Part shown: positions 1-64,000 of the stretch, in pieces
Numbering within the stretch: the first letter of the stretch is position 1
Layout of the letters: each line of letters starts with the position of its first letter
From: Gammaproteobacteria bacterium
GTDB taxonomy: Bacteria; Pseudomonadota; Gammaproteobacteria; G965277405
DNA: 64,000 nucleotides
Direction of reading: 5' to 3'
NCBI GenBank assembly: GCA_965277405.1
Contig: OZ255726.1
Coordinates: 1,632,001-1,696,000, forward strand
Position numbers and translations under genes: made by a program
Notes under the pieces: model-generated
Databases searched by the model: none
What the model was told of the DNA's origin: nothing
The model's input: the letters and a program-made list of their open reading frames with translations, nothing else

Positions 1-611
1 GAGTTATTGCGGACACGGTTGAGAATGTCTACAAATTGTTGATCGCGTTGTCGATAGACTTTTTCCAACTCAATGTACTCAAGCTGTGTGTGTTGCAGTG
101 CATGCGCACTAAAGAAGTATGGTGACGGGTAGAGTTCGTTGTAACAGTCGCGTTCGTTGTTATTCACTACTGGTGGCAGTTGATATAAGTCGCCAATAAA
201 CACCATTTGCACCCCACCAAATGGTTGTTGTTGATACGGTCCATACCGTTGTAAAAATGTATCTATACAGTCGAGTAAATCGGCACGCAACATTGATACT
301 TCGTCGATGATTATTACTTTGAGATTTTTGAGTACTTCAGGATTTTTGAGATGCGCGCGCCGTGTGCGAATTTTGTCTGGGGTGATATCAATCGAAAAAT
401 TAAAAAACCGATGAATTGTCTGCCCTTTGACATTTATTGCGGCAACACCTGTTGGAGCAAGGACTACTGGTTTTTTTTTGGTGTTGTTACAAAAATATTC
501 AAGCAGGGTCGACTTTCCTGTACCTGCTTTTCCTGAAATAAAGATATGCGATGCTGATGATTCCAAGGCGTCGAGCGCTTGTTGAAACGCATGGTTTATT
601 TCAATCAGCAT
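1..611 (-). CDS. PIF1/RecD-like SF1B helicase, 5' part (runs off window start)
   Basis: Manual minus-strand translation, absent from the ORF track: MLIEINHAFQQALDALESSASHIFISGKAGTGKSTLL (Walker A), VLAPTGVAAINVKGQTIHRFF, IIIDEVSMLRADLLD (Walker B), PFGGVQMVFIGDLYQLPPV, LEKVYRQRD. Confidence 0.9.
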   Translation of the reverse strand, partial: MLIEINHAFQQALDALESSASHIFISGKAGTGKSTLLEYFCNNTKKKPVVLAPTGVAAINVKGQTIHRFFNFSIDITPDKIRTRRAHLKNPEVLKNLKVIIIDEVSMLRADLLDCIDTFLQRYGPYQQQPFGGVQMVFIGDLYQLPPVVNNNERDCYNELYPSPYFFSAHALQHTQLEYIELEKVYRQRDQQFVDILNRVRNN

Positions 612-655
612 CAGTTAGCGGCTCCGTAATACATTGTGTTTAGAAGAAATTTTGC

Positions 656-1507
656 GTGTTGTTTATTAGCATGATTATTATAGTATCGCAACATTCTGCT
701 GTTACTATGTATCAGCATACTCAAGTCTGCAAATATATTGATATGTCTTTTTATAACGCTGTTGAATTTCTATACAAAGCAATCCCTTGGGGACGACTGG
801 CTGCGCTAAGCTTGATCATTATCTGGTTTGCCGCGCCAATCGCAGGGTTGCTGTATCAAATATGGGATGTTAGCCACGCTGGGTTGACGCTACTTACCAC
901 GGTTACGACAGCGTGGCAGCAACTACAAGTGTTGCTAACAAGCGGATGGAGCACATTGGTTGGCATTGGCATTGGATTACCAGTTGTTGCGCTTATTGGC
1001 GCCTTAAATGCTTTTGCAGTGGTGTTTTTACATTTTTCTGGCAAACGCGTGGTCGTTGCTTTGCTTTGGTGTAGTTGCTATATTCCTTGGGTGTTGTGGG
1101 TGGTGACTTTACAAGAATTTACTGTCTTAGGGTATGTGGCGACAGTGGTTGCGATAGGCATTGGACCTATCAGTATTGTCAATATGTATATATTTCGATT
1201 TGTTCCAGGCAATATTCAACGGCATGCGCTGCTTCAAGGTGTCGCACTGTGGTATGTGGCGTTGCGGTTGATACCACAATATGTGTATAAACCAATGGTT
1301 GCTGCGCTGTTATTTTTTATGGTATTGATTGCAGGTAACCTGCAATTGATACAAATAATGACGGATACAGGCTCGCTAGCTCATATATTCATAGCAGTAT
1401 CTCCCGTCATTCAATTGCTGTTCGTGCTACTGTTTGTGGGTGCTGCAGCTGTGATATATACATTAGCTACGCCAGTAATACCGCCGCACAAGCGTGCAAA
1501 TTCATGA
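656..1507 (+). CDS. Integral membrane protein, possibly a divergent ABC-transporter permease
   Basis: Several hydrophobic helices and a weak EAA-like segment (RHALLQGVALWYVALRLIP). Stop overlaps the next start (ATGA). Start uncertain. Confidence 0.5.
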   Translation: MLFISMIIIVSQHSAVTMYQHTQVCKYIDMSFYNAVEFLYKAIPWGRLAALSLIIIWFAAPIAGLLYQIWDVSHAGLTLLTTVTTAWQQLQVLLTSGWSTLVGIGIGLPVVALIGALNAFAVVFLHFSGKRVVVALLWCSCYIPWVLWVVTLQEFTVLGYVATVVAIGIGPISIVNMYIFRFVPGNIQRHALLQGVALWYVALRLIPQYVYKPMVAALLFFMVLIAGNLQLIQIMTDTGSLAHIFIAVSPVIQLLFVLLFVGAAAVIYTLATPVIPPHKRANS

Positions 1508-2505
1508 TTATTGCTCTGCTGTTTGCAGCTGCCCTTACTGTATTGATAGTGTTGGTTATGCGGCGAATGAGCCGCTTATATGTTGTTGCGAGTCATACGA
1601 TTGATGCGTCGCTTGAAGCCGTGTGGCAGGCCGTGAGTGATTTGCGGAATTGGCAGCATTGGAATCCGTGGATTATTCACGAGCCCAACGCGCAAGTGAT
1701 ATATGCGGATGATGCTGTCGATCAAATAGGCAGTTGGTATAGCTGGAACGGCAAACATATTGGTTCTGGAATGTTGACGCATACTGCAATCGTCTCCGAA
1801 CAACGTGTCGATTGTATGCTGCGTTGCGTCGCAGTTGTAAAGTTGACCGCACGCATAACTTTTCTGTTTGAGCAAACCGCAGATGGTGTTGCGGTAACGT
1901 GGCGGATGAGCGGTGGGCTACCGTTCTTCTTATTTATGATCGCCAACATGGTCACTGAATCGCTGCAGCGAGACTATCAGCTTGGGCTGTTGCGCTTGGA
2001 TCAACATCTCAACCCAAATGCTCAAATGTGTGCTATGGCATTTGATGGAGTGGTAGCGCTCGCAGCGTTAGCTGTTGTTAGCAACCGGTTTACACGGAAG
2101 TTTGCCCAACTGGCAATACACATGCAGCATGCATGGATACCACTGTTAGATGCTCAAGCTGTTGGAGAGTTTGCAGCAGAGGGATTATTGATGAGCGCGT
2201 ATATGAACACCAGCCGTAGAAAACAAGCTGTTGATGCATTTGTCGCTGTTGCTGTGAGTGGTGAACCTGTTGTTGAGTTACCATTGGAGGTGGCTAGATT
2301 GGATGGCGGAAAATTTTTTAAGATTACGTATAATGGTGACTACACATTCATGACGATGGTATGGAACAGTGCTATGAACCATTTGCAAATGTATGCATAT
2401 TCAATAGATACGAAACGTCATACTCGAGAGGTCTATTTGGTTGGACCAAACGATGAATCTGATCCAAATAAGTGGGTAACACAGCTGTATATCCCCATTA
2501 AATAG
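1504..2505 (+). CDS. SRPBCC (START-like) domain plus GyrI-like small-molecule-binding domain protein
   Basis: VWQAVSDLRNWQHWNPW and YSWNGKHIGSG (SRPBCC); C-terminal REVYLVGPNDESDPNKWVTQLYIPI (GyrI-like). Confidence 0.8.
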   Translation: MIIALLFAAALTVLIVLVMRRMSRLYVVASHTIDASLEAVWQAVSDLRNWQHWNPWIIHEPNAQVIYADDAVDQIGSWYSWNGKHIGSGMLTHTAIVSEQRVDCMLRCVAVVKLTARITFLFEQTADGVAVTWRMSGGLPFFLFMIANMVTESLQRDYQLGLLRLDQHLNPNAQMCAMAFDGVVALAALAVVSNRFTRKFAQLAIHMQHAWIPLLDAQAVGEFAAEGLLMSAYMNTSRRKQAVDAFVAVAVSGEPVVELPLEVARLDGGKFFKITYNGDYTFMTMVWNSAMNHLQMYAYSIDTKRHTREVYLVGPNDESDPNKWVTQLYIPIK

Positions 2506-3797
2506 TGATGAGCATACACACCCTAATTCCACAAATTACTCCATATATTAAAGCGCACGCGCAGACGACGGTAGTGTTTTTTATTACAGGTGCTGCGTTT
2601 GCATCGAGCAATTTTTCTGGGTTAATGCAAGAAATAAAGCTCGCACATGCGTTGGGTATGCGTTGTATTTTGGTCTGTGGCGCCCGCCTGCAAATTGATG
2701 CGGCTATGCAGGCTGCTGGCAAAACATTCACTATGCATGCGAATCGTCGCATTACTAGTGCAGATGATATGCCATTGATTGCCCAAGTCGTCACTGCACT
2801 GCGATTGCGTGTGCAGCAGGAGTTTTCTAAAGCAGCTAGCACGCCGCCGTATGCCAGCAATGACCAACTCGTTGTTTGGGGGAATACGGTAATTGCCCGG
2901 CCAATTGGCATAATTAACGGTGTAGATTTTCAACACAGCGGGCGCGTGCGCACTGTGCAACATGCCGCGATTAATAAATTATTAGACGCAGGCTGCATCG
3001 TCGCACTGGATCCGTTAATGGCGTCACGCACAGGGCTATTGTATAACCTTAGCACCGCAGCAATTGTGCTGGCTATGGTCAAGCTCACAGCCGTTGATAA
3101 ATTAGTAGTCTGCGCTGAAATTGGCAAATTACGTAGTAAGGGCGAGCTTGGTAATTGGAGCAGGGCAGCGGTCAGGCAAGCCGCAGCAACGGCGCCGCCG
3201 GCACATGCGGCATTGCTAGAGCTGATGTATACAGCAAGCAAAAATGTGCGGGTGCATTGTATTGATTGCCACGAATCAGGGGCGTTGTTAAATGAATTAT
3301 ACACCCGCGATGGCAGCGGTATCATGATTGACGATGAATACCAACAAGTCATTCAAGCGCAGCAAACGGATATTGCTGATTTGATGCAACTGCTGATTGA
3401 CCCAATGGAGCAAGAAGAGATGCGCTACCGTGATGCTTCGGAGATAGAATCTCTACTTAAATATTTTTGGTTGTTGCAACGAGACAAAAAAACCATTGCC
3501 TGCGCAGCACTCAAGCCGTTTGGTCAGCAACAGGCAGAGATATTTTGTTTTACTGTAGCGCCAGATTATCGCAGTCAAGGGATCGGCCGTGAGTTGTTAC
3601 ATGCTGTTGAACAGCAAGCACGGCAGGTAGGTCAAGCACGGCAGGTAGTTAATGTGCAGGTGTTTTTGTATACTTCGCAAACCAAGGAATGGTATTGTGA
3701 GCAAGGGTATGAACACGTTGGCAACGATATATTGCCAGCTGGACATAGCTATGATGCGACCCGTGGGTCTTCAATTTTGCGAAAAATTTTACGATGA
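2505..3797 (+). CDS. argA: Amino-acid N-acetyltransferase (N-acetylglutamate synthase)
   Basis: AAK domain (PYIKAH, RPIGIINGVDFQHSGRVR), ALLNELYTRDGSG linker, C-terminal GNAT domain (IACAAL, YRSQGIG). Confidence 0.9.
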   Translation: MMSIHTLIPQITPYIKAHAQTTVVFFITGAAFASSNFSGLMQEIKLAHALGMRCILVCGARLQIDAAMQAAGKTFTMHANRRITSADDMPLIAQVVTALRLRVQQEFSKAASTPPYASNDQLVVWGNTVIARPIGIINGVDFQHSGRVRTVQHAAINKLLDAGCIVALDPLMASRTGLLYNLSTAAIVLAMVKLTAVDKLVVCAEIGKLRSKGELGNWSRAAVRQAAATAPPAHAALLELMYTASKNVRVHCIDCHESGALLNELYTRDGSGIMIDDEYQQVIQAQQTDIADLMQLLIDPMEQEEMRYRDASEIESLLKYFWLLQRDKKTIACAALKPFGQQQAEIFCFTVAPDYRSQGIGRELLHAVEQQARQVGQARQVVNVQVFLYTSQTKEWYCEQGYEHVGNDILPAGHSYDATRGSSILRKILR

Positions 3798-4129
3798 AAC
3801 GCATCTATCAAGCATTATTGAACTCATGGGCAGGCTGCCAAGTGGTATTTGCTGAAAAAGCATTCAAACAAGAGCTGGTGTTGGCGGTGGTGCTCATTCC
3901 ATTGAGCTGGTTTATCGCAGCGACCCCAGTAGAATTTTTATTATTAAATCATGCGTTGCTGCAAGTATTACTCGCAGAAATATTCAACACAGCAATCGAA
4001 AGTTGCATCGACCGTGTCGGTCCTGAAATCCACAGATTCTCAAAAATGGCAAAAGACTTAGGCTCGCTAGCAGTTATGCTGGCAATGTTGTGGTTATTGA
4101 TTGTCTGGTGCGTCATTATCTATCTATGA
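3794..4129 (+). CDS. dgkA: Diacylglycerol kinase
   Basis: EKAFKQE, AEIFNTAIESCIDRVGPEIH, AKDLGSLAV. Confidence 0.95.
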   Translation: MKRIYQALLNSWAGCQVVFAEKAFKQELVLAVVLIPLSWFIAATPVEFLLLNHALLQVLLAEIFNTAIESCIDRVGPEIHRFSKMAKDLGSLAVMLAMLWLLIVWCVIIYL

Positions 4130-5697
4130 AACAGCACGAAAGACGAATTATTGATGCGCGACTTGATGGTGTTTTGGTTGCAGAGTACGCCAAGCAACAA
4201 CAGCCAAGCAGCCAGATTATTGGCAGGCGTGGGGTGTTGGCAATGCAAGCTGGCGATATTGAAGTTGATTTTAGCAGGCATTGCATCAGTCAAGTGGGCT
4301 TGGAGGCATTGTATCAAATTGCGGCAAAGGCCAATATCCAGCGGCAGTTTAGCCAAATGTGCAAGGGGGAGATTGTCAATGTCAGCGAGCAGCGACCCGC
4401 ATGGCATACTCAATTACGCGTGCCGCGACGGGAACAAGGCAAATCCGCACAACAGATGTTCGAACAAATGGAACGGATTGTTGCTATGGTTCGTGATGGC
4501 ACTTGGCTTGGTGTGAATAGCAAACCAATACGAACGATTGTGAATATCGGTATTGGGGGCTCTTCATTAGGACCAGATTTTGGCTATGATGCCTTGGCAG
4601 ATGACAACAGTTTACCACTGTTGCAGCTCGCCAATATTGACCCTGCGGCAATTGCGGGAGTATTAGGGAAAATCGACATTGCTACCACGCTGTTTATTGT
4701 CGTGTCAAAATCTTTGCAAACCCAGGAAACCCATGCAAATTTGCAGGCGATTCGCCAATATTGGCAGCTGCATTATCCTGAAGATGCTTTTTGGCAGCAA
4801 GCGATTGCGGTGACCGCCGCTTGGCAACAGGCGTTGCAGCTTGGGTTTAGGACAAACGCGATTGTGCCGATGTATGACTGGATCGGTGGGCGGTTTTCGT
4901 TGTGGTCTGCCGCAGGGCTGAGTATCGCCATAGCAGTTGGCTGGGTGGCATTTAGTGGCTTGTTGACTGGTGGTAATATTATCGATGAGCATGCCCAGCA
5001 CAGCCCCGCACAACAGAATATGCCGCTGACTATGGCATTGCTTGGATTTTGGTATAAGCAATATTGGCGCTGCCAAACGGAAGCGTTGTTGGTGTATAGC
5101 CATCGGCTGCGCAAATTTCCTGAATATTGCCAGCAGTTGACAATGGAAAGCAACGGCAAGAGTGTGGATATTGATGGCAAAGTGATTCACTACCCAACCG
5201 CCAGCATTGTCTGGGGTGGGGAGAATACTAATGGACAGCACGCATTCCACCAACTCCTCCACCAAGGTAGCCATGTTGTACCAGCAGATTTTATTCTGCC
5301 TTTGGTAACGGATACGCTCGATGGCGTCGACACTGCAGCGATGCACGCTGCATTGGTCGCCAATGCTTTGGCGCAGGCTAAGGCGTTTTCAGCAGGCGAG
5401 CAGCCTGATAATCCGTATGGACAAGTTCCAGGCAATAAACCGTGTTCAATAATTAGTTTTGGTGCTGTTTCACCAATTAGTGTCGGCGGGCTTGTGGCGT
5501 TGTATGAACATAAAACCGTGTTTGAGGCGCTGCTTTGCAACATCAATCCCTTCGATCAATTTGGCGTATTACTTGGTAAAAAACTCGCAACAAACATATT
5601 AACCAGCATGCACAACAGCCAACAAACGGACGTATTAACAACACGGTTATTGCGGCGGCATCGCCAATATAACGCAACCTTAGGAAGCTCTGATTAA
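4126..5697 (+). CDS. pgi: Glucose-6-phosphate isomerase
   Basis: IVNIGIGGSSLGP, WIGGRFSLWSA, QQLTMESNGK, GQHAFHQLLHQG, INPFDQFGV. ATG overlaps the dgkA stop; stop codon lies inside MITE copy 1. Confidence 0.95.
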   Translation: MKQHERRIIDARLDGVLVAEYAKQQQPSSQIIGRRGVLAMQAGDIEVDFSRHCISQVGLEALYQIAAKANIQRQFSQMCKGEIVNVSEQRPAWHTQLRVPRREQGKSAQQMFEQMERIVAMVRDGTWLGVNSKPIRTIVNIGIGGSSLGPDFGYDALADDNSLPLLQLANIDPAAIAGVLGKIDIATTLFIVVSKSLQTQETHANLQAIRQYWQLHYPEDAFWQQAIAVTAAWQQALQLGFRTNAIVPMYDWIGGRFSLWSAAGLSIAIAVGWVAFSGLLTGGNIIDEHAQHSPAQQNMPLTMALLGFWYKQYWRCQTEALLVYSHRLRKFPEYCQQLTMESNGKSVDIDGKVIHYPTASIVWGGENTNGQHAFHQLLHQGSHVVPADFILPLVTDTLDGVDTAAMHAALVANALAQAKAFSAGEQPDNPYGQVPGNKPCSIISFGAVSPISVGGLVALYEHKTVFEALLCNINPFDQFGVLLGKKLATNILTSMHNSQQTDVLTTRLLRRHRQYNATLGSSD

Positions 5698-5969
5698 GTC
5701 CATGACGGGCGAGACGGAGAAAAAACGCTGATGAAACTTAAGCGCAGTGCGCAGATAATACTGGTGGTCGTGTGGGTGTTGCCAAGTGCGGCAACGACGT
5801 TAGCACAGCGTTTTTTGCCGTCGTTGTGTTGAATATACTTTGGGTTTGCTGCAGCGGTACTTGCTGTGTTGCATCCCTGGGCGTATATGCTACGGCATGC
5901 GCTTAGCGCCTTGCAATCATCAGCAATTGCAGGCAAACCCGCTCCAGCAGCGAGTTAATCAGAGCTTCC
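5683..5969 (+). mobile_element. MITE copy 1 (full length)
   Basis: GGAAGCTCTGATTAA ... TTAATCAGAGCTTCC followed by TTAG; internal sequence shared with the other copies. Confidence 0.92.
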
Positions 5970-5970
5970 T

Positions 5971-6232
5971 TAGATTTTTATCTGGTGATGAATACACAAT
6001 TGCTGATATCGCGACATATCCGTGGTATGGGACATTGGTCATTGGTGAGCAATATGATGCGCAAGAGTTTCTTGATGTGCAAGGTTATACGCATGTTGCG
6101 CGCTGGGCTAATGAAATTCACAGCAGACCTGCTGTCATTCGTGGCTCGCGAGTGAATACAGCATGGGGACCAGCAGAAGAACAACTACATGAACGCCACA
6201 GCGCTGCTGATTTTACTACGTGTCCCAAGTAG
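5971..6232 (+). pseudogene. yghU: C-terminal fragment of a YghU-type glutathione S-transferase / disulfide oxidoreductase
   Basis: FLSGDEYTIADIATYPWYG ... EFLDV ... RPAVIRG ... QLHERHSAADF; N-terminal domain missing, fragment starts at the MITE end. Confidence 0.8.
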
Positions 6233-6248
6233 TGTTCATGTTGATTTG

Positions 6249-7019
6249 TCAAAAAATATTGCGTTGCTGACGCAGGTATATAAACAGTTCAAACGCGGTT
6301 GCAATACCATGTGTTTTGCTAAATTTAGGCAGTAGTGCTTGGCAACGGAGAAATGGATTGATAGTGCGTTCAAGGCCGACTGTGGTTGGCACGCTGGGAA
6401 TATGCTGTTGCCGTTGTGCTATAACTTTGGCAGTGTGGGTTGTTATTGCTTGATTATCAGGGTCGAACTGCTGGGCAAAAGATAAGTTTTTTAACGTGTA
6501 TTCATGCGCGCAATACAACAACGTTTCAGCAGGCATTGCTGCAAATGTTTGCAGTGTTTGGTATAAATCTTTGCCGTCACTATCGTTGATGCGACCACAG
6601 CCGGCGCTAAAAATAACATCACCAGAAAACATCATTGGCGTATCGCCATCTTGGAATTGATAACTAATGTGTTCTCGCGTATGGCCTGGTGTGTCAAGCA
6701 CATGGACTTGGTAGTCGAATATTTCAATCACATCACCACCACGCACAATTGTGCGTGTTTGTGGCAGATCTGGTCCATATACTTGGGAGCAGCTTGGGTA
6801 TTTTGTGAACACTGCATTGGTTGCGCCAACATGGTCGCTATGGCGGTGGGTGAGCAATATTCCAAGAACGTTATATTGATGCCGTGTTAAAAATTCAAAT
6901 AATGGCGCCGCCTCACCTGGATCAACAACCCAAACATCGGCTGAATCTGGCTTGGCAAGCACCCAGATATAATTGTCAAGCGCGCCGACGAGTGCAGGGA
7001 TGGCGTGGATAGATAGCAT
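6249..7019 (-). CDS. gloB: Hydroxyacylglutathione hydrolase (glyoxalase II)
   Basis: DNYIW, THRHSDHVG, TPGHT, FSGDVIFSAGCGR, CAHEYT, ERTINPFLR. Confidence 0.93.
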   Translation of the reverse strand: MLSIHAIPALVGALDNYIWVLAKPDSADVWVVDPGEAAPLFEFLTRHQYNVLGILLTHRHSDHVGATNAVFTKYPSCSQVYGPDLPQTRTIVRGGDVIEIFDYQVHVLDTPGHTREHISYQFQDGDTPMMFSGDVIFSAGCGRINDSDGKDLYQTLQTFAAMPAETLLYCAHEYTLKNLSFAQQFDPDNQAITTHTAKVIAQRQQHIPSVPTTVGLERTINPFLRCQALLPKFSKTHGIATAFELFIYLRQQRNIF

Positions 7020-7038
7020 ATTGTGTGGAGTAGTTTAG

Positions 7039-7325
7039 GGAAGCTCTGATTAAGTCCATGATGGGCGAGACGGAGAAAAAACGCTGATGATAACTAGGCG
7101 CAGTGCGCAGATAATACTGGTGGTATTATCAAGTGCTGCAACGACGTTAGCGCAGCGTTTTTTCCCGTCCTTCTGTTGAATATACTTTGGGTTTGCGGCA
7201 ATTGCTGTGCTTGCTGTGTTGCATCCCTTGGCGTATATGCTACGGCATGCGCCTGCGGAATGCGCCTTGCAATCATCAGCAATTGCCATCAAACTCGCTC
7301 CATCAGCGACTGAATCAGAGCTTCC
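7039..7325 (+). mobile_element. MITE copy 2 (full length, TTAG target duplication)
   Basis: TTAG|GGAAGCTCTGATTAA ... TGAATCAGAGCTTCC|TTAG. Confidence 0.95.
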
Positions 7326-7434
7326 TTAGTTTAGAGCTTGCCTAACATCTATTTTGGCAAGCCGCGCTTAGATTGTGTTATGAGTGTAGTCATATCCACA
7401 ATAGCTGATAATATGCTGCTGTACTAGACTCTTT

Positions 7435-8622
7435 ATGCAACACATGAACACAGCAAAACACCTCCGCAGTTTGAATCCATTATTTATACCAGGGCCAACC
7501 AATATTCCATTGCGGTTGCAGCAAGCAATGCAGTATTGGGCCGCTGACCACCGCGCACCTGACTTTCATGAATTTATTCAGCCAATTTATGCTGGATTGT
7601 TGGATATTTTTAATAGCAAGGATGCTACGCCAATTGTGATCACCGCCAGCGGGACAGGGGGTTGGGAGGCAGCACTTACTAATTTGCTGTCGCTTGGCGA
7701 CAAAGTGGCGGCAACTAATAACGGCATGTTTGGGCAAAGGTGGATTGAAATGTGCCATGGTCTACAATACCGCGTACAAGAAGTGGCTGGAGTGTGGGGT
7801 GATGGTGCATCTGCATCCGCATTTGCCCAAGCATTGATTGACGATGCCAATCACGATATTAAAGCAGTACTCGTCACCCATAATGAAACATCGACCGGTG
7901 TAACTTCTGATGTTGCGGCAATTCGTGCGGCATTGGATTCTGCAAATCATCCTGCATTGTTGTTGGTTGACTGTATCAGCTCATTGGCATCGATTGATGT
8001 GCAAATGGATGAGTGGGGTATTGATGTGGTGCTGGGTGGGTCGCAAAAAGGATTCATGCTAGCAACTGGAGCAACGGTGCTAGGTTTTAGCCCAAAAGCC
8101 ATGGCGGCGATGGAACAGGCAGGTTCGCCACGCTCATTTTTTGATATCAAAGCCATGGTTGCAGCAAACAACGCTGGTACCTTTCCGTTTACGCCGTCTA
8201 TACCGTTGCTGGCGGGATTGAGAGAAAGCATTGCCATGCTGCTAGAAGAAGGGCTAGAAAATGTGTATGCGCGGCATAGGTTTATTGCTACAGGTGTCCG
8301 TGCTGCAATTGCAGCGTGGAGTTTGCAGCTGTGTGCCAACCATGCTGATGTATATTCTGATACCGTCAGCACAGTCATGGTGCCAGATGGTTTTGATAGC
8401 GAAAGAGTCGTACTGCAAGCATATGAAAAATATGGTGTCTCATATGGCGCAGGGCTTGGGCAAGTTGCAGGCAAAGCATTTCGGATTGGGCATATCGGCA
8501 TGATGACCGCCACCCAAGCTCTCGCTGGGATAGCGACGGCAGAAATGGCAATGGTTGATGTTGGTATCCAGATTAAACTTGGCAGCGGCATAACCGCCGC
8601 ACAACAATGGTACATGCAGTAG
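7435..8622 (+). CDS. Class V PLP aminotransferase (serine/alanine-glyoxylate aminotransferase type)
   Basis: FIPGPTN, SGTGGWEAA, THNETSTGV, VDCISSL, GSQKGFML (PLP lysine), FRIGHIG. Confidence 0.9.
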   Translation: MQHMNTAKHLRSLNPLFIPGPTNIPLRLQQAMQYWAADHRAPDFHEFIQPIYAGLLDIFNSKDATPIVITASGTGGWEAALTNLLSLGDKVAATNNGMFGQRWIEMCHGLQYRVQEVAGVWGDGASASAFAQALIDDANHDIKAVLVTHNETSTGVTSDVAAIRAALDSANHPALLLVDCISSLASIDVQMDEWGIDVVLGGSQKGFMLATGATVLGFSPKAMAAMEQAGSPRSFFDIKAMVAANNAGTFPFTPSIPLLAGLRESIAMLLEEGLENVYARHRFIATGVRAAIAAWSLQLCANHADVYSDTVSTVMVPDGFDSERVVLQAYEKYGVSYGAGLGQVAGKAFRIGHIGMMTATQALAGIATAEMAMVDVGIQIKLGSGITAAQQWYMQ

Positions 8623-8844
8623 TTGTGTTTGCGCGATCATTGATAAGCAGTACTCTTGTATCTTTGTTTTGTTGTTGTATTTCCCGGTGGATTGCAGCCA
8701 CGGTTGCGTAAAGCCAGCAAGCGCAGTTATTGATGCTGGCTGATGCTGGCCATTAACAGATGGAGCAAGCGTTGCACAGCAAATTAAAGTCAAATATCGC
8801 CAGATTACGACAAAAAATATACTGGCGATTCTCATCATTTTTAG

Positions 8845-8898
8845 ATAATCATGTTGCAATGCATAATCATGTTGCAATGCATAATAATGTAGCATTGC
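8845..8898. repeat. 18-bp tandem repeat, 3 units
   Basis: ATAATCATGTTGCAATGC twice, plus degenerate ATAATAATGTAGCATTGC. Confidence 0.85.
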
Positions 8899-9087
8899 TT
8901 TACTATATGCTACATATCACATGGCTACACCAGCGCGTGTTGTGCCTGCATGTGGCAACGCTGCTTAATCAGCAAAAAACACATGGAAACGACAACTTGT
9001 TCGTGTAAATTTTGTAGGGCGGTGTGGTATTTCTATCCCATCGTGCTGTATAGGGTTTTGATTTTTTAATGGATATGTAACACCCCA

Positions 9088-10497
9088 ATGGTTGCAGATA
9101 TATTTTTATACAACACACTAACGCGAAAAAAACAACGCTTTACTCCGCTGACACCAGCACAGATTCGCATGTATGTGTGCGGGATGACGGTGTATGACTT
9201 CTGCCACCTTGGCCACGCGCGGGTAATGGTGGTGTTTGATGCATTTGTGCGCTACCTGCGCCACCGTGGCTACGATGTATTGTATGTGCGCAACATTACC
9301 GATGTCGACGATAAAATTGTTGCGCGCGCGGCTCAACGCAATATCAGCGCAGCGTCGCTCACGGATGAATTCATCAACCATATGCACGATGACGAACGCG
9401 CCCTCGGCAATATTCCGCCCGATGTGCAGCCACGCGTCAGCGAGAATATTGACGCCATCATCGCGCTGATTAACACCCTCATCCAGCGTAATCACGCCTA
9501 CGTTGCCTCAAATAATGATGTGTATTTTCGGGTGCGTTCGTTTACTGAATACGGTCAACTTAGCGGCAGAAATATCGAACAATTACTCGTTGGTGCCAGA
9601 GTTGAGGCTTCAGCGCATAAAGAAGATCCGCTTGACTTTGCGTTATGGAAAGCTGCTGACAGCGGTGACGCGCGCTGGCAATCTCCATGGGGAATGGGGC
9701 GGCCTGGTTGGCATATTGAATGCTCGGCGATGTCCATGCGCACACTCGGGGAAACATTTGACATCCATGGTGGTGGCCCAGATTTAATTTTTCCCCATCA
9801 TGAAAATGAAATTGCACAATCTTGCTGTGCTACTGGTAAGCCATATGCGCGGTATTGGATGCACATTGGCGCGATTGTTGTTGACGGACAAAAAATGTCG
9901 AAATCGCTAGGAAATTTTCATACAATTGCAGATTTACGCGCCCAATATCACCCGTTATTGCTCCGCTATTTCTTATTAAGCAGCCACTACCGCAGCCCTG
10001 TTGACTTTCAAACAGCCAATATTCAAGCTAGCAGTCAGGCGTTAAACCGCTTGCTATTGAGTCTGCGTAATCACGATATTGCCAGCAGCGCGGATGAGGA
10101 TGTGGCAACGAATGCATTTGCAACAGACTTTTACCAGGCCCTCGACGATGACTTCAACACTCCAGCGGCATTTGCCGTATTGTTTGCGCTTGCCCGTGAA
10201 CTCAATAAGGCAACAGCAGCTACTGCTGCTAGGCTTGCTGCAACACTCATCACCATCAGCGCCAGTATTGGTCTCGATCTTAGCAATCCAGAAACATTAT
10301 TAAAATCGACATTAAAATCGGCGTCGCCGCAGCATGATTCTCTCAATGACCAACAAATTGCAGGGTATATTCAGCAACGCCAAGATGCGCGTTTAAACAA
10401 AAAATTTGCCGAGGCTGACCGGATTCGCGAGGTGTTATTGGCAGCGAATATTGTCATCGAAGATACCCCGCAAGGTAGCAGTTGGAGACGAAAATAA
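9088..10497 (+). CDS. cysS: Cysteinyl-tRNA synthetase
   Basis: MYVCGMTVYDFCHLGHAR, GRPGWHIECSAM, FPHHENE, KMSKS. Confidence 0.97.
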   Translation: MVADIFLYNTLTRKKQRFTPLTPAQIRMYVCGMTVYDFCHLGHARVMVVFDAFVRYLRHRGYDVLYVRNITDVDDKIVARAAQRNISAASLTDEFINHMHDDERALGNIPPDVQPRVSENIDAIIALINTLIQRNHAYVASNNDVYFRVRSFTEYGQLSGRNIEQLLVGARVEASAHKEDPLDFALWKAADSGDARWQSPWGMGRPGWHIECSAMSMRTLGETFDIHGGGPDLIFPHHENEIAQSCCATGKPYARYWMHIGAIVVDGQKMSKSLGNFHTIADLRAQYHPLLLRYFLLSSHYRSPVDFQTANIQASSQALNRLLLSLRNHDIASSADEDVATNAFATDFYQALDDDFNTPAAFAVLFALARELNKATAATAARLAATLITISASIGLDLSNPETLLKSTLKSASPQHDSLNDQQIAGYIQQRQDARLNKKFAEADRIREVLLAANIVIEDTPQGSSWRRK

Positions 10498-10499
10498 TA

Positions 10500-12077
10500 A
10501 TGCAAGACTCGACTCTACGGTTTAATAATTTTTTTACCCAAGAACTTCCAGCAGATAATGATCACAGCAATACCATTCGCCAAGTTGCAAACGCCTGCTT
10601 TTCTTGGGTCACCCCAACGCATTGCTCGCAACCAACGCTGCTTGCGCATTCAGCAGAAGTTGCAAAAATGCTGGCAATTCAAGTTGATGGCAGTTGGTTT
10701 TCTGATGTATTCGCTGGCAATAAAACTCTTGCAGGAATGCAGCCGTACGCGATGCGCTACGGCGGTCATCAATTCGGTAACTGGGCAGGGCAACTTGGTG
10801 ATGGTCGTGCAATTAACCTAGGTCAGTTGAATACAGCTGACCAGCAACACTTCACCTTGCAGTTAAAAGGAGCGGGGAAAACCCCATATTCACGCCACGC
10901 TGATGGCAGAGCCGTATTACGCTCCTCATTACGTGAATTCCTCTGCAGTGAAGCAATGCACCACCTTGGGATTCCAACTACCAGAGCACTCTCACTCGTC
11001 CTCAGCGGCGATCAAGTTACCCGAGATATTATGTATAACGGCAATGTCGCAGCCGAACCTGGCGCCATCGTCTGCCGTGTTGCCCCGACGTTTTTACGGT
11101 TTGGTAGTTTTCAACTGCATACCGCCATGGGCGAACAGCTGCTGCTGCAACAACTTGCTGATTTCACCATTGCCCATTACTTCCCAACTGTAGATGCGAC
11201 CTCAGCAGAGAAATACATCCAATGGTTTGAGATAGTTGCCCAGCAAACAGCAAAAACTGTTGCCCATTGGCAGCGCGTTGGTTTTGTCCATGGTGTATTG
11301 AACACCGATAATATGTCGATAACTGGTGAGACAATCGACTACGGTCCATATGGATGGCTAGAGCCATACCAACCGAATTGGACACCAAATACTACAGACC
11401 GTGAATACCAGCGCTATGGATTTGCCAACCAACCGTATATCAGTCATTGGAATTTGGGAATGTTTGCCAACTCGCTGGTGCCGTTGCTGCGTGCAAGCAG
11501 CTCGTTGGTTGAGCAGCTCCAGCAAAAATTAGCAGGCTATCCAGGTGTGTATCAACACCATTGGCAGCACACTGCAGCCAGCAAGCTCGGGCTGGCGCGT
11601 TGGCAGAGTGCGTCTGACGAAAAACTCTACAGCACGCTAGAGCAATTGCTCGAACAATGCCAATTTGATTATGTGTTGTTTTTTCGCCAACTTGGCAATG
11701 CGCTGTCATTGCCAAATGACCAGGCGCTGCAACTCCTTGCGGCAACGAGCTATACAGCGCTGTCAACCGCACAACTCGACGCTTGTCGCGATTGGTTGCG
11801 GCGATACCGTGCGCGTCTTGGTCGCCAAACAGCCCAGCAAATCACCGCGCAAATCACCGTGATGAATACAGTTAACCCAAAATATGTATTGCGCAACTAC
11901 CTGGCGCATCAAGCAATTGAAGCCGCCCACGCTGGCGATTACAGCGTATTGCATACCTTGCAAGCGCTGTTGCGCACCCCATACGATGAACAACCAACCA
12001 TGGAGCGCTTCGCAAAAAAACGCCCTGATTGGGCGGAAAACAAGGTCGGGTGCAGCAAATTATCGTGCAGTTCGTAA
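10500..12077 (+). CDS. selO: Protein adenylyltransferase SelO (YdiU)
   Basis: YGGHQFGNWAGQLGDGRA, QLKGAGKTPYSR, GFVHGVLNTDN, IDYGP, C-terminal LSCSS. Confidence 0.95.
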   Translation: MQDSTLRFNNFFTQELPADNDHSNTIRQVANACFSWVTPTHCSQPTLLAHSAEVAKMLAIQVDGSWFSDVFAGNKTLAGMQPYAMRYGGHQFGNWAGQLGDGRAINLGQLNTADQQHFTLQLKGAGKTPYSRHADGRAVLRSSLREFLCSEAMHHLGIPTTRALSLVLSGDQVTRDIMYNGNVAAEPGAIVCRVAPTFLRFGSFQLHTAMGEQLLLQQLADFTIAHYFPTVDATSAEKYIQWFEIVAQQTAKTVAHWQRVGFVHGVLNTDNMSITGETIDYGPYGWLEPYQPNWTPNTTDREYQRYGFANQPYISHWNLGMFANSLVPLLRASSSLVEQLQQKLAGYPGVYQHHWQHTAASKLGLARWQSASDEKLYSTLEQLLEQCQFDYVLFFRQLGNALSLPNDQALQLLAATSYTALSTAQLDACRDWLRRYRARLGRQTAQQITAQITVMNTVNPKYVLRNYLAHQAIEAAHAGDYSVLHTLQALLRTPYDEQPTMERFAKKRPDWAENKVGCSKLSCSS

Positions 12078-12183
12078 TAGTTTAAAAAAAATCCCCCAAT
12101 ACGCGATTATGGCGTATGATGAAATTATAAAATGTCTGCATCTGAGTTGCTGGCAAAAATCACAAACACATAAGGAGAAACAT

Positions 12184-13218
12184 ATGAAAAAATCCATTCG
12201 CATACTGCGTATAATTGCCTGCTTAGCTATTGGCTTTAGTGCAATTTCAACGGCGTTTGCCGGAGCTACGATTGATGCCATGAAAAAAAGAGGTAGCCTT
12301 AATTGTGGGGTTAACTCTGGATTGGAGGGGTTTTCTGCAATAGATTCTGATGGTCATTTCATCGGTTTTGATACGGACATGTGTCGTGCAGTTGCCGTAT
12401 CGATTCTTGGTGCTGGTGAAAAAGTTAATTTTATACCATTGACTGCGCAACAGCGTTTTACCGCGTTACAGTCTGGTGAGGTTGATATGGTTTCGCGTAA
12501 TACGACATGGACATTATCACGTGATGCGTCGCTCGGTGGCATGTTTGCTGCTGTCACGTATTACGATGGGCAGGGGTACATGGTTCCTAAAAAATTGGGT
12601 GTTACCAGTGCTACCCAACTAAAAGGTGCGACGGTATGTGTTGAAGCCGGGACAACCACTGAAAAAAACTCAACTGACTATTCGTACGCACATGGATTAA
12701 AATTAAAATCAGTTGTCTTTAATACTCTAGAAGCTGCTAGAGCGGCATATTTTTCTGGTCGTTGCTCTGTGTATACAACGGATGCATCAGGGCTTGCTTC
12801 AACCCGCAACGCAGAAGCCAAAAACCCAGCTGATCATATTATTCTTCCAGAGATGATTTCTAAAGAACCTCTAGGTCTAATGGTGCGGCGCGGTGATGAT
12901 GAGTTTTTTACAATTGCCAAATGGGTAGTGTTTGGACTAGTTAATGCTGAAGAATACGGCATCACTCAGGCGAATGTATTAGACAAACAAAAAAATGAGA
13001 AAGACCCTACTGTTATGCGCATGCTCGGCTCTTCTGAAGACACTGGTAGACTGCTCGGCCTTGATAAAGATTGGCTCGTTCGTCCCATCCTAGCTGTCGG
13101 CAATTATGGCGAGATTTTCGAACGTAACGTTGGTCCAAACACACCACTTGCACTGCCACGTGGTCTAAATGCTCTTTGGACAGAAGGTGGCTTGATGTAT
13201 GCACCGCCTATTCGATAA
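12184..13218 (+). CDS. aapJ: General L-amino-acid ABC transporter substrate-binding protein (AapJ/BztA type), copy 1
   Basis: AAGGAG RBS, signal peptide, RFTALQSGEVD, RNTTWT, ISKEPLG, GNYGEIFERN, GLMYAPPIR. Confidence 0.92.
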   Translation: MKKSIRILRIIACLAIGFSAISTAFAGATIDAMKKRGSLNCGVNSGLEGFSAIDSDGHFIGFDTDMCRAVAVSILGAGEKVNFIPLTAQQRFTALQSGEVDMVSRNTTWTLSRDASLGGMFAAVTYYDGQGYMVPKKLGVTSATQLKGATVCVEAGTTTEKNSTDYSYAHGLKLKSVVFNTLEAARAAYFSGRCSVYTTDASGLASTRNAEAKNPADHIILPEMISKEPLGLMVRRGDDEFFTIAKWVVFGLVNAEEYGITQANVLDKQKNEKDPTVMRMLGSSEDTGRLLGLDKDWLVRPILAVGNYGEIFERNVGPNTPLALPRGLNALWTEGGLMYAPPIR

Positions 13219-13411
13219 TTTCCCATGCGTACACTTTCTGCAGATTTACATAAACAACGATTAGCAACAACAGCAGTATTGTCAATACTAGTATTGCAGT
13301 TGACATTTGCTAACCAGCGTTGTTGGAAAGTGCTTTATATGTAATTAGCAACCAAGGCTAGTATGACTGCTAGCCTTGTTTGTATTCAACATCGCAACAT
13401 TGGGGGAATAT

Positions 13412-14581
13412 ATGGCTAGCAAGAAACAACCGTTTTCGTTGAATAGCAAAGCTACACGAGCTGTTATATATCAAATTATTGTAGTCGCTATATTGGTCGC
13501 TTTTTTCTGGTATCTTGCAGCGAATACCATGGCAAATTTGGCTCAACGCGGTATACAAAGTGGTTTTGATTTTTTATCTGAGCCGGCAAGCTTTGATATT
13601 GGCGAAACAGTGATACCCTTTAACCCAATAGTGGACTCATACGCTAGAGCCTTTGTAGTTGGATTGCTAAATACCATCCGTGTCGCCATCGTCGGTCTAT
13701 TTACTGCAACGATTATAGGTACACTCCTAGGTATAGGTAGATTTTCAAGCAACGCGCTTATACGTGGTATTTGCTATGGATACGTTGAAACATTTCGCAA
13801 TATTCCAGTGCTGCTGCAACTGTTGCTTTGGTACCTAGTATTTGTTGAAGTTCTCCCGCCACTGTTGGATGCGGTGATTATTTGGGACGTTATTTATCTT
13901 AGCAAAGAGGGTTTCGCATTTCCTAGCCCAATTTGGGAATACGGGCATCTGACGCTGGGTATTGGGCTTATTGCTGGCTGTATAGCCGCATACACCAACA
14001 CGAAAATTAAGTTACGCTCTTTTGAGCAAACAGGGGTATATCGCAATGTGACATTGGCTAACGTGTTATTTATTGTTGGTTTTACCCTGCTTGGCTGGGC
14101 AGTCGGTGGGTTCCCTAACGACTGGTCAGTCCCTGTACATGAAGGCTTTTCGCTGCAAGGCGGGATGACGTTGACCCCTGAATTCATGGCGGTTTATCTG
14201 GGATTGTCATTATATACCGCAGCATTTATTGGTGAAAATGTTCGCAGCGGGATTGCCGCAGTATCTTTTGGGCAATTAGAAGCTGCAAAAAGCCTTGGCT
14301 TGGCTGCGAAGCAATCGATGCGATTTATTATTTTCCCGCAGGCGTTGCGGGTAATTGTTCCTCCTGTAACTAACCAATACCTCAACTTGACTAAAAACTC
14401 GTCGTTAGCTGTTGCGGTTGGCTACCCTGATATTGTTTCAGTTTCAAATACATCACTCAATCAAACTGGTCGTGCCATCGAGTGCATTACGCTTATTATA
14501 ATTGCGTATCTTATCTTATCATTGGCAACATCAGCTCTTATGAATTGGTATAACAAGCGCGTTGCTATCTTGGAGCGCTAA
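13412..14581 (+). CDS. aapQ: Amino-acid ABC transporter permease (AapQ/BztB type)
   Basis: YVETFRNIPVLLQL, TPEF, ENVRSGI, NQYLNLTKNSSLAVAVGYPD. Confidence 0.9.
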   Translation: MASKKQPFSLNSKATRAVIYQIIVVAILVAFFWYLAANTMANLAQRGIQSGFDFLSEPASFDIGETVIPFNPIVDSYARAFVVGLLNTIRVAIVGLFTATIIGTLLGIGRFSSNALIRGICYGYVETFRNIPVLLQLLLWYLVFVEVLPPLLDAVIIWDVIYLSKEGFAFPSPIWEYGHLTLGIGLIAGCIAAYTNTKIKLRSFEQTGVYRNVTLANVLFIVGFTLLGWAVGGFPNDWSVPVHEGFSLQGGMTLTPEFMAVYLGLSLYTAAFIGENVRSGIAAVSFGQLEAAKSLGLAAKQSMRFIIFPQALRVIVPPVTNQYLNLTKNSSLAVAVGYPDIVSVSNTSLNQTGRAIECITLIIIAYLILSLATSALMNWYNKRVAILER

Positions 14582-14582
14582 A

Positions 14583-15683
14583 ATGACAGCATTGTTTCAA
14601 TCTATTCCTCCACGCCCAGCACCGTTTAGAACACAAGGTTTGCGCTTTTGGCTCAAAACAAACCTCTTCAATTCGCCACTCAACATTGCGTTAACTACTG
14701 TAATTCTGCTAATCATTGGCTATAACATCCAACCATTTTTATCTTGGTTTGTCATCAACTCTGTTGTCAGTGTTGATGCTGATGCATGTCAGTTAGCACG
14801 TGGGGCTGGAGCTTGTTGGGGGGGGGTTGTCGAAAAATGGCGTGTCATTATCTTCGGCTTCTATCCACAAGATGAATTATGGCGCCCTGAACTTGCTACA
14901 TTGCTCCTTATAAGTTTACTCGCTGCCAGTTGCGTCAATGTTTTTTGGAATCGCTGGCTGATTGTAGCTTGGATTGTTGTTACAATTTTATTTTTCTGGT
15001 TGATGGGCGGTGGTTTTGGTTTGACTGAAGTCCAAAGCAATAAATGGGGGGGGCTGCCGTTAACAATCATGCTAGCTACGTACAGCATCTCGCTTTCATT
15101 CCCGCTTGGTGTCATCCTAGCGCTTGGCAGAATGTCAAATCTGCCTACAATCAAATCGATATGTGTGGTGTTTATCGAATTGATTCGTGGTATTCCTTTG
15201 ATTTCTGTGTTGTTTATGGCAAGTTTTTTATTCCCATTATTCATGCCAATAGGTACATCACCAGATGTGTTAATACGCGTACTCGTGGGTCTAACTCTAT
15301 TTTCAGCAGCGTATCTTGCCGAGGTTGTCCGCGGTGGATTGCAGGCAATTCCTAAGGGTCAAGTCGAAGCATCTGGGTCACTCGGGTTGAGCTACTGGCA
15401 AATGCAAAGGAAGATAATTTTACCCCAAGCGCTGACGATGGTGATCCCAGGCATCATAAATAGTTTTATCAGCATGTTTAAAGACACTTCTTTGGTTACC
15501 ATTGTCTCGCTATATGAACTCCTCGGCGCAACGCGACTTGCGTTTTATTCAGATGCTAACTGGCGCCCATTCATATTTGAAGGGTTCATGTTCATCGCCC
15601 TGTTATATTTTATTTTTTGCTTTTCTATGTCCCGCTACAGTTTGTACATAGAAAAATTATTATACCGCAGTAAAAAGCGTTGA
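14583..15683 (+). CDS. aapM: Amino-acid ABC transporter permease (AapM/BztC type)
   Basis: WGGLPLT, IELIRGIPLI, AYLAEVVRGGLQAIPKGQ, FKDTSLV. Confidence 0.9.
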   Translation: MTALFQSIPPRPAPFRTQGLRFWLKTNLFNSPLNIALTTVILLIIGYNIQPFLSWFVINSVVSVDADACQLARGAGACWGGVVEKWRVIIFGFYPQDELWRPELATLLLISLLAASCVNVFWNRWLIVAWIVVTILFFWLMGGGFGLTEVQSNKWGGLPLTIMLATYSISLSFPLGVILALGRMSNLPTIKSICVVFIELIRGIPLISVLFMASFLFPLFMPIGTSPDVLIRVLVGLTLFSAAYLAEVVRGGLQAIPKGQVEASGSLGLSYWQMQRKIILPQALTMVIPGIINSFISMFKDTSLVTIVSLYELLGATRLAFYSDANWRPFIFEGFMFIALLYFIFCFSMSRYSLYIEKLLYRSKKR

Positions 15684-15695
15684 CCAGGACTACCA

Positions 15696-16439
15696 ATGAC
15701 AGATAATATTATTACTTTTGCAAATGTGAATAAATGGTACAGTAACGACTTTCATGTGCTGCGTGATATTAGTTTAGAAGTCAACGTTGGTGAGCGCATT
15801 GTTATTTGTGGACCTTCAGGGTCGGGGAAGTCAACGTTGGTGCGGTGCATCAACCGTCTTGAAGAATACCAAGAAGGCAAAATAACTGTCGACGGTATTG
15901 AAGTAACCGACAACGTAAAATCGATTGAGAAAATCCACAAACTCGTCAACATGGTCTTTCAGGAATTCAATTTATTCCCGCATCTGACCGTGCTAGAAAA
16001 TTTAACCCTAGCACCAATGTGGGTGTTAAAAATGCCACGCAAACAAGCAGACGAACGCGCCATGGAACAATTACAACGGGTGCAGATTGAAGAACAAGCT
16101 TATAAATATCCGCTGCAACTTTCTGGCGGGCAGCAGCAACGCGTTGCGATCGCCCGTGCGCTGTGTCTATCCCCAAAAATCATGCTGTTTGACGAGCCGA
16201 CATCTGCGCTTGACCCAGAGATGATTAAAGAAGTCCTCGATGTGATGGTTGGGCTTGCAGAGCAAGGAATGACGATGATCGTTGTCACTCATGAAATGGG
16301 CTTTGCCCAAGCTGTCGCTGACTATGTTATTTTCATGGATGAAGGTCAAATTGTTGAACGTGCGCGCCCAAACGATTTTTTTAACAATCCGCAAAACGAA
16401 CGCTCCAAAGACTTTCTTTCAAAAATTATCGGTAACTAA
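15696..16439 (+). CDS. aapP: Amino-acid ABC transporter ATP-binding protein (AapP/BztD type)
   Basis: [29 protein letters not shown]. Confidence 0.92.
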
Positions 16440-16507
16440 CTTTTTATGCATCTACAACAAAACATGATTGACTATAAAGTTACCCCACCAGCACTGGCAC
16501 AAATCGC

Positions 16508-16786
16508 ATGCATTTTATCATTATTGGACTATCAATCATCGTCCTCCTTGTTTTGGCGGTTGCTGCGTCGATTTATGCTCGTCAACGTCGCAATTATTGG
16601 CGAGTAGCTGCAACACTGATTATTCTTGGAGTTGCCGCGTTTATTGGCAGTAGTTTTACCACAAGCGAAATATTACCAAACGGCATCCTCTACGCAGCGT
16701 ATTTCTTGTTAACCCCGATCGGCTACCTCAGCGTGCTACTCGGAACCATCTGCGCAATAACCCTATATGTTATTCGTAATAAGTAA
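16508..16786 (+). CDS. Small hypothetical membrane protein (3 predicted TM helices)
   Basis: Clean 92-aa ORF with three hydrophobic segments and a basic RQRR stretch after the first. Confidence 0.55.
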   Translation: MHFIIIGLSIIVLLVLAVAASIYARQRRNYWRVAATLIILGVAAFIGSSFTTSEILPNGILYAAYFLLTPIGYLSVLLGTICAITLYVIRNK

Positions 16787-16991
16787 TAGCTATATAGCAT
16801 ACGGAAACATCTTACTGCTATTTAATGTCGCCGCATTGTTGCTAAAGTAGCTACCCATTTGCTCTTATCTCTTGGCAAAACTTTACAAAATAACACCACC
16901 ACCCCCGCATAATTTATTGAAATTAGTGAAGTCGCCAAATTAACGTCATCGATACGCCATGTTTTGTCGCAACTTAAGACCTGGTTGATGA

Positions 16992-17123
16992 TCATTGGGA
17001 CGCGAGATGTTCAAATAAGCGGGCAACTGCTTCGGCTCCTGGATCGATGTGTCCTGCTAGTTGCGCTGCGCTGATGTATGCCGCGCGACCAGCGTTGGCT
17101 TTGACCAAGGTCGCGGTGTATTG
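16992..17123 (-). pseudogene. C-terminal fragment of a DAK2/DhaL-domain dihydroxyacetone kinase
   Basis: Manual translation QYTATLVKANAGRAAYISAAQLAGHIDPGAEAVARLFEHLASQ*, with the GRA-x-Y and DPGA motifs. Confidence 0.75.
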
Positions 17124-17126
17124 CCA

Positions 17127-17293
17127 AATTGCAGCAGCCCACGCAGGCGATTATAGCGTATTGCACACATTACAAGCGGTGTTGCGAACTCTCCCGTACG
17201 CTGAACAGCCAAACAAGGAATACCTCGCCCAAACACGCCAAAATTGCGCAAAAAACAAGCTCTGGCGCAGCTAATTATCGTGAAGTTCGTAAT
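17127..17293 (+). pseudogene. Degenerate duplicate of the selO 3' end
   Basis: IAAAHAGDYSVLHTLQAVLRT matches selO IEAAHAGDYSVLHTLQALLRT (11915-12077); contains indels. Confidence 0.85.
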
Positions 17294-17401
17294 TATTCCT
17301 AAACAAAATACTGTAATTGGCAAAATGTACGCTAAAATAGCAATTTAAAAAATATCTGCAATCGGTGCAGGTAAAAATCACTAAACTAAAAGGAGATATT
17401 C

Positions 17402-18439
17402 ATGAAAAAATTATTTTTCATTATAATCAGTACGCTTACGATCTTGGCTACTGGCTTAGGTATGGTTTCATCGGCGTTTGCTGGAGCCACGATCGATGCC
17501 ATGAAAAAAAGAGGTAGCCTTAATTGTGGGGTTAACGCTGGGTTGGTTGGGTTTTCAGCGGTAGATTCTGATGGTCGATTCTCTGGTCTTGATGCAGACG
17601 TGTGTAAGGCTATTGCCGCATCGATTCTAGGTTCTGGTGAAAAAGTTAATTTTGTACCATTGACTGCGCAACAGCGTTTTACCGCGTTACAGTCAGGCGA
17701 GATTGATATCATTTCACGCAATACAACATGGACATTGTCACGCGATGCTTCGCTCGGTGGCATGTTTACTGGTATCACGTATTACGATGGGCAAGGCTTC
17801 ATGATTCCTAAAAAATTGGGTATTAGCAGCGCTATCAAGCTAAAAGGTGCGACGGTATGTGTTGAAGCTGGGACAACCACTGAAAAAAACTTAACTGATT
17901 ATTCGTACGCAAAAGGGTTAAAATTAAGACCAGTTGTCTTCGATTCTCAAGCCGCGGCTAGAGCGGCATATTTTTCTGGTCGTTGCGTTGCGTATACAAC
18001 GGATGCATCAGGGCTTGCGTCAACCCGCAACGCTGAAGCCAAAAATCCAGATGACCATATAATTCTTCCAGAGATGATTTCTAAAGAACCGTTAGGTCCG
18101 ATGGTGATGCGCGGTGATGATGAGTTTTTTACAATTGCCAAATGGGTAGTGTTTGGACTAATTAATGCTGAAGAATACGGTATCACTCAGGCGAATGTAT
18201 TGGACAAACAAAAAAATGATAAAAACCCTACTATTATGCGCATGCTCGGCTCTTCTGAAGACACTGGTAGACTGCTAGGTTTGGATAAAGACTGGCTCGT
18301 GCGTGCCATCCAAGCCGTCGGAAATTATGGCGAGATTTTCGAACGCAACGTTGGTCCAAACACACCACTTGCACTGCCACGTGGTCTAAATTCTCTCTGG
18401 ACAGCAGGCGGGTTGATGTATGCACCGCCTATTCGATAA
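17402..18439 (+). CDS. aapJ: General L-amino-acid ABC substrate-binding protein, copy 2
   Basis: Close paralogue of 12184..13218, long identical DNA stretches, AAGGAG RBS. Confidence 0.92.
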   Translation: MKKLFFIIISTLTILATGLGMVSSAFAGATIDAMKKRGSLNCGVNAGLVGFSAVDSDGRFSGLDADVCKAIAASILGSGEKVNFVPLTAQQRFTALQSGEIDIISRNTTWTLSRDASLGGMFTGITYYDGQGFMIPKKLGISSAIKLKGATVCVEAGTTTEKNLTDYSYAKGLKLRPVVFDSQAAARAAYFSGRCVAYTTDASGLASTRNAEAKNPDDHIILPEMISKEPLGPMVMRGDDEFFTIAKWVVFGLINAEEYGITQANVLDKQKNDKNPTIMRMLGSSEDTGRLLGLDKDWLVRAIQAVGNYGEIFERNVGPNTPLALPRGLNSLWTAGGLMYAPPIR

Positions 18440-18533
18440 TTGCCCAAGCGCGCACTTCTGCGGATTTTCATACACAACGATTAGCAACAACAGCAGTATT
18501 GTCAATACTAGTATTGCAGTTGACATTTTCTAA

Positions 18534-18830
18534 GGAAGTTCTGATGAAGTCGCTGATGGAGCGAGTTTGCCTGCAATTGCAGATGATTGCAAGGCGCATA
18601 CCGCAGGCGCATGTCGTAGCAAATACGCCAAGGGATGCAACACAGCAAACTTAAGCAATTGCCGCAAACCATAATATATTCAACACAACGACGGGTAAAT
18701 ACGCTGCGATCGGTCGTTGCAGTACTTGATAATACCCACAAGTCACCACCAGTGTTTTCTGTGCATTGCGTATAGTTATCATCAGCGTTTTTGCTCCGTC
18801 TCGCCAGTCATGGACTTAATCAGAACTTCT
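18534..18830 (-). mobile_element. MITE copy 3 (inverted, degenerate)
   Basis: CTAA|GGAAGTTCTGATGAAGTCGC ... GACTTAATCAGAACTTC. Confidence 0.9.
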
Positions 18831-18885
18831 TAAATAGCAGCATTCCATTGAACGTCAAGGAATAAAACTTAGCAATAGCAAATAT

Positions 18886-19470
18886 TTGTATCAGCGGATT
18901 ACGTTGCTACAAAGTGCTCGTCGTCCACGGCAGATGCTATCGCAGTACGCATTAGCGAATGGCACATATGCAACAGCAGAGGTTGCATATGCCGATGATG
19001 TTGCTGCGTCATCGCTGAGCAAAGATGATAAGTTGCTGTTTGGTTATGGCGCTACTGTTGTAACAGATGAACATGGCGTTATTTGTTGATACGCATACCA
19101 GCGCGATGGGAAGTTTGCAGATGGTATAGCAGCTGCCCCTATCAAAGCGGGACAAACGTTTGAGTATGATAAGGGAGCTGCCAGCAAAGCAAGTATTGCT
19201 ACGTGATAAGCAAATTGATGATGGCATTATGCGTAAAAAACCACGCGGTAACGCAATGCCACACTGGCAAAAGGCTGGTAACCTGCTGATATCATCAAAA
19301 CGCTTTGTGGTCGAGAGAACTTTCGCCGCAATGGAAAGGGTGTATGGTCTCCACCGCGCACGATATCTTGGCATAGCCAAACCATGCTGAGGTTGAAGGC
19401 GATGGCGTATGACTTGAAAAGGTTAGCAACTTATTATCAAGAACAGCAGCAGTATTGCTGCCATAAATTT
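18886..19470 (+). pseudogene. Degraded IS5-family (IS1106-like) transposase
   Basis: DGIMRKKPRG ... KRFVVERTFAAMERVYGLHRARYLG, then frameshifted LKAMAYDLKRLA; multiple frameshifts. Confidence 0.8.
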
Positions 19471-19576
19471 AGGAAAATATCCCAAAAAATCCCTGATAAA
19501 TGGGCATATATGCGCTATTTTCGCCACATTCTGTGTTTCTTTCAGTAAAAATCCCCAATTTGCAATTTTCTACTCT

Positions 19577-19770
19577 TCAAAGCAAAAAATGATGGGGTGT
19601 GGCAGTGGTCTTACTTCGTGCCAACGCATCGCGCGGACAGCGCACGGTATAGTCGACATCAGCCGCGTCACACTCTGCAATTTGGACGAGTGTATCACCA
19701 TCAATTGGGCTGATTGCCGCAGCCACTTTTGCTGACTTTTGCTGGATGATATTTTCCGCCAATAACACAT
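19577..19770 (-). pseudogene. N-terminal fragment of an aldehyde dehydrogenase (PuuC-like)
   Basis: ISPIDGDTLVQIAECDAADVDYTVR resembles an ALDH N-terminus; truncated next to the IS remnant. Confidence 0.6.
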
Positions 19771-19859
19771 ACCTTTGAATTTTAGCTGATGGACATATGG
19801 CTGCTATGAATATTGGTTGGAGGTAATACGCATACGCTTATTATAGGTAGAATGGTAAA

Positions 19860-21422
19860 TCAGTTGCGCAACGTTGTGCGGCTATGGCACTGGCGTGGTT
19901 GCATACTGCTGGCTATTGATATTTGACGAATAGCAATTTTACTATATGGATGCAGTGTTGTGACATCACCTATTTGATATAATGGTCGCTGAACTAGCCG
20001 TTGTGCTGCGCTAAAAAAACTTGGGCAGTCTTCATGCACAGCGTCACAAACGGCAACAATTGCTGTATGAGTAATCTGTGTTGGGCTGACCCAAAGGTTG
20101 CGTTGTGGTTTATTGAGTGAATAGGTAGTTACCATCCCATCATCATATAGCGCAATTGCTGCTGGCAAATCATAATCATTGCCAATATATAGCTCACCAC
20201 TGCTATCAACGCCATGGCACGAACGCAGTTGCTGTATTTGCCGCGCAGTTTGTTGCCAACCCACCCACGCCATCGATTTATCGGCAAAAGGCGAGTCAAA
20301 CAGCGCCCGACCCCAATGGAAGCTGACATGTCCAAAAACAAATACAACCAATACTAATCCGAGCATGCCATTGACCCCATACAGCCACACGCCCCATCTT
20401 GGGATGCGTTGCAGTGCGTCTGCCAGCAATACGTACGAAAAAATAATACCGATTCCTGCCCACTGTACATCCATATGTCCGCCGCGGGAGGTGGTATATA
20501 CGCAGACTGCTAATACTGGCCACAACAAAAATTGCACCAAAATCATCACGCCTTGGCTGCGTTTAAACGTTGCCGCAGCAAAATACAATAATAACGGTAA
20601 CGCAAGCACACCGTATACCAATAAACTGCTGATAAAAATTGCGGGCTTGGTGATATTCCATTCAGCTACAACACTGGCGCTGCGGTCTAATTGATAGCCA
20701 ATATTTAACCAATCATTTTCAATATTCCACAACCAAAACGGTCCCATAACCATCAATACAATCAACGGCAGCGCGTACACCTGCCACCGCAACCACAACC
20801 AGCGGTTCTCTCTTGCAGCAATTAACCAGCAATATATTGCAATACAAACAAACACGACCAAGAGCTTTGCCAGCCCAGATAATCCCAGCAACACAGCTAC
20901 TACCAATAGCCAATGGGCATTGTTACTACGGTAAAAAAGCATCAATGCCAGCAGCGCTGCTGCGGTAAAAAAATACATTGGCACATTGATTGTCATTAAC
21001 AACCCTAATGCAAAAAAGTAGGGTGAAGACAATACGAGGGCAAGATAGCCGAATGCCACTTTGGCTGAATCAAACCCCAACAACACAGAGGTAAAGAACA
21101 TATATACTGCAGCAGACCATAGTACCAGCGCTGCCAATTTTACTGCTACAAAACCACTCAGCCCTGGAATTGCATCAAACCCTGCAATCAACCATGCCAC
21201 CATCGGTGGATGCTCTAAATACCCTCCTTGCAGCTGCAGCGACCATATCCAGTGATCAGCCATATCTGGATGCGCATCAATCGTCATGCTATACAAACCG
21301 AGCACAACAGTATATATGGCAATAATCCATGCTCCAAGCACAAGCGGGTGTTGCTGGCGAATCCAACCGTTCATATTACTATATTGAGTAGATGCTGCGG
21401 TTTCTAAAATATATTTGCACAA
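19860..21422 (-). CDS. ArnT/PMT (GT83/GT39-like) membrane glycosyltransferase
   Basis: PDMADHWIWS, GGYLEHPPMVAWLIA, LGLSGLAK, PFWLWNIENDW; multi-pass membrane protein. Start may be 21377. Confidence 0.85.
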   Translation of the reverse strand: MCKYILETAASTQYSNMNGWIRQQHPLVLGAWIIAIYTVVLGLYSMTIDAHPDMADHWIWSLQLQGGYLEHPPMVAWLIAGFDAIPGLSGFVAVKLAALVLWSAAVYMFFTSVLLGFDSAKVAFGYLALVLSSPYFFALGLLMTINVPMYFFTAAALLALMLFYRSNNAHWLLVVAVLLGLSGLAKLLVVFVCIAIYCWLIAARENRWLWLRWQVYALPLIVLMVMGPFWLWNIENDWLNIGYQLDRSASVVAEWNITKPAIFISSLLVYGVLALPLLLYFAAATFKRSQGVMILVQFLLWPVLAVCVYTTSRGGHMDVQWAGIGIIFSYVLLADALQRIPRWGVWLYGVNGMLGLVLVVFVFGHVSFHWGRALFDSPFADKSMAWVGWQQTARQIQQLRSCHGVDSSGELYIGNDYDLPAAIALYDDGMVTTYSLNKPQRNLWVSPTQITHTAIVAVCDAVHEDCPSFFSAAQRLVQRPLYQIGDVTTLHPYSKIAIRQISIASSMQPRQCHSRTTLRN

Positions 21423-21483
21423 CGAGCAAATTTGATAGCAAATTTGATAATAGTGATGCTGATGCTAAACCCTTGGTGCATAG

Positions 21484-21768
21484 GGAACCTCTGATTAAGT
21501 CCATGATGGGCGAGACGGAGAAAAAACGCTGATGATAACTAGACGCAGTGCGCAGATAATACTGGTGGTATTATCAAGTGCTGCAACGACGTTAGCGCAG
21601 CGTTTTTTCCCGTCCTTCTGTTGAATATACTTTGGGTTTGATGGTAGCGGTACTTGCTGTGTTGCATCCCTTGGCGTATATGCTACGGCATGCGCCTGCG
21701 GAATGCGCCTTGCAATCATCAGCAATTGCCATCAAACTCGCTCCATCAGCGACTTAATCATAGCTTCC
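21484..21768 (+). mobile_element. MITE copy 4, followed by an extra solo end at 21789-21801
   Basis: GGAACCTCTGATTAA ... TTAATCATAGCTTCC|TTAG, then AATCAGAGCTTCC|CTAA. Confidence 0.92.
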
Positions 21769-21806
21769 TTAGCGGTGCAGCATCCAAAAATCAGAGCTTC
21801 CCTAAA

Positions 21807-22223
21807 CTACTTATTAACCGTTGGCAAATTTGCATCCTGCCAGCCAGCCATGCCACCAGCTAGACGTACCACGTCATACCCTTGAATCAATAAATTCTCA
21901 GCAATACTGCGTGTTGACATTCCTGAATTGCAGACAAGAACCAACTTTTTATGGCGGTGCTTTTCAAAATAATGGTTTTGTTTTTCAATAGAAGTAGCAG
22001 GAAGATGTTCAGCGGCTGTGATATGTCCCGCACGAAAATCTTTTTCATTGCGAACATCAACGATCCAAACGTGGTCACGATTTATCATAGTTACAAGTTG
22101 ACTTGGCGATATACCTGTACCTGCTTTGGATTTTTCTAACACAATAATCGCTAGTACTACCGTCACGAGGCAGCCGACGAGTAACGGTTGTTGGTCAACA
22201 AAAAAAAGAAGTTTAGTGAACAT
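21807..22223 (-). CDS. Rhodanese-like domain membrane protein (YibN-like)
   Basis: N-terminal TM helix, IVDVR, FRAGHI, LVCNSG, LAGGMAGW. Confidence 0.88.
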   Translation of the reverse strand: MFTKLLFFVDQQPLLVGCLVTVVLAIIVLEKSKAGTGISPSQLVTMINRDHVWIVDVRNEKDFRAGHITAAEHLPATSIEKQNHYFEKHRHKKLVLVCNSGMSTRSIAENLLIQGYDVVRLAGGMAGWQDANLPTVNK

Positions 22224-22290
22224 TATGGGGTCTCTGGGTAAATCTATACAGGTAGTAGTTTGTTGTAAATGGCGATGATTACAAGGCGCA

Positions 22291-22875
22291 TTATGCTGAA
22301 TCGCTCGGTGTTGGCTTAGCGGTAGGCGGTATAGGAGCAGAAGAACTTACTTTTGGAGTTGTTGCTGTTGGCTGCGTCGATGCTGATTTTGTTGCAGGAC
22401 GTACTTTGTTTACTACAGCTGTTGTAGTTGTAGTTTTTTTCTCCTGCGTCTTGCTTGTTGGAGATTTTGTGCTATTTGACTTTCTCACGGAAACTGTGCT
22501 AGCTGTTTTGGGCGTTAAATTAGCACTTGCTGCTGTACTGCTATTGCCAACATTCGAGCGGCTTGGAATAGGCGTACGGCTGTTCTGGTCAGCTGTTACT
22601 TGTGGCCATTCACCAAATGGAAATGGTTTGTTTGCTGAATTACTGCTGATATAACTCACAACCTGCTGTGAATATATAGCGAGAGATTCACCAAATCGAC
22701 ATAGCTTTTCTAGAGGTTCCTTACTAAACAGCAGCGCTAGCGACTGCACGATACCAATCAAAAACACTGCAATCTGCAAAATATACATTACCAAACAAAA
22801 AATGAACGTAAAAATTATACGCAGCCAACTTTCGCCATCCAGCAGATTACCGATTATTCCTGAACGTTTTTGCAT
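22291..22875 (-). CDS. DUF4389-like membrane protein with S/T/K/P-rich tail
   Basis: WLRIIF, FGESLAIY, KPFPFGEWP, then about 100 aa of low-complexity sequence. Confidence 0.7.
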   Translation of the reverse strand: MQKRSGIIGNLLDGESWLRIIFTFIFCLVMYILQIAVFLIGIVQSLALLFSKEPLEKLCRFGESLAIYSQQVVSYISSNSANKPFPFGEWPQVTADQNSRTPIPSRSNVGNSSTAASANLTPKTASTVSVRKSNSTKSPTSKTQEKKTTTTTAVVNKVRPATKSASTQPTATTPKVSSSAPIPPTAKPTPSDSA

Positions 22876-22959
22876 AATAGTATGATGTTTTGAAAACTAG
22901 TATCATACACAAGATAAGATACTCTCGCCAATATTATGAGCTGTATTCAAAATCCGTAG

Positions 22960-23252
22960 GGAAGCTCTGAGTAATTCCATGATGGGCGAGACGGAGCAAA
23001 AACGCTGATGATACTTAAGCGCAGTGCGCATTAATACTGGCGGGTCTTGTGGGTATTGCCAAGTGCTGCAACGACGTTTGCGCAGCGTTTTTTCCCGTCC
23101 TTCTGTTGAATATATAACGGTTTGCCTACAAGCGGTACTTGCTGTGTTGCATCCCTTGGCGGATAGCTAGGTCATGCGTCTGCGGTTTGCGCCTTGCAAT
23201 CATCAGCAATTGCAGGCAAACTCGCCCCATCAGCGACTTAATCAGAGCTTCC
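22960..23252 (+). mobile_element. MITE copy 5
   Basis: GGAAGCTCTGAGTAA ... TTAATCAGAGCTTCC. Confidence 0.92.
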
Positions 23253-23451
23253 TTTGCTGCTACTAGTGTATTTCGCCTTTACATGCTACAAAAGCTGTGA
23301 TATTTTTTAAATAATTGCAATACACTTTATATTTTTATATTATTCCACGACAACAGTTTCTTCATGTTGTTTTCAATATTCAATACCTGACAATCCACCG
23401 GCGAGCGTTGCAACGCCGACAACTCTTATTAGTAAACTCATCCACCACGAT

Positions 23452-24711
23452 ATGAATTTGAATGAACTCAAGCGTATGTCCATGCCCGAGCTGCTTGCTT
23501 TTGCAAAAGATAAAAACATTGAAAATATGGGGCGTTCGCGCAAGCACGATCTGATATTTGCGCTGCTCAAACACCACGCCAAACAAGGCGCAGAAATAAG
23601 CGGTAGCGGATCACTTGAAATACTGCAAGATGGCTTTGGCTTTCTACGTTCAAGTGATAGTTCATACGTTGCAGGTTCTGATGACATATATATTTCACCA
23701 AGCCAAATACGCCGCTTTCAACTACGCAAAGGGGATACTATTAATGGACTAATCCGTCCGCCAAAAGAAAACGAACGTTACTTTGCCCTTCTCAAAGTCA
23801 TCGAAATCAACTTTGAGAAACCTGAGAATGCGCAATCTAAAATTTTGTTTGAAAACTTAACCCCACTCTTCCCAGACGAACATATCAAGCTTGAAGTCGA
23901 CGGCATGTCGGATCGACAGGCACTCACTGGCAGAATGATTGACTTACTCTCACCCATAGGAAAAGGTCAGCGCGGCTTACTGGTTGCGCCACCGAAAGCT
24001 GGTAAAACATTTATTCTTAAAAATATCGCCAAAGCAATTGAAAAGAACCATCCAGAATGCCATCTGCTGGTATTACTGATTGATGAGCGCCCCGAAGAAG
24101 TTACTGACATGCAACGCTCTGTTAAAGGTGAAGTGACTGCAAGCACCTTTGATGAACCAGCAACCCGCCATGTGCAAGTTGCAGAAATGGTGATTGAAAA
24201 AGCTAAACGCCTCGTGGAACACAAGCGTCATGTCATTATTTTACTCGATTCAATCACCCGCCTTGCCCGCGCATATAACGCAGTCATTCCATCATCTGGC
24301 AAAGTTTTGACCGGTGGTGTCGATGCCAATGCATTAGAAAAACCAAAACGTTTTTTTGGAGCCGCAAGGAATATTGAAGAAGGCGGAAGTCTGAGTATTA
24401 TTGCCACAGCATTGATTGATACTGGCTCAAAAATGGACGAAGTTATTTATGAGGAATTCAAAGGAACTGGCAACATGGAGCTCCACCTTGACCGCGAAAT
24501 TGCAGAAAAAAGAATTTATCCTGCGATCAACATCCGCCGTTCAGGTACCCGCCGTGAAGAGCTGCTCATCCCTGAAGATATGCTGAAAAAAATGTGGATT
24601 CTCCGAAAAATATTACACCCTATGGAAAACGTTGATGCCTGTGAATTCATCGTAAATCGACTAAAGAACAGCAAGGATAACAACGACTTTTTTGCAATGA
24701 TGAAAAAGTAA
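23452..24711 (+). CDS. rho: Transcription termination factor Rho
   Basis: [48 protein letters not shown]. Confidence 0.98.
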
Positions 24712-24715
24712 ATGC

Positions 24716-26371
24716 ATGGACGCCGATCTTAAAAAAAACTTCATATATACTCAAATTCAACAAGACATTGCAGCCGAGATTATCAGCACCCCAGTAACGC
24801 GGTTTCCTCCAGAGCCAAACGGCTATCTGCATATTGGTCACGCCAAATCAATTTGTTTGAACTATGATATCGCCCGTGACTTTGGCGGAGTATGCAACTT
24901 ACGCTTTGACGACACCAACCCAGAAAAAGAAAGTACGGAGTTTACTCAAAGCATTGCTCATGATATTCACTGGCTTGGCTATGGCAGCAATACACAGCCG
25001 AAACAGACGTCCGCATACTTTGAAAAATTATATCAATTTGCCCACGACCTTATCCAGCAAGGTCTAGCGTATGTCGATTTTTCTTCGCAACTAAGCATGC
25101 GCAACATGCGTGGAACATTGACTACAGCTGGGGAAAACAGCCCTTATCGCGACACCAGCATCGCTGCAAACACGGCACATTTTACCGCGATGTACGCTGG
25201 CAAACACCCAGCTGGTAGCTGTGTGTTGCGTGCTAAAATTGATATGGCGTCACCGCGAATGTCCTTACGGGATCCGACTATTTACCGCATCAAAGACATG
25301 CAACACCATGCTACTAACAAGCGCTGGCATGTTTACCCAATGTATGACTTTGCCCACAGTTTAAGTGATGCAATTGAAGGGGTTACCCATTCGCTGTGCA
25401 CCTTAGAGTTTCAAGATAACCGAATACTGTATGCATGGTTTATTCAAAAGCTTACCCCCACATCGCCAACGCGACAATATGAGTTTGCTAAGCTGCGTCT
25501 TGAGCATACGCAACTCAGCAAACGCAAACTACAACAACTGATTGCAGAAGGCTTTGTTGATGGCTGGGACGACCCACGCATGCCGACCATTGCTGGGATG
25601 CGTAAGCGTGGCTACCCAGCGCTTGCCATCCGCAACTTTTGCAACCAAATTGGTGTTGCCAGGATGGATAATTTGGTCAGCTATACACAACTTGAAAGCG
25701 CAGTGCGCGATGCACTCAATACTATAGCTACGCGTGCGTTAGTAGTGTTTGACCCTATTCGGATTGTCATCACCAATTTTTGCGCGACAGAAACATTGCG
25801 CATTGCCCGCCACCCCAATAATCCCGATGCAGGCTGTCGCGATGTGCCATTTACCCAAGAATTGTATATTGAGCGTGATGATTTTCGTGAAAGAGCTAAC
25901 AAACATTACAAACGGCTCGTGCTAGGAAAAAATGTCCGCCTGCGTGGCGGCTATGTCATCATTGCCGATGGATTGAAATATAATAACGCTGGCAACGTTG
26001 ATACAGTGTATTGCCACTATGACCCGACAACGCTTGGCAATAACCCAGCAGATGGTAGCAAAGTACGCGGTGTTATTCATTGGGTAAGCAAAACGCAGCA
26101 TATTCCAATTGAAGTTCATCTGTATCAACGCCTATTCATAGATGCTATTCCTGATGACAGCCAACCACTTGCCCAACTCATCAATCCCGACTCACACAAG
26201 ATCACGACCGCGTATGCTGAACCGAGTATCGCAGCCGTGCCAAGCGACCATCATGTGCAATTTGAACGCGTTGGCTATTTCTATAAAGACCCGCGCGATC
26301 CAGATGCACATATATGGAACCGCAGCGTAGAACTCAAAGATAATTGGTCAACATCCCAATTTACAAGCTAA
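24716..26371 (+). CDS. glnS: Glutaminyl-tRNA synthetase
   Basis: TRFPPEPNGYLHIGHAKS, RFDDTNP, THSLCTLEF, LSKRKL, QFERVGYF. Confidence 0.96.
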   Translation: MDADLKKNFIYTQIQQDIAAEIISTPVTRFPPEPNGYLHIGHAKSICLNYDIARDFGGVCNLRFDDTNPEKESTEFTQSIAHDIHWLGYGSNTQPKQTSAYFEKLYQFAHDLIQQGLAYVDFSSQLSMRNMRGTLTTAGENSPYRDTSIAANTAHFTAMYAGKHPAGSCVLRAKIDMASPRMSLRDPTIYRIKDMQHHATNKRWHVYPMYDFAHSLSDAIEGVTHSLCTLEFQDNRILYAWFIQKLTPTSPTRQYEFAKLRLEHTQLSKRKLQQLIAEGFVDGWDDPRMPTIAGMRKRGYPALAIRNFCNQIGVARMDNLVSYTQLESAVRDALNTIATRALVVFDPIRIVITNFCATETLRIARHPNNPDAGCRDVPFTQELYIERDDFRERANKHYKRLVLGKNVRLRGGYVIIADGLKYNNAGNVDTVYCHYDPTTLGNNPADGSKVRGVIHWVSKTQHIPIEVHLYQRLFIDAIPDDSQPLAQLINPDSHKITTAYAEPSIAAVPSDHHVQFERVGYFYKDPRDPDAHIWNRSVELKDNWSTSQFTS

Positions 26372-26549
26372 GGAACCTCTGATTAAGTCCATGATGGGCG
26401 AGACGGAGAGAAAACGCTGATGATAACTAGACGCAGCACTTGATAATACTGGTGGTCTTGTGGGTGTTGCCAAGTGCTGCAACGACGTTAGCGCCGCTTT
26501 TTTCCCGTCGTTGTGTTGAATATACTTTGGGTTTGCGGCAATTGCAGGT
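26372..26549 (+). mobile_element. MITE copy 6 (left part only)
   Basis: CTAA|GGAACCTCTGATTAA; stops after GCAATTGCAGG. The target contains the glnS stop codon. Confidence 0.88.
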
Positions 26550-26824
26550 CTATGCTGGTTTTGCTACAACGTTGTACAATGGTTGGCTATCGTGAAAACA
26601 CTGTTTGTATCAAGGTTTGAGCAGTATTCATGTGAAAAATTATTTACGGATGGTTGGCGAAAAAAACACCGAATTTCTGCTGGTTATGCTTGTTTTAACG
26701 TCACCGTTGTGCTATATACTGCAACAGTATAATCTCCAAAGTGCTGACTATTCGTGACTATTCACATAGCTACGAGTAGTCAGTTATATTGATTATTCAT
26801 GGCGAAATCCATACGGGTGTTTGG

Positions 26825-26851
26825 AAGCGGCTGGTCAATCAGCCGCTTTTT
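26825..26851 (+). terminator. Intrinsic terminator-like hairpin
   Basis: AAGCGGCTG-GTCAAT-CAGCCGCTT followed by a T run. Confidence 0.55.
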
Positions 26852-27019
26852 CATCAACCACTATTTTATTAGAGATTTTGCCATTCCCTTTAATTGCTAT
26901 AAAATATGCCAGCTACTGCGCGATGCGTAGTATTCATATAATAGTTGGTATTGTTACTGCACTATGGTTCAAGCTGACAACCAGTTTATGTATTTGGCAT
27001 CACTCACCGCCTAATACCA

Positions 27020-27121
27020 CAAAATATATTGAATACAGGGATGGAAAACGCTGCGCTGCGTCGTTGCAGCTCTTGGCAGTACCCACAAGAGCAACCAGTG
27101 TTAGTTGCGTCCTTGGCTTAA
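27020..27121 (-). mobile_element. Old, degenerate internal MITE fragment
   Basis: GGAAAACGCTGCGCTGCGTCGTTGCAGCTCTTGGCAGTACCCACAAGAGCAACCAG resembles the reverse complement of the MITE core. Confidence 0.7.
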
Positions 27122-27217
27122 ATAAGCTTTGCATTATGCTTTTTTTATTGTATAGTAGAATATTCATATACATCTCGACTGAATCAGTTTGCAAATTTTA
27201 TTTGCAAATTGACATAC

Positions 27218-27258
27218 AAACAAAATAGGCGGCTTTAGCTGCCTGTTTTGTTGTTTGG
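27218..27258. terminator. Bidirectional terminator-like hairpin
   Basis: ACAAAATAGGCGGC-TTTA-GCTGCCTGTTTTGT. Confidence 0.6.
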
Positions 27259-27299
27259 TAAGTATTAGCCTAACAATTGCATGAATTTAGCAGATGGGC

Positions 27300-27643
27300 T
27301 GGTGCTTGGTATGTATCCATCTTTCACTGCGTCATCTTTCACTGCGTCTTCTTGACCAACTTACCTCAAAACCATTTGCATAAATTGCTTTTCATGCGTT
27401 GGCAATTCACAGTTTGGCTGTTTGTTGACATAGATACATAAAAATCTAGCAATAGGATATTCACCAGACAATATATTTTCAGTTGAGGCCTTGTATGCTG
27501 TGCCACCTGTTTTTATTTGCAATTGGCAGCACGCTCGCGCTGCGGTAGCCAATTCCTGGATAGCCAATCCCAGCAACAGCAACTGCTGGCACTACTGCTG
27601 CTGAACTAGGATGCTCATTCACGATTTTATTGTAGTCACCTTT
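27300..27643 (-). pseudogene. pstS: C-terminal fragment of phosphate-binding protein PstS (frameshifted)
   Basis: GDYNKIVNEHPSSAAVV ... GIGYPGIGY in one frame, GEYPIARFLCIYVNKQP in another; cut by MITE copy 7. Confidence 0.75.
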
Positions 27644-27944
27644 GGAAGCTCTGATTAAGTCGCTGATGGAGCGAGTTTGATGGCAATTGCTGATGATTGC
27701 AAGGCGCAAACCGCTAAGCGCATGACCTAGCTGCCAAGGGATGTAACACAGCAAGTACCGCTGCAGCAAACTGCTGTATGTTGAACAGTATATTCAACAG
27801 AAGGACGGGAAAAAAGCGGTACTAACGTCGTTGCAGCACTTGGCAAAACACCCACAAGACCACCAGTATTATCTGCGCACTGCGCTTAAGTTTCAGCAGC
27901 GTTTTTTATCCGTCGCGCCCATCATGGAATTAATCAGCGCTTCC
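27644..27944 (-). mobile_element. MITE copy 7 (inverted)
   Basis: GGAAGCTCTGATTAAGTCGC ... TTAATCAGCGCTTCC. Confidence 0.92.
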
Positions 27945-29059
27945 TTGACGCTTTTGAAACGAAATAATAGAAGATTTCTGAATCACACCACAATCAATAT
28001 TGATTGCCTGGCGGATTGTTTATCCTGCTGCCAACTATCACGACCTGCCAGTTACGGTTGGTAAATACACAATTAAAGCGGCAGAAATTGAGCGTGTAGC
28101 ACTTTCCCAAAGGTAGCTTGGGGTGTGATCCACCGCATAATAATCGATGGTTGCGTATCGCAACATCGGCTTCTTGAATGTGGTTGGTTTGGCAAAAAAG
28201 AATCCCATTCCCTCGTCGCAACTGACATCAATAATCAGGCTATTGGGTTTGAGGCATCCGCGCTCTGCTGCGGTAACAAAATGGATAGGATGTTGAGTAT
28301 CTTGAAAGGTGCCGTTGACGATGATATCTGATTCACCAATAAGGTCGGTCAGTGGGGAGGTAGCGCCATCGTGTTCAACCAATACCATGCGTGCCTCGCC
28401 TGCGTTGCCGCTGCGAATTCTAACATAATTACAATCAAGCACCTCTTCACGTACCTCGTGGTCAGGGCGCTGAATGCAGATGGTAATATCTCTAAAACCA
28501 TCGCTTTAAGCGCGTATATCGCACCACGGCTGACTGCGCCAAAACCGAAAATAATAGTTTTGCGTTGATTGCCGTAATGCCCATCAATACCTTTCAATTG
28601 CAAGGCATGTATGACTGCGCAATACCCTGCCATTTCGTTATTTTTGTAAAACGTGTGGCGACCAATATGCCCGTTAGGAGACCAAATAAACATATCCTCA
28701 AAGGCAATGAGTGTTTGGTTACGATCGATAGCTGCTTGGGTGATATCTCGTTGCTGTACACAATGCACATAGCCCCAAAGTGTGCCCCCTTGGCGCAGCT
28801 GTATTAAATCGGCTAACACTGGCTTGTTAATAATCACCATGCCAATGTCTGCTAGTAATTCATGGCGTGGAGCAATACCACCTGTTAGCGCAGCAATTTC
28901 TGCGTCTGCGATACCAAATGGAATACCATATCCCTTTTCAAATATAAGCTGGCGGCGTAGCCTTGCAGGAATGCGCGACAAATGCTCTGGATGAATTGGA
29001 TAGCGGCGTTCATCTTCTTTTTTGGAAGTTCCAATGACTCCCATTACTGTTGTATTCAT
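27945..29059 (-). pseudogene. Frameshifted N5-(carboxyethyl)ornithine synthase-like (AlaDH/PNT superfamily) gene
   Basis: TSKKEDERRYPIHP, NNEMAGYCAVIHA, GFGAVSRGA; 1-bp loss near 28501, then IIDVSCDEGMGF and YYAVDHTPS; second break near 28040. Confidence 0.8.
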
Positions 29060-29100
29060 GTGGCGCCACCTTGGTAAACAAACAATGGGTTAGAGTTTAT

Positions 29101-29122
29101 GAGCGAGTTAATCAGCGATTCC
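29101..29122. repeat. Solo MITE end abutting the ileS stop codon
   Basis: GAGCGAGTTAATCAGCGATTCC|TTAG. Confidence 0.75.
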
Positions 29123-31942
29123 TTAGACAAAATTCCTGTGCTCGCCAATGTCATCGGTGATGTTGGTATGGCAACGGTCACATAATTCAGGATGCTTGGC
29201 ATGTCGGCCAAGATCAGCTCTGCGGTGCCAACAGCGCGGGCATTTTTCTTCGATTACTGGAGTCATGCTGATGTGCAGTTCGTCGCCTAATTGCAAGGTT
29301 GCTTGCGATGTTATGAGAGCGAAACGCAACTCTTCACCGAGTTTTGCGGCGCTATCATACATTGCCTGTGGGGCAACAATGGCGGCATGCAGCTCAAGCG
29401 ATGAGCCAACACGCTGTTGTTTTGGTAAGTTGCGCATGGCTTCTATATGCTTGTTGCATTGTTCTTTGATGGCAAAAACATGTTGCCAATCGCTTTCATC
29501 CAATGACGAAGTGACACTTGGGAATTGATACGTTACCGCAAGAAAAACTGATGCTGGGCGAGTACCTGTTGCTGTGTGTTGTGGCAGTGTCAGCCAAATT
29601 TCTTCTGCAGTGAAGTTCAGACATGGCGCAATCCATCTGGTAAGGGCTTCAAGAACATGATGCATTGCCGTTTGTGCACTACGCCGAGCCGGGCTATTGG
29701 CGGGCATGGTGTACAGGCGGTCTTTAATAATATCCAGATACAGTGCGCCTAAATCATGGTTGCAAAACCTTAGGATAGCCTGCGTTGTAGCCGCATAGTC
29801 GTACGCTGCTAATAAGCTACTGAGTTGTTGTTGCACAGCATGCGTACGGTTGATAATCCAGGCATCGATTGCTATCAGTTGGCTTGGTGCCACCAGATGG
29901 AGTATTCCATCAAAATCACTGGTGTTGGCAAGCAAAAAACGGCAAGTGTTTCTGATTCTGCGATACGAGTCACTCACCCGCTCTAAAATTTCTTGCGACA
30001 ACGCCATTTCATGGCTGAAGTCTGTTGAGCAAATCCATAAGCGCAAAATATCTGCGCCGTATTGGTTAATAATCTGCTGTGGCGCGATGCCATTATGCAA
30101 CGATTTCGACATTTTCCTGCCTTTACTATCAACTGTAAACCCGTGGGTAAGCACATTTTTATAGGGAGCACAACCGTTAATTGCTGTTGAAATGATTATC
30201 GATGACTGAAACCAACCGCGGTGTTGATCTGAACCTTCGAGGTACATATCAGCAGGAAATGTTAAGTCAGAACGCGCGCGTAATACCGCTTCATGGGTGG
30301 CTCCTGAATCAAACCACACATCTAAGACATCGGTTGATTTCTGATATTGGTCGGCTTCGCTACCAAGTAACTCCGCTGGATCAAGGTCAAACCACCCTTC
30401 GATACCGTGTTCGTGAATGATTGCTTCAATGGTAGTAAAAAACTCAATTGTGCGTAGGTGAAGTTCACCAGTGGTATTGTGGGTGAAAACTGGGATTGGC
30501 ACACCCCAATTCCGTTGCCGTGAAATACACCAATCAGGACGGCTTGCAACCATGCCTTGCATGCGTTCTTTGCCCCAACTGGGAATCCAGTGGACTTTTT
30601 CAACTTGGTCTAATACTTGCTGACTGAGAGGCTTGGCGTCGGTTTTGGCGTCCATCGCAACAAACCATTGTGGTGTTGCTCGATAGGCTGTTGGCACTTT
30701 ATGCCGCCAACAATGCGGGTAGGAGTGTTGATGTTTTACGGCATTAAATAATGCGCCATTATGCTCTAATGTGGCGATAATTTTTTCGTTAGCGGCATTG
30801 ATATGCATCCCGCCGAATAATGGCATGTCTGCGGCGAACAGACCGTTTGCTTGCACTGGGTTATCAAATGCCACTCCATATGCTTGCGCTGTATAGAAAT
30901 CATCGAGCCCATAAGCTGGCGCGCTATGGACTATCCCCGTGCCTTCATCCGCCAGCACATATTCTGCTAATACACACAGTGCCGTGCGTTCATACAGCGG
31001 GTGCTGCACAGTTTGGTGTTCAAATGCCTTTCCTGATATTGTGGCGACAATGCTAAAATTGCTCATGCCAAAGCGTTCCATGGCGGTTGTCACCAGCGCG
31101 TTTGCCAGCACCAGCGCCTGTTGATTGCCGTTGGTTTGATAGACCACCAATGCGTATTCAATGTTTGGGTGAAAAGCAATCAAGCGATTTGCCGGGATTG
31201 TCCACGGGGTAGTTGTCCAAATTACCGCAGTAATTGACTGCAATGGCTGGGTGTAGCCAAATAATGCGCTGATAGCAGCAGTATTGCTGAAGCGAAAACC
31301 AACATCAATAGCCGTCGAAGTGTGCGGGGCGTATTCAATTTCAGCCTCCGCCAAAGCAGAGCGGCATTGAAAGCAAAAGTGCACAGGCTTCTCGCCACGG
31401 CGCATATGACCATTGTTGATGAGCTTGCCCAATGCTCGCACGATTCCTGCTTCGGTTGCGTAGTTCATGGTTAAGTAGGGGTTTTCCCAGTCAGCAAAGA
31501 TACCAAGGCGCTTGAATTCATCTTTTTGCTTGGCAATGTGCTTGTTGGCAAATTCCCTGCAAGCTTTGCGGAATGTTTTCGCGTCAACTTTGTCCCCCAC
31601 TCTACCAATTTTTTTCTCAACATTGACTTCAATCGGCAGCCCGTGGCAGTCCCAACCAGGGACGTAGCTGATAGCTTTGCCGGCCATCAGCTGGGTTTTA
31701 TTGATAACATCTTTCAATACTTTGTTGACAGCATGGCCTAAGTGAATATTGCCGTTGGCGTATGGAGGGCCATCGTGGAGAATGAACGAGTGTTGGCGTG
31801 ACTTTCCTGCCGCAAGGATTTGTTGATATACGTCAATCGCTTGCCAATGTTTAAGAATTGCTGGCTCGCGCTGGGCAAGCGACGCCTTCATTGGGAATGA
31901 TGTTTGCGGGAGGTTGAGCGTCGATTTATAGTCGGTATTCAT
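29123..31942 (-). CDS. ileS: Isoleucyl-tRNA synthetase
   Basis: HDGPPYANGNIHLGH, PGWDCHGLPIE, WCISRQR, EGSDQHRGWF, KMSKS, C-terminal Zn finger CPRCW...CDRC. Confidence 0.97.
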   Translation of the reverse strand: MNTDYKSTLNLPQTSFPMKASLAQREPAILKHWQAIDVYQQILAAGKSRQHSFILHDGPPYANGNIHLGHAVNKVLKDVINKTQLMAGKAISYVPGWDCHGLPIEVNVEKKIGRVGDKVDAKTFRKACREFANKHIAKQKDEFKRLGIFADWENPYLTMNYATEAGIVRALGKLINNGHMRRGEKPVHFCFQCRSALAEAEIEYAPHTSTAIDVGFRFSNTAAISALFGYTQPLQSITAVIWTTTPWTIPANRLIAFHPNIEYALVVYQTNGNQQALVLANALVTTAMERFGMSNFSIVATISGKAFEHQTVQHPLYERTALCVLAEYVLADEGTGIVHSAPAYGLDDFYTAQAYGVAFDNPVQANGLFAADMPLFGGMHINAANEKIIATLEHNGALFNAVKHQHSYPHCWRHKVPTAYRATPQWFVAMDAKTDAKPLSQQVLDQVEKVHWIPSWGKERMQGMVASRPDWCISRQRNWGVPIPVFTHNTTGELHLRTIEFFTTIEAIIHEHGIEGWFDLDPAELLGSEADQYQKSTDVLDVWFDSGATHEAVLRARSDLTFPADMYLEGSDQHRGWFQSSIIISTAINGCAPYKNVLTHGFTVDSKGRKMSKSLHNGIAPQQIINQYGADILRLWICSTDFSHEMALSQEILERVSDSYRRIRNTCRFLLANTSDFDGILHLVAPSQLIAIDAWIINRTHAVQQQLSSLLAAYDYAATTQAILRFCNHDLGALYLDIIKDRLYTMPANSPARRSAQTAMHHVLEALTRWIAPCLNFTAEEIWLTLPQHTATGTRPASVFLAVTYQFPSVTSSLDESDWQHVFAIKEQCNKHIEAMRNLPKQQRVGSSLELHAAIVAPQAMYDSAAKLGEELRFALITSQATLQLGDELHISMTPVIEEKCPRCWHRRADLGRHAKHPELCDRCHTNITDDIGEHRNFV

Positions 31943-32129
31943 GCATGCATGCATTTATTAGTTAAAGTTAGCCATTGTAGGAATCGGCTGTAGTGACGCA
32001 AGGCGCTGCGCTGGATTTCACACAAAATGATGCGAAATTCCTTGTTGGCACCTACAGCCACAAAAGTTGTGCTGCAATTTTACTGTGAAATGGTTGTGGT
32101 ATCTGGATTGCTGCCCATAATCAATTGGC

Positions 32130-32210
32130 GCGAGAGTGGCGGAATGGCAGACGCGCTGGATTTAGGATCCTGTGCCTTAGGGCGTGAGAGTTCGAGTCTC
32201 TCCTCTCGTA
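32130..32210 (+). tRNA. tRNA-Leu (anticodon TAG), CCA not encoded
   Basis: GCGAGAG/CTCTCGT acceptor stem, TT-TAG-GA anticodon loop, long variable arm, GAGAG-TTCGAGT-CTCTC T arm; lies in the usual position upstream of tig. Confidence 0.93.
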
Positions 32211-32242
32211 TGATTGTTATTAGCAACCACCTAGAAATATCT

Positions 32243-33661
32243 ATGCAATTTGAAATCACTGATATTAGCAACCATCAGCAGCGTCTGATTGTGCAAATTC
32301 CACATGATACAATCGAAAGCAAAGCAGTCGCTGAGTTACAGAGTTTGCAAAAAAAAGCCAATATTAACGGGTTTCGACGCGGCAAGGCGCCGCTAGCACT
32401 CATCCGTAGACAGTATGGGGTTGATGCCACCGATACTGCGGTTGAACAAATTGCTAGAGACTTTTTAAACGAAGCGATAGCAACTAACAAAGCGCAGCCA
32501 ATCAGCCCAGCAACTGTATCAATTGAGCCATTGGAAAGCGGTAAAGACGCAACAGTTGAGTTTGTATATGACGTATATCCTGAAGTAGAAATTGGCGATT
32601 TAAGTACACTAGCAGTCGTTGAATACCAAAGCAGCATCACCGATGAAGACATTGAATCGATGATTGAAGAAATGCAAGAGCAGGCAGGGAGTTATCATGC
32701 TGTTGAGCGTCCTGCTGCAAAAGGCGACCAAATCGTCTTTAGGTTTGTCAGGGATGACGCAGGCACAGCCATAACGGACAGCAAACCAGAAGATGAAAAG
32801 CCTGAAGTTGCAAAGCAAGTAGAGTTTGTACTGGACGGCCAGCGCCTAGCAGCATACCCAGGATTTTCTCAGTGTCTTGGCGTAGTCAAAGGGAGTGATG
32901 TTACGGTTGATGTCGAACCGCTGCGCCAAGATAAAAATGGCAAAGCAATTGCATCAAGCGGCGATAATACTATAAAAATACACATTACTTGCATCAAAGA
33001 ATTCCGCAAATCTGCACTGGATGAGGACTTTTACCAGCGTTTTGAAATCCCTGTAGACGCAGATAGCGACCCTTTAAAGCAGCTTATCGGTAAGTTGAGG
33101 GTGAGTTTAACATTGCAAAAAGAGCAACGTGTATTCGATTTATTGAGTAGAGAAATTGTCAAACAACTTGTTGATAATTTTGATTTTGGACTACCGCAAT
33201 CAATGATAGCCAAGCAAGCCGAAGGCATGCGCCAACAATACATATCGCAAATGGTACAGCAGCAAATTGCTGCTGGCATGAATCAGAAATTCAATTCTCA
33301 ATATATTGATAATCTTGATGCGCACATCAAAGTTGAGCAATTTCTGCCACAAGCAAAACAACAACTTAAACAGATTTTATTCCTTGAAAAAGTAATCAAG
33401 CAACAAAATATACAAATAGATGACACAGCTGTTGAGGCGCGGTTGCAAGAGGTTGCGGCAGAATATGGTGAACCAGAAACATTTATTTTTGAGTATAAAA
33501 AAGACAGTAAAAAAATAGAAGATTTGCGCCAGATATTAAAAATTCGCCAAGCAATTCATTGGTTGAAAGCAGCGATGAACGTACAAGCGCAACCTATTGG
33601 CTGGCAAGAGCTGCGTGCGCTTAAATCCCAAGTTTTCTCTGATGATGTCCATGATGGTTGA
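32243..33661 (+). CDS. tig: Trigger factor
   Basis: NINGFRRGKAP ribosome-binding motif, VERPAAKGD; synteny with clpP-clpX-lon. Divergent FKBP domain. Confidence 0.9.
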   Translation: MQFEITDISNHQQRLIVQIPHDTIESKAVAELQSLQKKANINGFRRGKAPLALIRRQYGVDATDTAVEQIARDFLNEAIATNKAQPISPATVSIEPLESGKDATVEFVYDVYPEVEIGDLSTLAVVEYQSSITDEDIESMIEEMQEQAGSYHAVERPAAKGDQIVFRFVRDDAGTAITDSKPEDEKPEVAKQVEFVLDGQRLAAYPGFSQCLGVVKGSDVTVDVEPLRQDKNGKAIASSGDNTIKIHITCIKEFRKSALDEDFYQRFEIPVDADSDPLKQLIGKLRVSLTLQKEQRVFDLLSREIVKQLVDNFDFGLPQSMIAKQAEGMRQQYISQMVQQQIAAGMNQKFNSQYIDNLDAHIKVEQFLPQAKQQLKQILFLEKVIKQQNIQIDDTAVEARLQEVAAEYGEPETFIFEYKKDSKKIEDLRQILKIRQAIHWLKAAMNVQAQPIGWQELRALKSQVFSDDVHDG

Positions 33662-33698
33662 GACGGAGTAAATCAGCAGCGAGTTAACCAGAGGTTCC
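33634..33698 (+). mobile_element. Internally deleted mini-MITE overlapping the tig 3' end
   Basis: CTCTGATGATGTCCATGATGGTTGAGACGGAG (left-end-like) joined to CAGCAGCGAGTTAACCAGAGGTTCC (right end). Confidence 0.75.
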
Positions 33699-33703
33699 CT
33701 TAA

Positions 33704-33957
33704 GGAACCTCTGGTTAACTCCATGATGGGCGAGACGGAGAAAAAACGCTGATGATAACTAGACGCAGTGCGCAGATAACACTGGTGGTCTTGTGGGTGT
33801 TGCCAAGTGCTGCAACGACGTTAGCGCAGCGTTTTTCCCCGGCCTTCTATTGAATATATGATGGTTTGCCTACAATTGTTGCGCCTGCGGAATGCGCCTT
33901 GCAATCATCAGCAATTGCAGGCAAACTCGCTCCATCAGCGTCTTAATCAGAGCTTCC
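33704..33957 (+). mobile_element. MITE copy 8 (internal deletion)
   Basis: TTAA|GGAACCTCTGGTTAA ... TTAATCAGAGCTTCC|CTAA. Confidence 0.92.
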
Positions 33958-33978
33958 CTAAGCACGGCGGCCGATAAC

Positions 33979-34611
33979 ATGGATACAATGAATACATCAC
34001 ACAACGATATAATAGCTCAACTTGTCCCAATGGTAGTAGAACAAACCAACCGCGGCGAGCGTGCCTACGACATATATTCGCGCTTGCTGAAAGAGCGTGT
34101 TATTTTTCTTGTTGGCGGCGTTGAAGAGCATATGGCAAACTTAATTGTTGCCCAATTGCTTTTTCTTGAGTCGGAAAATCCAGATAAAGCAATTTCACTG
34201 TATATCAACTCTCCTGGTGGCGTTGTGACTGCGGGAATGGCAATATATGACACAATGCAATATATAAAATCTGAGGTTGCTACAGTATGTATTGGTCAAG
34301 CAGCAAGCATGGGTGCTGTGCTGTTAGCAGCGGGTGCAGCTGGTAAGCGGTATTGCTTACCGCATAGTCGAGTAATGATTCATCAACCATTGGGCGGTTT
34401 CCAAGGTCAGGCAACAGATGTAGAAATTCATGCCCGCGAAATTCTCAAAGTCAAAGCAATGATCAATCAACTGCTTGCCAAGCATTGTAATAAAAAACCT
34501 AGCCAACTGGCTAAAGATACTGAGCGCGATAATTTTTTGAGTGCAGCAGAAGCGCAGCAGTATGGTTTGATCGACGAAGTACTATCGCAACGACCCTTAG
34601 GGAAGCTCTGA
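33979..34611 (+). CDS. clpP: ATP-dependent Clp protease proteolytic subunit
   Basis: [42 protein letters not shown]. Stop codon lies in the MITE copy 9 IR. Confidence 0.97.
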
Positions 34612-34898
34612 TTAACTCCATGATGGGCGAGACGGAGAAAAAACGCTGATGAAACTTAAACGCAGTGCGCAGCTAATACTGGTGGTATTATCAAGTGCTG
34701 CAACGCCGTTAGCGCAGCGTTTTTTCCCGGCCTTCTATTGAATATATGATGGTTTGCCTACAATTGCCTACAATTGCTTACGCTTGCTGTGTTGCATCCC
34801 TTGGCGTATATGCTACGGCATGCGCCTGCGGAATGCGCCTTGCAATCATCAGCAATTGCAGGCAAACTCGCTCCATCAGCGACTTAATCAGAGGTTCC
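34601..34898 (+). mobile_element. MITE copy 9 (TTAG target duplication)
   Basis: TTAG|GGAAGCTCTGATTAA ... TTAATCAGAGGTTCC|TTAG. Confidence 0.95.
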
Positions 34899-35088
34899 TT
34901 AGGTGTAAATGCTACGGAGGTTGTTTAGACATCAGCTAACTAAGAAGCTGGTACTTTATTAGCTTACTAAACAAAGGAGTACAGCATGAACAACCCACAT
35001 TATTGTGCCAAAACAACGTTTCATAGTCGAGAAGTTATGATTCACAGGGTGCTTGTCGACAAGCACCCTGTGAATCGTGTAGCCAACG

Positions 35089-35201
35089 ATTGCTTACGCT
35101 TGCTGTGTTGCATCCCTTGGCGTATATGCTATGGCATGCGCCTTGCAATCATCTGCAATTGCAGGCAAACTCTCTGCAGCAGCGGCTTAAGCAGAGCTTC
35201 C
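35089..35201 (+). mobile_element. MITE right-half fragment
   Basis: CTTGCTGTGTTGCATCCCTTGGCG ... TTAAGCAGAGCTTCC. Confidence 0.85.
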
Positions 35202-35244
35202 TTGGGAACAGCTACAACCATTTAATGAACGACACGACAATTAT

Positions 35245-36558
35245 ATGAGTAATACTGGAAATTCAGGCAACAAAGTGGTGCATTGTTCGTTCTGTGGCAA
35301 AGCTGAAAACACAGTGCGCATTGTTGCAGGACCTGGAGTGACTATTTGTGAAGAATGCGTCAGCGTGAGCATGAGTATTTTAAGCGGAGAGCAGCAAGAC
35401 CGAGGAGAACAGCAAGTTATAGAAAAAATGAAGTTGTTAACGCCGAAGCAGATGTATGCCAAACTTTCTGAACACGTCATCGGTCAAGAAGGTGCAAAGA
35501 AAAGTCTAGCCGTTGCCGTATACAATCATTATAAACGGATTATAAACAAGCTAACATCGAAACTTGATGTTGAAGTAGGGAAAAGCAACGTGTTGATGAT
35601 AGGCCCGACAGGATCAGGAAAAACGCTGCTAGCACAAACATTGGCCAAGACGCTTGATGTGCCATTTACTATTGCCGATGCCACCAGCTTAACGGAAGCC
35701 GGCTATGTTGGTGAGGATGTTGAGCAAATTCTACAGCGCTTATTGCAACAATGCGATAATGACGTAGAGCGTGCGCAGCGCGGCATTGTCTATATTGATG
35801 AAATCGATAAAATTGCTCGCAAAAGTGAAAATATGTCGATTACTCGAGATGTTTCAGGTGAAGGTGTCCAGCAAGCATTGTTAAAGTTAATCGAAGGCTG
35901 TATTGCCATGGTACCACCACATGGTGGCAGGAAGCATCCAAGCCAAGACTTTATCCGGGTTGATACGACTGGTATTTTATTTATTTGTGGTGGGGCATTT
36001 GATGGGCTCGCAGCGATTATCGAGCAGCGCACTGGGCAACAAGGAATTGGCTTTCAAGCAGAACTTGCCAACGATAACACCCGTAGCGTTGACGAGATTT
36101 TAGCAGAGGTTCAGTTTGAAGATTTAATTCGATATGGGCTCATTCCAGAATTTGTCGGACGGTTACCGATGTTGGTGCCACTGCAAACTCTTGATCATGC
36201 TGCGTTGCGTCGAGTATTAGTCGAACCAAAAAACGCTTTGATAAAACAGTATCAAAGCCTGTTTAACTTTGATGGTGTCGAGTTGGAAATCCAAGATGAT
36301 GCGTTAGATGAGATTGTTGGCGACGCCCTGCGTCGCAAAACAGGTGCGCGTGGGCTGCGCTCAATTCTTGAGCAAACATTGCTAGACCCGATGTTTGAAG
36401 TGCCAACAGATACTTCGATTACTGCTGTGAGAATATCTAAAGAGCAAGTACAGCAGAAAGCTCCAGCGTTGTATCTGCATGGCAATAAAAAAACTGCAGT
36501 CAACAACAAAACACCAATCAGCAAAACACCAGTTAGCAAACATAGTTCACAATTATGA
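35245..36558 (+). CDS. clpX: ATP-dependent Clp protease ATP-binding subunit
   Basis: CSFCGK Zn finger, [27 protein letters not shown] loop. Confidence 0.97.
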
Positions 36559-38975
36559 TAGAAGTCCAGACAGATTATCTCGTTGAAAAAAATGATACGC
36601 TCGCAGTGTTGCCGTTACGTGGCACGGTTGTTTTTCCAAAAACGGATGAAGACATTCATGTAGGTAGAGACCTGTCTATTGCTGCTGTGCACCATGGGAT
36701 AAGGAATAATGGCTTTGTTGTTATCGTTTCTCAAATTGACCATGAAATTCAGTCACCAACGCATGCTGATTTATTTACTATTGGCACGTTAGCGCAAATT
36801 ACCAAAATTCAATCATTGCCTGATGACACCATGCAGGTGCATCTGACTGGTATTCGTCGAGTACATCTGACCATGGTATGCGAAGGAAGCCCAATAATGG
36901 CAAAAGTCGAAAATCTTACTGTTGAACAAATCAACTTAGCAAAATTCGGCAAACTGATGGACGTGTTTGAAGAGCAATGCAAAGAGTCTGCGCAAATTGC
37001 TCGACAAGATATCAGTGATCTGTTTGTCTCACTTGAAGAGTACAAGAACCAGCCCAGTGCATACGTTGATACGGCGGTTAAGTTTTTAAATATCCCCGTG
37101 AAGCAAAAACAACAGCTCCTGGAACAGCTGAACCCGCATAAGCGCTTAGAATCGCTCATTAGTATGCTATCTACCCATCTTGACTTGGTCAAATTAGAAA
37201 GGAAAATCCAAAAACGAGCTCGCGGACAAATAGATAAAAACCAAAAGGAATATTACCTCTCGGAGCAAATGAAGGCGATTCAAAAAGAAATGGAGTCGCT
37301 TGATACTAGCGATATAGAGAATTTTGAAGAGAAAGCCAAGAAGCTAGGGATTCACGCCAAAGGCAAAGAAAAACTGCTGCGTGAAATAAAACGCCTGAAA
37401 CAAATGTCGTCGATGTCACCAGAGGCTGGTGTTATTCGCAGTTATATAGAATGGTTATTAGACGTACCGTGGAAAAAACGCAGTAAGCTACACAGCGATA
37501 TTCAACGTGCCGCGACGGTACTGAATGACGACCATTATGGTTTAGACGATATCAAACAACGTATTTTGGAGCATCTTTCAGCGTATAAACGCAGCGATAA
37601 AGTGCGTACTCCTGTCCTGTGTCTGGTAGGGCCTCCAGGTGTTGGGAAAACTTCATTGGGTGCTTCGATTGCCAAAGCCACGAATAGAACACTTATTCGC
37701 ATGTCATTGGGTGGGATGCGAGATGAAGCCGAGATACGCGGTCATCGACGCACATATATAGGTGCTATGCCTGGAAAAATCGTCCAAAACTTAGTCAAAG
37801 CAAAGGTGAAAAACCCATTGTTTTTGCTCGATGAAATAGACAAGCTGGGTGCAGATTTTCGCGGCGATCCGGCGTCAGCGCTGCTTGAAGTCTTGGATCC
37901 AGAGCAAAATCACGCATTTATTGACCACTATCTTGAAGTTGAATGCGATCTCTCTGAAATTATGTTTATTTGCACCAGCAATTCTTTGCGTATTCCAGAT
38001 GCATTGCGTGACCGCTTAGAAATTATTGAGCTGTCGGGTTATACCGAATATGAAAAACACAATATTGCCACTAAACATTTGCTGCCCAAAATACTCAAAC
38101 AATATAAATTAACCAACACCATCAGCGTTACTGATGCGGCGATTCAAACGGTCATCAGCCGCTATGTGCGCGAGGCTGGAGTACGAAAACTTGAGCGCCA
38201 GCTTGAGAAAATTGCGCGTAAACATATCTTTTGGCTGGAGACGCAGCAAATTAAAGAATGTAAAAAAGTAATCACTCCCGCATTATTAAAAAAATATTTA
38301 GGCGTTGAACGCTATCAACACCTTGATGCAGAAAAAACTGATCAAGTCGGTCAGGCAACGGGACTAGCTTGGACACAAGCCGGTGGCGAGCTGCTCAATA
38401 TAGAAACCAGTATTGTTCCAGGCAAAGGTCAACTCCAGCTGACAGGATCAATGGGTGACGTCATGCGCGAATCTGCAAAAGCTGCGATTACTGTGCTGCG
38501 GGGTAAATCTAATTTACTGGGTTTAGCAGACGACTTTTTTTCAAAAAACGACATCCACATTCACATCCCAGAAGGAGCAACGCCCAAAGACGGACCAAGT
38601 GCTGGAGTGGCAATGTGTATGGTGTTGTTGTCTGTGTTCACCCAGCAACCTGTACGACATGATGTAGCGATGACAGGCGAAGTCACCATCCGCGGCAAGG
38701 TATTGGCTATTGGCGGGTTGAAAGAAAAATTACTAGCTGCACACCGTGGCGGTATTCGCAAGGTCATTATTCCAAAAGAGAATACCCGCGATTTAGACGA
38801 AATACCTAACAATATTTTGCAAGGTCTAAAAATACTGCCAGTAGCTGGTATCGATGAAGCATTCTCGCTTGGAATTAACGGGTTTATCGATAGCTGGAGA
38901 GGCACAGGTATGCAGTATGCCCAGCTGTATTCGCATGAAAAGTTCGATGGATCACAGGTAACAAGCATGAACTAA
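36555..38975 (+). CDS. lon: Lon protease
   Basis: [30 protein letters not shown] (catalytic Ser), GGLKEK. Confidence 0.97.
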
Positions 38976-38995
38976 GGAAGCTCTGATTAACTCGC
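38976..38995. repeat. Solo MITE end abutting the lon stop codon
   Basis: CTAA|GGAAGCTCTGATTAACTCGC. Confidence 0.85.
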
Positions 38996-39164
38996 AGCTC
39001 GTCTTTACCATATTTGCTATATGAAAATAGGGCAAAGACTTGCCGCAGTGTTGGCTTGGAATGACCAGACAAGATGATCCATTTAGCGTATCAACAGCTA
39101 TGGATTGCCATTGCGCAAAGTCGCTTTTGTCACGCATCATAGGCTATGCCTAAGATTTAACCAG

Positions 39165-39203
39165 CAATCTCTATATTTACCTATATCTCAAATATAGAGA
39201 TTG
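39165..39203. promoter_or_regulatory. Perfect 14-bp inverted repeat upstream of hupB
   Basis: CAATCTCTATATTT-N11-AAATATAGAGATTG. Confidence 0.45.
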
Positions 39204-39403
39204 TGCTGGTGATAATTCCATTTTATTTTAAGATATGCTAGTCGATTTTAATTTAAAAAATGCTTATCGAACACCTTGAGTTAGTCGAACTCCTTGAAAA
39301 TAAACGAAAAACATTGTTACAATGCGGTTTTGTGTTGTATAAAACACATGATGTTTGAGTAGAAGTTTCCATTATTGTGAAAAAGCTTGTTAAGGATCCC
39401 AAA

Positions 39404-39673
39404 ATGAATAAAACAAAATTAATTGAATCAGTAGCTGAGCAGTCAGGTCTTTCAAAGGCACAAGCAGCGACGGCTGTTAACGCAACACTGTGTTCAATAA
39501 TTGATGCGTTAAAGGCAGGTCAGGATGTTATGATAGTAGGGTTCGGGGGGTTTAGAGTAAAATCTCGCGCAGCACGACAAGGTCGAAATCCAAAAACTGG
39601 TGAACCGATTCAAATTCCAGCAAGTAAGACTGTGGGTTTTAGAATCAGTCCTGCCGCGAAAAGCGATTTATGA
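39404..39673 (+). CDS. hupB: DNA-binding protein HU
   Basis: MNKTKLI, GFGGF, RQGRNPKTGEPIQIPA; between lon and ppiD. Confidence 0.93.
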   Translation: MNKTKLIESVAEQSGLSKAQAATAVNATLCSIIDALKAGQDVMIVGFGGFRVKSRAARQGRNPKTGEPIQIPASKTVGFRISPAAKSDL

Positions 39674-39788
39674 ATAAAAAATACGCTCCTTCATCTGCTT
39701 AGAATACTGTGAATTCCACATAACTCCTCTTAATTAGCTTCCTTTACCCCAATAAGCATGGGCACATACAGCGCATGCTTTTATAATT

Positions 39789-41681
39789 ATGCTTGAATCT
39801 ATCCGTAAACATTCTCGTGGTTGGATCGCCAAAACCATCATTGGGCTGATCGTTGTCAGTTTTGCTGCATTTGGCGTAGAACAGTTTTTCCAAAACGATG
39901 GGGCACAAGCAACAGTGCTTGCGATTAACGACCGTAATATTGACGCGTATACGTTTTCACAACTTTTGCAATCAAACCGTCGACTACTTGCCCAGCAATA
40001 TAAAGTTGCAGCAACCGCCATCCCGCAACAACAGTTGGAGCAGTACACCGTCAATCAAGCAATTAGCCAGACGCTATATCAACAAAAAATTGCAGCCCTT
40101 GAATTAACAGCTAGTCAAGCTGAGTTTGAAGCGGCTATTGTTGCAGATGAGCGGTTTCATATCAATGGGGGTTTTGATGAAGATGCGTTCACGAATGCAG
40201 CACGTGGACAGAGTTGGCCAGACTTTAAAAGCAACTACACTAGCATACTGGCATCACAACAGCTGGACACGGCAGTGCTAACCGAACCGCCAATAGTTGA
40301 TAAACAAATATACGTCATGCTGCGCTTATTGTATCAAAAACGCAGCTTTGACATGATTAAATTGCCGTTGCATGTATTTCTTGATGGCGTAGCAGCAGAT
40401 GAAACACGTTCACGAGCATATTATGAGACCAATACAGCACAGTATTTTAGTGACGAAAAAGTCCAGATAGAATATATACAGCTTAGCCGTGAAGATCTAT
40501 CTGCTGACGCATGGCCGACTGATGAAGAGTTGCAGTCTGCCCTTGCCGACCGCCAGCAGCAACAACCAGCTGCGTATAATGTATCACATATTTTGCTAAC
40601 AGCAGACGGTAGCGACGCCTTGGTTAATGCAGAAAAGGTGTATACCCAACTCACAGCAGATCCTAGCCAATTTGCAGACATCGCCAGCAAACAATCAATC
40701 GATACAGTCTCAGCTAATACTGGTGGCGATTTAGGAGATTTAAGGATTGCCGACATGGACCCTGCGTTTGTTGATCAAATACAATTCATGGAAGTTGCTG
40801 AGATATCTCCGCCAATTTTAACCGATTTTGGCTATCACCTGATTCGGCTCAATAGCATCAAGCAAGCAAAGGATATTGACAGCGATAATCTGACAGAAAC
40901 TATTCGACAAGCATTACACCAACAAAAAATGGACGATACCATCAACACCCTTGCTGAAGAGCTCGCTGATGCGACATTTGCCGCAACAACACTAGAAGAA
41001 CCAGCAAAACAATTCGGCTATACCGTGCAAAAATCTGGTTTTTTTAGCCAGGTAGCTGGTAATGAAACTGTCACGAAAAACAGCAATGTCCGTGCACTGG
41101 CATTTAGTGATAAAATAAAAAATGCTGGACAGACAAGTGATATTGTCACGTTGGCAAATGGTCATAAACTAGTTTTTCGAGTTATAGACATCCAAGACAG
41201 CGCACAGCAACCGTATGCCGCAGTGCGCCATGCAGTTGCAAAAGATTGGCGGCAGTCTGTAGCAACAACACAGCGCAATGCACTGATTAGCAGTATCAAT
41301 GACACAACGGATATCAGTACAGATGCAACTGTCAGCTTGTCTGAATATCCCTCGCTGGCGTGGCAAACGATTACAGAGAGCGATTCTCAAGTGAATCCAG
41401 ATGTGTCGGCAGACGTATTGCAATTTGTGTTTGGCTTGGCGGCAAACACCAAAAACAGTATGCAACAATACTCCTCTAACAATACTACAGTGCTGATCAA
41501 ACTTACCAATATTCACTATCCAGATAAAAACTCACTTATTGATGCGCAGCGGCTTGAAATGACACAATATCTTGAACGGACTGTCAGCGAGAACACCATA
41601 TATGGGTTTAATACTTCGTTGCGCAACAACGCCACAATAGTGGATCGCACCGACCGCACAGCAGAGGCTCTTGCGCGCTAG
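39789..41681 (+). CDS. ppiD: Periplasmic chaperone / parvulin PPIase PpiD
   Basis: MLESIR N-anchor, SHILL, SIDTVSANTGGDLG, TDFGYHLI; synteny. Confidence 0.88.
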   Translation: MLESIRKHSRGWIAKTIIGLIVVSFAAFGVEQFFQNDGAQATVLAINDRNIDAYTFSQLLQSNRRLLAQQYKVAATAIPQQQLEQYTVNQAISQTLYQQKIAALELTASQAEFEAAIVADERFHINGGFDEDAFTNAARGQSWPDFKSNYTSILASQQLDTAVLTEPPIVDKQIYVMLRLLYQKRSFDMIKLPLHVFLDGVAADETRSRAYYETNTAQYFSDEKVQIEYIQLSREDLSADAWPTDEELQSALADRQQQQPAAYNVSHILLTADGSDALVNAEKVYTQLTADPSQFADIASKQSIDTVSANTGGDLGDLRIADMDPAFVDQIQFMEVAEISPPILTDFGYHLIRLNSIKQAKDIDSDNLTETIRQALHQQKMDDTINTLAEELADATFAATTLEEPAKQFGYTVQKSGFFSQVAGNETVTKNSNVRALAFSDKIKNAGQTSDIVTLANGHKLVFRVIDIQDSAQQPYAAVRHAVAKDWRQSVATTQRNALISSINDTTDISTDATVSLSEYPSLAWQTITESDSQVNPDVSADVLQFVFGLAANTKNSMQQYSSNNTTVLIKLTNIHYPDKNSLIDAQRLEMTQYLERTVSENTIYGFNTSLRNNATIVDRTDRTAEALAR

Positions 41682-41781
41682 TATTATCGATAATCGTTCT
41701 TTTCAGCGCTATTGTGGCTGAATCACACAGCAAACGCGCTCGCAATTACCTAATCAATACTATCTGAGTGATATAGGTTTT

Positions 41782-42447
41782 TTGCCTATTAAGAATATGC
41801 AATTGCCACGTTGGTGCTTTGTGTGCCAAGCAGAACTTATTCACAGTCTTCCAATTCCAATCTGTCCAGATTGTCGCCGCGAACTTCCTTGGCTGCACGG
41901 TGACAATGCCTTGCAAGTCCTGATGATTGGCAGACCACAACATGGGGTAGTGCGTGCGCAACTTCGCAGTGTGTTTGCGTACGAAACACCTATACCACGT
42001 TTACTTACCAGTTGGAAAAAACACAATAATCAATTAGTTGGTAATTGGCTGATTCGCTTAGCGGTTGAGGCAACAGTTTTTGCTGCAACGCATATAGTGG
42101 TGCCAGTACCCCAACATTGGCGCACAATGTTATGGCGTGGCCACCAACCAACACGAACGCTAGCGTTACGACTTGCGCAACATAACTATTGCAGCGTTCA
42201 TGAATTACTCCAAAAAAAACGCAGCAATCCGCCGCAAAAAGGGCTGACAAACCCCCAACGTCGCATCAATGTTCGTGGGGTGTTTAAGGTGCAACAACCA
42301 CAACAGCTGCAACAATATGTGGCGCGACCACTGTTGCTGGTTGATGATGTGATGACGACTGGTACCACCATCCGCGCCTGTTTGTTACAATGCTATCGTG
42401 CAGGATTTTGCCAATTGTCAGCATTCACGATAGCGCGGGTAGATTAG
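41782..42447 (+). CDS. comF: ComF-family phosphoribosyltransferase-like protein
   Basis: CFVC and CPDC Zn ribbon, VVPVP, RGHQP, LLVDDVMTTGTT. Start may be 41797. Confidence 0.85.
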   Translation: MPIKNMQLPRWCFVCQAELIHSLPIPICPDCRRELPWLHGDNALQVLMIGRPQHGVVRAQLRSVFAYETPIPRLLTSWKKHNNQLVGNWLIRLAVEATVFAATHIVVPVPQHWRTMLWRGHQPTRTLALRLAQHNYCSVHELLQKKRSNPPQKGLTNPQRRINVRGVFKVQQPQQLQQYVARPLLLVDDVMTTGTTIRACLLQCYRAGFCQLSAFTIARVD

Positions 42448-42710
42448 GAAACAGCCATAATTTGCAATACCATGCCAATGGATCGCGCTAGCGATTGTAA
42501 GGCGTGAGTATAACTTGGTAATAAATCAGCGGCAGCAGCGCGGCTGTGTTATGGGCGTTTGCGGTAGGCGGTTTCTGTGCAGAGCAGGTGGCTGCATAAT
42601 TAAATAAGTGTGGAATGCAAGAACAATAGCTGCGTACCCCTACCAATAGAGCGTGTAGAACAGTGATTCGCTGGTATAACTTGGTAATAATAGTGGTTTT
42701 GTGAGTTGCT

Positions 42711-44210
42711 ATGGTGTTGGGTTTTGTGTATTCGCGCACCAATCATGGAATTAGTGCTCCGCTGGTGCGGGTGGAAGCCTTTATTAGCAGCGGTCTGCCA
42801 CGTTTTGATATTGTGGGTCTGGCTGAAAAAGCAGTGCGGGAAAGCAGCGAGCGGGTGCGGTGTGCTTTACATAGCAGTGGATTTATTTTCCCCAGCGATA
42901 GCAGGATTACCATTAATTTATCTCCAGCAGATTTGCCAAAACATGGTGGGCGGTTTGATTTGGCTATTGCCTTGAGCATATTGTTGGCAACCGATCAAGC
43001 TGTCCTCAATGGTGAATTTGAGTTTTTTGGTGAGCTGGGTTTTGATGGCAGTATTCGGGCGGTACGCGGTTGCTTGCCAGCTGCGCTCGAGTGTTTTGGT
43101 GCCAAGCGGATTATTGTTGCACCCCATGCAAATATAGCAGAAATACAAGTAATCGAAGGGCTGCGGTATGTCAGTGTGCCAATGTTAGCTGAATTGGTAC
43201 CATTATTGAATGCCACGAATGCCAAGATTTGCAACCCGCGCTATATACCGCCAGCATATCAAAGTGATTTGGCAGAAATAAAAGGTCAACAGTATGCCAA
43301 ACGGGCATTAGAAGTTGCCGCAAGTGGTGGGCATCATGCGTTGATGGTCGGTGCGCCTGGCTGCGGTAAAACAATGTTGGCGCAACGCTTGCCAAGCATT
43401 TTACCACCGTTAACAATGCAAGAAAAAATTACCACTGGCTGTGTGTATTCGGTGGTTGGAGAAGCGTTTGATTGGTCGAGCATTCAACGTCCGTTTCGTG
43501 GGCCACACCATAGTGCATCGAGCGCAGCGTTGGTCGGTGGCACCAGTCAGGCAACGCCAGGTGAAATAAGTCTTGCGCACAATGGGGTGTTGTTTTTGGA
43601 TGAGGCGACTGAATACCCGCGCAAAGTACTCGATTCCTTGCGTGAGCCTTTAGAGTCTGGAGAAATTGTAATTGCTCGGGCGCATGCCAAAGTTAAATAT
43701 CCTGCACGGTTTCAGTTTATCGCGGCAATGAATCCGTGTCCATGTGGTTATTTGGGAACACCGAAGGCCTGCTGTCGCTGCAGTGACCAATCAATTGATG
43801 CGTTTCGTAACCGTTTATCTGCTCCGCTGTTGGACAGAATAGATATACAAATAGAAGTCGTGGCAACCAAGCCTGCAGATATTGTGCAAGGGACTATAGT
43901 TGAAGAAAGCAGCGCGGTTGTGCGTGAACGGGTATTGCGGTGTTGGCAATTGCAACAGCAACGCCAAGGTGTTGTGAACGCACAGATGTCTGTGAGCCAA
44001 CTTGAACAACACTGCAAGCTTGATTTAGACAACCAACAGTTGTTGATCAAAGCGATGGAGGCGTTTTCATTATCAACCAGAGGCTACAGCCGCATTGTGC
44101 GGGTGGCACGCACCATCGCCGATATGGCGGGCTTAGCAGCCATTAGCAAGCCACAATTGATTGAAGCGATGCAATATCGTAGGTTTGATACGAATACTGC
44201 TCGTATGTGA
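42711..44210 (+). CDS. comM: YifB/ComM Mg-chelatase-like AAA+ ATPase
   Basis: INLSPADLPKHGGRFDL, GAPGCGKTML, PGEISLAHNGVLFLDE, AMNPCPCG, RVARTIAD. Confidence 0.92.
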   Translation: MVLGFVYSRTNHGISAPLVRVEAFISSGLPRFDIVGLAEKAVRESSERVRCALHSSGFIFPSDSRITINLSPADLPKHGGRFDLAIALSILLATDQAVLNGEFEFFGELGFDGSIRAVRGCLPAALECFGAKRIIVAPHANIAEIQVIEGLRYVSVPMLAELVPLLNATNAKICNPRYIPPAYQSDLAEIKGQQYAKRALEVAASGGHHALMVGAPGCGKTMLAQRLPSILPPLTMQEKITTGCVYSVVGEAFDWSSIQRPFRGPHHSASSAALVGGTSQATPGEISLAHNGVLFLDEATEYPRKVLDSLREPLESGEIVIARAHAKVKYPARFQFIAAMNPCPCGYLGTPKACCRCSDQSIDAFRNRLSAPLLDRIDIQIEVVATKPADIVQGTIVEESSAVVRERVLRCWQLQQQRQGVVNAQMSVSQLEQHCKLDLDNQQLLIKAMEAFSLSTRGYSRIVRVARTIADMAGLAAISKPQLIEAMQYRRFDTNTARM

Positions 44211-44328
44211 AACAAGCGCGGATTACTATTGCGGCTGTTGTGTGCAGCACATGTATGAAATATACGAAAAAACAATATGGGTGTTGTGCTAGAAATACGT
44301 TTGGCTATGATGCGCAACGTGAATAATT

Positions 44329-44841
44329 ATGATTAAGTTTTTGGTATACGCTGTTGTCTACATGCTGATTGCGCGGCTGTGGTTGCAGCTAGCACGAGCT
44401 GATTACTATAACAGTGTTGCCCAATGGATTATCCGCTTGACGCGGCCTGTTGATATATTACAGCGGCTAATACCAAACGTTGCCAATATCAATCTTGCGG
44501 CAATAGTAGCAGCGTATAGCGTTGGGCTGGTTTTTTTGTATGCCAGTGGTGTGACTGACCCTAAAACATTGCTGCTATTCCCACTATTTCAAACAATCCA
44601 GTTATTGTGTAATTTTCTGATTTATCTCACATTGGCATCAGTCGTTATCAGTTGGGTCGCACAGGGCAGTGACCATGATGCTGTGGTTATTATTCGTCAA
44701 GCCAGCGAACCACTGTTGGGCTTGATTCGTTCTATATTGCCGTCATTCGGTGGCTTAGATTTTTCGCCAGTTGTTGTGATGTTTGGTCTGAGTTTTCTGA
44801 AAAGCGGCTTGGACAACTTGTTGTTTCAGTTGCTTGCGTAA
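44329..44841 (+). CDS. yggT: YggT-family membrane protein
   Basis: RADYYN, SEPLLGLIRSILPSFGGLDFSP. Confidence 0.88.
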   Translation: MIKFLVYAVVYMLIARLWLQLARADYYNSVAQWIIRLTRPVDILQRLIPNVANINLAAIVAAYSVGLVFLYASGVTDPKTLLLFPLFQTIQLLCNFLIYLTLASVVISWVAQGSDHDAVVIIRQASEPLLGLIRSILPSFGGLDFSPVVVMFGLSFLKSGLDNLLFQLLA

Positions 44842-45023
44842 TGTTCTGGCTTGCCGTGATTGGCGCTGTTTTGGTGTTTGAAAGCATGATGCCATTGGCA
44901 TTCCCGCGCCAATGGCTGCGGACGCTGCTGGCGCTGATGTCGACCCCCATTGTAAAACTACGGCTGTATGCAGGAATCGTTTTTATTGCAGGGTTGGCTT
45001 TGATGTGGCTGGCAACGCAGTAG
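44841..45023 (+). CDS. DUF2065 (YjeT-like) small membrane protein
   Basis: LVFESMMPLAFPRQW, LRLYAG; typical neighbour of hisZ-purA. Confidence 0.75.
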   Translation: MFWLAVIGAVLVFESMMPLAFPRQWLRTLLALMSTPIVKLRLYAGIVFIAGLALMWLATQ

Positions 45024-45032
45024 CAGATAACA

Positions 45033-47497
<2,465 letters not shown>

Positions 47498-47498
47498 T

Positions 47499-48597
47499 AT
47501 GGAAATGGAACGCAATCAAATCAACAATGAAATAAAAAATCGTTTGGCGCAAGTACACGCGCTGCGGAGGTATCTTTGACTACGATGCCAAACTGCAACG
47601 CTTGACGGAACTCAAAGATTTATTGAGCAATCAATCCTTGTGGCAGGACCGACAACGCGCACAACAACTCAGCAAAGAGGAAGCACACATTGATCGAGTC
47701 ATTACCCCGATCAATCAAGCCTTGCAACAGCTCGACGCGCTCGACGAGTTGTTGGAAATGGCGTGCATGGAAAATGACGATGCAGTTATTGCAGATGTTG
47801 TTGCGGATTTGCAAGGCGTGGGCAAAACTATTGATGATTTAGAGTTTCAGCGGATGTTCAATAATCCACATGACCCAGCCAATGCGTATATCGACATCCA
47901 AGCAGGATCTGGGGGCACCGAAGCGCAGGATTGGGCAAATATGTTGTTGCGGATGTATTTGCGCTGGGCGGAGTCGCATCAGTTTAAAACAGAAATGCTC
48001 GATTATTCACACGGCGATGTAGCTGGCATTAAAAACGCAACAATTTTGGTGAGCGGGTCGTACGCGTTTGGTTGGGCACGCACAGAAACAGGGGTCCATC
48101 GCTTGGTGCGCAAATCACCATTTGATTCAAACAGCAAACGCCATACTTCATTTGCCTCGGTATTTGTCTCACCAGAAATTAACGATGATATTGAAATCGA
48201 TGTCAACCCAGCAGATTTGCGGGTCGATACTTATCGCTCCAGCGGTGCAGGTGGGCAGCATGTCAACACCACAGATTCTGCGGTGCGGATTACCCATCTG
48301 CCAACGGCAACGGTTGTCCAATGCCAAAACCAGCGCTCACAGCATCAAAACCGTGATAAAGCGATGCAGCAGTTGCGCGCCAAGTTGTATGAAATTGAAA
48401 TGCTAAAACAACGCGCGGAGCGCGATGAGGTAGAAGCCAATAAATCTGACATTGGTTGGGGCAGCCAAATTCGTTCATATGTCCTTGATGATGCGCGGAT
48501 TAAAGACTTGCGCACGGGGCATGAAACAGGCAATACTCAAGCGGTATTGAATGGTGATATTGACGCTTTTCTTATTGAAAGTCTGCGGACTTTATAA
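47499..48597 (+). CDS. prfB: Peptide chain release factor 2 with programmed +1 frameshift
   Basis: ORF1 from 47499 ends GGAGG-TAT-CTT-TGA-C; the +1 frame continues with SPF and GGQ motifs. Confidence 0.96.
47566..47580 (+). promoter_or_regulatory. prfB +1 ribosomal frameshift site
   Basis: Internal SD GGAGG followed by TAT CTT TGA C. Confidence 0.95.
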
Positions 48598-49244
48598 TGG
48601 CGCAGCAGCAACGTATCATCCCATCCCATGCTGGATTAGCGCTTGAACTTAGGCATGATGATTTTGGTATGCATCCACGTGCCATGGTTGTTTGTCATCC
48701 GCTGCCTACTGCAGGCGGTTCCATGGATAATAAAGTTGTCACGACAGTCCAGCGAGCCGCCCAATTGTGTGACATGCCGTGTGTGCGCTTTAATTTTCGA
48801 GGTGTTGGCAACAGTACCGGCACCTTTGATAATGGCGTTGGAGAAACCACAGATTTGCAGTCAACTGTAGCTTGGCTTGCCAACAACAGCAGCGTTGCAT
48901 CAATCCTGCTGGCGGGATTCTCGTTTGGAGCTGCAGTAGCGCTGCGCGGTGTTGAGATGCTGGCGCTACCTGTCTGGCACTTGTTGCTAGTCGCTCCGCC
49001 AATAGGAGTCAAAGAATATGTGTTTACTGAGCAATTGACTGTTCCAGCAACAATTATTCAAGGTGATGCTGATGAAATTGTTGATGCGAATAATGTGTTT
49101 AAATGGTCGCAACGTTGCGTGCCAGCGCCACAGGTTGTGCGGATGGTTGGTGCGAGTCATTTTTTTCATAGACGCTTGGTTGAGTTGCGCCAGCATGTGA
49201 TAGATGAGGTGCTGCGACCTGCTCAGAAAACTCTGACTAAGTAG
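48597..49244 (+). CDS. Alpha/beta hydrolase
   Basis: CHPLP, GGSMDNKVV, RFNFRGVG, GFSFG nucleophile elbow, QGDADEIV, HFF. Confidence 0.9.
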   Translation: MAQQQRIIPSHAGLALELRHDDFGMHPRAMVVCHPLPTAGGSMDNKVVTTVQRAAQLCDMPCVRFNFRGVGNSTGTFDNGVGETTDLQSTVAWLANNSSVASILLAGFSFGAAVALRGVEMLALPVWHLLLVAPPIGVKEYVFTEQLTVPATIIQGDADEIVDANNVFKWSQRCVPAPQVVRMVGASHFFHRRLVELRQHVIDEVLRPAQKTLTK

Positions 49245-49446
49245 CCGATGAAGTGAGTTTGTTAGCAGATGCTGTTGTTGATGCCCGCACCATCACGAAC
49301 ACTTCTTTATGGTAATTGTGCGCGTGGAGTTTTGCAGCGATAGCGTTTGAAATTTGCAGTATTCATCGATATAATTCCTAGCAAACAGGTGTTGTTCTTG
49401 CTGGTAACATGTATTATTCGCAATATTTTACATTTAAATTGGAGTT

Positions 49447-50037
49447 ATGGGCATTATGTATACTAATAGAATTGCTTCACAGGTATTGATTGTCGGTAGT
49501 GTTTTGCTGGCGGGCTGTTCATCTTCCCCTACCGTTCCCACGCAGGAAAAATGCGTGTTTCCAGACGCTGCGGGTGGTGATGCTCCACTGTGGGTGTGTC
49601 ATGAGCGTCTTGATGGTGGCCCAAAATTTCAAGCAATGGGAAGTTCACGACTAGGAGGAAACCGTTCACTAGCTGAGTCAAAAGCAACGGCTGTTGCACA
49701 GGTTAAATTGGCGCGGCGGATGAACAGCTCCATAAAAAACATGCTTGAAGGCTATGCCGCTGAAGTGGTATCAACCGATGGCGATGTTATCAACACAGAT
49801 AGCTTTGAAGAAACAACTCGGATTACAGTGAAGCAAAATATTATCGGCAGCCACATTATTCGAAAAGTGGTTAGTTCTAGCGGAGACGAACTGTATGTAC
49901 TGATGGTAATGAATCCTGCTGATGTTAAGGAGGTGGTAGGCGAAGTTATCGATGTACTGGAACAGGAAAATAATCTGTTAAAGGGTAAGATGAACCTAGG
50001 CAATGCAATGAAACGCCTCGATGAGAAGGTGCAATAG
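49447..50037 (+). CDS. LPP20-like lipoprotein
   Basis: Lipobox LLAGC, CxFPD...APLWVC, helical AESKATAVAQVKLA, LYVLM strand. Confidence 0.75.
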   Translation: MGIMYTNRIASQVLIVGSVLLAGCSSSPTVPTQEKCVFPDAAGGDAPLWVCHERLDGGPKFQAMGSSRLGGNRSLAESKATAVAQVKLARRMNSSIKNMLEGYAAEVVSTDGDVINTDSFEETTRITVKQNIIGSHIIRKVVSSSGDELYVLMVMNPADVKEVVGEVIDVLEQENNLLKGKMNLGNAMKRLDEKVQ

Positions 50038-50041
50038 GTCG

Positions 50042-50109
50042 TTAGTGCCTGCATAGTCGTTAGCGTCCGCATAGTTAGCGCCCACATATATTATATTAGC
50101 GTCCACATA
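50042..50109. repeat. Four imperfect TTAGCGTCC(G/A)CATA repeats
   Basis: Units at about 50042, 50060, 50075 and 50096. Confidence 0.7.
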
Positions 50110-50120
50110 TAAATGCCGCC

Positions 50121-50498
50121 ATGCGCCATTGTTTGTTGTTTGCTTTGGTATTGCTTCTTCCATCTTGCACACTATTTCAACCGCATCCTCCTGAATGGAT
50201 GAACAATCCACCAGCAAACAGCGGAGTTGGCATTGCTGGACCGAACATAGGCGGCATTCCCGCACAAATCAGCTTAGCAACCCACCGAGCCAGTATTGAT
50301 TATGCAAAAAGGAAAGGGTATCTGGTTGAATCATCAACTCTGGTTCGCGCTGGTGCTGATGGGAAGATTGAATGGGAAGAGCTAGAGGAGAATAGCAACG
50401 GGACTATGGAGGCAACTAAAGTGCAGGTAGAAGTGCGAGAACGTTGGTACGATGGGCATACCAACTACTATGTTCTGGTTACGGCAGTGGATGAGTGA
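50121..50498 (+). CDS. Small lipoprotein (LPP20-like)
   Basis: Lipobox LLPSC, PEWMNNPP, GVGIA, QISLATHRA, YYVLV. Confidence 0.7.
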   Translation: MRHCLLFALVLLLPSCTLFQPHPPEWMNNPPANSGVGIAGPNIGGIPAQISLATHRASIDYAKRKGYLVESSTLVRAGADGKIEWEELEENSNGTMEATKVQVEVRERWYDGHTNYYVLVTAVDE

Positions 50499-50636
50499 TG
50501 GGGTTTTAGTTGGTATTCTAACCATTCATCCAATATTGATTGTTTGTAGGTTTGATTCAGCATTCTGGCAACGTGTGTTGCAACGAAAAATGCAAGTGAT
50601 GAGTGATATTCACCAGTTTAAACGCCCAGCTAATAA

Positions 50637-50651
50637 GGAATCGCTGATTAA
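50637..50651. repeat. Solo MITE-like end
   Basis: TAA|GGAATCGCTGATTAA, the exact reverse complement of the variant end at 29108-29122. Confidence 0.6.
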
Positions 50652-50825
50652 GCAGATGATTGGCATATGTCGTGTAAACCACTGCCAACGTTGTCAAACT
50701 ATTGAAATATACTGAATGTTTTCGTACACTTGTCTGTGATTTTTGCTGTCTTTGCTCTAGCATAGTCTCTATAGCGTAACAATTGTGCAGATTGATCAAT
50801 ACAACGCCACAGGAGGGGGACGTTC

Positions 50826-53702
50826 ATGCGAAACACCACACTCAGTACAACAGTAACTAGATTTGCCGTGTTCGTCAGTTGTATCCTGTTAGCCGTAGGC
50901 TGCGCTACACAGCAGGCTACACAGCACAAGCCACAGCAGGCTAGTCAACAGCACCAGCTACAGCAGGCAAAAAAACAGCACCAGCTACAGCAAGCTCAAC
51001 AGCACCAGCCCAACGCAGAGTTGCGGAACGCCACCAGAGTGGCGTTCAAGGAGCGAATCCGTGTTATTAAGCTGTTGCGCACCATTAATGGGCATAGTAA
51101 CCATGTATACTCAGTCGCCTTCAGTCCAGATGGTAAGACCCTCGCCAGCGGATCTCGCGATGGTATTCTCAAACTCTGGAATCCGCGCAGCGGTAAGTTG
51201 TTGCGCTCCATGAATGGGCATAATAGTGACATGGTAACGTCAGTCGCCTTTAGTCCAGATGGTCAGACCTTCGCCAGCGGATCTGGGGATAATACTATCA
51301 AACTCTGGAATCCGCGCAGCGGCAAGCTGTTGCGCACCATTAATGGGCATAGTGACCATGTAGACTCAGTCGCCTTCAGTCCAGATGGTAAGACCCTCGC
51401 CAGCGGATCTCGCGATGGTATTCTCAAACTCTGGAATCCGCGCAGCGGTAAGTTGTTGCGCTCCATTAATGGGCATAATAGTTACATGGTAACGTCAGTC
51501 GCCTTTAGTCCAGATGGTAAGACCCTCGCCAGCGGATCTCGCGATGGTATTCTCAAACTCTGGAATACGCGCAGCGGCAAGTTATTGCGCACCCTGAATG
51601 GGCATAGTGACCATCTATACTCAGTCGCCTTCAGTCCAGATGGTAAGACCCTCGCCAGCGGATCTCGCGATGGTATTCTCAAACTCTGGAATCCGCGCAG
51701 CGGTAAGTTGTTGCGCACCATGAATGGGCATAATAGTCACATGGTAACGTCAATCGCCTTTAGTCCAGATGGTAAGACCCTCGCCAGCGGATCTGGGGAT
51801 AATACTATCAAACTCTGGAATCCGCGCAGCGGTAAGTTGTTGGGCACCACTAAAGTGCAGAGTAACGATGTATTTTCAGTCGCCTTCAGTCCAGCTGGAA
51901 CCCTCGCCAGCGGATCTACTGATAATACTATCAAACTCTGGCAATTACCACCGAGGCTAGATGCCAATGACTTGAATAATGACTGGAATAAGTTTGTCGT
52001 CAGTTGGAATCGTGGCGACGCAGGGCTAATAGAATTGTACCAGCTACAACGCAAATACCCAGAGGATGCCGTCATAGGCGATGCATACGTCAAAGCGAGT
52101 GTCGCTAGCCCCTACGAAAGTGGCCGAGTTGCTGTTTATTTGCACCGGCGGCAGCTTGACAGCACTAGCTGGCGGACAACTACCGCCTTTATCCAACAAC
52201 TGGCTTCTGACTGGCTCAACCTTAAGGAAATAATCAAACCAGCGAAAATCATAATGCCTACGTTACCGCCAGCTGTAGAGCTGACACAGGAAAATTGGGA
52301 AGGGGATAGTGAATTCGAAACTCGAGTTGCTCAGCTGAACAAGGCGCGTCAAGCGCGGATAAACCAACTTCAAGCAGACTACAGACACAAGGTCGAAGTG
52401 CGCAACAGCAAAGTTAGCAAGCTTGAACGCCTACAACAGCAACGCCATAATCAACTAGCAAGCTATGTACAAGGCATACTTGATTATAGCCTTGAAACGC
52501 AGCCGCCAGCACTAGACAAAGTAATAATCAACCAACAAACACTTGATCTTTATGCTGATCTGGTGTTCAAAGGAACCCTTGTTGGTCGCTATAAACTGGC
52601 GCAGGCGCCACTGAAGCTGCGCAAACAGGCTATGACTAACAGCAAAAGTGTGAAAGTTCTACCAAATATTGAGTTAAGCGACACCAATGATTTTCGTGTA
52701 ACTTCAATCACTATCTTGCATGATGATCAAAGATGGCTAGCGCAGGCAAGCGAGCAGCAGCTACAACACACGAATACCCCTTTGGTTGCTACCATCGGCA
52801 ACGCCGGCGAAACGCGTGAACTGAGTAGTATCTCCCTACTGCAAAAGCAAAACCCCAACCTAGTCGATGTCAACTCAGTGGGGACGGTTCAGTACAAAGA
52901 CGGCACCACAGCACTCACCCGCTATCAAGACGATCTCACTCCGCTGGTGCAACAATTAGCCCAAGCACCAATAGACCAAAGCAAATGGCTGTTCGTCATC
53001 GGTGCAGAACGCTATCAGGAGACAGATAACATCCTTTTTGCCAGAAGAAGTGCCGAGAACTTTGCCCTCGCCGCCAAAAAATCACTTGGCATCGACGCTG
53101 GTCACACCATCACCCTCTACGACGAGCAGGCAACCAGTGGACAGATCAAAACCAAGCTCAAAAAGCTGCTGCGTGATGGCATTAGTTCAGGTGACAGCAT
53201 TATCATTTACTACAATGGTCACGGCTTGCCGGTCAGAGAACAGGACGATACCCCCTATATGCTGCCGACCGATATGATTCCCGACTTTGTCAGCGATGAG
53301 CCTTTTTTTAAACTTGAAAATATGTATGCTTTACTCGCTAAATCGAAAGCAGGCAACGCAATAGTGATAATGGACAGTTGCTTTACTGGCGGCGCGGACG
53401 GCAGGTCAGTCATCAAAGGTGTGGCAGCAGCGAGGCTATCACCAAAAAAACTTTTGATAGACAAGAGCAAACTCATCGTTATGACAGCAGGGACAGACAA
53501 GCAATACTCCACCGCCTTCAAAGACAAAGGCTACCGACTTTTTAGCTACTACCTGATTAAAAGGCTGGTAGCAAACAAACCGCAAACGGTTGAAGATTGG
53601 TTTGAATCGGTACAAAGTCAGGTCAAAACAACTTCGCGCCAAATAGGAGGCTCGCTCAGCTATCAGGATCCGCAGTTGCTGGGGAGCAATCAGCAGCTAT
53701 AG
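50826..53702 (+). CDS. Lipoprotein with 7 WD40 repeats, coiled coil and C-terminal caspase-like (peptidase C14) domain
   Basis: AGGAGG RBS, lipobox LAVGC, seven (GH)...SVAFSP...LASGS...KLW repeats, FVIGAERY, YYNGHG (His), IMDSCFTG (Cys), QDPQL. Confidence 0.9.
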   Translation: MRNTTLSTTVTRFAVFVSCILLAVGCATQQATQHKPQQASQQHQLQQAKKQHQLQQAQQHQPNAELRNATRVAFKERIRVIKLLRTINGHSNHVYSVAFSPDGKTLASGSRDGILKLWNPRSGKLLRSMNGHNSDMVTSVAFSPDGQTFASGSGDNTIKLWNPRSGKLLRTINGHSDHVDSVAFSPDGKTLASGSRDGILKLWNPRSGKLLRSINGHNSYMVTSVAFSPDGKTLASGSRDGILKLWNTRSGKLLRTLNGHSDHLYSVAFSPDGKTLASGSRDGILKLWNPRSGKLLRTMNGHNSHMVTSIAFSPDGKTLASGSGDNTIKLWNPRSGKLLGTTKVQSNDVFSVAFSPAGTLASGSTDNTIKLWQLPPRLDANDLNNDWNKFVVSWNRGDAGLIELYQLQRKYPEDAVIGDAYVKASVASPYESGRVAVYLHRRQLDSTSWRTTTAFIQQLASDWLNLKEIIKPAKIIMPTLPPAVELTQENWEGDSEFETRVAQLNKARQARINQLQADYRHKVEVRNSKVSKLERLQQQRHNQLASYVQGILDYSLETQPPALDKVIINQQTLDLYADLVFKGTLVGRYKLAQAPLKLRKQAMTNSKSVKVLPNIELSDTNDFRVTSITILHDDQRWLAQASEQQLQHTNTPLVATIGNAGETRELSSISLLQKQNPNLVDVNSVGTVQYKDGTTALTRYQDDLTPLVQQLAQAPIDQSKWLFVIGAERYQETDNILFARRSAENFALAAKKSLGIDAGHTITLYDEQATSGQIKTKLKKLLRDGISSGDSIIIYYNGHGLPVREQDDTPYMLPTDMIPDFVSDEPFFKLENMYALLAKSKAGNAIVIMDSCFTGGADGRSVIKGVAAARLSPKKLLIDKSKLIVMTAGTDKQYSTAFKDKGYRLFSYYLIKRLVANKPQTVEDWFESVQSQVKTTSRQIGGSLSYQDPQLLGSNQQL
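51075..51940 (+). repeat. Intragenic WD40 tandem array with alternating 126/129-bp units
   Basis: Unit starts at 51075, 51201, 51330, 51456, 51585, 51711, 51840; near-identical at the DNA level. Confidence 0.95.
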
Positions 53703-53719
53703 CACAAGCCAGACAAAGC

Positions 53720-54772
53720 ATGCAATCTCCTTGGCAGTTTGTCTGTATGGCAATACTCCTAAGTTGTTGCGCCACAAACACACCAACCCTAGAATATCCG
53801 CAGTGGTACAAAAGATTACCGCAGCAGCAAGGGATAGTGATTGGCTATGGCTATGGTTTGACAAAACAAGAAGCTCGGTACAAGTCTTTTGATCATCTTC
53901 GTAACCAGCTGGGCGTCAGCGTACATTCCACTCAGGTTTTTTCTGAGTTTGAACGAATTACTAACATTGGCATTGATGAGTTCAGCGATACAAGGGCAGC
54001 AGAAGTAATTATTAATGCGGATATACACGGAGCCGTCCTGCGTAAGGCTGAGCAACGAGGCAGTTATTATTTCATCGCTTACAGCACTGATATCAGGTCG
54101 GTTCGGTCGCGTATTCTCGAAACCCCCAGTCTTTGTCAAGGAGCAAAGGCTGTCGGAATACACAGGCAGCAAAGCCTAACAGGTTTCAAGCCATTCGCAC
54201 CAATCACCCGAGATTTACAAGCAGATGGTTGCCCAGACAACTGGACTCTACAACGGCTGAATAATTCATGGTCTATTGAATTGGCGGGACACAGTTTCCA
54301 GCTACCGAATGAGCAACTATGGCGTCTTACCCTTGCTATAGACAAGACAGATGAACTTACACTGCTTGACGATAAACATCATGAACAGGAGAGTTTTCGT
54401 GCTGGTGAGCGTTATTTCGTTTCCTATAACAAACCAGTTAATAGCAACATGTACCTTTTTCTCGTTAACGAACTTGGTCAGGTTAATCTACTTGATCAAT
54501 CCGAGGCCAAACAGCTACGCCGTGAGCGCTGGTTGTACCCCAATCCCGATAAATACGCTGGTGGTTTGATCGCAGCACCGAACTCAAGTGGATCAATACA
54601 TAATGACTTAATAGTGGCAGCCGCTTGTCCTGAGACTATCCACTATCATTTTTCCTCCCTGACAAGTGCAAAACCTGACCTTGCCGATGAAAGACTGTAT
54701 GTTCTGGACCGATTGATCAAGGAAGTTGAGCATTGTTTGGTACATATGAGAAGCCTCAGGATAGTATTATAA
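53720..54772 (+). CDS. Lipoprotein with LPP20-like N-terminus and DUF4384-like C-terminal domain
   Basis: Lipobox LLSC, YPQWY, GYGYG, EAR; FRAGERYFVSY, MYLFLVNELGQVNLL, YPN. Confidence 0.65.
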   Translation: MQSPWQFVCMAILLSCCATNTPTLEYPQWYKRLPQQQGIVIGYGYGLTKQEARYKSFDHLRNQLGVSVHSTQVFSEFERITNIGIDEFSDTRAAEVIINADIHGAVLRKAEQRGSYYFIAYSTDIRSVRSRILETPSLCQGAKAVGIHRQQSLTGFKPFAPITRDLQADGCPDNWTLQRLNNSWSIELAGHSFQLPNEQLWRLTLAIDKTDELTLLDDKHHEQESFRAGERYFVSYNKPVNSNMYLFLVNELGQVNLLDQSEAKQLRRERWLYPNPDKYAGGLIAAPNSSGSIHNDLIVAAACPETIHYHFSSLTSAKPDLADERLYVLDRLIKEVEHCLVHMRSLRIVL

Positions 54773-54869
54773 TGTTCAGGTGAAGCACTGAGTGTTGCGG
54801 TCGGATGTTATATGCAGATATGCTATGCTGGTCAACCCTGACCATTAGCCACATAACCATGAGAAAAAT

Positions 54870-56333
54870 ATGCGCATTTACCTAGCACCTGTATTTGTGA
54901 CAATCCTTTGGATTACTTCTTCTTCAATAACAACAACTTACGCTGCTAGCGATATTGAGCAGCGTAAGCTGCAGATGCAGCAGAGCATAAATAAGCAAAA
55001 AAAAATCTTTGCAGCTTACAAGCGCAATAGTAAAAACGAGTTTGAAGCCTATCGTGCCCAGCAACAGGAAACTTTAAAAAAAGCAATTAAAGAAAACTGG
55101 CGCCAATTTCAAATTTACAAAGCAGACTTCAGCTTGCTTGGCAACAAGCCGCAAAACCAACCAGCCTACGGCAACCAGGTTAAACATCAACTAGCAGCCA
55201 AATCACCAAATCTCAAAACATCAATTGTAAAACCTAGGGATGGTCATCTTTCACAGCAAAAAACAGCAAACACGCAGCCACTTAATCTGTATGGAATGAC
55301 GTTATCTATGCCTGTGGTCACGCAGCCAGTCATGTCAGCAGGAGCAGACAAACAGGCAATTACTGACTATCTACAAGTAAACCCAGATTACGAAAAAAAG
55401 TTAGTTGTGTTTGCCCGTGATACTGCAGAGCGACTCCACCTTGACGATTGGGGTACATACTTGCTGATGCGTGAAATAGCACGGCAGCTCTACCCAGATA
55501 GCTGGCAAACCAGACGCCTTGCCCAATGGAAATGGATGAATCAGCTTGGCTACGATCTGCGCATAGCCGAAACAAGCAACGAATTACGTTTACTACTACC
55601 AGTCACCCAGACAATATATGGTCACTCATACATATTTATAGAAGGCAATAAATACTATCTTGATACCCCAGCTGGTAGCGACTTGCACACCTATCCACAA
55701 CAATTTGATAAACTTGCAGCCATAGAGAATATCAACCCAACACAAGTGCGGTGGTCTGATGACAAGCAGAATATTCATGTTCGCCAGCTTGATTATTCCA
55801 ACGATGGCGAACACTACCAAATTACGCTTAAGTTCGATATACGTACACTGCGGATGATGCAGGATTATCCGCAAATGATTTTTTCTCGATATTTTAAAAC
55901 ACCTCTTTCGCCAAAACTTGAACAATCACTCAAAGATCAGCTCATGCCTGTGCTTGCAGGCAAGAGCAAATATCAGCAGGCAAGTCTGCTGCTTAAGTTG
56001 GTACAGAAATCTCTCGCCTACCAGACTGATCAACAACAGTTTGGCAAGGAAAACTACCTATTTGCCGAAGAATCTATAGGGTTTCCATATGCCGACTGTG
56101 AAGACAGAGCTATTCTGTATGCTTGGCTGGTGCATGAGCTGCTCGACCTTCCCTATCTGGTACTGCTATACCCTAACCACCTGACTACGGCCATAGCTCT
56201 GAACGGAACAGGTGACACAATTCATTATGGCAATACCATCTATCTGATAGCTGACCCAACATACATAGGGGCACCAATCGGTAAAGCCATGCATCCGCAG
56301 ATAGAGCCAAAGATTATTTATGCTTCACAATAG
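54870..56333 (+). CDS. Secreted protein with C-terminal transglutaminase-like Cys-His-Asp domain
   Basis: Signal peptide (TTTYA/AS), coiled coil, YQTD, ADCEDRAIL, PNHLTTAI, IADPT. Confidence 0.7.
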   Translation: MRIYLAPVFVTILWITSSSITTTYAASDIEQRKLQMQQSINKQKKIFAAYKRNSKNEFEAYRAQQQETLKKAIKENWRQFQIYKADFSLLGNKPQNQPAYGNQVKHQLAAKSPNLKTSIVKPRDGHLSQQKTANTQPLNLYGMTLSMPVVTQPVMSAGADKQAITDYLQVNPDYEKKLVVFARDTAERLHLDDWGTYLLMREIARQLYPDSWQTRRLAQWKWMNQLGYDLRIAETSNELRLLLPVTQTIYGHSYIFIEGNKYYLDTPAGSDLHTYPQQFDKLAAIENINPTQVRWSDDKQNIHVRQLDYSNDGEHYQITLKFDIRTLRMMQDYPQMIFSRYFKTPLSPKLEQSLKDQLMPVLAGKSKYQQASLLLKLVQKSLAYQTDQQQFGKENYLFAEESIGFPYADCEDRAILYAWLVHELLDLPYLVLLYPNHLTTAIALNGTGDTIHYGNTIYLIADPTYIGAPIGKAMHPQIEPKIIYASQ

Positions 56334-56364
56334 AGCGTTGTTTTGGTGTTATACATGCGCTGTT

Positions 56365-56614
56365 GCGGTACTTGCTGTGTTGCAACCTTTGGTGTATATG
56401 CTCCGGCATGCGCCTGCGGAATGCGCCTTGCAATCATCAGCAATTGCAGCAATTGCAGCAAACCGTTGTATATTCAACAGAATGACGGGAAAAAACGCTG
56501 CGATAACGTCGTTGCAGCACTTGATAATACCACCAGTATTATCAAGTGTTGCGCTTCAGTTATCATCAGCGTGTTTGCTTAGTCTCGCCCATTATTGAGT
56601 TAATCAGAGCTTCC
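56365..56614 (-). mobile_element. Rearranged MITE copy (internal inversion, one end missing)
   Basis: 56365-56447 in + orientation joined at GCAATTGC to a - orientation left half ending TTAATCAGAGCTTCC|TTAA. Confidence 0.85.
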
Positions 56615-56627
56615 TTAATAAGTTATA

Positions 56628-57716
56628 ATGACCCCATCTGCTCTATACCAACAAAAAATTGACACAGGCGAAATCTGTGCGGATTGCATACAACAGCAGG
56701 CTTTGGTTGAACTTGATGGCTTGCATCTGGCGGTTATTAGCTTTTTTGAACGCAGCCGTTCATTGCTGTCGTGGAAAAAGCCCAAGCAACCGCACGGGTT
56801 ATATCTGTGGGGTGAGGTTGGTCGTGGCAAAACATTTTTGCTGGATTTGCTTTACGAATCATTGCCACATTGCCGCTGTCAGCGGATTCATTTTGCCCGT
56901 TTCATGCAATGGCTACATGGGCAATTACAATTAAGAGTTGGCAGTAAAAATCCACTGCAGCGGATTGCCGCTGCATATTGCAGGCAATATGCGGTGCTGT
57001 GCTTTGATGAGCTGTACGTCAATGATATTGGTGATGCGATGTTGTTGGGTGAGTTTTTTGCGGCGATGTATCGCCACGGGATGGTGTTCATTAGCACCTC
57101 AAATAGCCACCCAGATGATTTGTATAAAGAAGGGTTACAGCGCAGTCGGTTTCTGCCTGCTATTGCCAGCATTCATCAGCACAATACCGTCTATCATTTA
57201 GGCGGGTCCCATGATTATCGATTGCGCATGCTAACAGAAAATGCTTTATTTTATATCAACAGCGATGCTGCGCAAGCACAGCAGCATATGCGGCTGTTGT
57301 TCACCCGCTTATCTGGCAACCAACAATTATATCAAGAAGATACTGTTGAGCTCACTGCGCGTCAAGTTGCCATAGTTGTCGCGTCAGATGAGGTGTTATG
57401 GATGACGTTTGCACAAATGTGTGAAAGTGCACGGAGCAACTTTGATTATATTGAAATCTCAACAAGATTCAAAATTGTCATGCTTAGTCATGTCCCTAAA
57501 ATTACCAATGACGATGCTGCTCGGCGCTTTGTTGGCTTGATTGATGAACTGTATGCAAGCCACACGGTGTTGGTGTTGCATAGTTATGCGCAGCTTGACC
57601 AACTGTATAATCAAAAAAAATTAGCATTTGCTTTTCAAAGAACAATCAGCAGGCTGATTGAAATGCAATCTGATGCATACGTTGCACTGTGTGCCATCGA
57701 GGCACGGTTGCAGTAG
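56628..57716 (+). CDS. zapE: Cell division ATPase ZapE (AFG1 family)
   Basis: GLYLWGEVGRGKT, LCFDE, TSN, LYKEGLQRSRFLP, RTISRLIEMQS. Confidence 0.93.
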   Translation: MTPSALYQQKIDTGEICADCIQQQALVELDGLHLAVISFFERSRSLLSWKKPKQPHGLYLWGEVGRGKTFLLDLLYESLPHCRCQRIHFARFMQWLHGQLQLRVGSKNPLQRIAAAYCRQYAVLCFDELYVNDIGDAMLLGEFFAAMYRHGMVFISTSNSHPDDLYKEGLQRSRFLPAIASIHQHNTVYHLGGSHDYRLRMLTENALFYINSDAAQAQQHMRLLFTRLSGNQQLYQEDTVELTARQVAIVVASDEVLWMTFAQMCESARSNFDYIEISTRFKIVMLSHVPKITNDDAARRFVGLIDELYASHTVLVLHSYAQLDQLYNQKKLAFAFQRTISRLIEMQSDAYVALCAIEARLQ

Positions 57717-57725
57717 CTTTGGTGA

Positions 57726-58430
57726 TTATAGTTGCCAGTCGATTGGTTGGATGGCGTGATTCTGTAAATATGTGTTGGTTGCTGAAAAAGGCCTGCTACC
57801 AAAAAAACCATTGTGTGCCGAAAAGGGTGATGGATGTGCGCTGGCAATAATGTGATTGTGGGTAGGGTCGATTCCTGCTGCCTTGCGTTGCGCGTATTTG
57901 CCCCAGAGGATGTATACAATGTTGTGGTGATGTTGTTGCAAACGCGCGATGATTTGATCAGTAATCCATTCCCAACCTTGCCCCGCGTGTGATGCGGCAG
58001 CGCCAGCGCGGACAGTCAGCACGCTGTTTAATAGCAACACTCCTTGTTGTGCCCATGCTGTTAAATCACCTTTTCCTGCGTTTTGAATAGATATATCCGC
58101 ATACATTTCAGTATGGATATTGCGCAATGATGGCGGAATCTGTATACCATTTGCCACAGAAAATGCTAGCCCCATCGCCTGTCCTGGGCCATGGTATGGG
58201 TCTTGTCCGAGCATAACAACTTTCACAGTATCGACTGGCGTGCACTGCAGTGCTGTATAGATGAGATGGCGAGGTGGGTATACGGTATGTTGCAGTTGTT
58301 GCTGTTGTAAAAAAGTTCCAAGTTGCAGCGCCTGTGGCTGGATTAGGCAGTCAGCTAGCAGTGACTGCCACGATGATTCAAGCACGGCTGTGATTGTTTC
58401 GATTGTCGAATTTGATGGGCAATTTTCCAT
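57726..58430 (-). CDS. ung: Uracil-DNA glycosylase
   Basis: GQDPYH, PPSLRNI, GVLLLN, HPSPFS. Confidence 0.96.
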   Translation of the reverse strand: MENCPSNSTIETITAVLESSWQSLLADCLIQPQALQLGTFLQQQQLQHTVYPPRHLIYTALQCTPVDTVKVVMLGQDPYHGPGQAMGLAFSVANGIQIPPSLRNIHTEMYADISIQNAGKGDLTAWAQQGVLLLNSVLTVRAGAAASHAGQGWEWITDQIIARLQQHHHNIVYILWGKYAQRKAAGIDPTHNHIIASAHPSPFSAHNGFFGSRPFSATNTYLQNHAIQPIDWQL

Positions 58431-58491
58431 GATGGCATTGGTAATGGCAGTAGTTTTTCGTACAATGGATTTTTTTATTCCGCATAAGTAT

Positions 58492-59088
58492 ATGGAAAAA
58501 ATAATATATGGGCTGGTAATTACATTACTTGCTGGCTGTGGAGCATCAACGCCAACATTAGACGAAGTGCGTGCTGTATCTGAGTGCTATTATCCAGATA
58601 CTGTAGATGTTGAAGGGCCTGCTTGGGTGTGTGATGGTCCAGTTGATGGTGTTGCGCTCAAAGCAGTTGGTGTTGCTGAGCCAACGCAGGCAGGTTTTGC
58701 ATTTCAACGCAGAATTGCACAAAATAATGCACAAATTGAGATAGCTGTGCGGGTTCGCAGCAGAGTGCGCGACATCATTCGGCAATATACTGAGCAAATC
58801 GGCAATGTGCCTGAAGAGCAAACGAATGCCGTGATTACAGTTACCACACAAACAATTACTGATGTGACGCTGCAGCAAGTAGAACTGTTCGCAAGTATCA
58901 AATCCCCGAATAATTATTTCTATGTGTTGATGGGGATTACCGATGATAATTTTAATGCGTTTTTAGATACCGCATTACGCTCTAGCATACAACAGAATGC
59001 TGATGACTGGGGAGCATTTCTAGATTTACACAATCAAGATCAGGAGTTACTTGCAAAAGAACTTATTACAAAAGGAATAGGTTCATAA
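58492..59088 (+). CDS. LPP20-like lipoprotein (paralogue of 49447..50037)
   Basis: Lipobox LLAGC, CYYPD...GPAWVC, FYVLMG. Confidence 0.75.
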   Translation: MEKIIYGLVITLLAGCGASTPTLDEVRAVSECYYPDTVDVEGPAWVCDGPVDGVALKAVGVAEPTQAGFAFQRRIAQNNAQIEIAVRVRSRVRDIIRQYTEQIGNVPEEQTNAVITVTTQTITDVTLQQVELFASIKSPNNYFYVLMGITDDNFNAFLDTALRSSIQQNADDWGAFLDLHNQDQELLAKELITKGIGS

Positions 59089-59224
59089 ATTATTGCAAAA
59101 AAGCTATCACATATGTATTGGTTTCTATACATTACCCATACTTGCACTACAACTCAGCATGCCACTGATGCAAGTTTCTTTCATAACCCCGTGAGTGTAG
59201 TCGCGGAAAACTGGTAATAATTAT

Positions 59225-60898
59225 ATGTCAGACTCATTTGCTCAGCTCGTTGAGAACCAAGAATTTTCCATTCCTGATTATAAGATTGGTTCGATTATCG
59301 ACTGTACAGTCCTTCGTGTTGAAAAAGATTTCATCACTGTTGATTCTGGACTCAAATCAGAAACATACATCCCCGTTTCTGAGTTTATATCCAAGAAGAA
59401 TGGCAACACAGATGTAAACATAGGCGATATAGTTAAAGTGATTCTTGAACAATACGAGGATGGCTTTGGCGTTACGACCTTGTCGCGTGAGAAAGCGCAA
59501 GAACAAGAAATTTGGATGAAGCTTGACGAAGCGCACCGTGAGCAAAGTAATATTGAAGGCGATATTTTAGAGCGCGTAAAAGGCGGATTTAGTGTGATGA
59601 TAGGTGCACTCCGCGCGTTCTTGCCAGGATCACTTGTTGATTCTCGACCGATTCAAGACCCAGAGTCACTCGAACACACCACCAGCTTATTTAAAATTGT
59701 TAAGATGGATCGTGAGCGCAATAATATTGTGGTTTCGCGGAAGGCAGTGCTTGAAGAAGAAAACTCTGCTGAACGCGAAGCGTTACTGGAGACTTTGAAA
59801 GAAGGTGCTATCTACAAAGGTATTGTGAAGAACTTGACAGATTATGGTGCGTTTGTCGATTTAGGTGGCATTGATGGCTTGCTACATATTACCGATATGT
59901 CATGGCGTAGAATTCGCAATCCAAGTGAAATGGTTGCGATTGGTGATGAAATCGAAGTCATTGTATTAAAATACGTTGCAGAAGAACAACGGGTATCGCT
60001 GGGGCTACGCCAGTTACAACCAAACCCATGGGAAAACATTGAGGAGCGGTTTATGATTGGCAACAAATATACTGCAACAGTAACCAATCTTACCGACTAC
60101 GGTTGTTTTGCAGAAATTGAAGACGGCATCGAAGGCTTGGTGCATGTGTCTGAAATGGACTGGACAAATAAAAACATCCACCCTTCAAAAGTCGTGACTG
60201 TTGGCGATGAAATTGAAGTGATGATGTTGAATGTTGACAAAATGAGTCGACGCATTTCTCTTGGTATGAAGCAATGTACGGCAAATCCATGGGAAGAGTT
60301 TATTAATAAATACCAAGCAAACGACACAATTAAAGGCCCCATTAAATCTATCACGGACTTTGGTTTGTTTATTGGTCTTGAAGGAAATATTGATGGGCTG
60401 GTGCATCTCAGTGATATTGACTGGGCGTTACCTGGCGAAGAAGCCATCAAACAGTATTCTCGCGGAATGGAAATTGAAGCGTTGATATTGAATATAGATG
60501 GTGAACGTGAACGGATATCATTGGGCATTAAACAGCTGCGCAATGATCCATTTATCACCTTCACCACGGTAAACAGTAAAGGTTCAATTGTTATTGGCAA
60601 AGTGACTGCAGTTGATGAGCGCTTGGTAACGCTTGAGCTAGAACAACATGTGATAGGTACTGTTAAAGTTGGTGAGTTGAGCAGAGATAAAGTCACCGAC
60701 GCCACGACAGCAGTAGAAATAGGCCAGACAATAGAAGCTAAAATTTTACTGATTGACAGGAAAACACGTTCAATAAGTTTGTCTGTGCGTGCGAAAGACA
60801 TTCAACAAGACAAGCAAGCAATGCGTGATCTTAATAAGCAGTCTCCCAAAGTTGCGACAATCGGCGATTTGATTAAAGAACAAATTGTGGATAAATAA
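59225..60898 (+). CDS. rpsA: 30S ribosomal protein S1
   Basis: Six S1 domains; AFLPGSLVD, DYGAFVDLGGIDGLLHITD. Confidence 0.98.
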   Translation: MSDSFAQLVENQEFSIPDYKIGSIIDCTVLRVEKDFITVDSGLKSETYIPVSEFISKKNGNTDVNIGDIVKVILEQYEDGFGVTTLSREKAQEQEIWMKLDEAHREQSNIEGDILERVKGGFSVMIGALRAFLPGSLVDSRPIQDPESLEHTTSLFKIVKMDRERNNIVVSRKAVLEEENSAEREALLETLKEGAIYKGIVKNLTDYGAFVDLGGIDGLLHITDMSWRRIRNPSEMVAIGDEIEVIVLKYVAEEQRVSLGLRQLQPNPWENIEERFMIGNKYTATVTNLTDYGCFAEIEDGIEGLVHVSEMDWTNKNIHPSKVVTVGDEIEVMMLNVDKMSRRISLGMKQCTANPWEEFINKYQANDTIKGPIKSITDFGLFIGLEGNIDGLVHLSDIDWALPGEEAIKQYSRGMEIEALILNIDGERERISLGIKQLRNDPFITFTTVNSKGSIVIGKVTAVDERLVTLELEQHVIGTVKVGELSRDKVTDATTAVEIGQTIEAKILLIDRKTRSISLSVRAKDIQQDKQAMRDLNKQSPKVATIGDLIKEQIVDK

Positions 60899-60907
60899 AC
60901 TAACAAC

Positions 60908-61207
60908 GTGAAAAAAAGTGAAATTCATCTGGATCTGGTAAAACAATTACCTGCTCTTGACCATGGTAAAGCCCAGTTGGCTGTGGATGTGATTATTGCA
61001 ACGATTGCAAAAGGTCTGGCAGATGGTGATTTTTTACACGTTAAAGGTTTTGGTAGATTATACATGCGTGCCCGCAAACCGTGTACGTTATACAACCCAA
61101 AGCTGAATAAAAAAGTAGAAGTTGGTCCGCGACTTACCTGTTTATTTCGACCTGCAGCATCTTTACAGCAACGTTTAAATAACAACGTTACTGGGCAATA
61201 TGATTAG
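60908..61207 (+). CDS. ihfB: Integration host factor beta / HU-family protein (divergent)
   Basis: GFGRL, YNPK, FRPA; directly after rpsA. Confidence 0.75.
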   Translation: MKKSEIHLDLVKQLPALDHGKAQLAVDVIIATIAKGLADGDFLHVKGFGRLYMRARKPCTLYNPKLNKKVEVGPRLTCLFRPAASLQQRLNNNVTGQYD

Positions 61208-61517
61208 GTTGATCAAACGGTTATGCTATGTTGCTATAATTGTATTACTGTTTTTTTTGGCGATGTTATTTACTCGCAACAATGCAACAGAGCTTGTCAT
61301 AGATTTTTGGGTGTGGCAAACTCCGCCTGTCTACGCTGGGGTGTGGTTCATCATTATTTTTGTTGCAGGCATGACCCTGACGGCTATTCCTTGGGCTATC
61401 CAGCGCAGTTTTTATCGTCACAGCGTTACCAGCCTCAAACGCAAGCTGGCAGCAGCAAACACGCTTAAGGAACCTCTGATTAATTCCATGATGGGCGAGA
61501 CGGAGAAAAAACGCTGA
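61200..61517 (+). CDS. lapA: LapA-like LPS assembly protein with MITE-derived C-terminus
   Basis: Two TM segments, RN...IDF; after ihfB; last ~15 aa read through MITE copy 10. Confidence 0.65.
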   Translation: MIRLIKRLCYVAIIVLLFFLAMLFTRNNATELVIDFWVWQTPPVYAGVWFIIIFVAGMTLTAIPWAIQRSFYRHSVTSLKRKLAAANTLKEPLINSMMGETEKKR

Positions 61518-61748
61518 TGATAACTAGACGCAGTACGCAGATAATACTGGTGGTCTTGTGGGTATTGCCAAGTGCTGCAACGACGTTATCGCAGCGTTTT
61601 TTCCCGTCCTTCTGTTGAATATACTTTGGGTTTGCTGCAGCGGTACTTGCTGTGTTGCATCCCTTGGCGTATATGCTACGGCATGCGCCTTGCAATCATC
61701 AGCAATTGCAGGCAAACTCGCTCCATCAGCGAGTTAATCAGAGCTTTC
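61469..61748 (+). mobile_element. MITE copy 10
   Basis: TTAA|GGAACCTCTGATTAA ... TTAATCAGAGCTTTC|CTAA. Confidence 0.93.
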
Positions 61749-61780
61749 CTAAGCTATAACGCAACACAATAGTTTTGCTG

Positions 61781-62506
61781 ATGGCGCTGTATTGTATTGC
61801 CGATCTTCATCTTGACACGCCAACTCATAAAAATGCGCGCTTTGAACAATGGTGCACGGCTATTCAAAATGATTGCGAGCATTTATATATTCTTGGTGAC
61901 CTGTTTGAAGCATGGATTGGTGACGATGCTATGGTATCGTGGCATCAGCAAATTGCTCAGATGCTGGCAACTATGTCGTATGCTATTTCGCTTCAGCACG
62001 GCAATCGTGATTTCTTGTTAGGACAGCAGTTTGTAGCACTTGCTGGCGCACAGTTGCTTGGTGATGTGTATTACCGACAGGCATCGTCGCAGGCTCAGGC
62101 ATTGTTAATGCTCCATGGTGATACGTTATGCACTGATGATGTGCAGTATCAACAATTACGCCAACGGCTACGTAGTCAACAATGGCAAGAAACATTTTTG
62201 CAAAAAAGTGTGGATGCACGTGCTCAAGAAGCGCTTGATTTGCGCAAGCGCAGCAAGCAAGCCGTTCAGGAAAAATCACCAGCAATTATGGATGTCAATG
62301 CCGCCGCATGTGCGGCGCTGTTTGCCCAGTATCCATCCGTTAATTTAATGGTGCATGGGCATACGCATCGACCTTTTGTACATATATATCCTGCCGATAA
62401 ACATCGTATTGTTGTGGGTGATTGGCGCGAAGCAGGTTTTTATTTTGCGCGGGTTGATGCGCATGATTGCACATTGCATTATCAGGCTTGGCATGAGGTA
62501 GATTAG
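61781..62506 (+). CDS. lpxH: UDP-2,3-diacylglucosamine hydrolase
   Basis: ADLHL, GDLFEAWIGDD, HGNRDFLLG, HGDTLCTDD, HGHTHRP, GDW. Confidence 0.93.
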   Translation: MALYCIADLHLDTPTHKNARFEQWCTAIQNDCEHLYILGDLFEAWIGDDAMVSWHQQIAQMLATMSYAISLQHGNRDFLLGQQFVALAGAQLLGDVYYRQASSQAQALLMLHGDTLCTDDVQYQQLRQRLRSQQWQETFLQKSVDARAQEALDLRKRSKQAVQEKSPAIMDVNAAACAALFAQYPSVNLMVHGHTHRPFVHIYPADKHRIVVGDWREAGFYFARVDAHDCTLHYQAWHEVD

Positions 62507-62526
62507 CCGTATATGCAATTTGCTGA

Positions 62527-62635
62527 CGCTTGCTGGCCATCCCTTGGCGTATATGCTACGGCATGCGCTTAGCGCCTTGCAATCACCAGCAATTGCTAAT
62601 TAACTCGCTCCATCAGCGAGTGAATCAGAGCTTCC
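62527..62635 (+). mobile_element. MITE right-half fragment
   Basis: CATCCCTTGGCGTATATGC ... TGAATCAGAGCTTCC|TTAG. Confidence 0.85.
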
Positions 62636-63099
62636 TTAGCTACAACGAAGATTTACTCTTTGCTGATTTAGAGCAATTTAAGCAAAAACTGGCTAACTGG
62701 TTAGGGAAACTCTGATTAAGTCCATGATGGGCGAGACGGAGAAAAAACGCTGATGATAACTTAAGCGCAGTGCGCAGATAATACTGGTGGTATTATCAAG
62801 TGCTGCAACGACGTTAGCGCAGCGTTTTTTTCCGTCCTTCTGTTGAATATATGATGGTTTGCTGCAATTGCTGCGCTTGCTGTGTTGCATCCCTTGGCGT
62901 ATATGCTACGGCATGCGCTTAGCGGTTTGCGCCTTGCAATCATCAGCAATTGCAGGCAAACTCGCTCCATCAGCGACTTAATCAGAGCTTCCTTAGTGTG
63001 GTACAACTATGAGCGACCTCATCATTCACATAACAAAAACCACCTATTCAAGCTATGCTACTCTGTCAACCTCAGTGCAATATGTATTGGACGCATACA
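62636..63099 (+). pseudogene. IS481-like transposase 3' remnant interrupted by a MITE
   Basis: Removing the MITE and one TTAG restores YNEDLLFADLEQFKQKLANWLVWYNYERPHHS; downstream CNMYWTHT ends in ACA. Confidence 0.7.
62705..62992 (+). mobile_element. MITE copy 11 (TTAG target duplication)
   Basis: TTAG|GGAAACTCTGATTAA ... TTAATCAGAGCTTCC|TTAG. Confidence 0.95.
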
Positions 63100-63159
63100 C
63101 ACACTTGAATTGGTGGTTTTAGGTCGTACAATACCCATACATTTATTTTGGAGACACAC

Positions 63160-63816
63160 ATGCAATTACAATCTCAGACTACGGTTCGGGCAACAACGCT
63201 CACAACGAATAAGGTTATTCGCAATACCTATATGCTGTTATCTACGACGTTAATTTTTAGCGCAATAACGGCGACGTTTAGCACCATCATGCAAGTCCAA
63301 CAAGTAAACATTTTTGTATTCTTAATTGGAGCATATGGCTTGATGTTCTTAACGTCGCGTTTGCAAAATAGCCCATGGGGCCTTGCATGCGTATTTGGTT
63401 TCACGGGTTTTCTTGGGTATACCTTAGGACCTTTGCTCAATATGTATTTGGCAATTCCCAGTGGTGGTGAAACGATTGCTATGGCGCTGGGAATGACTGG
63501 TGTAATCTTCTTAGGTTTGAGTGGCTATGCGCTAACAACACGCAAAGACTTTAGCTTTTTAAGTGGGTTTTTATTTGCAGGGGTATTGGTGTTGATATTG
63601 GCAATGGTTGTCGGGATGTTTACGAATATCCCAGGGTTACATTTGGCTATTTCTGTTGGCTTTGTGTTGTTTTCAAGTGCTGCTATTTTGTATCAAACCA
63701 GCCAAATGATTCATGATCCTAATGCAAATTACATCATGATGACAATTGGTTTATATACCCAGATCTACAATTTGTTTGTTAGCTTGCTCTACATACTAGG
63801 TGCAACCAGAGATTAA
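63160..63816 (+). CDS. yccA: Bax inhibitor-1/YccA family membrane protein
   Basis: NKVIRNTYMLLS, GYTLGPLL, TTRKDFSFL, IYNLFVSLL; GGAG RBS. Confidence 0.92.
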   Translation: MQLQSQTTVRATTLTTNKVIRNTYMLLSTTLIFSAITATFSTIMQVQQVNIFVFLIGAYGLMFLTSRLQNSPWGLACVFGFTGFLGYTLGPLLNMYLAIPSGGETIAMALGMTGVIFLGLSGYALTTRKDFSFLSGFLFAGVLVLILAMVVGMFTNIPGLHLAISVGFVLFSSAAILYQTSQMIHDPNANYIMMTIGLYTQIYNLFVSLLYILGATRD

Positions 63817-64000
63817 GGGTTTCAATAAAACACTGGAATTTGCTGGTTTTTTTATTGGCAATGGATGTTTAATCCTGCATTGTTGTCTGCTATAATTTAT
63901 TAAAAATATATTGCAAAAACCAAGCATCGCGAGCAACTCTTTCAATAATAAAATGTGTGTAAATAACAACAATACATTGTTTTTGCTAAAGTCAGTAGTT

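Follow-up and report, generated by a model that had tools for sequence, protein, structure and literature searches.

A cluster of exported caspase-like and lipoprotein genes, assembled from two recurrent gene cassettes, in a Gammaproteobacteria genome

Five co-oriented genes in a 64,000 bp window of a Gammaproteobacteria bacterium genome (GCA_965277405.1, contig OZ255726.1, positions 1,632,001 to 1,696,000; the window is this whole stretch of DNA) encode proteins with predicted export signals, including a caspase-type protease with a fast-changing putative sensor domain and a second predicted thiol enzyme. The cluster (49447-56333) joins two conserved cassettes that recur in many bacteria, and no paper describing it was found in our literature searches. 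One cassette pairs the caspase, which has a swappable N-terminal repeat domain (WD40 here), with a lipoprotein with LPP20-type and DUF4384-type domains, and the other combines LPP20-type lipoproteins with a secreted family of roughly 500 residues. The 7.2 kb unit is duplicated in this 2.17 Mb genome, with 95.3% identity between the copies of the exact five-gene block. The original prediction of such a cluster is confirmed as an observation, and all five open reading frames are present on the forward strand, separated by gaps of 83, 327, 17 and 97 bp. The features are as follows.

49265-49446, forward: 5' edge of the duplicated unit, with a promoter-like site at 49347-49375 (TTGAAA-17-TATAAT)
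49447-50037, forward: g1, LPP20-type lipoprotein, 196 aa, lipobox LLAGC, two further Cys (C36, C51)
50121-50498, forward: g2, short (125 aa) probable lipoprotein of the LPP20 superfamily, atypical lipobox LLPSC
50826-53702, forward: g3, 958 aa, in four parts
50826-51071, forward: g3 residues 1-82, lipoprotein signal (Cys26) and a Gln-rich, low-complexity tether
51072-51950, forward: g3 residues 83-375, seven-bladed WD40 propeller with a near-invariant scaffold and a few hypervariable positions
51951-52925, forward: g3 residues 376-700, conserved middle region with a helix-rich segment, no known family
52926-53702, forward: g3 residues 701-958, caspase-like (C14) domain; His799 codon 53220-53222, Cys852 codon 53379-53381
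53720-54772, forward: g4, 350 aa, lipoprotein with an N-terminal LPP20-type domain and a C-terminal DUF4384-type beta-sandwich
54870-56333, forward: g5, Sec-exported 487-aa protein with an N-terminal long helix, a Pro-rich linker, a middle alpha/beta domain and a C-terminal transglutaminase/LapG-like domain (about 55887-56330); Cys410 56097-56099, His437 56178-56180, Asp462 56253-56255
56355-56630, unstranded: short dispersed repeat marking the 3' edge of the duplicated unit, not part of the system
58492-59088, forward: g6, a further LPP20 lipoprotein (LLAGC) 2.1 kb downstream

Export signals were assigned with a pattern test rather than with SignalP. The products of g1 (LLAGC, Cys24), g3 (LAVGC, Cys26) and g4 (ILLSC, Cys16) fit a lipobox resembling PROSITE PS51257, whereas g2 (LLPSC) does not because it has Pro at position -2, and its assignment as a lipoprotein is therefore weaker; g5 has a hydrophobic N-terminus without a lipobox Cys and is of the Sec type. 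None of the five has a TM-like segment beyond residue 40. None of the lipoproteins has Asp after the anchor Cys, which by the Escherichia coli Lol rule suggests location in the outer membrane. Mature g3 retains only the lipid-anchor Cys and the catalytic Cys, and g5 contains a single Cys in the whole protein. Signals were recognized by eye in all 12 g3 homologues inspected (eight lipobox, four Sec type), and a crude N-terminus classifier finds a hydrophobic N-terminus in 59 of 66 g3-family, 53 of 68 g4-family and 109 of 115 g5-family proteins.

The g3 product contains seven WD40 repeats (Pfam E 1.3e-93) followed by a C-terminal caspase-like domain, although the best NCBIfam match, caspase_w_EACC1, scores 54.5 bits, below the cut-off of 140. 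The YYNGHG and DSCF motifs align with the catalytic His and Cys motifs of Arabidopsis metacaspase-4 (PDB 6w8s, E 0.021), and H799 and C852 are invariant in 13 of 13 family members, such that the His-Cys dyad is inferred from alignment and conservation. In tblastn searches the domain matches Pfam-positive C14 ORFs with E values of 1e-13 to 2e-28. Residues 380-958 are conserved over 80-90% of their length across the g3 family, although the middle region, with its putative coiled coil, has no Pfam match and no usable Atlas hit. The Pfam models themselves do not recognize g1, g2, g4, g5 or the g3 caspase domain, and the LPP20, DUF4384, C14 and transglutaminase-like labels hold only through the family of each protein; in the g3 family PF00656 is listed for at least 35 of 71 members.

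The relationships of the LPP20-type proteins are similarly indirect. For g1, tblastn matches are found in 16 of 80 loci centred on the g5 family (E down to 8e-19), and the representative of that ORF cluster matches Pfam LPP20 at 1.5e-14; a BLASTP comparison of g1 with g6 gives 8e-11. For g2, tblastn matches 134-137-aa ORFs beside g5 homologues in three of 80 loci (best 2.5e-11), a 140-aa member of the same BLAST cluster matches Pfam LPP20 at 7.4e-8, and a jackhmmer search from g2 gathers the LPP20-type ORFs, although profile drift is possible. The g4 family has 71 representatives, and of 40 members examined LPP20 is found in 37 and DUF4384 in 17. An AF2 model of g4 (pLDDT 85.3) gives weak fold matches to a Campylobacter jejuni flagellar-motor periplasmic scaffold chain (9hmf_A, prob 0.99, E 0.011) and to Ig-like folds.

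No Pfam model recognizes the g5 family (DUF553 is matched in three of 20 members, best 0.012, which is not significant), and there is no sequence-level match to any PDB chain. However, C410 is conserved in at least 90% of 20 aligned family members, and H437 and D462 in all 20. LapG, a periplasmic cysteine protease, is the top fold match (prob 1.00, TM 0.51 on target, E 2.5e-3), followed by other transglutaminase-fold enzymes, although the structural matches for both g4 and g5 all have E values above 0.001.

The clustering is not chance, as the same gene pairs recur in many loci of unrelated phyla. A g4-family gene lies in 55 of 80 caspase-centred metagenome loci, is adjacent in 43 and is immediately downstream on the same strand in 33, and no other neighbour family lies in more than six of these loci. 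LPP20-type genes lie in 45 of 80 g5-centred loci, with 29 of the hits within 1 kb and none beyond 6 kb, although 32 of the 80 loci hold none of the partners. The two cassettes rarely travel together: just one of the 80 caspase-centred loci holds a g5-family gene, and 13 of the 80 g5-centred loci hold a caspase, 10 of which also hold LPP20-type genes. A joint function of all five genes rests mainly on their co-duplication and on mixed loci in Bacteroidota, KSB1 and Calditrichaceae.

Between the two g3 copies in this genome and three metagenome alleles the caspase domain is 98-99% identical (254-255 of 258 residues) but the WD40 domain only 62-74%, with the variation focused in seven of 40 blade columns, and the two genome copies also differ by indels in residues 1-82. 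Across the g3 family the N-terminal domain is swapped among WD40, ankyrin, Sel1 and Lcl_C. However, a crude dN/dS test on the blades gave no sign of positive selection (0.81 in the variable columns against 0.72 in the scaffold), and the WD40 divergence could reflect repeat recombination rather than selection for new ligands.

The original interpretation, that the whole module is periplasmic or surface-located and may comprise a ligand-gated protease plus a cross-linking or deamidating enzyme on an LPP20 scaffold, is partly supported. The domain composition, the export signals, the conserved His/Cys and Cys/His/Asp residues and the co-occurrence in unrelated genomes are all as proposed, and the condition that the cluster should not match a described operon was examined, with none found in our literature searches and no match to PADLOC. 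However, the cluster is not conserved as a single five-gene system, and the resemblance of g5 to LapG makes hydrolysis at least as likely as cross-linking. Ligand gating gains indirect support from the fast-diverging WD40 domain, and the proposed roles in host interaction or envelope defence remain hypothetical.

A plausible, if tentative, scenario is that the cluster is a composite envelope module in which g3 is held on the periplasmic face of the outer membrane by a lipid anchor and its long Gln-rich tether, with the WD40 propeller as the specificity module and g4 as a constant partner that docks on, restrains or is cut by the protease, while two LPP20-domain lipoproteins (g1 and g2) sit with a secreted Cys-His-Asp hydrolase of LapG/transglutaminase fold (g5). 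In this view the LPP20 domains would build a lipoprotein platform under the outer membrane, a ligand bound by the variable face of the propeller would switch on the caspase or recruit substrate to it, and the caspase and the LapG-like enzyme would then cut envelope proteins at the interface of the outer membrane and peptidoglycan. The fold that FlgP shares with Lpp20 builds rings under the outer membrane (PMC12222027). The gene set, export signals, conserved catalytic residues, conserved pairings, duplication and sensor hypervariability are demonstrated by the sequence comparisons, whereas outer-membrane location, complex formation, ligand gating, the substrates and the physiological role, together with catalytic activity, binding and expression, are inferred.

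Housekeeping envelope and cell-wall remodelling, in the manner of NlpI-Prc or LbcA-CtpA, is less likely but is the strongest alternative; the repeat domain would then be a substrate-recruiting adaptor rather than a sensor of foreign ligands, and the two enzymes would trim peptidoglycan enzymes, or lipoprotein-peptidoglycan links, on an LPP20 platform. MltC-like lytic transglycosylases (SLT + MltC_N) lie inside both cassette types, in three g5-centred loci (numbered L055, L059 and L072) and in a six-locus cluster of the caspase-centred set of which only the representative (L115) was scanned. A class A PBP and a GT2 glycosyltransferase lie just upstream of the g5 homologue in 6-7 Cloacimonadota loci, an LpoB-family gene lies two genes downstream in locus L010, and a pseudomurein endoisopeptidase (PeiP) is among the g5 fold matches. 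However, these neighbours are in a small minority of loci and partly within single phyla, the g3 family is rare (three of 400 genomes of the class, including this one), the block is duplicated with its second copy among transposase remnants, and the repeat domain diverges far faster than the rest, traits that are unusual for housekeeping genes.

It is also possible, though doubtful, that two mechanistically independent cassettes are merely adjacent, the caspase and DUF4384 pair having been inserted between the LPP20 pair and g5 of an older cassette. Proteobacterial g5-centred loci typically read LPP20 (about 196 aa), LPP20 (about 135 aa), then g5, sometimes with a different gene in the slot before g5 (FGE-sulfatase in L030, MltC-like in L072), and the near absence of g5-family genes from caspase-centred loci agrees with this; but the five genes were duplicated as one block with sharp edges, and the LPP20 domains in both cassettes would let them share one platform. 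A host- or prey-directed surface or vesicle-borne effector set, in which the WD40 domain targets a eukaryotic protein and the proteases act outside the bacterium, is unlikely. It is favoured by the eukaryote-type repeats of the g3 family, by Helicobacter pylori Lpp20, which is found in released vesicles and linked to host effects (PMC12029599, PMC7225971), and by the small genome rich in IS remnants and short repeats, a pattern typical of host-restricted bacteria; however, both cassettes are common in sediment, groundwater and digester MAGs of Gallionellaceae, Cloacimonadota, Calditrichaceae and Bacteroidales, and no secretion-system gene was seen in the block. Least likely is a surface-attachment machine, in which the clan CD protease acts as a sortase-like transpeptidase, as PorU does in type IX secretion, and the transglutaminase-fold enzyme cross-links LPP20 lipoproteins to each other or to peptidoglycan. 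Transglutaminases (TG2, FXIIIa, TglA) are among the g5 fold matches and PEGA, CARDB and CarboxypepD_reg surface-type domains are common in neighbouring genes of Bacteroidota loci, but the probabilities for TG2 and FXIIIa are just 0.14-0.33, the hydrolase LapG is the best match, and no conserved C-terminal sorting signal or substrate family was identified.

Components of the cluster resemble several described systems. Bacterial orthocaspases, including those of cyanobacteria, share the His-Cys dyad in the HG and DSC motifs and have WD40 and DUF4384 among their listed accessory domains (PMC7475262), but neither a signal peptide nor the periplasm is mentioned (0 occurrences of either term) in the passages of that review that were consulted, whereas here the protease is a predicted lipoprotein, DUF4384 sits on a separate LPP20-anchored partner, and PF00656 does not reach g3 itself. 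The EACC1-caspase two-gene conflict system (Kaur et al., eLife 2020, PMC7159879) likewise places a constant small partner gene next to a caspase fused to a highly variable domain, but its partner is a 5' single-TM EACC1 protein rather than a downstream exported LPP20+DUF4384 lipoprotein, and here the caspase itself has an export signal. LapG and other bacterial transglutaminase-like cysteine proteinases (PDB 4u65, 4fgo; Pseudomonas aeruginosa LapG, PMC4694147; Caulobacter HvyA, PMC4241560) share with g5 Sec export, a Cys-His-Asp triad, the predicted fold and, by analogy, action on envelope or surface components, but g5 is about 300 residues longer, with an N-terminal helix, a Pro-rich linker and an extra domain, and its partners are LPP20 lipoproteins, with no LapD- or LapA-type partner seen in the block. 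The LPP20/FlgP family (H. pylori Lpp20 and the C. jejuni FlgP basal-disk rings; PMC12222027) consists of small outer-membrane lipoproteins, but there is no flagellar context here, and g1, g2 and g4 are too divergent for the Pfam model. The Craspase substrate Csx30 of type III-E CRISPR (bioRxiv 10.1101/2022.08.17.504292) carries a DUF4384-type domain and works with, and is cut by, a caspase-like protease, but that system is cytoplasmic and RNA-guided with a CHAT-type protease, and cleavage of g4 would be by analogy alone. NlpI-Prc and LbcA-CtpA combine an outer-membrane-anchored repeat-lipoprotein adaptor with a periplasmic protease controlling cell-wall hydrolases, but the protease is of class S41 rather than C14, here adaptor and protease would be one polypeptide, and a link to cell-wall hydrolases is suggested only by lytic transglycosylase genes in some related loci.

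Among the features at the edges of the duplication, the promoter-like site upstream of g1 matches 11 of 12 consensus positions, but the region holds no more such sites than shuffled sequences (13 against 13.5). At the other end the duplication terminates within the first 95 bases of the dispersed repeat, which gives 449 HSPs in 323 bins of the genome with about 200 copies of each half. Gene g6 is not part of the duplicated unit, but its product passes the Pfam LPP20 cut-off (8.1e-7) and matches the LPP20 genes beside g5 homologues better than g1 does (E down to 1.8e-35 against 8e-19), and it is possibly the ancestral LPP20 partner of g5.

The window region 49447-56333 contains five open reading frames, which we refer to as follows (those separating gaps are 83, 327, 17 and 97 bp in order):

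first gene, + strand, g1: 196 aa, LPP20-type lipoprotein
second gene, + strand, g2: 125 aa, short probable lipoprotein of the LPP20 superfamily
third gene, + strand, g3: 958 aa, WD40 repeats and a caspase-like domain
fourth gene, + strand, g4: 350 aa, lipoprotein with LPP20-type and DUF4384-type regions
fifth gene, + strand, g5: 487 aa, predicted Sec-exported protein with a Cys-His-Asp triad
58492-59088, + strand, g6: a further LPP20 lipoprotein lying outside the five-gene block

The five-gene cluster of the original prediction is a real, uncharacterised envelope module, and the interpretation offered with it is supported in part. A PROSITE-like pattern test, which is not equivalent to a SignalP prediction, identifies lipoboxes in g1 (LLAGC), g3 (LAVGC) and g4 (ILLSC), whereas the corresponding sequence in g2 (LLPSC) departs from the pattern at position -2, and g5 has a hydrophobic N-terminus lacking a lipobox. 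No later TM-like segment is found in any of the five. None of the lipoproteins has Asp following the anchor Cys, which by the E. coli Lol rule points to the outer membrane. Mature g3 retains only the anchor Cys and the putative catalytic Cys, and g5 contains a single Cys.

Assignment of g3 to the C14 peptidases (caspases, metacaspases and orthocaspases) rests on its motifs and its relatives rather than on a direct profile match. Pfam identifies seven WD40 repeats but no family within the C-terminal 578 residues (381-958) at E values up to 10, and a search of the whole genome with PF00656 returned no matches. However, g3 matches Pfam-positive C14 ORFs by tblastn with E values of 1e-13 to 2e-28, and a search with residues 380-958 finds 71 proteins sharing the middle region and caspase domain at 30-45% identity, at least 35 of which carry a precomputed PF00656 hit. 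The N-terminal domains of these relatives are swapped, and are WD40, ankyrin, Sel1, Lcl_C or absent. The YYNGHG and DSCF motifs of g3 correspond to the (S/N)GHG and D(S/A)C motifs containing the catalytic His and Cys and align with those of Arabidopsis metacaspase-4 (PDB 6w8s), and H799 and C852 are invariant in 13 of 13 aligned members; a caspase-hemoglobinase fold with these residues in catalytic geometry is inferred from sequence alone. The best NCBIfam match is to the EACC1-associated type of caspase (NF047832), but the score of 54.5 bits is far below the curated cut-off of 140, and none of the neighbouring proteins matched an NCBIfam family at E values up to 0.01. A search of the Atlas with the g3 middle region gave no usable hit.

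The LPP20 and DUF4384 assignments are similarly indirect. Pfam does not recognize g1, g2, g4 or g5, and DUF4384 (PF14326) searched against the whole genome gave no match. Only g6 matches LPP20 (PF02169) directly, with 29.8-31.2 bits against a cut-off of 25.9, and the listed ORF at 58261-59088 is probably over-extended at its 5' end. g1 matches both g6, by BLASTP, and, by tblastn, ORFs whose representative is Pfam-positive for LPP20, although g6 resembles the LPP20 partners of g5 homologues more closely than g1 does. g2 reaches the same superfamily only by iterative (jackhmmer) search. g4 has 71 representative relatives, and of 40 that were aligned 37 hit LPP20 and 17 hit DUF4384, the best at 3.2e-8. 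The AF2 model of g4 (pLDDT 85.3) has an alpha/beta N-terminal domain and a C-terminal beta-sandwich, with weak fold matches (all with E above 0.001) that include a C. jejuni flagellar-motor periplasmic scaffold chain. Elsewhere in the genome, an additional ORF of about 340 aa at 1053836-1054876 (- strand), outside of both copies of the block, has a weak LPP20-type N-terminal domain (18.4 bits, below the cut-off).

g5 belongs to a family of at least 257 proteins without Pfam domains, in which C410 is conserved in at least 90% of 20 aligned members, and H437 and D462 in all 20; 109 of 115 family members have a hydrophobic N-terminus. It thus has the export signal and conserved triad of the bacterial transglutaminase-like cysteine proteinases of the LapG type, but the similarity is at the level of predicted fold only. 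The AF2 model (pLDDT 82.6) has a long N-terminal helix, a disordered Pro-rich linker, a middle domain and a C-terminal domain, and its best PDB matches are LapG (prob 1.00, E 2.5e-3) followed by other transglutaminase-fold enzymes. Searches of PDB sequences with the g5 family profile and with the C-terminal 118 residues gave no usable match, and Pfam searches of 20 members gave only marginal hits to DUF553 (3 of 20) and Transglut_core2 (1 of 20). The Atlas clusters are annotated as hypothetical proteins, one of which carries DUF553, a transglutaminase-like domain, on 23% of its members. No LapD-type regulator or LapA-type adhesin is encoded in the block. The g5 homologues in Bacteroidota (loci L008, L011, L040 and others) are 856-905 aa long, about 400 residues longer than g5, and the one representative scanned (L040, 884 aa) gave no significant Pfam match.

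Comparison with other genomes shows that the block is composed of two conserved pairings. A scan of one genome per species identified 575 confirmed g5 loci, of which 80 were retained, spanning Cloacimonadota, Bacteroidota, KSB1, Calditrichaceae, Spirochaetales, Campylobacterota, Deferribacteraceae and several proteobacterial orders. Profile searches of their ORFs found LPP20-type genes in 45 of the 80 loci, a caspase in 13, any partner in 48, and none of the partners in 32. Of the LPP20 hits, 29 lie within 1 kb and none beyond 6 kb, although more flanking sequence is available at that distance. Proteobacterial loci typically have the order LPP20 (about 196 aa), LPP20 (about 135 aa), then g5, and cluster representatives in Bacteroidota, KSB1 and Calditrichaceae loci also hit LPP20+DUF4384, DUF4384, FecR, PEGA, CARDB and FGE-sulfatase. 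DsbA and cytochrome c maturation genes lie next to the LPP20-g5 pair in 4-6 gammaproteobacterial loci, and we regard these as lineage synteny and not as part of the system.

From the g3 side, a metagenome scan found 407 loci, of which 80 were retained. A g4-family gene is present in 55 of these, adjacent in 43, and immediately downstream on the same strand in 33, whereas no other neighbouring family lies in more than six loci and only one of the 80 contains a g5-family gene; because many of the contigs are short these counts are lower bounds. In a cluster of six metagenome loci represented by L126, a CHAT-domain protein (L126:1019-2740), a second caspase-like protease, lies directly next to the g3-family caspase. 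The g3 family is rare, being found in 3 of 400 genomes sampled from the class (including that of the window itself) and in 3 of 41 nearest relatives, one of these three being an unpublished genome on which nothing else here rests. Culturable carriers of a g3 homologue include Shewanella, Aliivibrio and Ferrimonas strains. The block in the window thus looks like a caspase and DUF4384 pair sitting inside an LPP20/LPP20/g5 cassette.

The block at 49265-56449 recurs at genome positions 533775-540920 with 95.3% identity. The second copy lies among short ORFs (flanks 530930-531253 and 541895-543968) that look, by eye from their N-terminal sequences, like transposase fragments. The 3' edge of the duplication falls inside a dispersed repeat of roughly 270 bp (window 56355-56630) made of two sub-elements (about 1-95 and 100-265), each with about 200 copies in the 2.17-Mb genome (449 HSPs in 323 bins). 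The products of the two copies differ by two amino acids in g4, one in g5, three in g2 and ten in g1, but by 70 in g3, plus indels, nearly all of them before residue 445. Relative to its paralogue and to three metagenome alleles (P0193-P0195), g3 is identical at 254-255 of 258 residues of the caspase domain, 79-94% identical in the middle region, and 62-74% identical in the WD40 domain. All of the blades keep the scaffold SVAFSPDGKTLASGS.D.TIKLWN.RSGKLLRT, and differ around the GH dipeptide and after the SGS.D motif, positions that by analogy with WD40 propellers would lie on the top face. Seven of 40 columns carry four or more residues among 12 blades. A crude pooled comparison, in which three blades are one residue out of register and the columns were chosen by their variability, gave dN 1.16 and dS 1.43 for the variable columns and 0.096 and 0.133 for the scaffold, such that the ratios (0.81 and 0.72) are alike. 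Listed sequencing runs comprised three of DNA type, from one study, and none of RNA.

The analysis itself establishes the export signals on all five proteins, the conserved catalytic residues, the two conserved pairings, the co-duplicated block and the fast-diverging putative sensor domain; the mechanism, including catalysis, binding and location, is inferred. In the scenario we favor, though tentatively, the LPP20 domains would form a lipoprotein platform under the outer membrane, where FlgP, which shares its fold with Lpp20, builds rings (PMC12222027). g4 would dock on g3 or be cut by it, DUF4384 being described as often fused to protease domains and forming the C-terminal domain of some Csx30 proteins, which are cut by a caspase-like protease (bioRxiv 10.1101/2022.08.17.504292). 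The WD40 propeller would select a ligand or a substrate, and g5 would be a LapG-like hydrolase acting on an envelope target. A complex prediction for g3 (460-958) with g4 (22-350), made with alignments of only 13 and 40 rows, scored 0.12, under the mark of 0.32, which is not evidence either way.

The main alternative is a role in cell wall remodelling, which rests on a class A PBP next to g5 homologues in Cloacimonadota, an LpoB-family gene in locus L010, and MltC-like lytic transglycosylases (SLT + MltC_N) that recur inside both the LPP20/g5 cassette (L055:2934-4148, L059:7190-8404, L072:8738-9904) and the caspase/DUF4384 cassette (L115:13142-14365, the only member scanned of a cluster of six caspase-centred loci). 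We considered whether g5 and the MltC-like proteins share an N-terminal module, but only the L059 ORF matched the N-terminus of the g5 profile, at E 1.3e-4, those of L055 and L072 did not, and no member of A1, the g5-family set scanned with Pfam, hit Mltc_N, and the idea was dropped. A more speculative reading, which we consider unlikely but not excluded, is that of an extracytoplasmic counterpart of NLR-type surveillance, in which a caspase tethered to the outer membrane carries a hypervariable, repeat-based sensor (WD40 here, and ankyrin, Sel1 or Lcl_C in relatives) recognizing a foreign molecule arriving at the envelope from a phage, predator, competitor or host. The caspase would then fire in the periplasm, with the DUF4384/LPP20 protein as its constant docking or substrate partner and the LapG-like enzyme carrying out envelope remodelling or cell suicide, and the two diverged copies in one small genome would be two receptor specificities. 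None of the five proteins matched a model of the known anti-phage defence systems in PADLOC-DB 2.0 at E values up to 0.01.

The closest described systems are the orthocaspases with accessory domains (PMC7475262), the EACC1-caspase pair (PMC7159879), the LapG/BTLCP enzymes, and the LPP20/FlgP lipoproteins. g3 fails the Pfam and NCBIfam thresholds but keeps the defining dyad, and g5 is not a sequence member of any curated family. Full-text literature searches found no paper on this gene set and none on orthocaspases as outer membrane lipoproteins, and among papers mentioning DUF4384 no title or abstract concerns this cluster. What this window adds is the link to the g5 family, the duplication within the genome, and the measured divergence of the putative sensor. 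In PMC7475262 and PMC7159879, bacterial caspase homologues are discussed in the context of programmed cell death and cytoplasmic conflict systems, and few are known with an assigned molecular role. The module described here places, by its predicted export, a caspase with intact catalytic residues in the envelope, and provides it with a constant LPP20+DUF4384 partner that can be tested as adaptor, inhibitor or substrate. It also defines a large secreted Cys-His-Asp family, present in many phyla, that no Pfam model recognizes. The contrast between a nearly frozen protease domain and a fast-changing WD40 domain in near-identical strains makes the sensor hypothesis directly testable; if the module senses foreign molecules it would extend receptor-protease logic to the periplasm, and if it trims cell wall enzymes it would be a new class of envelope proteolysis.

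Among other features of the window, we note that prfB (47499-48597) carries the canonical programmed +1 frameshift site CTTTGAC at 47574, following a 26-codon leader ORF.

Follow-up and report, generated by a model that had tools for sequence, protein, structure and literature searches.

The closest described counterparts of the gene discussed here are the HNWD NLRs of Podospora anserina (HET-D, HET-E, HET-R), in which WD40 units of 126 bp show high internal identity and are exchanged within and between loci (PMC1805685, PMC12222747), and in which the variable positions of the repeat are 10, 11, 12, 14, 30, 32 and 39 (PMC12222747). In bacteria, repetitive conserved WD40 arrays have been described in a collection of 305 highly repetitive (HR) proteins (PMC5587647) and in bacterial NLRs (10.1101/2020.01.06.895854). 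Variable hotspots were noted in this work; the latter study floated a fungal-like diversifying regime as a possibility in bacteria, and the former found that positions on the top face are generally the most tolerant in such proteins. Selection was proposed there but left untried, insofar as the term "positive selection" occurs zero times in the accessible text of both sources. On the side of the enzyme, WD40 is the commonest added domain (10.9%) among prokaryotic metacaspases and orthocaspases, according to the accessible part of PMC3501461.

The gene that we compare with these systems lies in a window of 64,000 nucleotides from a gammaproteobacterial genome, assembled as a single contig. Rfam finds one tRNA in the window and nothing else. 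On the forward strand, a five-gene cassette (49265..56449) is duplicated elsewhere in the genome, at G000:C1:533775-540920 (locus L001), with a blastn identity of 95.2% across 7203 columns. Its first gene encodes a predicted lipoprotein without a Pfam or NCBIfam family (lipoprotein 1, 49447..50037, forward strand; copies 97.2% identical), which has weak relatives at three of 74 loci; it is followed by a second, small predicted lipoprotein without a family match (50121..50498, forward strand; copies 99.0% identical). The central gene (50826..53702, forward strand), with a Shine-Dalgarno-like AGGAGG upstream, encodes a WD40-stalk-caspase protein of 958 aa, here called P0001. Downstream of it lies a conserved partner gene for another predicted lipoprotein (53720..54772, forward strand; copies 99.7% identical), which is likewise without a Pfam or NCBIfam family and which we take to be LPP20/DUF4384-like. 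The last gene (54870..56333, forward strand) encodes a predicted exported protein without a family match, whose Cys-His-Asp arrangement is presumably transglutaminase-like; its product has a relative in one of 74 loci and is not a regular component of the family. PADLOC matches none of the four other cassette genes, finds no adjacent listed effector such as a gasdermin, and gives a weak match to the caspase (PDLC02987, E 1.2e-6).

P0001 consists of a WD40 head, a long helical stalk and a MALT1-like caspase, in this order. A signal peptide (50826..50903, forward strand), read by eye, ends in a lipobox-like LAVG followed by C26. Cys26 is invariant in all five versions of the protein that we could compare (the window copy, the second genomic copy and three others), and LspA and LolA are encoded in the genome. 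Judged by its sequence, P0001 is predicted to be a lipoprotein anchored outside the cytoplasm. After the signal peptide comes a Gln-rich linker of 27-bp tandem units (50909..51009, forward strand), with indels between the copies, and then the seven WD40 repeats (residues 82-373; 51069..51944, forward strand), which Pfam WD40 recognizes as seven stretches. Modelling agrees with the initial annotation in predicting that they fold as one seven-bladed propeller: this block has a pLDDT of 78-96 in the AlphaFold model, and Foldseek aligns it with 7big at TM 0.97 and rmsd 0.9 (59% identity; 56% with 2ymu). The full-length model, built from 5 rows, has a mean pLDDT of 52.4 and is reliable in the propeller alone; hence a separate model was built for the C-terminal part from 39 rows, and this one reaches a pLDDT of 83.1.

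A junction (residues 374-440; 51945..52145, forward strand) connects the propeller to the stalk, and it too has been exchanged between versions, its span 51942-52100 being 77.8% identical between the copies. The stalk, conserved in the family and without a Pfam match, comprises a predicted helix of 65 residues (494-558; 52305..52499, forward strand) followed by a small predicted beta-domain (residues 562-641). The Peptidase C14 (caspase) domain (52971..53699, forward strand) scores 49.7 bits with PF00656, against a cut-off of 21.4. Its catalytic residues, His799 (53220-53222) and Cys852 (53379-53381, both on the forward strand), are invariant in all 39 aligned rows. The His-Cys dyad is intact. 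The best structural match of this domain is MALT1 (3v4o; Z 21.4, rmsd 2.7, 206 residues aligned), but identity is 16% and metacaspases and caspases follow closely (Z 19-21), so that the likeness to MALT1 is one of fold only. As for what could make this protein an NLR, NACHT (PF05729) has no match genome-wide, including residues 1-81 and 374-958 of P0001; no HET effector matches the N-terminus (81 residues, signal peptide and Gln linker); and no NTPase family was found in P0001 or the cassette genes, the genome-wide search having covered NACHT alone.

Tandem Repeats Finder reports a period of 255 bp (3.3 copies, 91% matches), in agreement with the dimer period claimed initially, and also one of 129 bp (6.7 copies). 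Repeats 1, 3 and 5 (51069-51194, 51324-51449, 51579-51704) are 126 bp long, and repeats 2, 4 and 6 (51195-51323, 51450-51578, 51705-51833) are 129 bp long, so the proposed 126/129 alternation holds for these six; repeat 7 (51834-51944), a shorter and divergent unit, shows 33-42 differences when compared with the other six. The units were also called near-identical, which is true within a type (short units differ among themselves at 2-6 bases) but not between short and long ones (16-24 differences). The alternation belongs to the window copy. It is missing in the other four versions and is therefore ruled out as a conserved functional feature; most likely it marks a recent dimer amplification.

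The loop motifs listed in the initial annotation (NHVY, SDMVT, DHVD, SYMVT, DHLY and SHMVT, with the GSRDGI and GSGDNT blocks) are exact. Its suggestion that variation is focused on a few codons can now be given a number: in repeats 1-6, 12 of the 25 variable bases fall inside the seven HNWD codons (expected 4.2, p 2.8e-5). Repeat 4 (51450..51578, forward strand) is indeed a mosaic, being long-type in its 5' half and short-type in its 3' half; among its 15 type-separating sites the first nine are long-type and the last six short-type, an order with a chance of 4e-4, and half-by-half distances were computed too. Run X1 contains a long unit that joins the 5' letters of repeat 4 to the 3' half of repeat 2.

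One may suspect that such an array is an artefact of assembly, given that no short-read contig spans it and that the order of the three dimers is known from the assembly alone. However, the genome is a single contig, the frame is open, every repeat is distinct, and pieces are matched in independent runs: contigs of X1 and X3 cover repeat 7 and the junction with 0 differences over 367 and 468 bp, and a unit of the 129-bp type is found in X1. Since, in addition, all five versions have seven repeats, we regard the probability of an artefact as negligible. The initial annotation suggested comparing repeat number across strains; by the same count it is not polymorphic among the five versions, while three relatives from Helicobacteraceae have 4-6 repeats. 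As a side observation, the depth of the 129-bp unit is 14 in X1 (single units about 11-17) and 539 in X2 (single units 180), which hints at differing numbers of this unit, although depth is not copy number and we give this no weight.

Aligned as DNA, the two genomic copies show 81.5% identity across the array, 97.5% across the stalk, 98.1% across the caspase and 99.7-99.9% across both genes that lie downstream. Across the five versions the caspase is identical at 254-258 of 258 residues and the WD40 part at 59-74%. The codes formed by positions 10, 11, 12, 14, 30, 32 and 39 are distinct in all 35 repeats, and when positions are ranked by entropy the top five (30, 12, 14, 11 and 32) are all HNWD sites (chance 2.5e-5). 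Positions 12, 14 and 30 each show 11-14 different residues, many of them W, F, Y, H or R, while the neighbouring framework does not vary, nor do most silent sites; the H/S/D/W tetrad is kept in 23 of 25 inner repeats. Between proteins, repeats at the same blade are no more alike than repeats at different blades (0.755 in both cases), hence blades are not positional orthologs, and two cases of identical 8-residue loops were found at different blades of different proteins. Given that the head diverges while the enzyme is nearly invariant, and that the variation sits at the HNWD positions, the head is likely to be a fast-evolving binding surface. The initial proposal of a surface diversified by recombination and attached to a protease is upheld to this extent; that the WD40 surface recognizes something and controls the protease is our inference.

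The same pattern could arise by antigenic variation, in which an exposed head changes to escape host receptors or phage and not to acquire new partners. We consider this improbable. P0001 is indeed a predicted lipoprotein with two copies exchanging sequence, and the genome encodes other propeller lipoproteins with variable loops. Against this, the variation is concentrated at known WD40 binding positions and does not extend over every exposed loop; the long stalk and the caspase, likewise predicted outside the cytoplasm, are nearly invariant; and within the family, binding domains of different fold replace each other at the same place in the protein.

Is the head diversified by selection? With the 12 repeats of both copies, M2a is preferred over M1a (LRT 27.0, omega 6.5) in our own implementation of the site model, which ignores multi-base changes. 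With separate trees per repeat half the LRT is 16.3, and in 72 null simulations, limited to one breakpoint, the largest was 9.0. The sites flagged on both copies are 6, 11, 12, 14 and 30, position 6 lying outside the top face. Analysed independently, 13 repeats from Helicobacteraceae give an LRT of 25.1 and sites 11, 12, 14, 20, 30 and 32. Thus HNWD sites 11, 12, 14 and 30 are supported by the selection model and 32 by entropy and in relatives; 10 and 39 are unflagged by the site model. The expected per-site signal was obtained for both copies together but not for the window array by itself (LRT 3.7, p 0.16, not significant). Counting by Nei-Gojobori in the variable codons gives pN 0.53 and pS 0.61, a ratio not above 1, and the permutation test of neighbour-site incompatibility is not significant (p 0.09, 0.61 and 0.65). 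In our opinion, positive selection across both copies is supported, by a model with caveats. DSSP puts positions 10-12 into the d-a loop and 14 where strand a begins, with 30 and 32 falling within the b-c turn. This placement would agree with the initial prediction that the variable codons occupy one face, the assignment to the top face resting on DSSP and published geometry. Because tolerance of the top face is general in repetitive WD40 proteins, location by itself is no proof of selection.

This brings us to recent amplification under relaxed constraint, according to which propellers are rebuilt time and again from single blades, exposed loops drift on a generic scaffold and recombination creates a spurious signal of selection. 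That propellers are continuously re-amplified is documented (accessible part of PMC9218822), and both the window array alone and the counting method are what one would expect from it. Yet three data sets give omega values of 4-7, and the main one lies above all 72 null simulations; the residue diversity at positions 12, 14 and 30 coexists with fixed silent sites; and in the 518 codons of stalk and caspase the differences between copies are mostly silent (17 synonymous, 9 non-synonymous). We therefore hold this explanation to be fairly unlikely, if deserving of attention. Regarding the mechanism of exchange, RecA is encoded in the genome. A diversity-generating retroelement (DGR) was rejected as the diversifier because no reverse transcriptase (PF00078) was found in the 98.3% complete genome; the control search was positive in 3 of 14 genomes.

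Relatives with the full architecture have a hydrophobic N-terminus in 77 of 88 cases and keep the dyad in 80 of 88; they carry WD40, ankyrin, Lcl_C or Sel1 as the head, and in a tree of 32 rows conserved-repeat WD40 heads fall into four separate groups. (A supposed link between Lcl_C/DUF1566 and DGR sensors has 0 occurrences in the preprint and is unconfirmed.) Among 40 genomes of the same class, two have weak caspase-only matches; a metagenome scan returned four distant loci, and an Atlas search from a homologue returned generic caspase clusters. No account of such a family, in which exported caspases carry swappable heads, turned up in the literature searched, mostly outside subscription journals and supplements; the 305-protein list of PMC5587647 could include members.

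The partner gene stands beside the caspase at 36 of the 51 related loci with room for it, within 1 kb at 32. This would suit recognition of self, in which the head binds neighbouring lipoproteins or kin cells, for envelope assembly or kin discrimination, and the caspase processes or ligates; caspase-fold ligases and transamidases (5h0i, 7w72) are indeed among the structural matches of the protease domain. However, the heads differ by 18.5%, whereas the downstream genes are nearly identical between copies and hence do not co-vary with the head, and the upstream lipoproteins differ by merely 1-3%. Recognition of self thus seems to us very unlikely. Predictions of the complex of stalk-caspase and partner score 0.07, 0.33 and 0.27 (mark 0.32), and we let them weigh neither for nor against any reading.

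We consider it reasonably probable that the WD40 head of this predicted lipid-anchored, exported caspase is a binding surface, varied by recombination and selection, that aims or triggers the protease at a fast-changing foreign partner. Gene conversion or unequal exchange of the RecA type, within and between the two copies, would shuffle loop blocks and keep the framework uniform, and the 126/129 alternation may reflect a single recent triplication of the dimer. Selection would then favour new residues on one face of the propeller, presumably the top face, made up of the variable positions. P0001 would be exported to the outer membrane, and the bound partner may be a protein of a host or of a competitor, or else part of a phage. 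Most speculatively, binding would cluster the heads and the helical stalk would bring caspase domains together, as in dimer-activated enzymes of the MALT1 type (MALT1 being activated by dimerisation), the substrate perhaps being the bound target or a neighbouring lipoprotein. Only tentatively do we extend this to a widespread, hitherto undescribed system resembling immune receptors of the envelope, lipid-anchored and free of NTPases, in which a swappable head would sense some foreign protein outside the cytoplasm and set off the caspase against it or against a partner lipoprotein, the WD40 form being convergent with HNWD at the same codons.

How does this locus compare with the known systems? 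Like the HNWD proteins, P0001 has WD40 repeats that are highly conserved internally and exchanged within and between loci, varies in the d-a loop and the b-c turn with model support for selection there, and joins sensor and effector in one protein; the initial comparison was right as to the mode of evolution. The likeness does not extend to membership: having no NACHT or other NTPase domain, P0001 is not an HNWD or NLR protein. Unlike HNWD, it also lacks HET, carries the head N-terminally, as one seven-bladed propeller with a constant repeat number in five versions, and is a bacterial, predicted lipoprotein outside the cytoplasm with a caspase effector. Its highly symmetric propeller resembles WRAP of Npun_R6612, as presented in the accessible part of PMC9218822, and such proteins are the closest solved structures. 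WRAP and the bacterial NLRs are linked to STAND, whereas P0001 has no NTPase and offers a signal peptide together with paralogue and allele data. With metacaspases and orthocaspases it shares Peptidase C14 and, in some of them, a probable signal peptide, but the stalk domain, partner gene, swappable heads and hypervariable repeats of the P0001 family go unmentioned in the accessible text of PMC3501461. DGR targets, as described in the available portion of 10.1101/2023.09.22.558884, likewise have their variable domain for binding on a lipoprotein of the outer membrane or next to caspase-like effectors; unlike theirs, the variation of P0001 arrives in recombined blocks, with no reverse transcriptase found. 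Diversification of the fungal type in bacterial WD40 proteins, earlier a proposed possibility (10.1101/2020.01.06.895854), is here directly visible, and with a built-in control, as paralogues and alleles combine an almost invariant enzyme with wholly different binding faces. The scheme thereby moves beyond the cytoplasm and the NLR/STAND proteins onto exported caspases with swappable heads, and with naturally occurring heads that differ on one identical chassis, the targets of bacterial caspases and repetitive WD40 heads become testable.

The frame at 50826-53702 encodes a predicted lipoprotein of 958 aa. Read by eye, its N-terminus is a signal peptide ending LAVG|C26, which we take to be a lipobox; LspA and LolA are encoded in the source genome. 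A Gln-rich linker leads into a propeller (residues 82-373, AlphaFold block pLDDT 78-96), whose model matches a 7-bladed WRAP derivative with TM 0.97. Then follow a junction, the stalk (a predicted helix of 65 residues plus a small beta-domain) and a Peptidase C14 domain. The top fold match of this last domain is MALT1 (Z 21.4), closely followed by metacaspases and caspases. The caspase dyad, His799 and Cys852, is invariant in 39/39 aligned rows.

The initial annotation described the propeller as an array of alternating 126/129-bp units, and this array is real: at 51069-51944 six units alternate and a seventh is shorter and divergent. The loop strings and GSRDGI/GSGDNT blocks it quoted match the sequence exactly. 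Repeat 4 is indeed a mosaic, since among 15 diagnostic sites the first 9 are long-type and the last 6 short-type (chance 4e-4). The claimed clustering of substitutions also holds: of the 25 bases that vary in repeats 1-6, 12 belong to the seven codons that classify repeats of the fungal HNWD NLRs (positions taken from PMC12222747), against 4.2 expected. Among five versions compared, the 126/129 alternation occurs in the window copy only, and is therefore most likely the record of a recent dimer triplication, not a design feature.

As for the assembly, the cassette is present as contigs in three sequencing runs of one study (X1, X2 and X3), and none of these contigs spans the whole array. Repeat 7 and the junction are matched exactly in X1 and X3. 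X1 also holds a long unit that has the letters of repeat 4 at 51212 and 51228 but the 3' half of repeat 2. X2 gives low-depth contigs (about 8) with loose ends, whose loops, read by eye, also occur in P0003, a version from another assembly.

The gene belongs to a five-gene cassette (49265-56449) that is duplicated about 1.15 Mb away; genome-wide, WD40 matches are confined to the window gene and this second copy. Between the copies, identity falls from 97-99% upstream of the WD40-caspase gene to 90.5% across signal and linker, 81.5% across the array and 77.8% across the junction; it then rises to 97.5% for the stalk, 98.1% for the caspase and 99.7-99.9% downstream. Repeats 1-6 of the second copy are 126-bp units only, with loops unlike those of the window. 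A dispersed element of ~295 bp lies at 62701-62996, and also at 56363-56620 and about 61460-61760. Near-full-length matches to it number 188 across the genome, and the duplicated cassette has its 3' end inside a piece of this element, which may thus have mediated the duplication. The second copy (locus L001) is flanked by broken transposase-like frames, L001:4922-5834 and 17376-18101, presumably IS5- and IS1595-like; upstream, L001:7-3720 carries what we take to be an aldehyde dehydrogenase-like gene and microcompartment-shell-like genes.

Both copies were compared with P0002-P0004, three further versions from other ENA assemblies; of these, P0004 stands further off, with about 80% identity in its stalk. 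Repeat number, whose comparison the initial annotation suggested, is constant (seven, 5/5). Caspase domains are identical at 254-258 of 258 residues, heads at 59-74%. At the seven HNWD positions all 35 repeats have distinct codes, and entropy is highest at positions 30, 12, 14, 11 and 32; the structural tetrad is intact in 23/25 inner repeats. In the four close proteins, same-blade and different-blade identity are equal (0.755), and identical loops occur at non-matching blades of different proteins. N-termini and junctions recombine too: P0002 joins the second copy's N-terminus to the window's junction start, and P0003 does the reverse. RecA is encoded in the source genome, in which no reverse transcriptase was found.

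Would drift after repeat amplification produce the same pattern? Site models M1a/M2a were run in our own implementation (FastTree topology, F3x4, naive empirical Bayes, single-base changes only). The per-site signal of selection stands when the 12 full repeats of the two copies are pooled (LRT 27.0; omega 6.5 on 15% of sites; sites 6, 11, 12, 14 and 30), but not for the window array alone (LRT 3.7, p 0.16). Drift would also agree with simple counting, by which pN is 0.53 vs pS 0.61 at variable codons (elsewhere 0.07 vs 0.14); an incompatibility permutation test was not significant. On the side of selection, separate trees per repeat half give LRT 16.3, the second copy alone 11.0, and 13 repeats from three Helicobacteraceae relatives 25.1 (sites 11, 12, 14, 20, 30 and 32); null simulations with one breakpoint (n=72) reached at most 9.0. 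By DSSP of the model, positions 10-12 lie in the d-a loop, 14 is at the start of strand a, and 30 and 32 lie in the b-c turn. According to PMC1805685, selected HNWD pairs sit in the d-a loop and b-c turn on the top face. From DSSP combined with this published geometry, we infer that the variable positions would lie on the top face.

In our opinion, recombination among repeats and between copies would keep the binding head variable, with selection on one propeller face filtering the recombined variants; this evolutionary part is well supported and, we believe, very probably correct. The variable head would then aim or trigger the conserved, exported caspase on which it is mounted. Of the recognition surface coupled to a protease that was originally proposed, diversification is borne out by mosaics, versions and selection. 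The coupling is inferred, since the fusion is fixed, the dyad is intact and different binding folds occupy the same slot; we lean slightly towards it. Less likely rivals are drift after amplification, antigenic escape, in which the varying head would itself be the target, and self recognition. The partner genes do not co-vary with the head, which points to a foreign ligand.

The stalk-caspase module was confirmed in at least 285 stretches of the GTDB collection. The best 80 give 74 loci, mostly in Campylobacterota, also in Vibrio, Shewanella, Spirochaetaceae and others; a set of 48 full-length members shows a hydrophobic N-terminus in 42 cases and the dyad in 47. The partner gene adjoins the caspase gene in 36 of 51 loci with room (32 within 1 kb), a count that is partly circular because the partner profile was built from them. 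The full architecture is present in 88 of the best 150 representatives (hydrophobic N-terminus 77/88, lipobox-like motif 27/88, dyad 80/88). Eight of these 88 carry at least three WD40 repeats, with inter-repeat identity of 70% or more in five; among 63 scanned of the remaining 80, some have ankyrin (9), Lcl_C (9), Sel1 (4) or other propeller (3-4) heads. When 32 hand-picked rows are placed in a tree, the conserved-repeat WD40 heads turn up in four separate groups, interspersed with ankyrin, Lcl_C and other heads. There a supported clade unites the window's module with records from Spirochaetaceae and Burkholderiaceae; same-class genomes gave weak matches only, in 2/40, and the two findings together suggest horizontal acquisition. 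Several genomes hold two or three members with different heads, some in tandem (L008 and L010 in one Spirochaetaceae record; loci L034, L035 and L023). About 2 kb beyond the cassette, at 58261-59088, lies a separate gene for an LPP20 lipoprotein (PF02169 above cut-off); its relatives are near the caspase in 3 of the 74 loci from the best 80.

Other repeats were seen on the same contig (G000:C1). Predicted lipoproteins at 544284-550709 and 1480137-1493676 consist of 123-bp repeats (41 residues) in which the framework is fixed and entropy is high in two patches; one such locus lies downstream of the second cassette copy, at a distance of about 3.4 kb. Two adjacent genes at 1880899-1885346, possibly a third diversifying repeat system, have N-termini that are nearly the same and carry 108-bp Sel1-like repeats about 83% identical. 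Repeats of 276-288 bp make up very long arrays (up to about 80 copies) at 599716-622236, 15544-23678 and 138636-143474. In the window, the frame at 47536-48597, which we take to be release-factor-2-like, has its 5' end in another frame, presumably as expected for programmed frameshift.

Parts of this picture are not new. Earlier papers describe bacterial WD40 proteins that are highly repetitive and have variable hotspots (PMC5587647, PMC9218822), as well as caspases that are fused to WD40 or carry signal-like helices (PMC3501461); an HNWD-like regime has been proposed for bacterial NLR repeats (10.1101/2020.01.06.895854). In the main texts of the open-access literature we found no description of a family whose heads are swappable and which has a partner gene; within that search, a caspase family of this kind is new, as are allele-level evidence for repeat diversification and the NTPase-free, predicted exported setting of such heads. 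No NACHT domain was found in the source genome. The window protein fails membership of both HNWD and STAND, yet it evolves like them.
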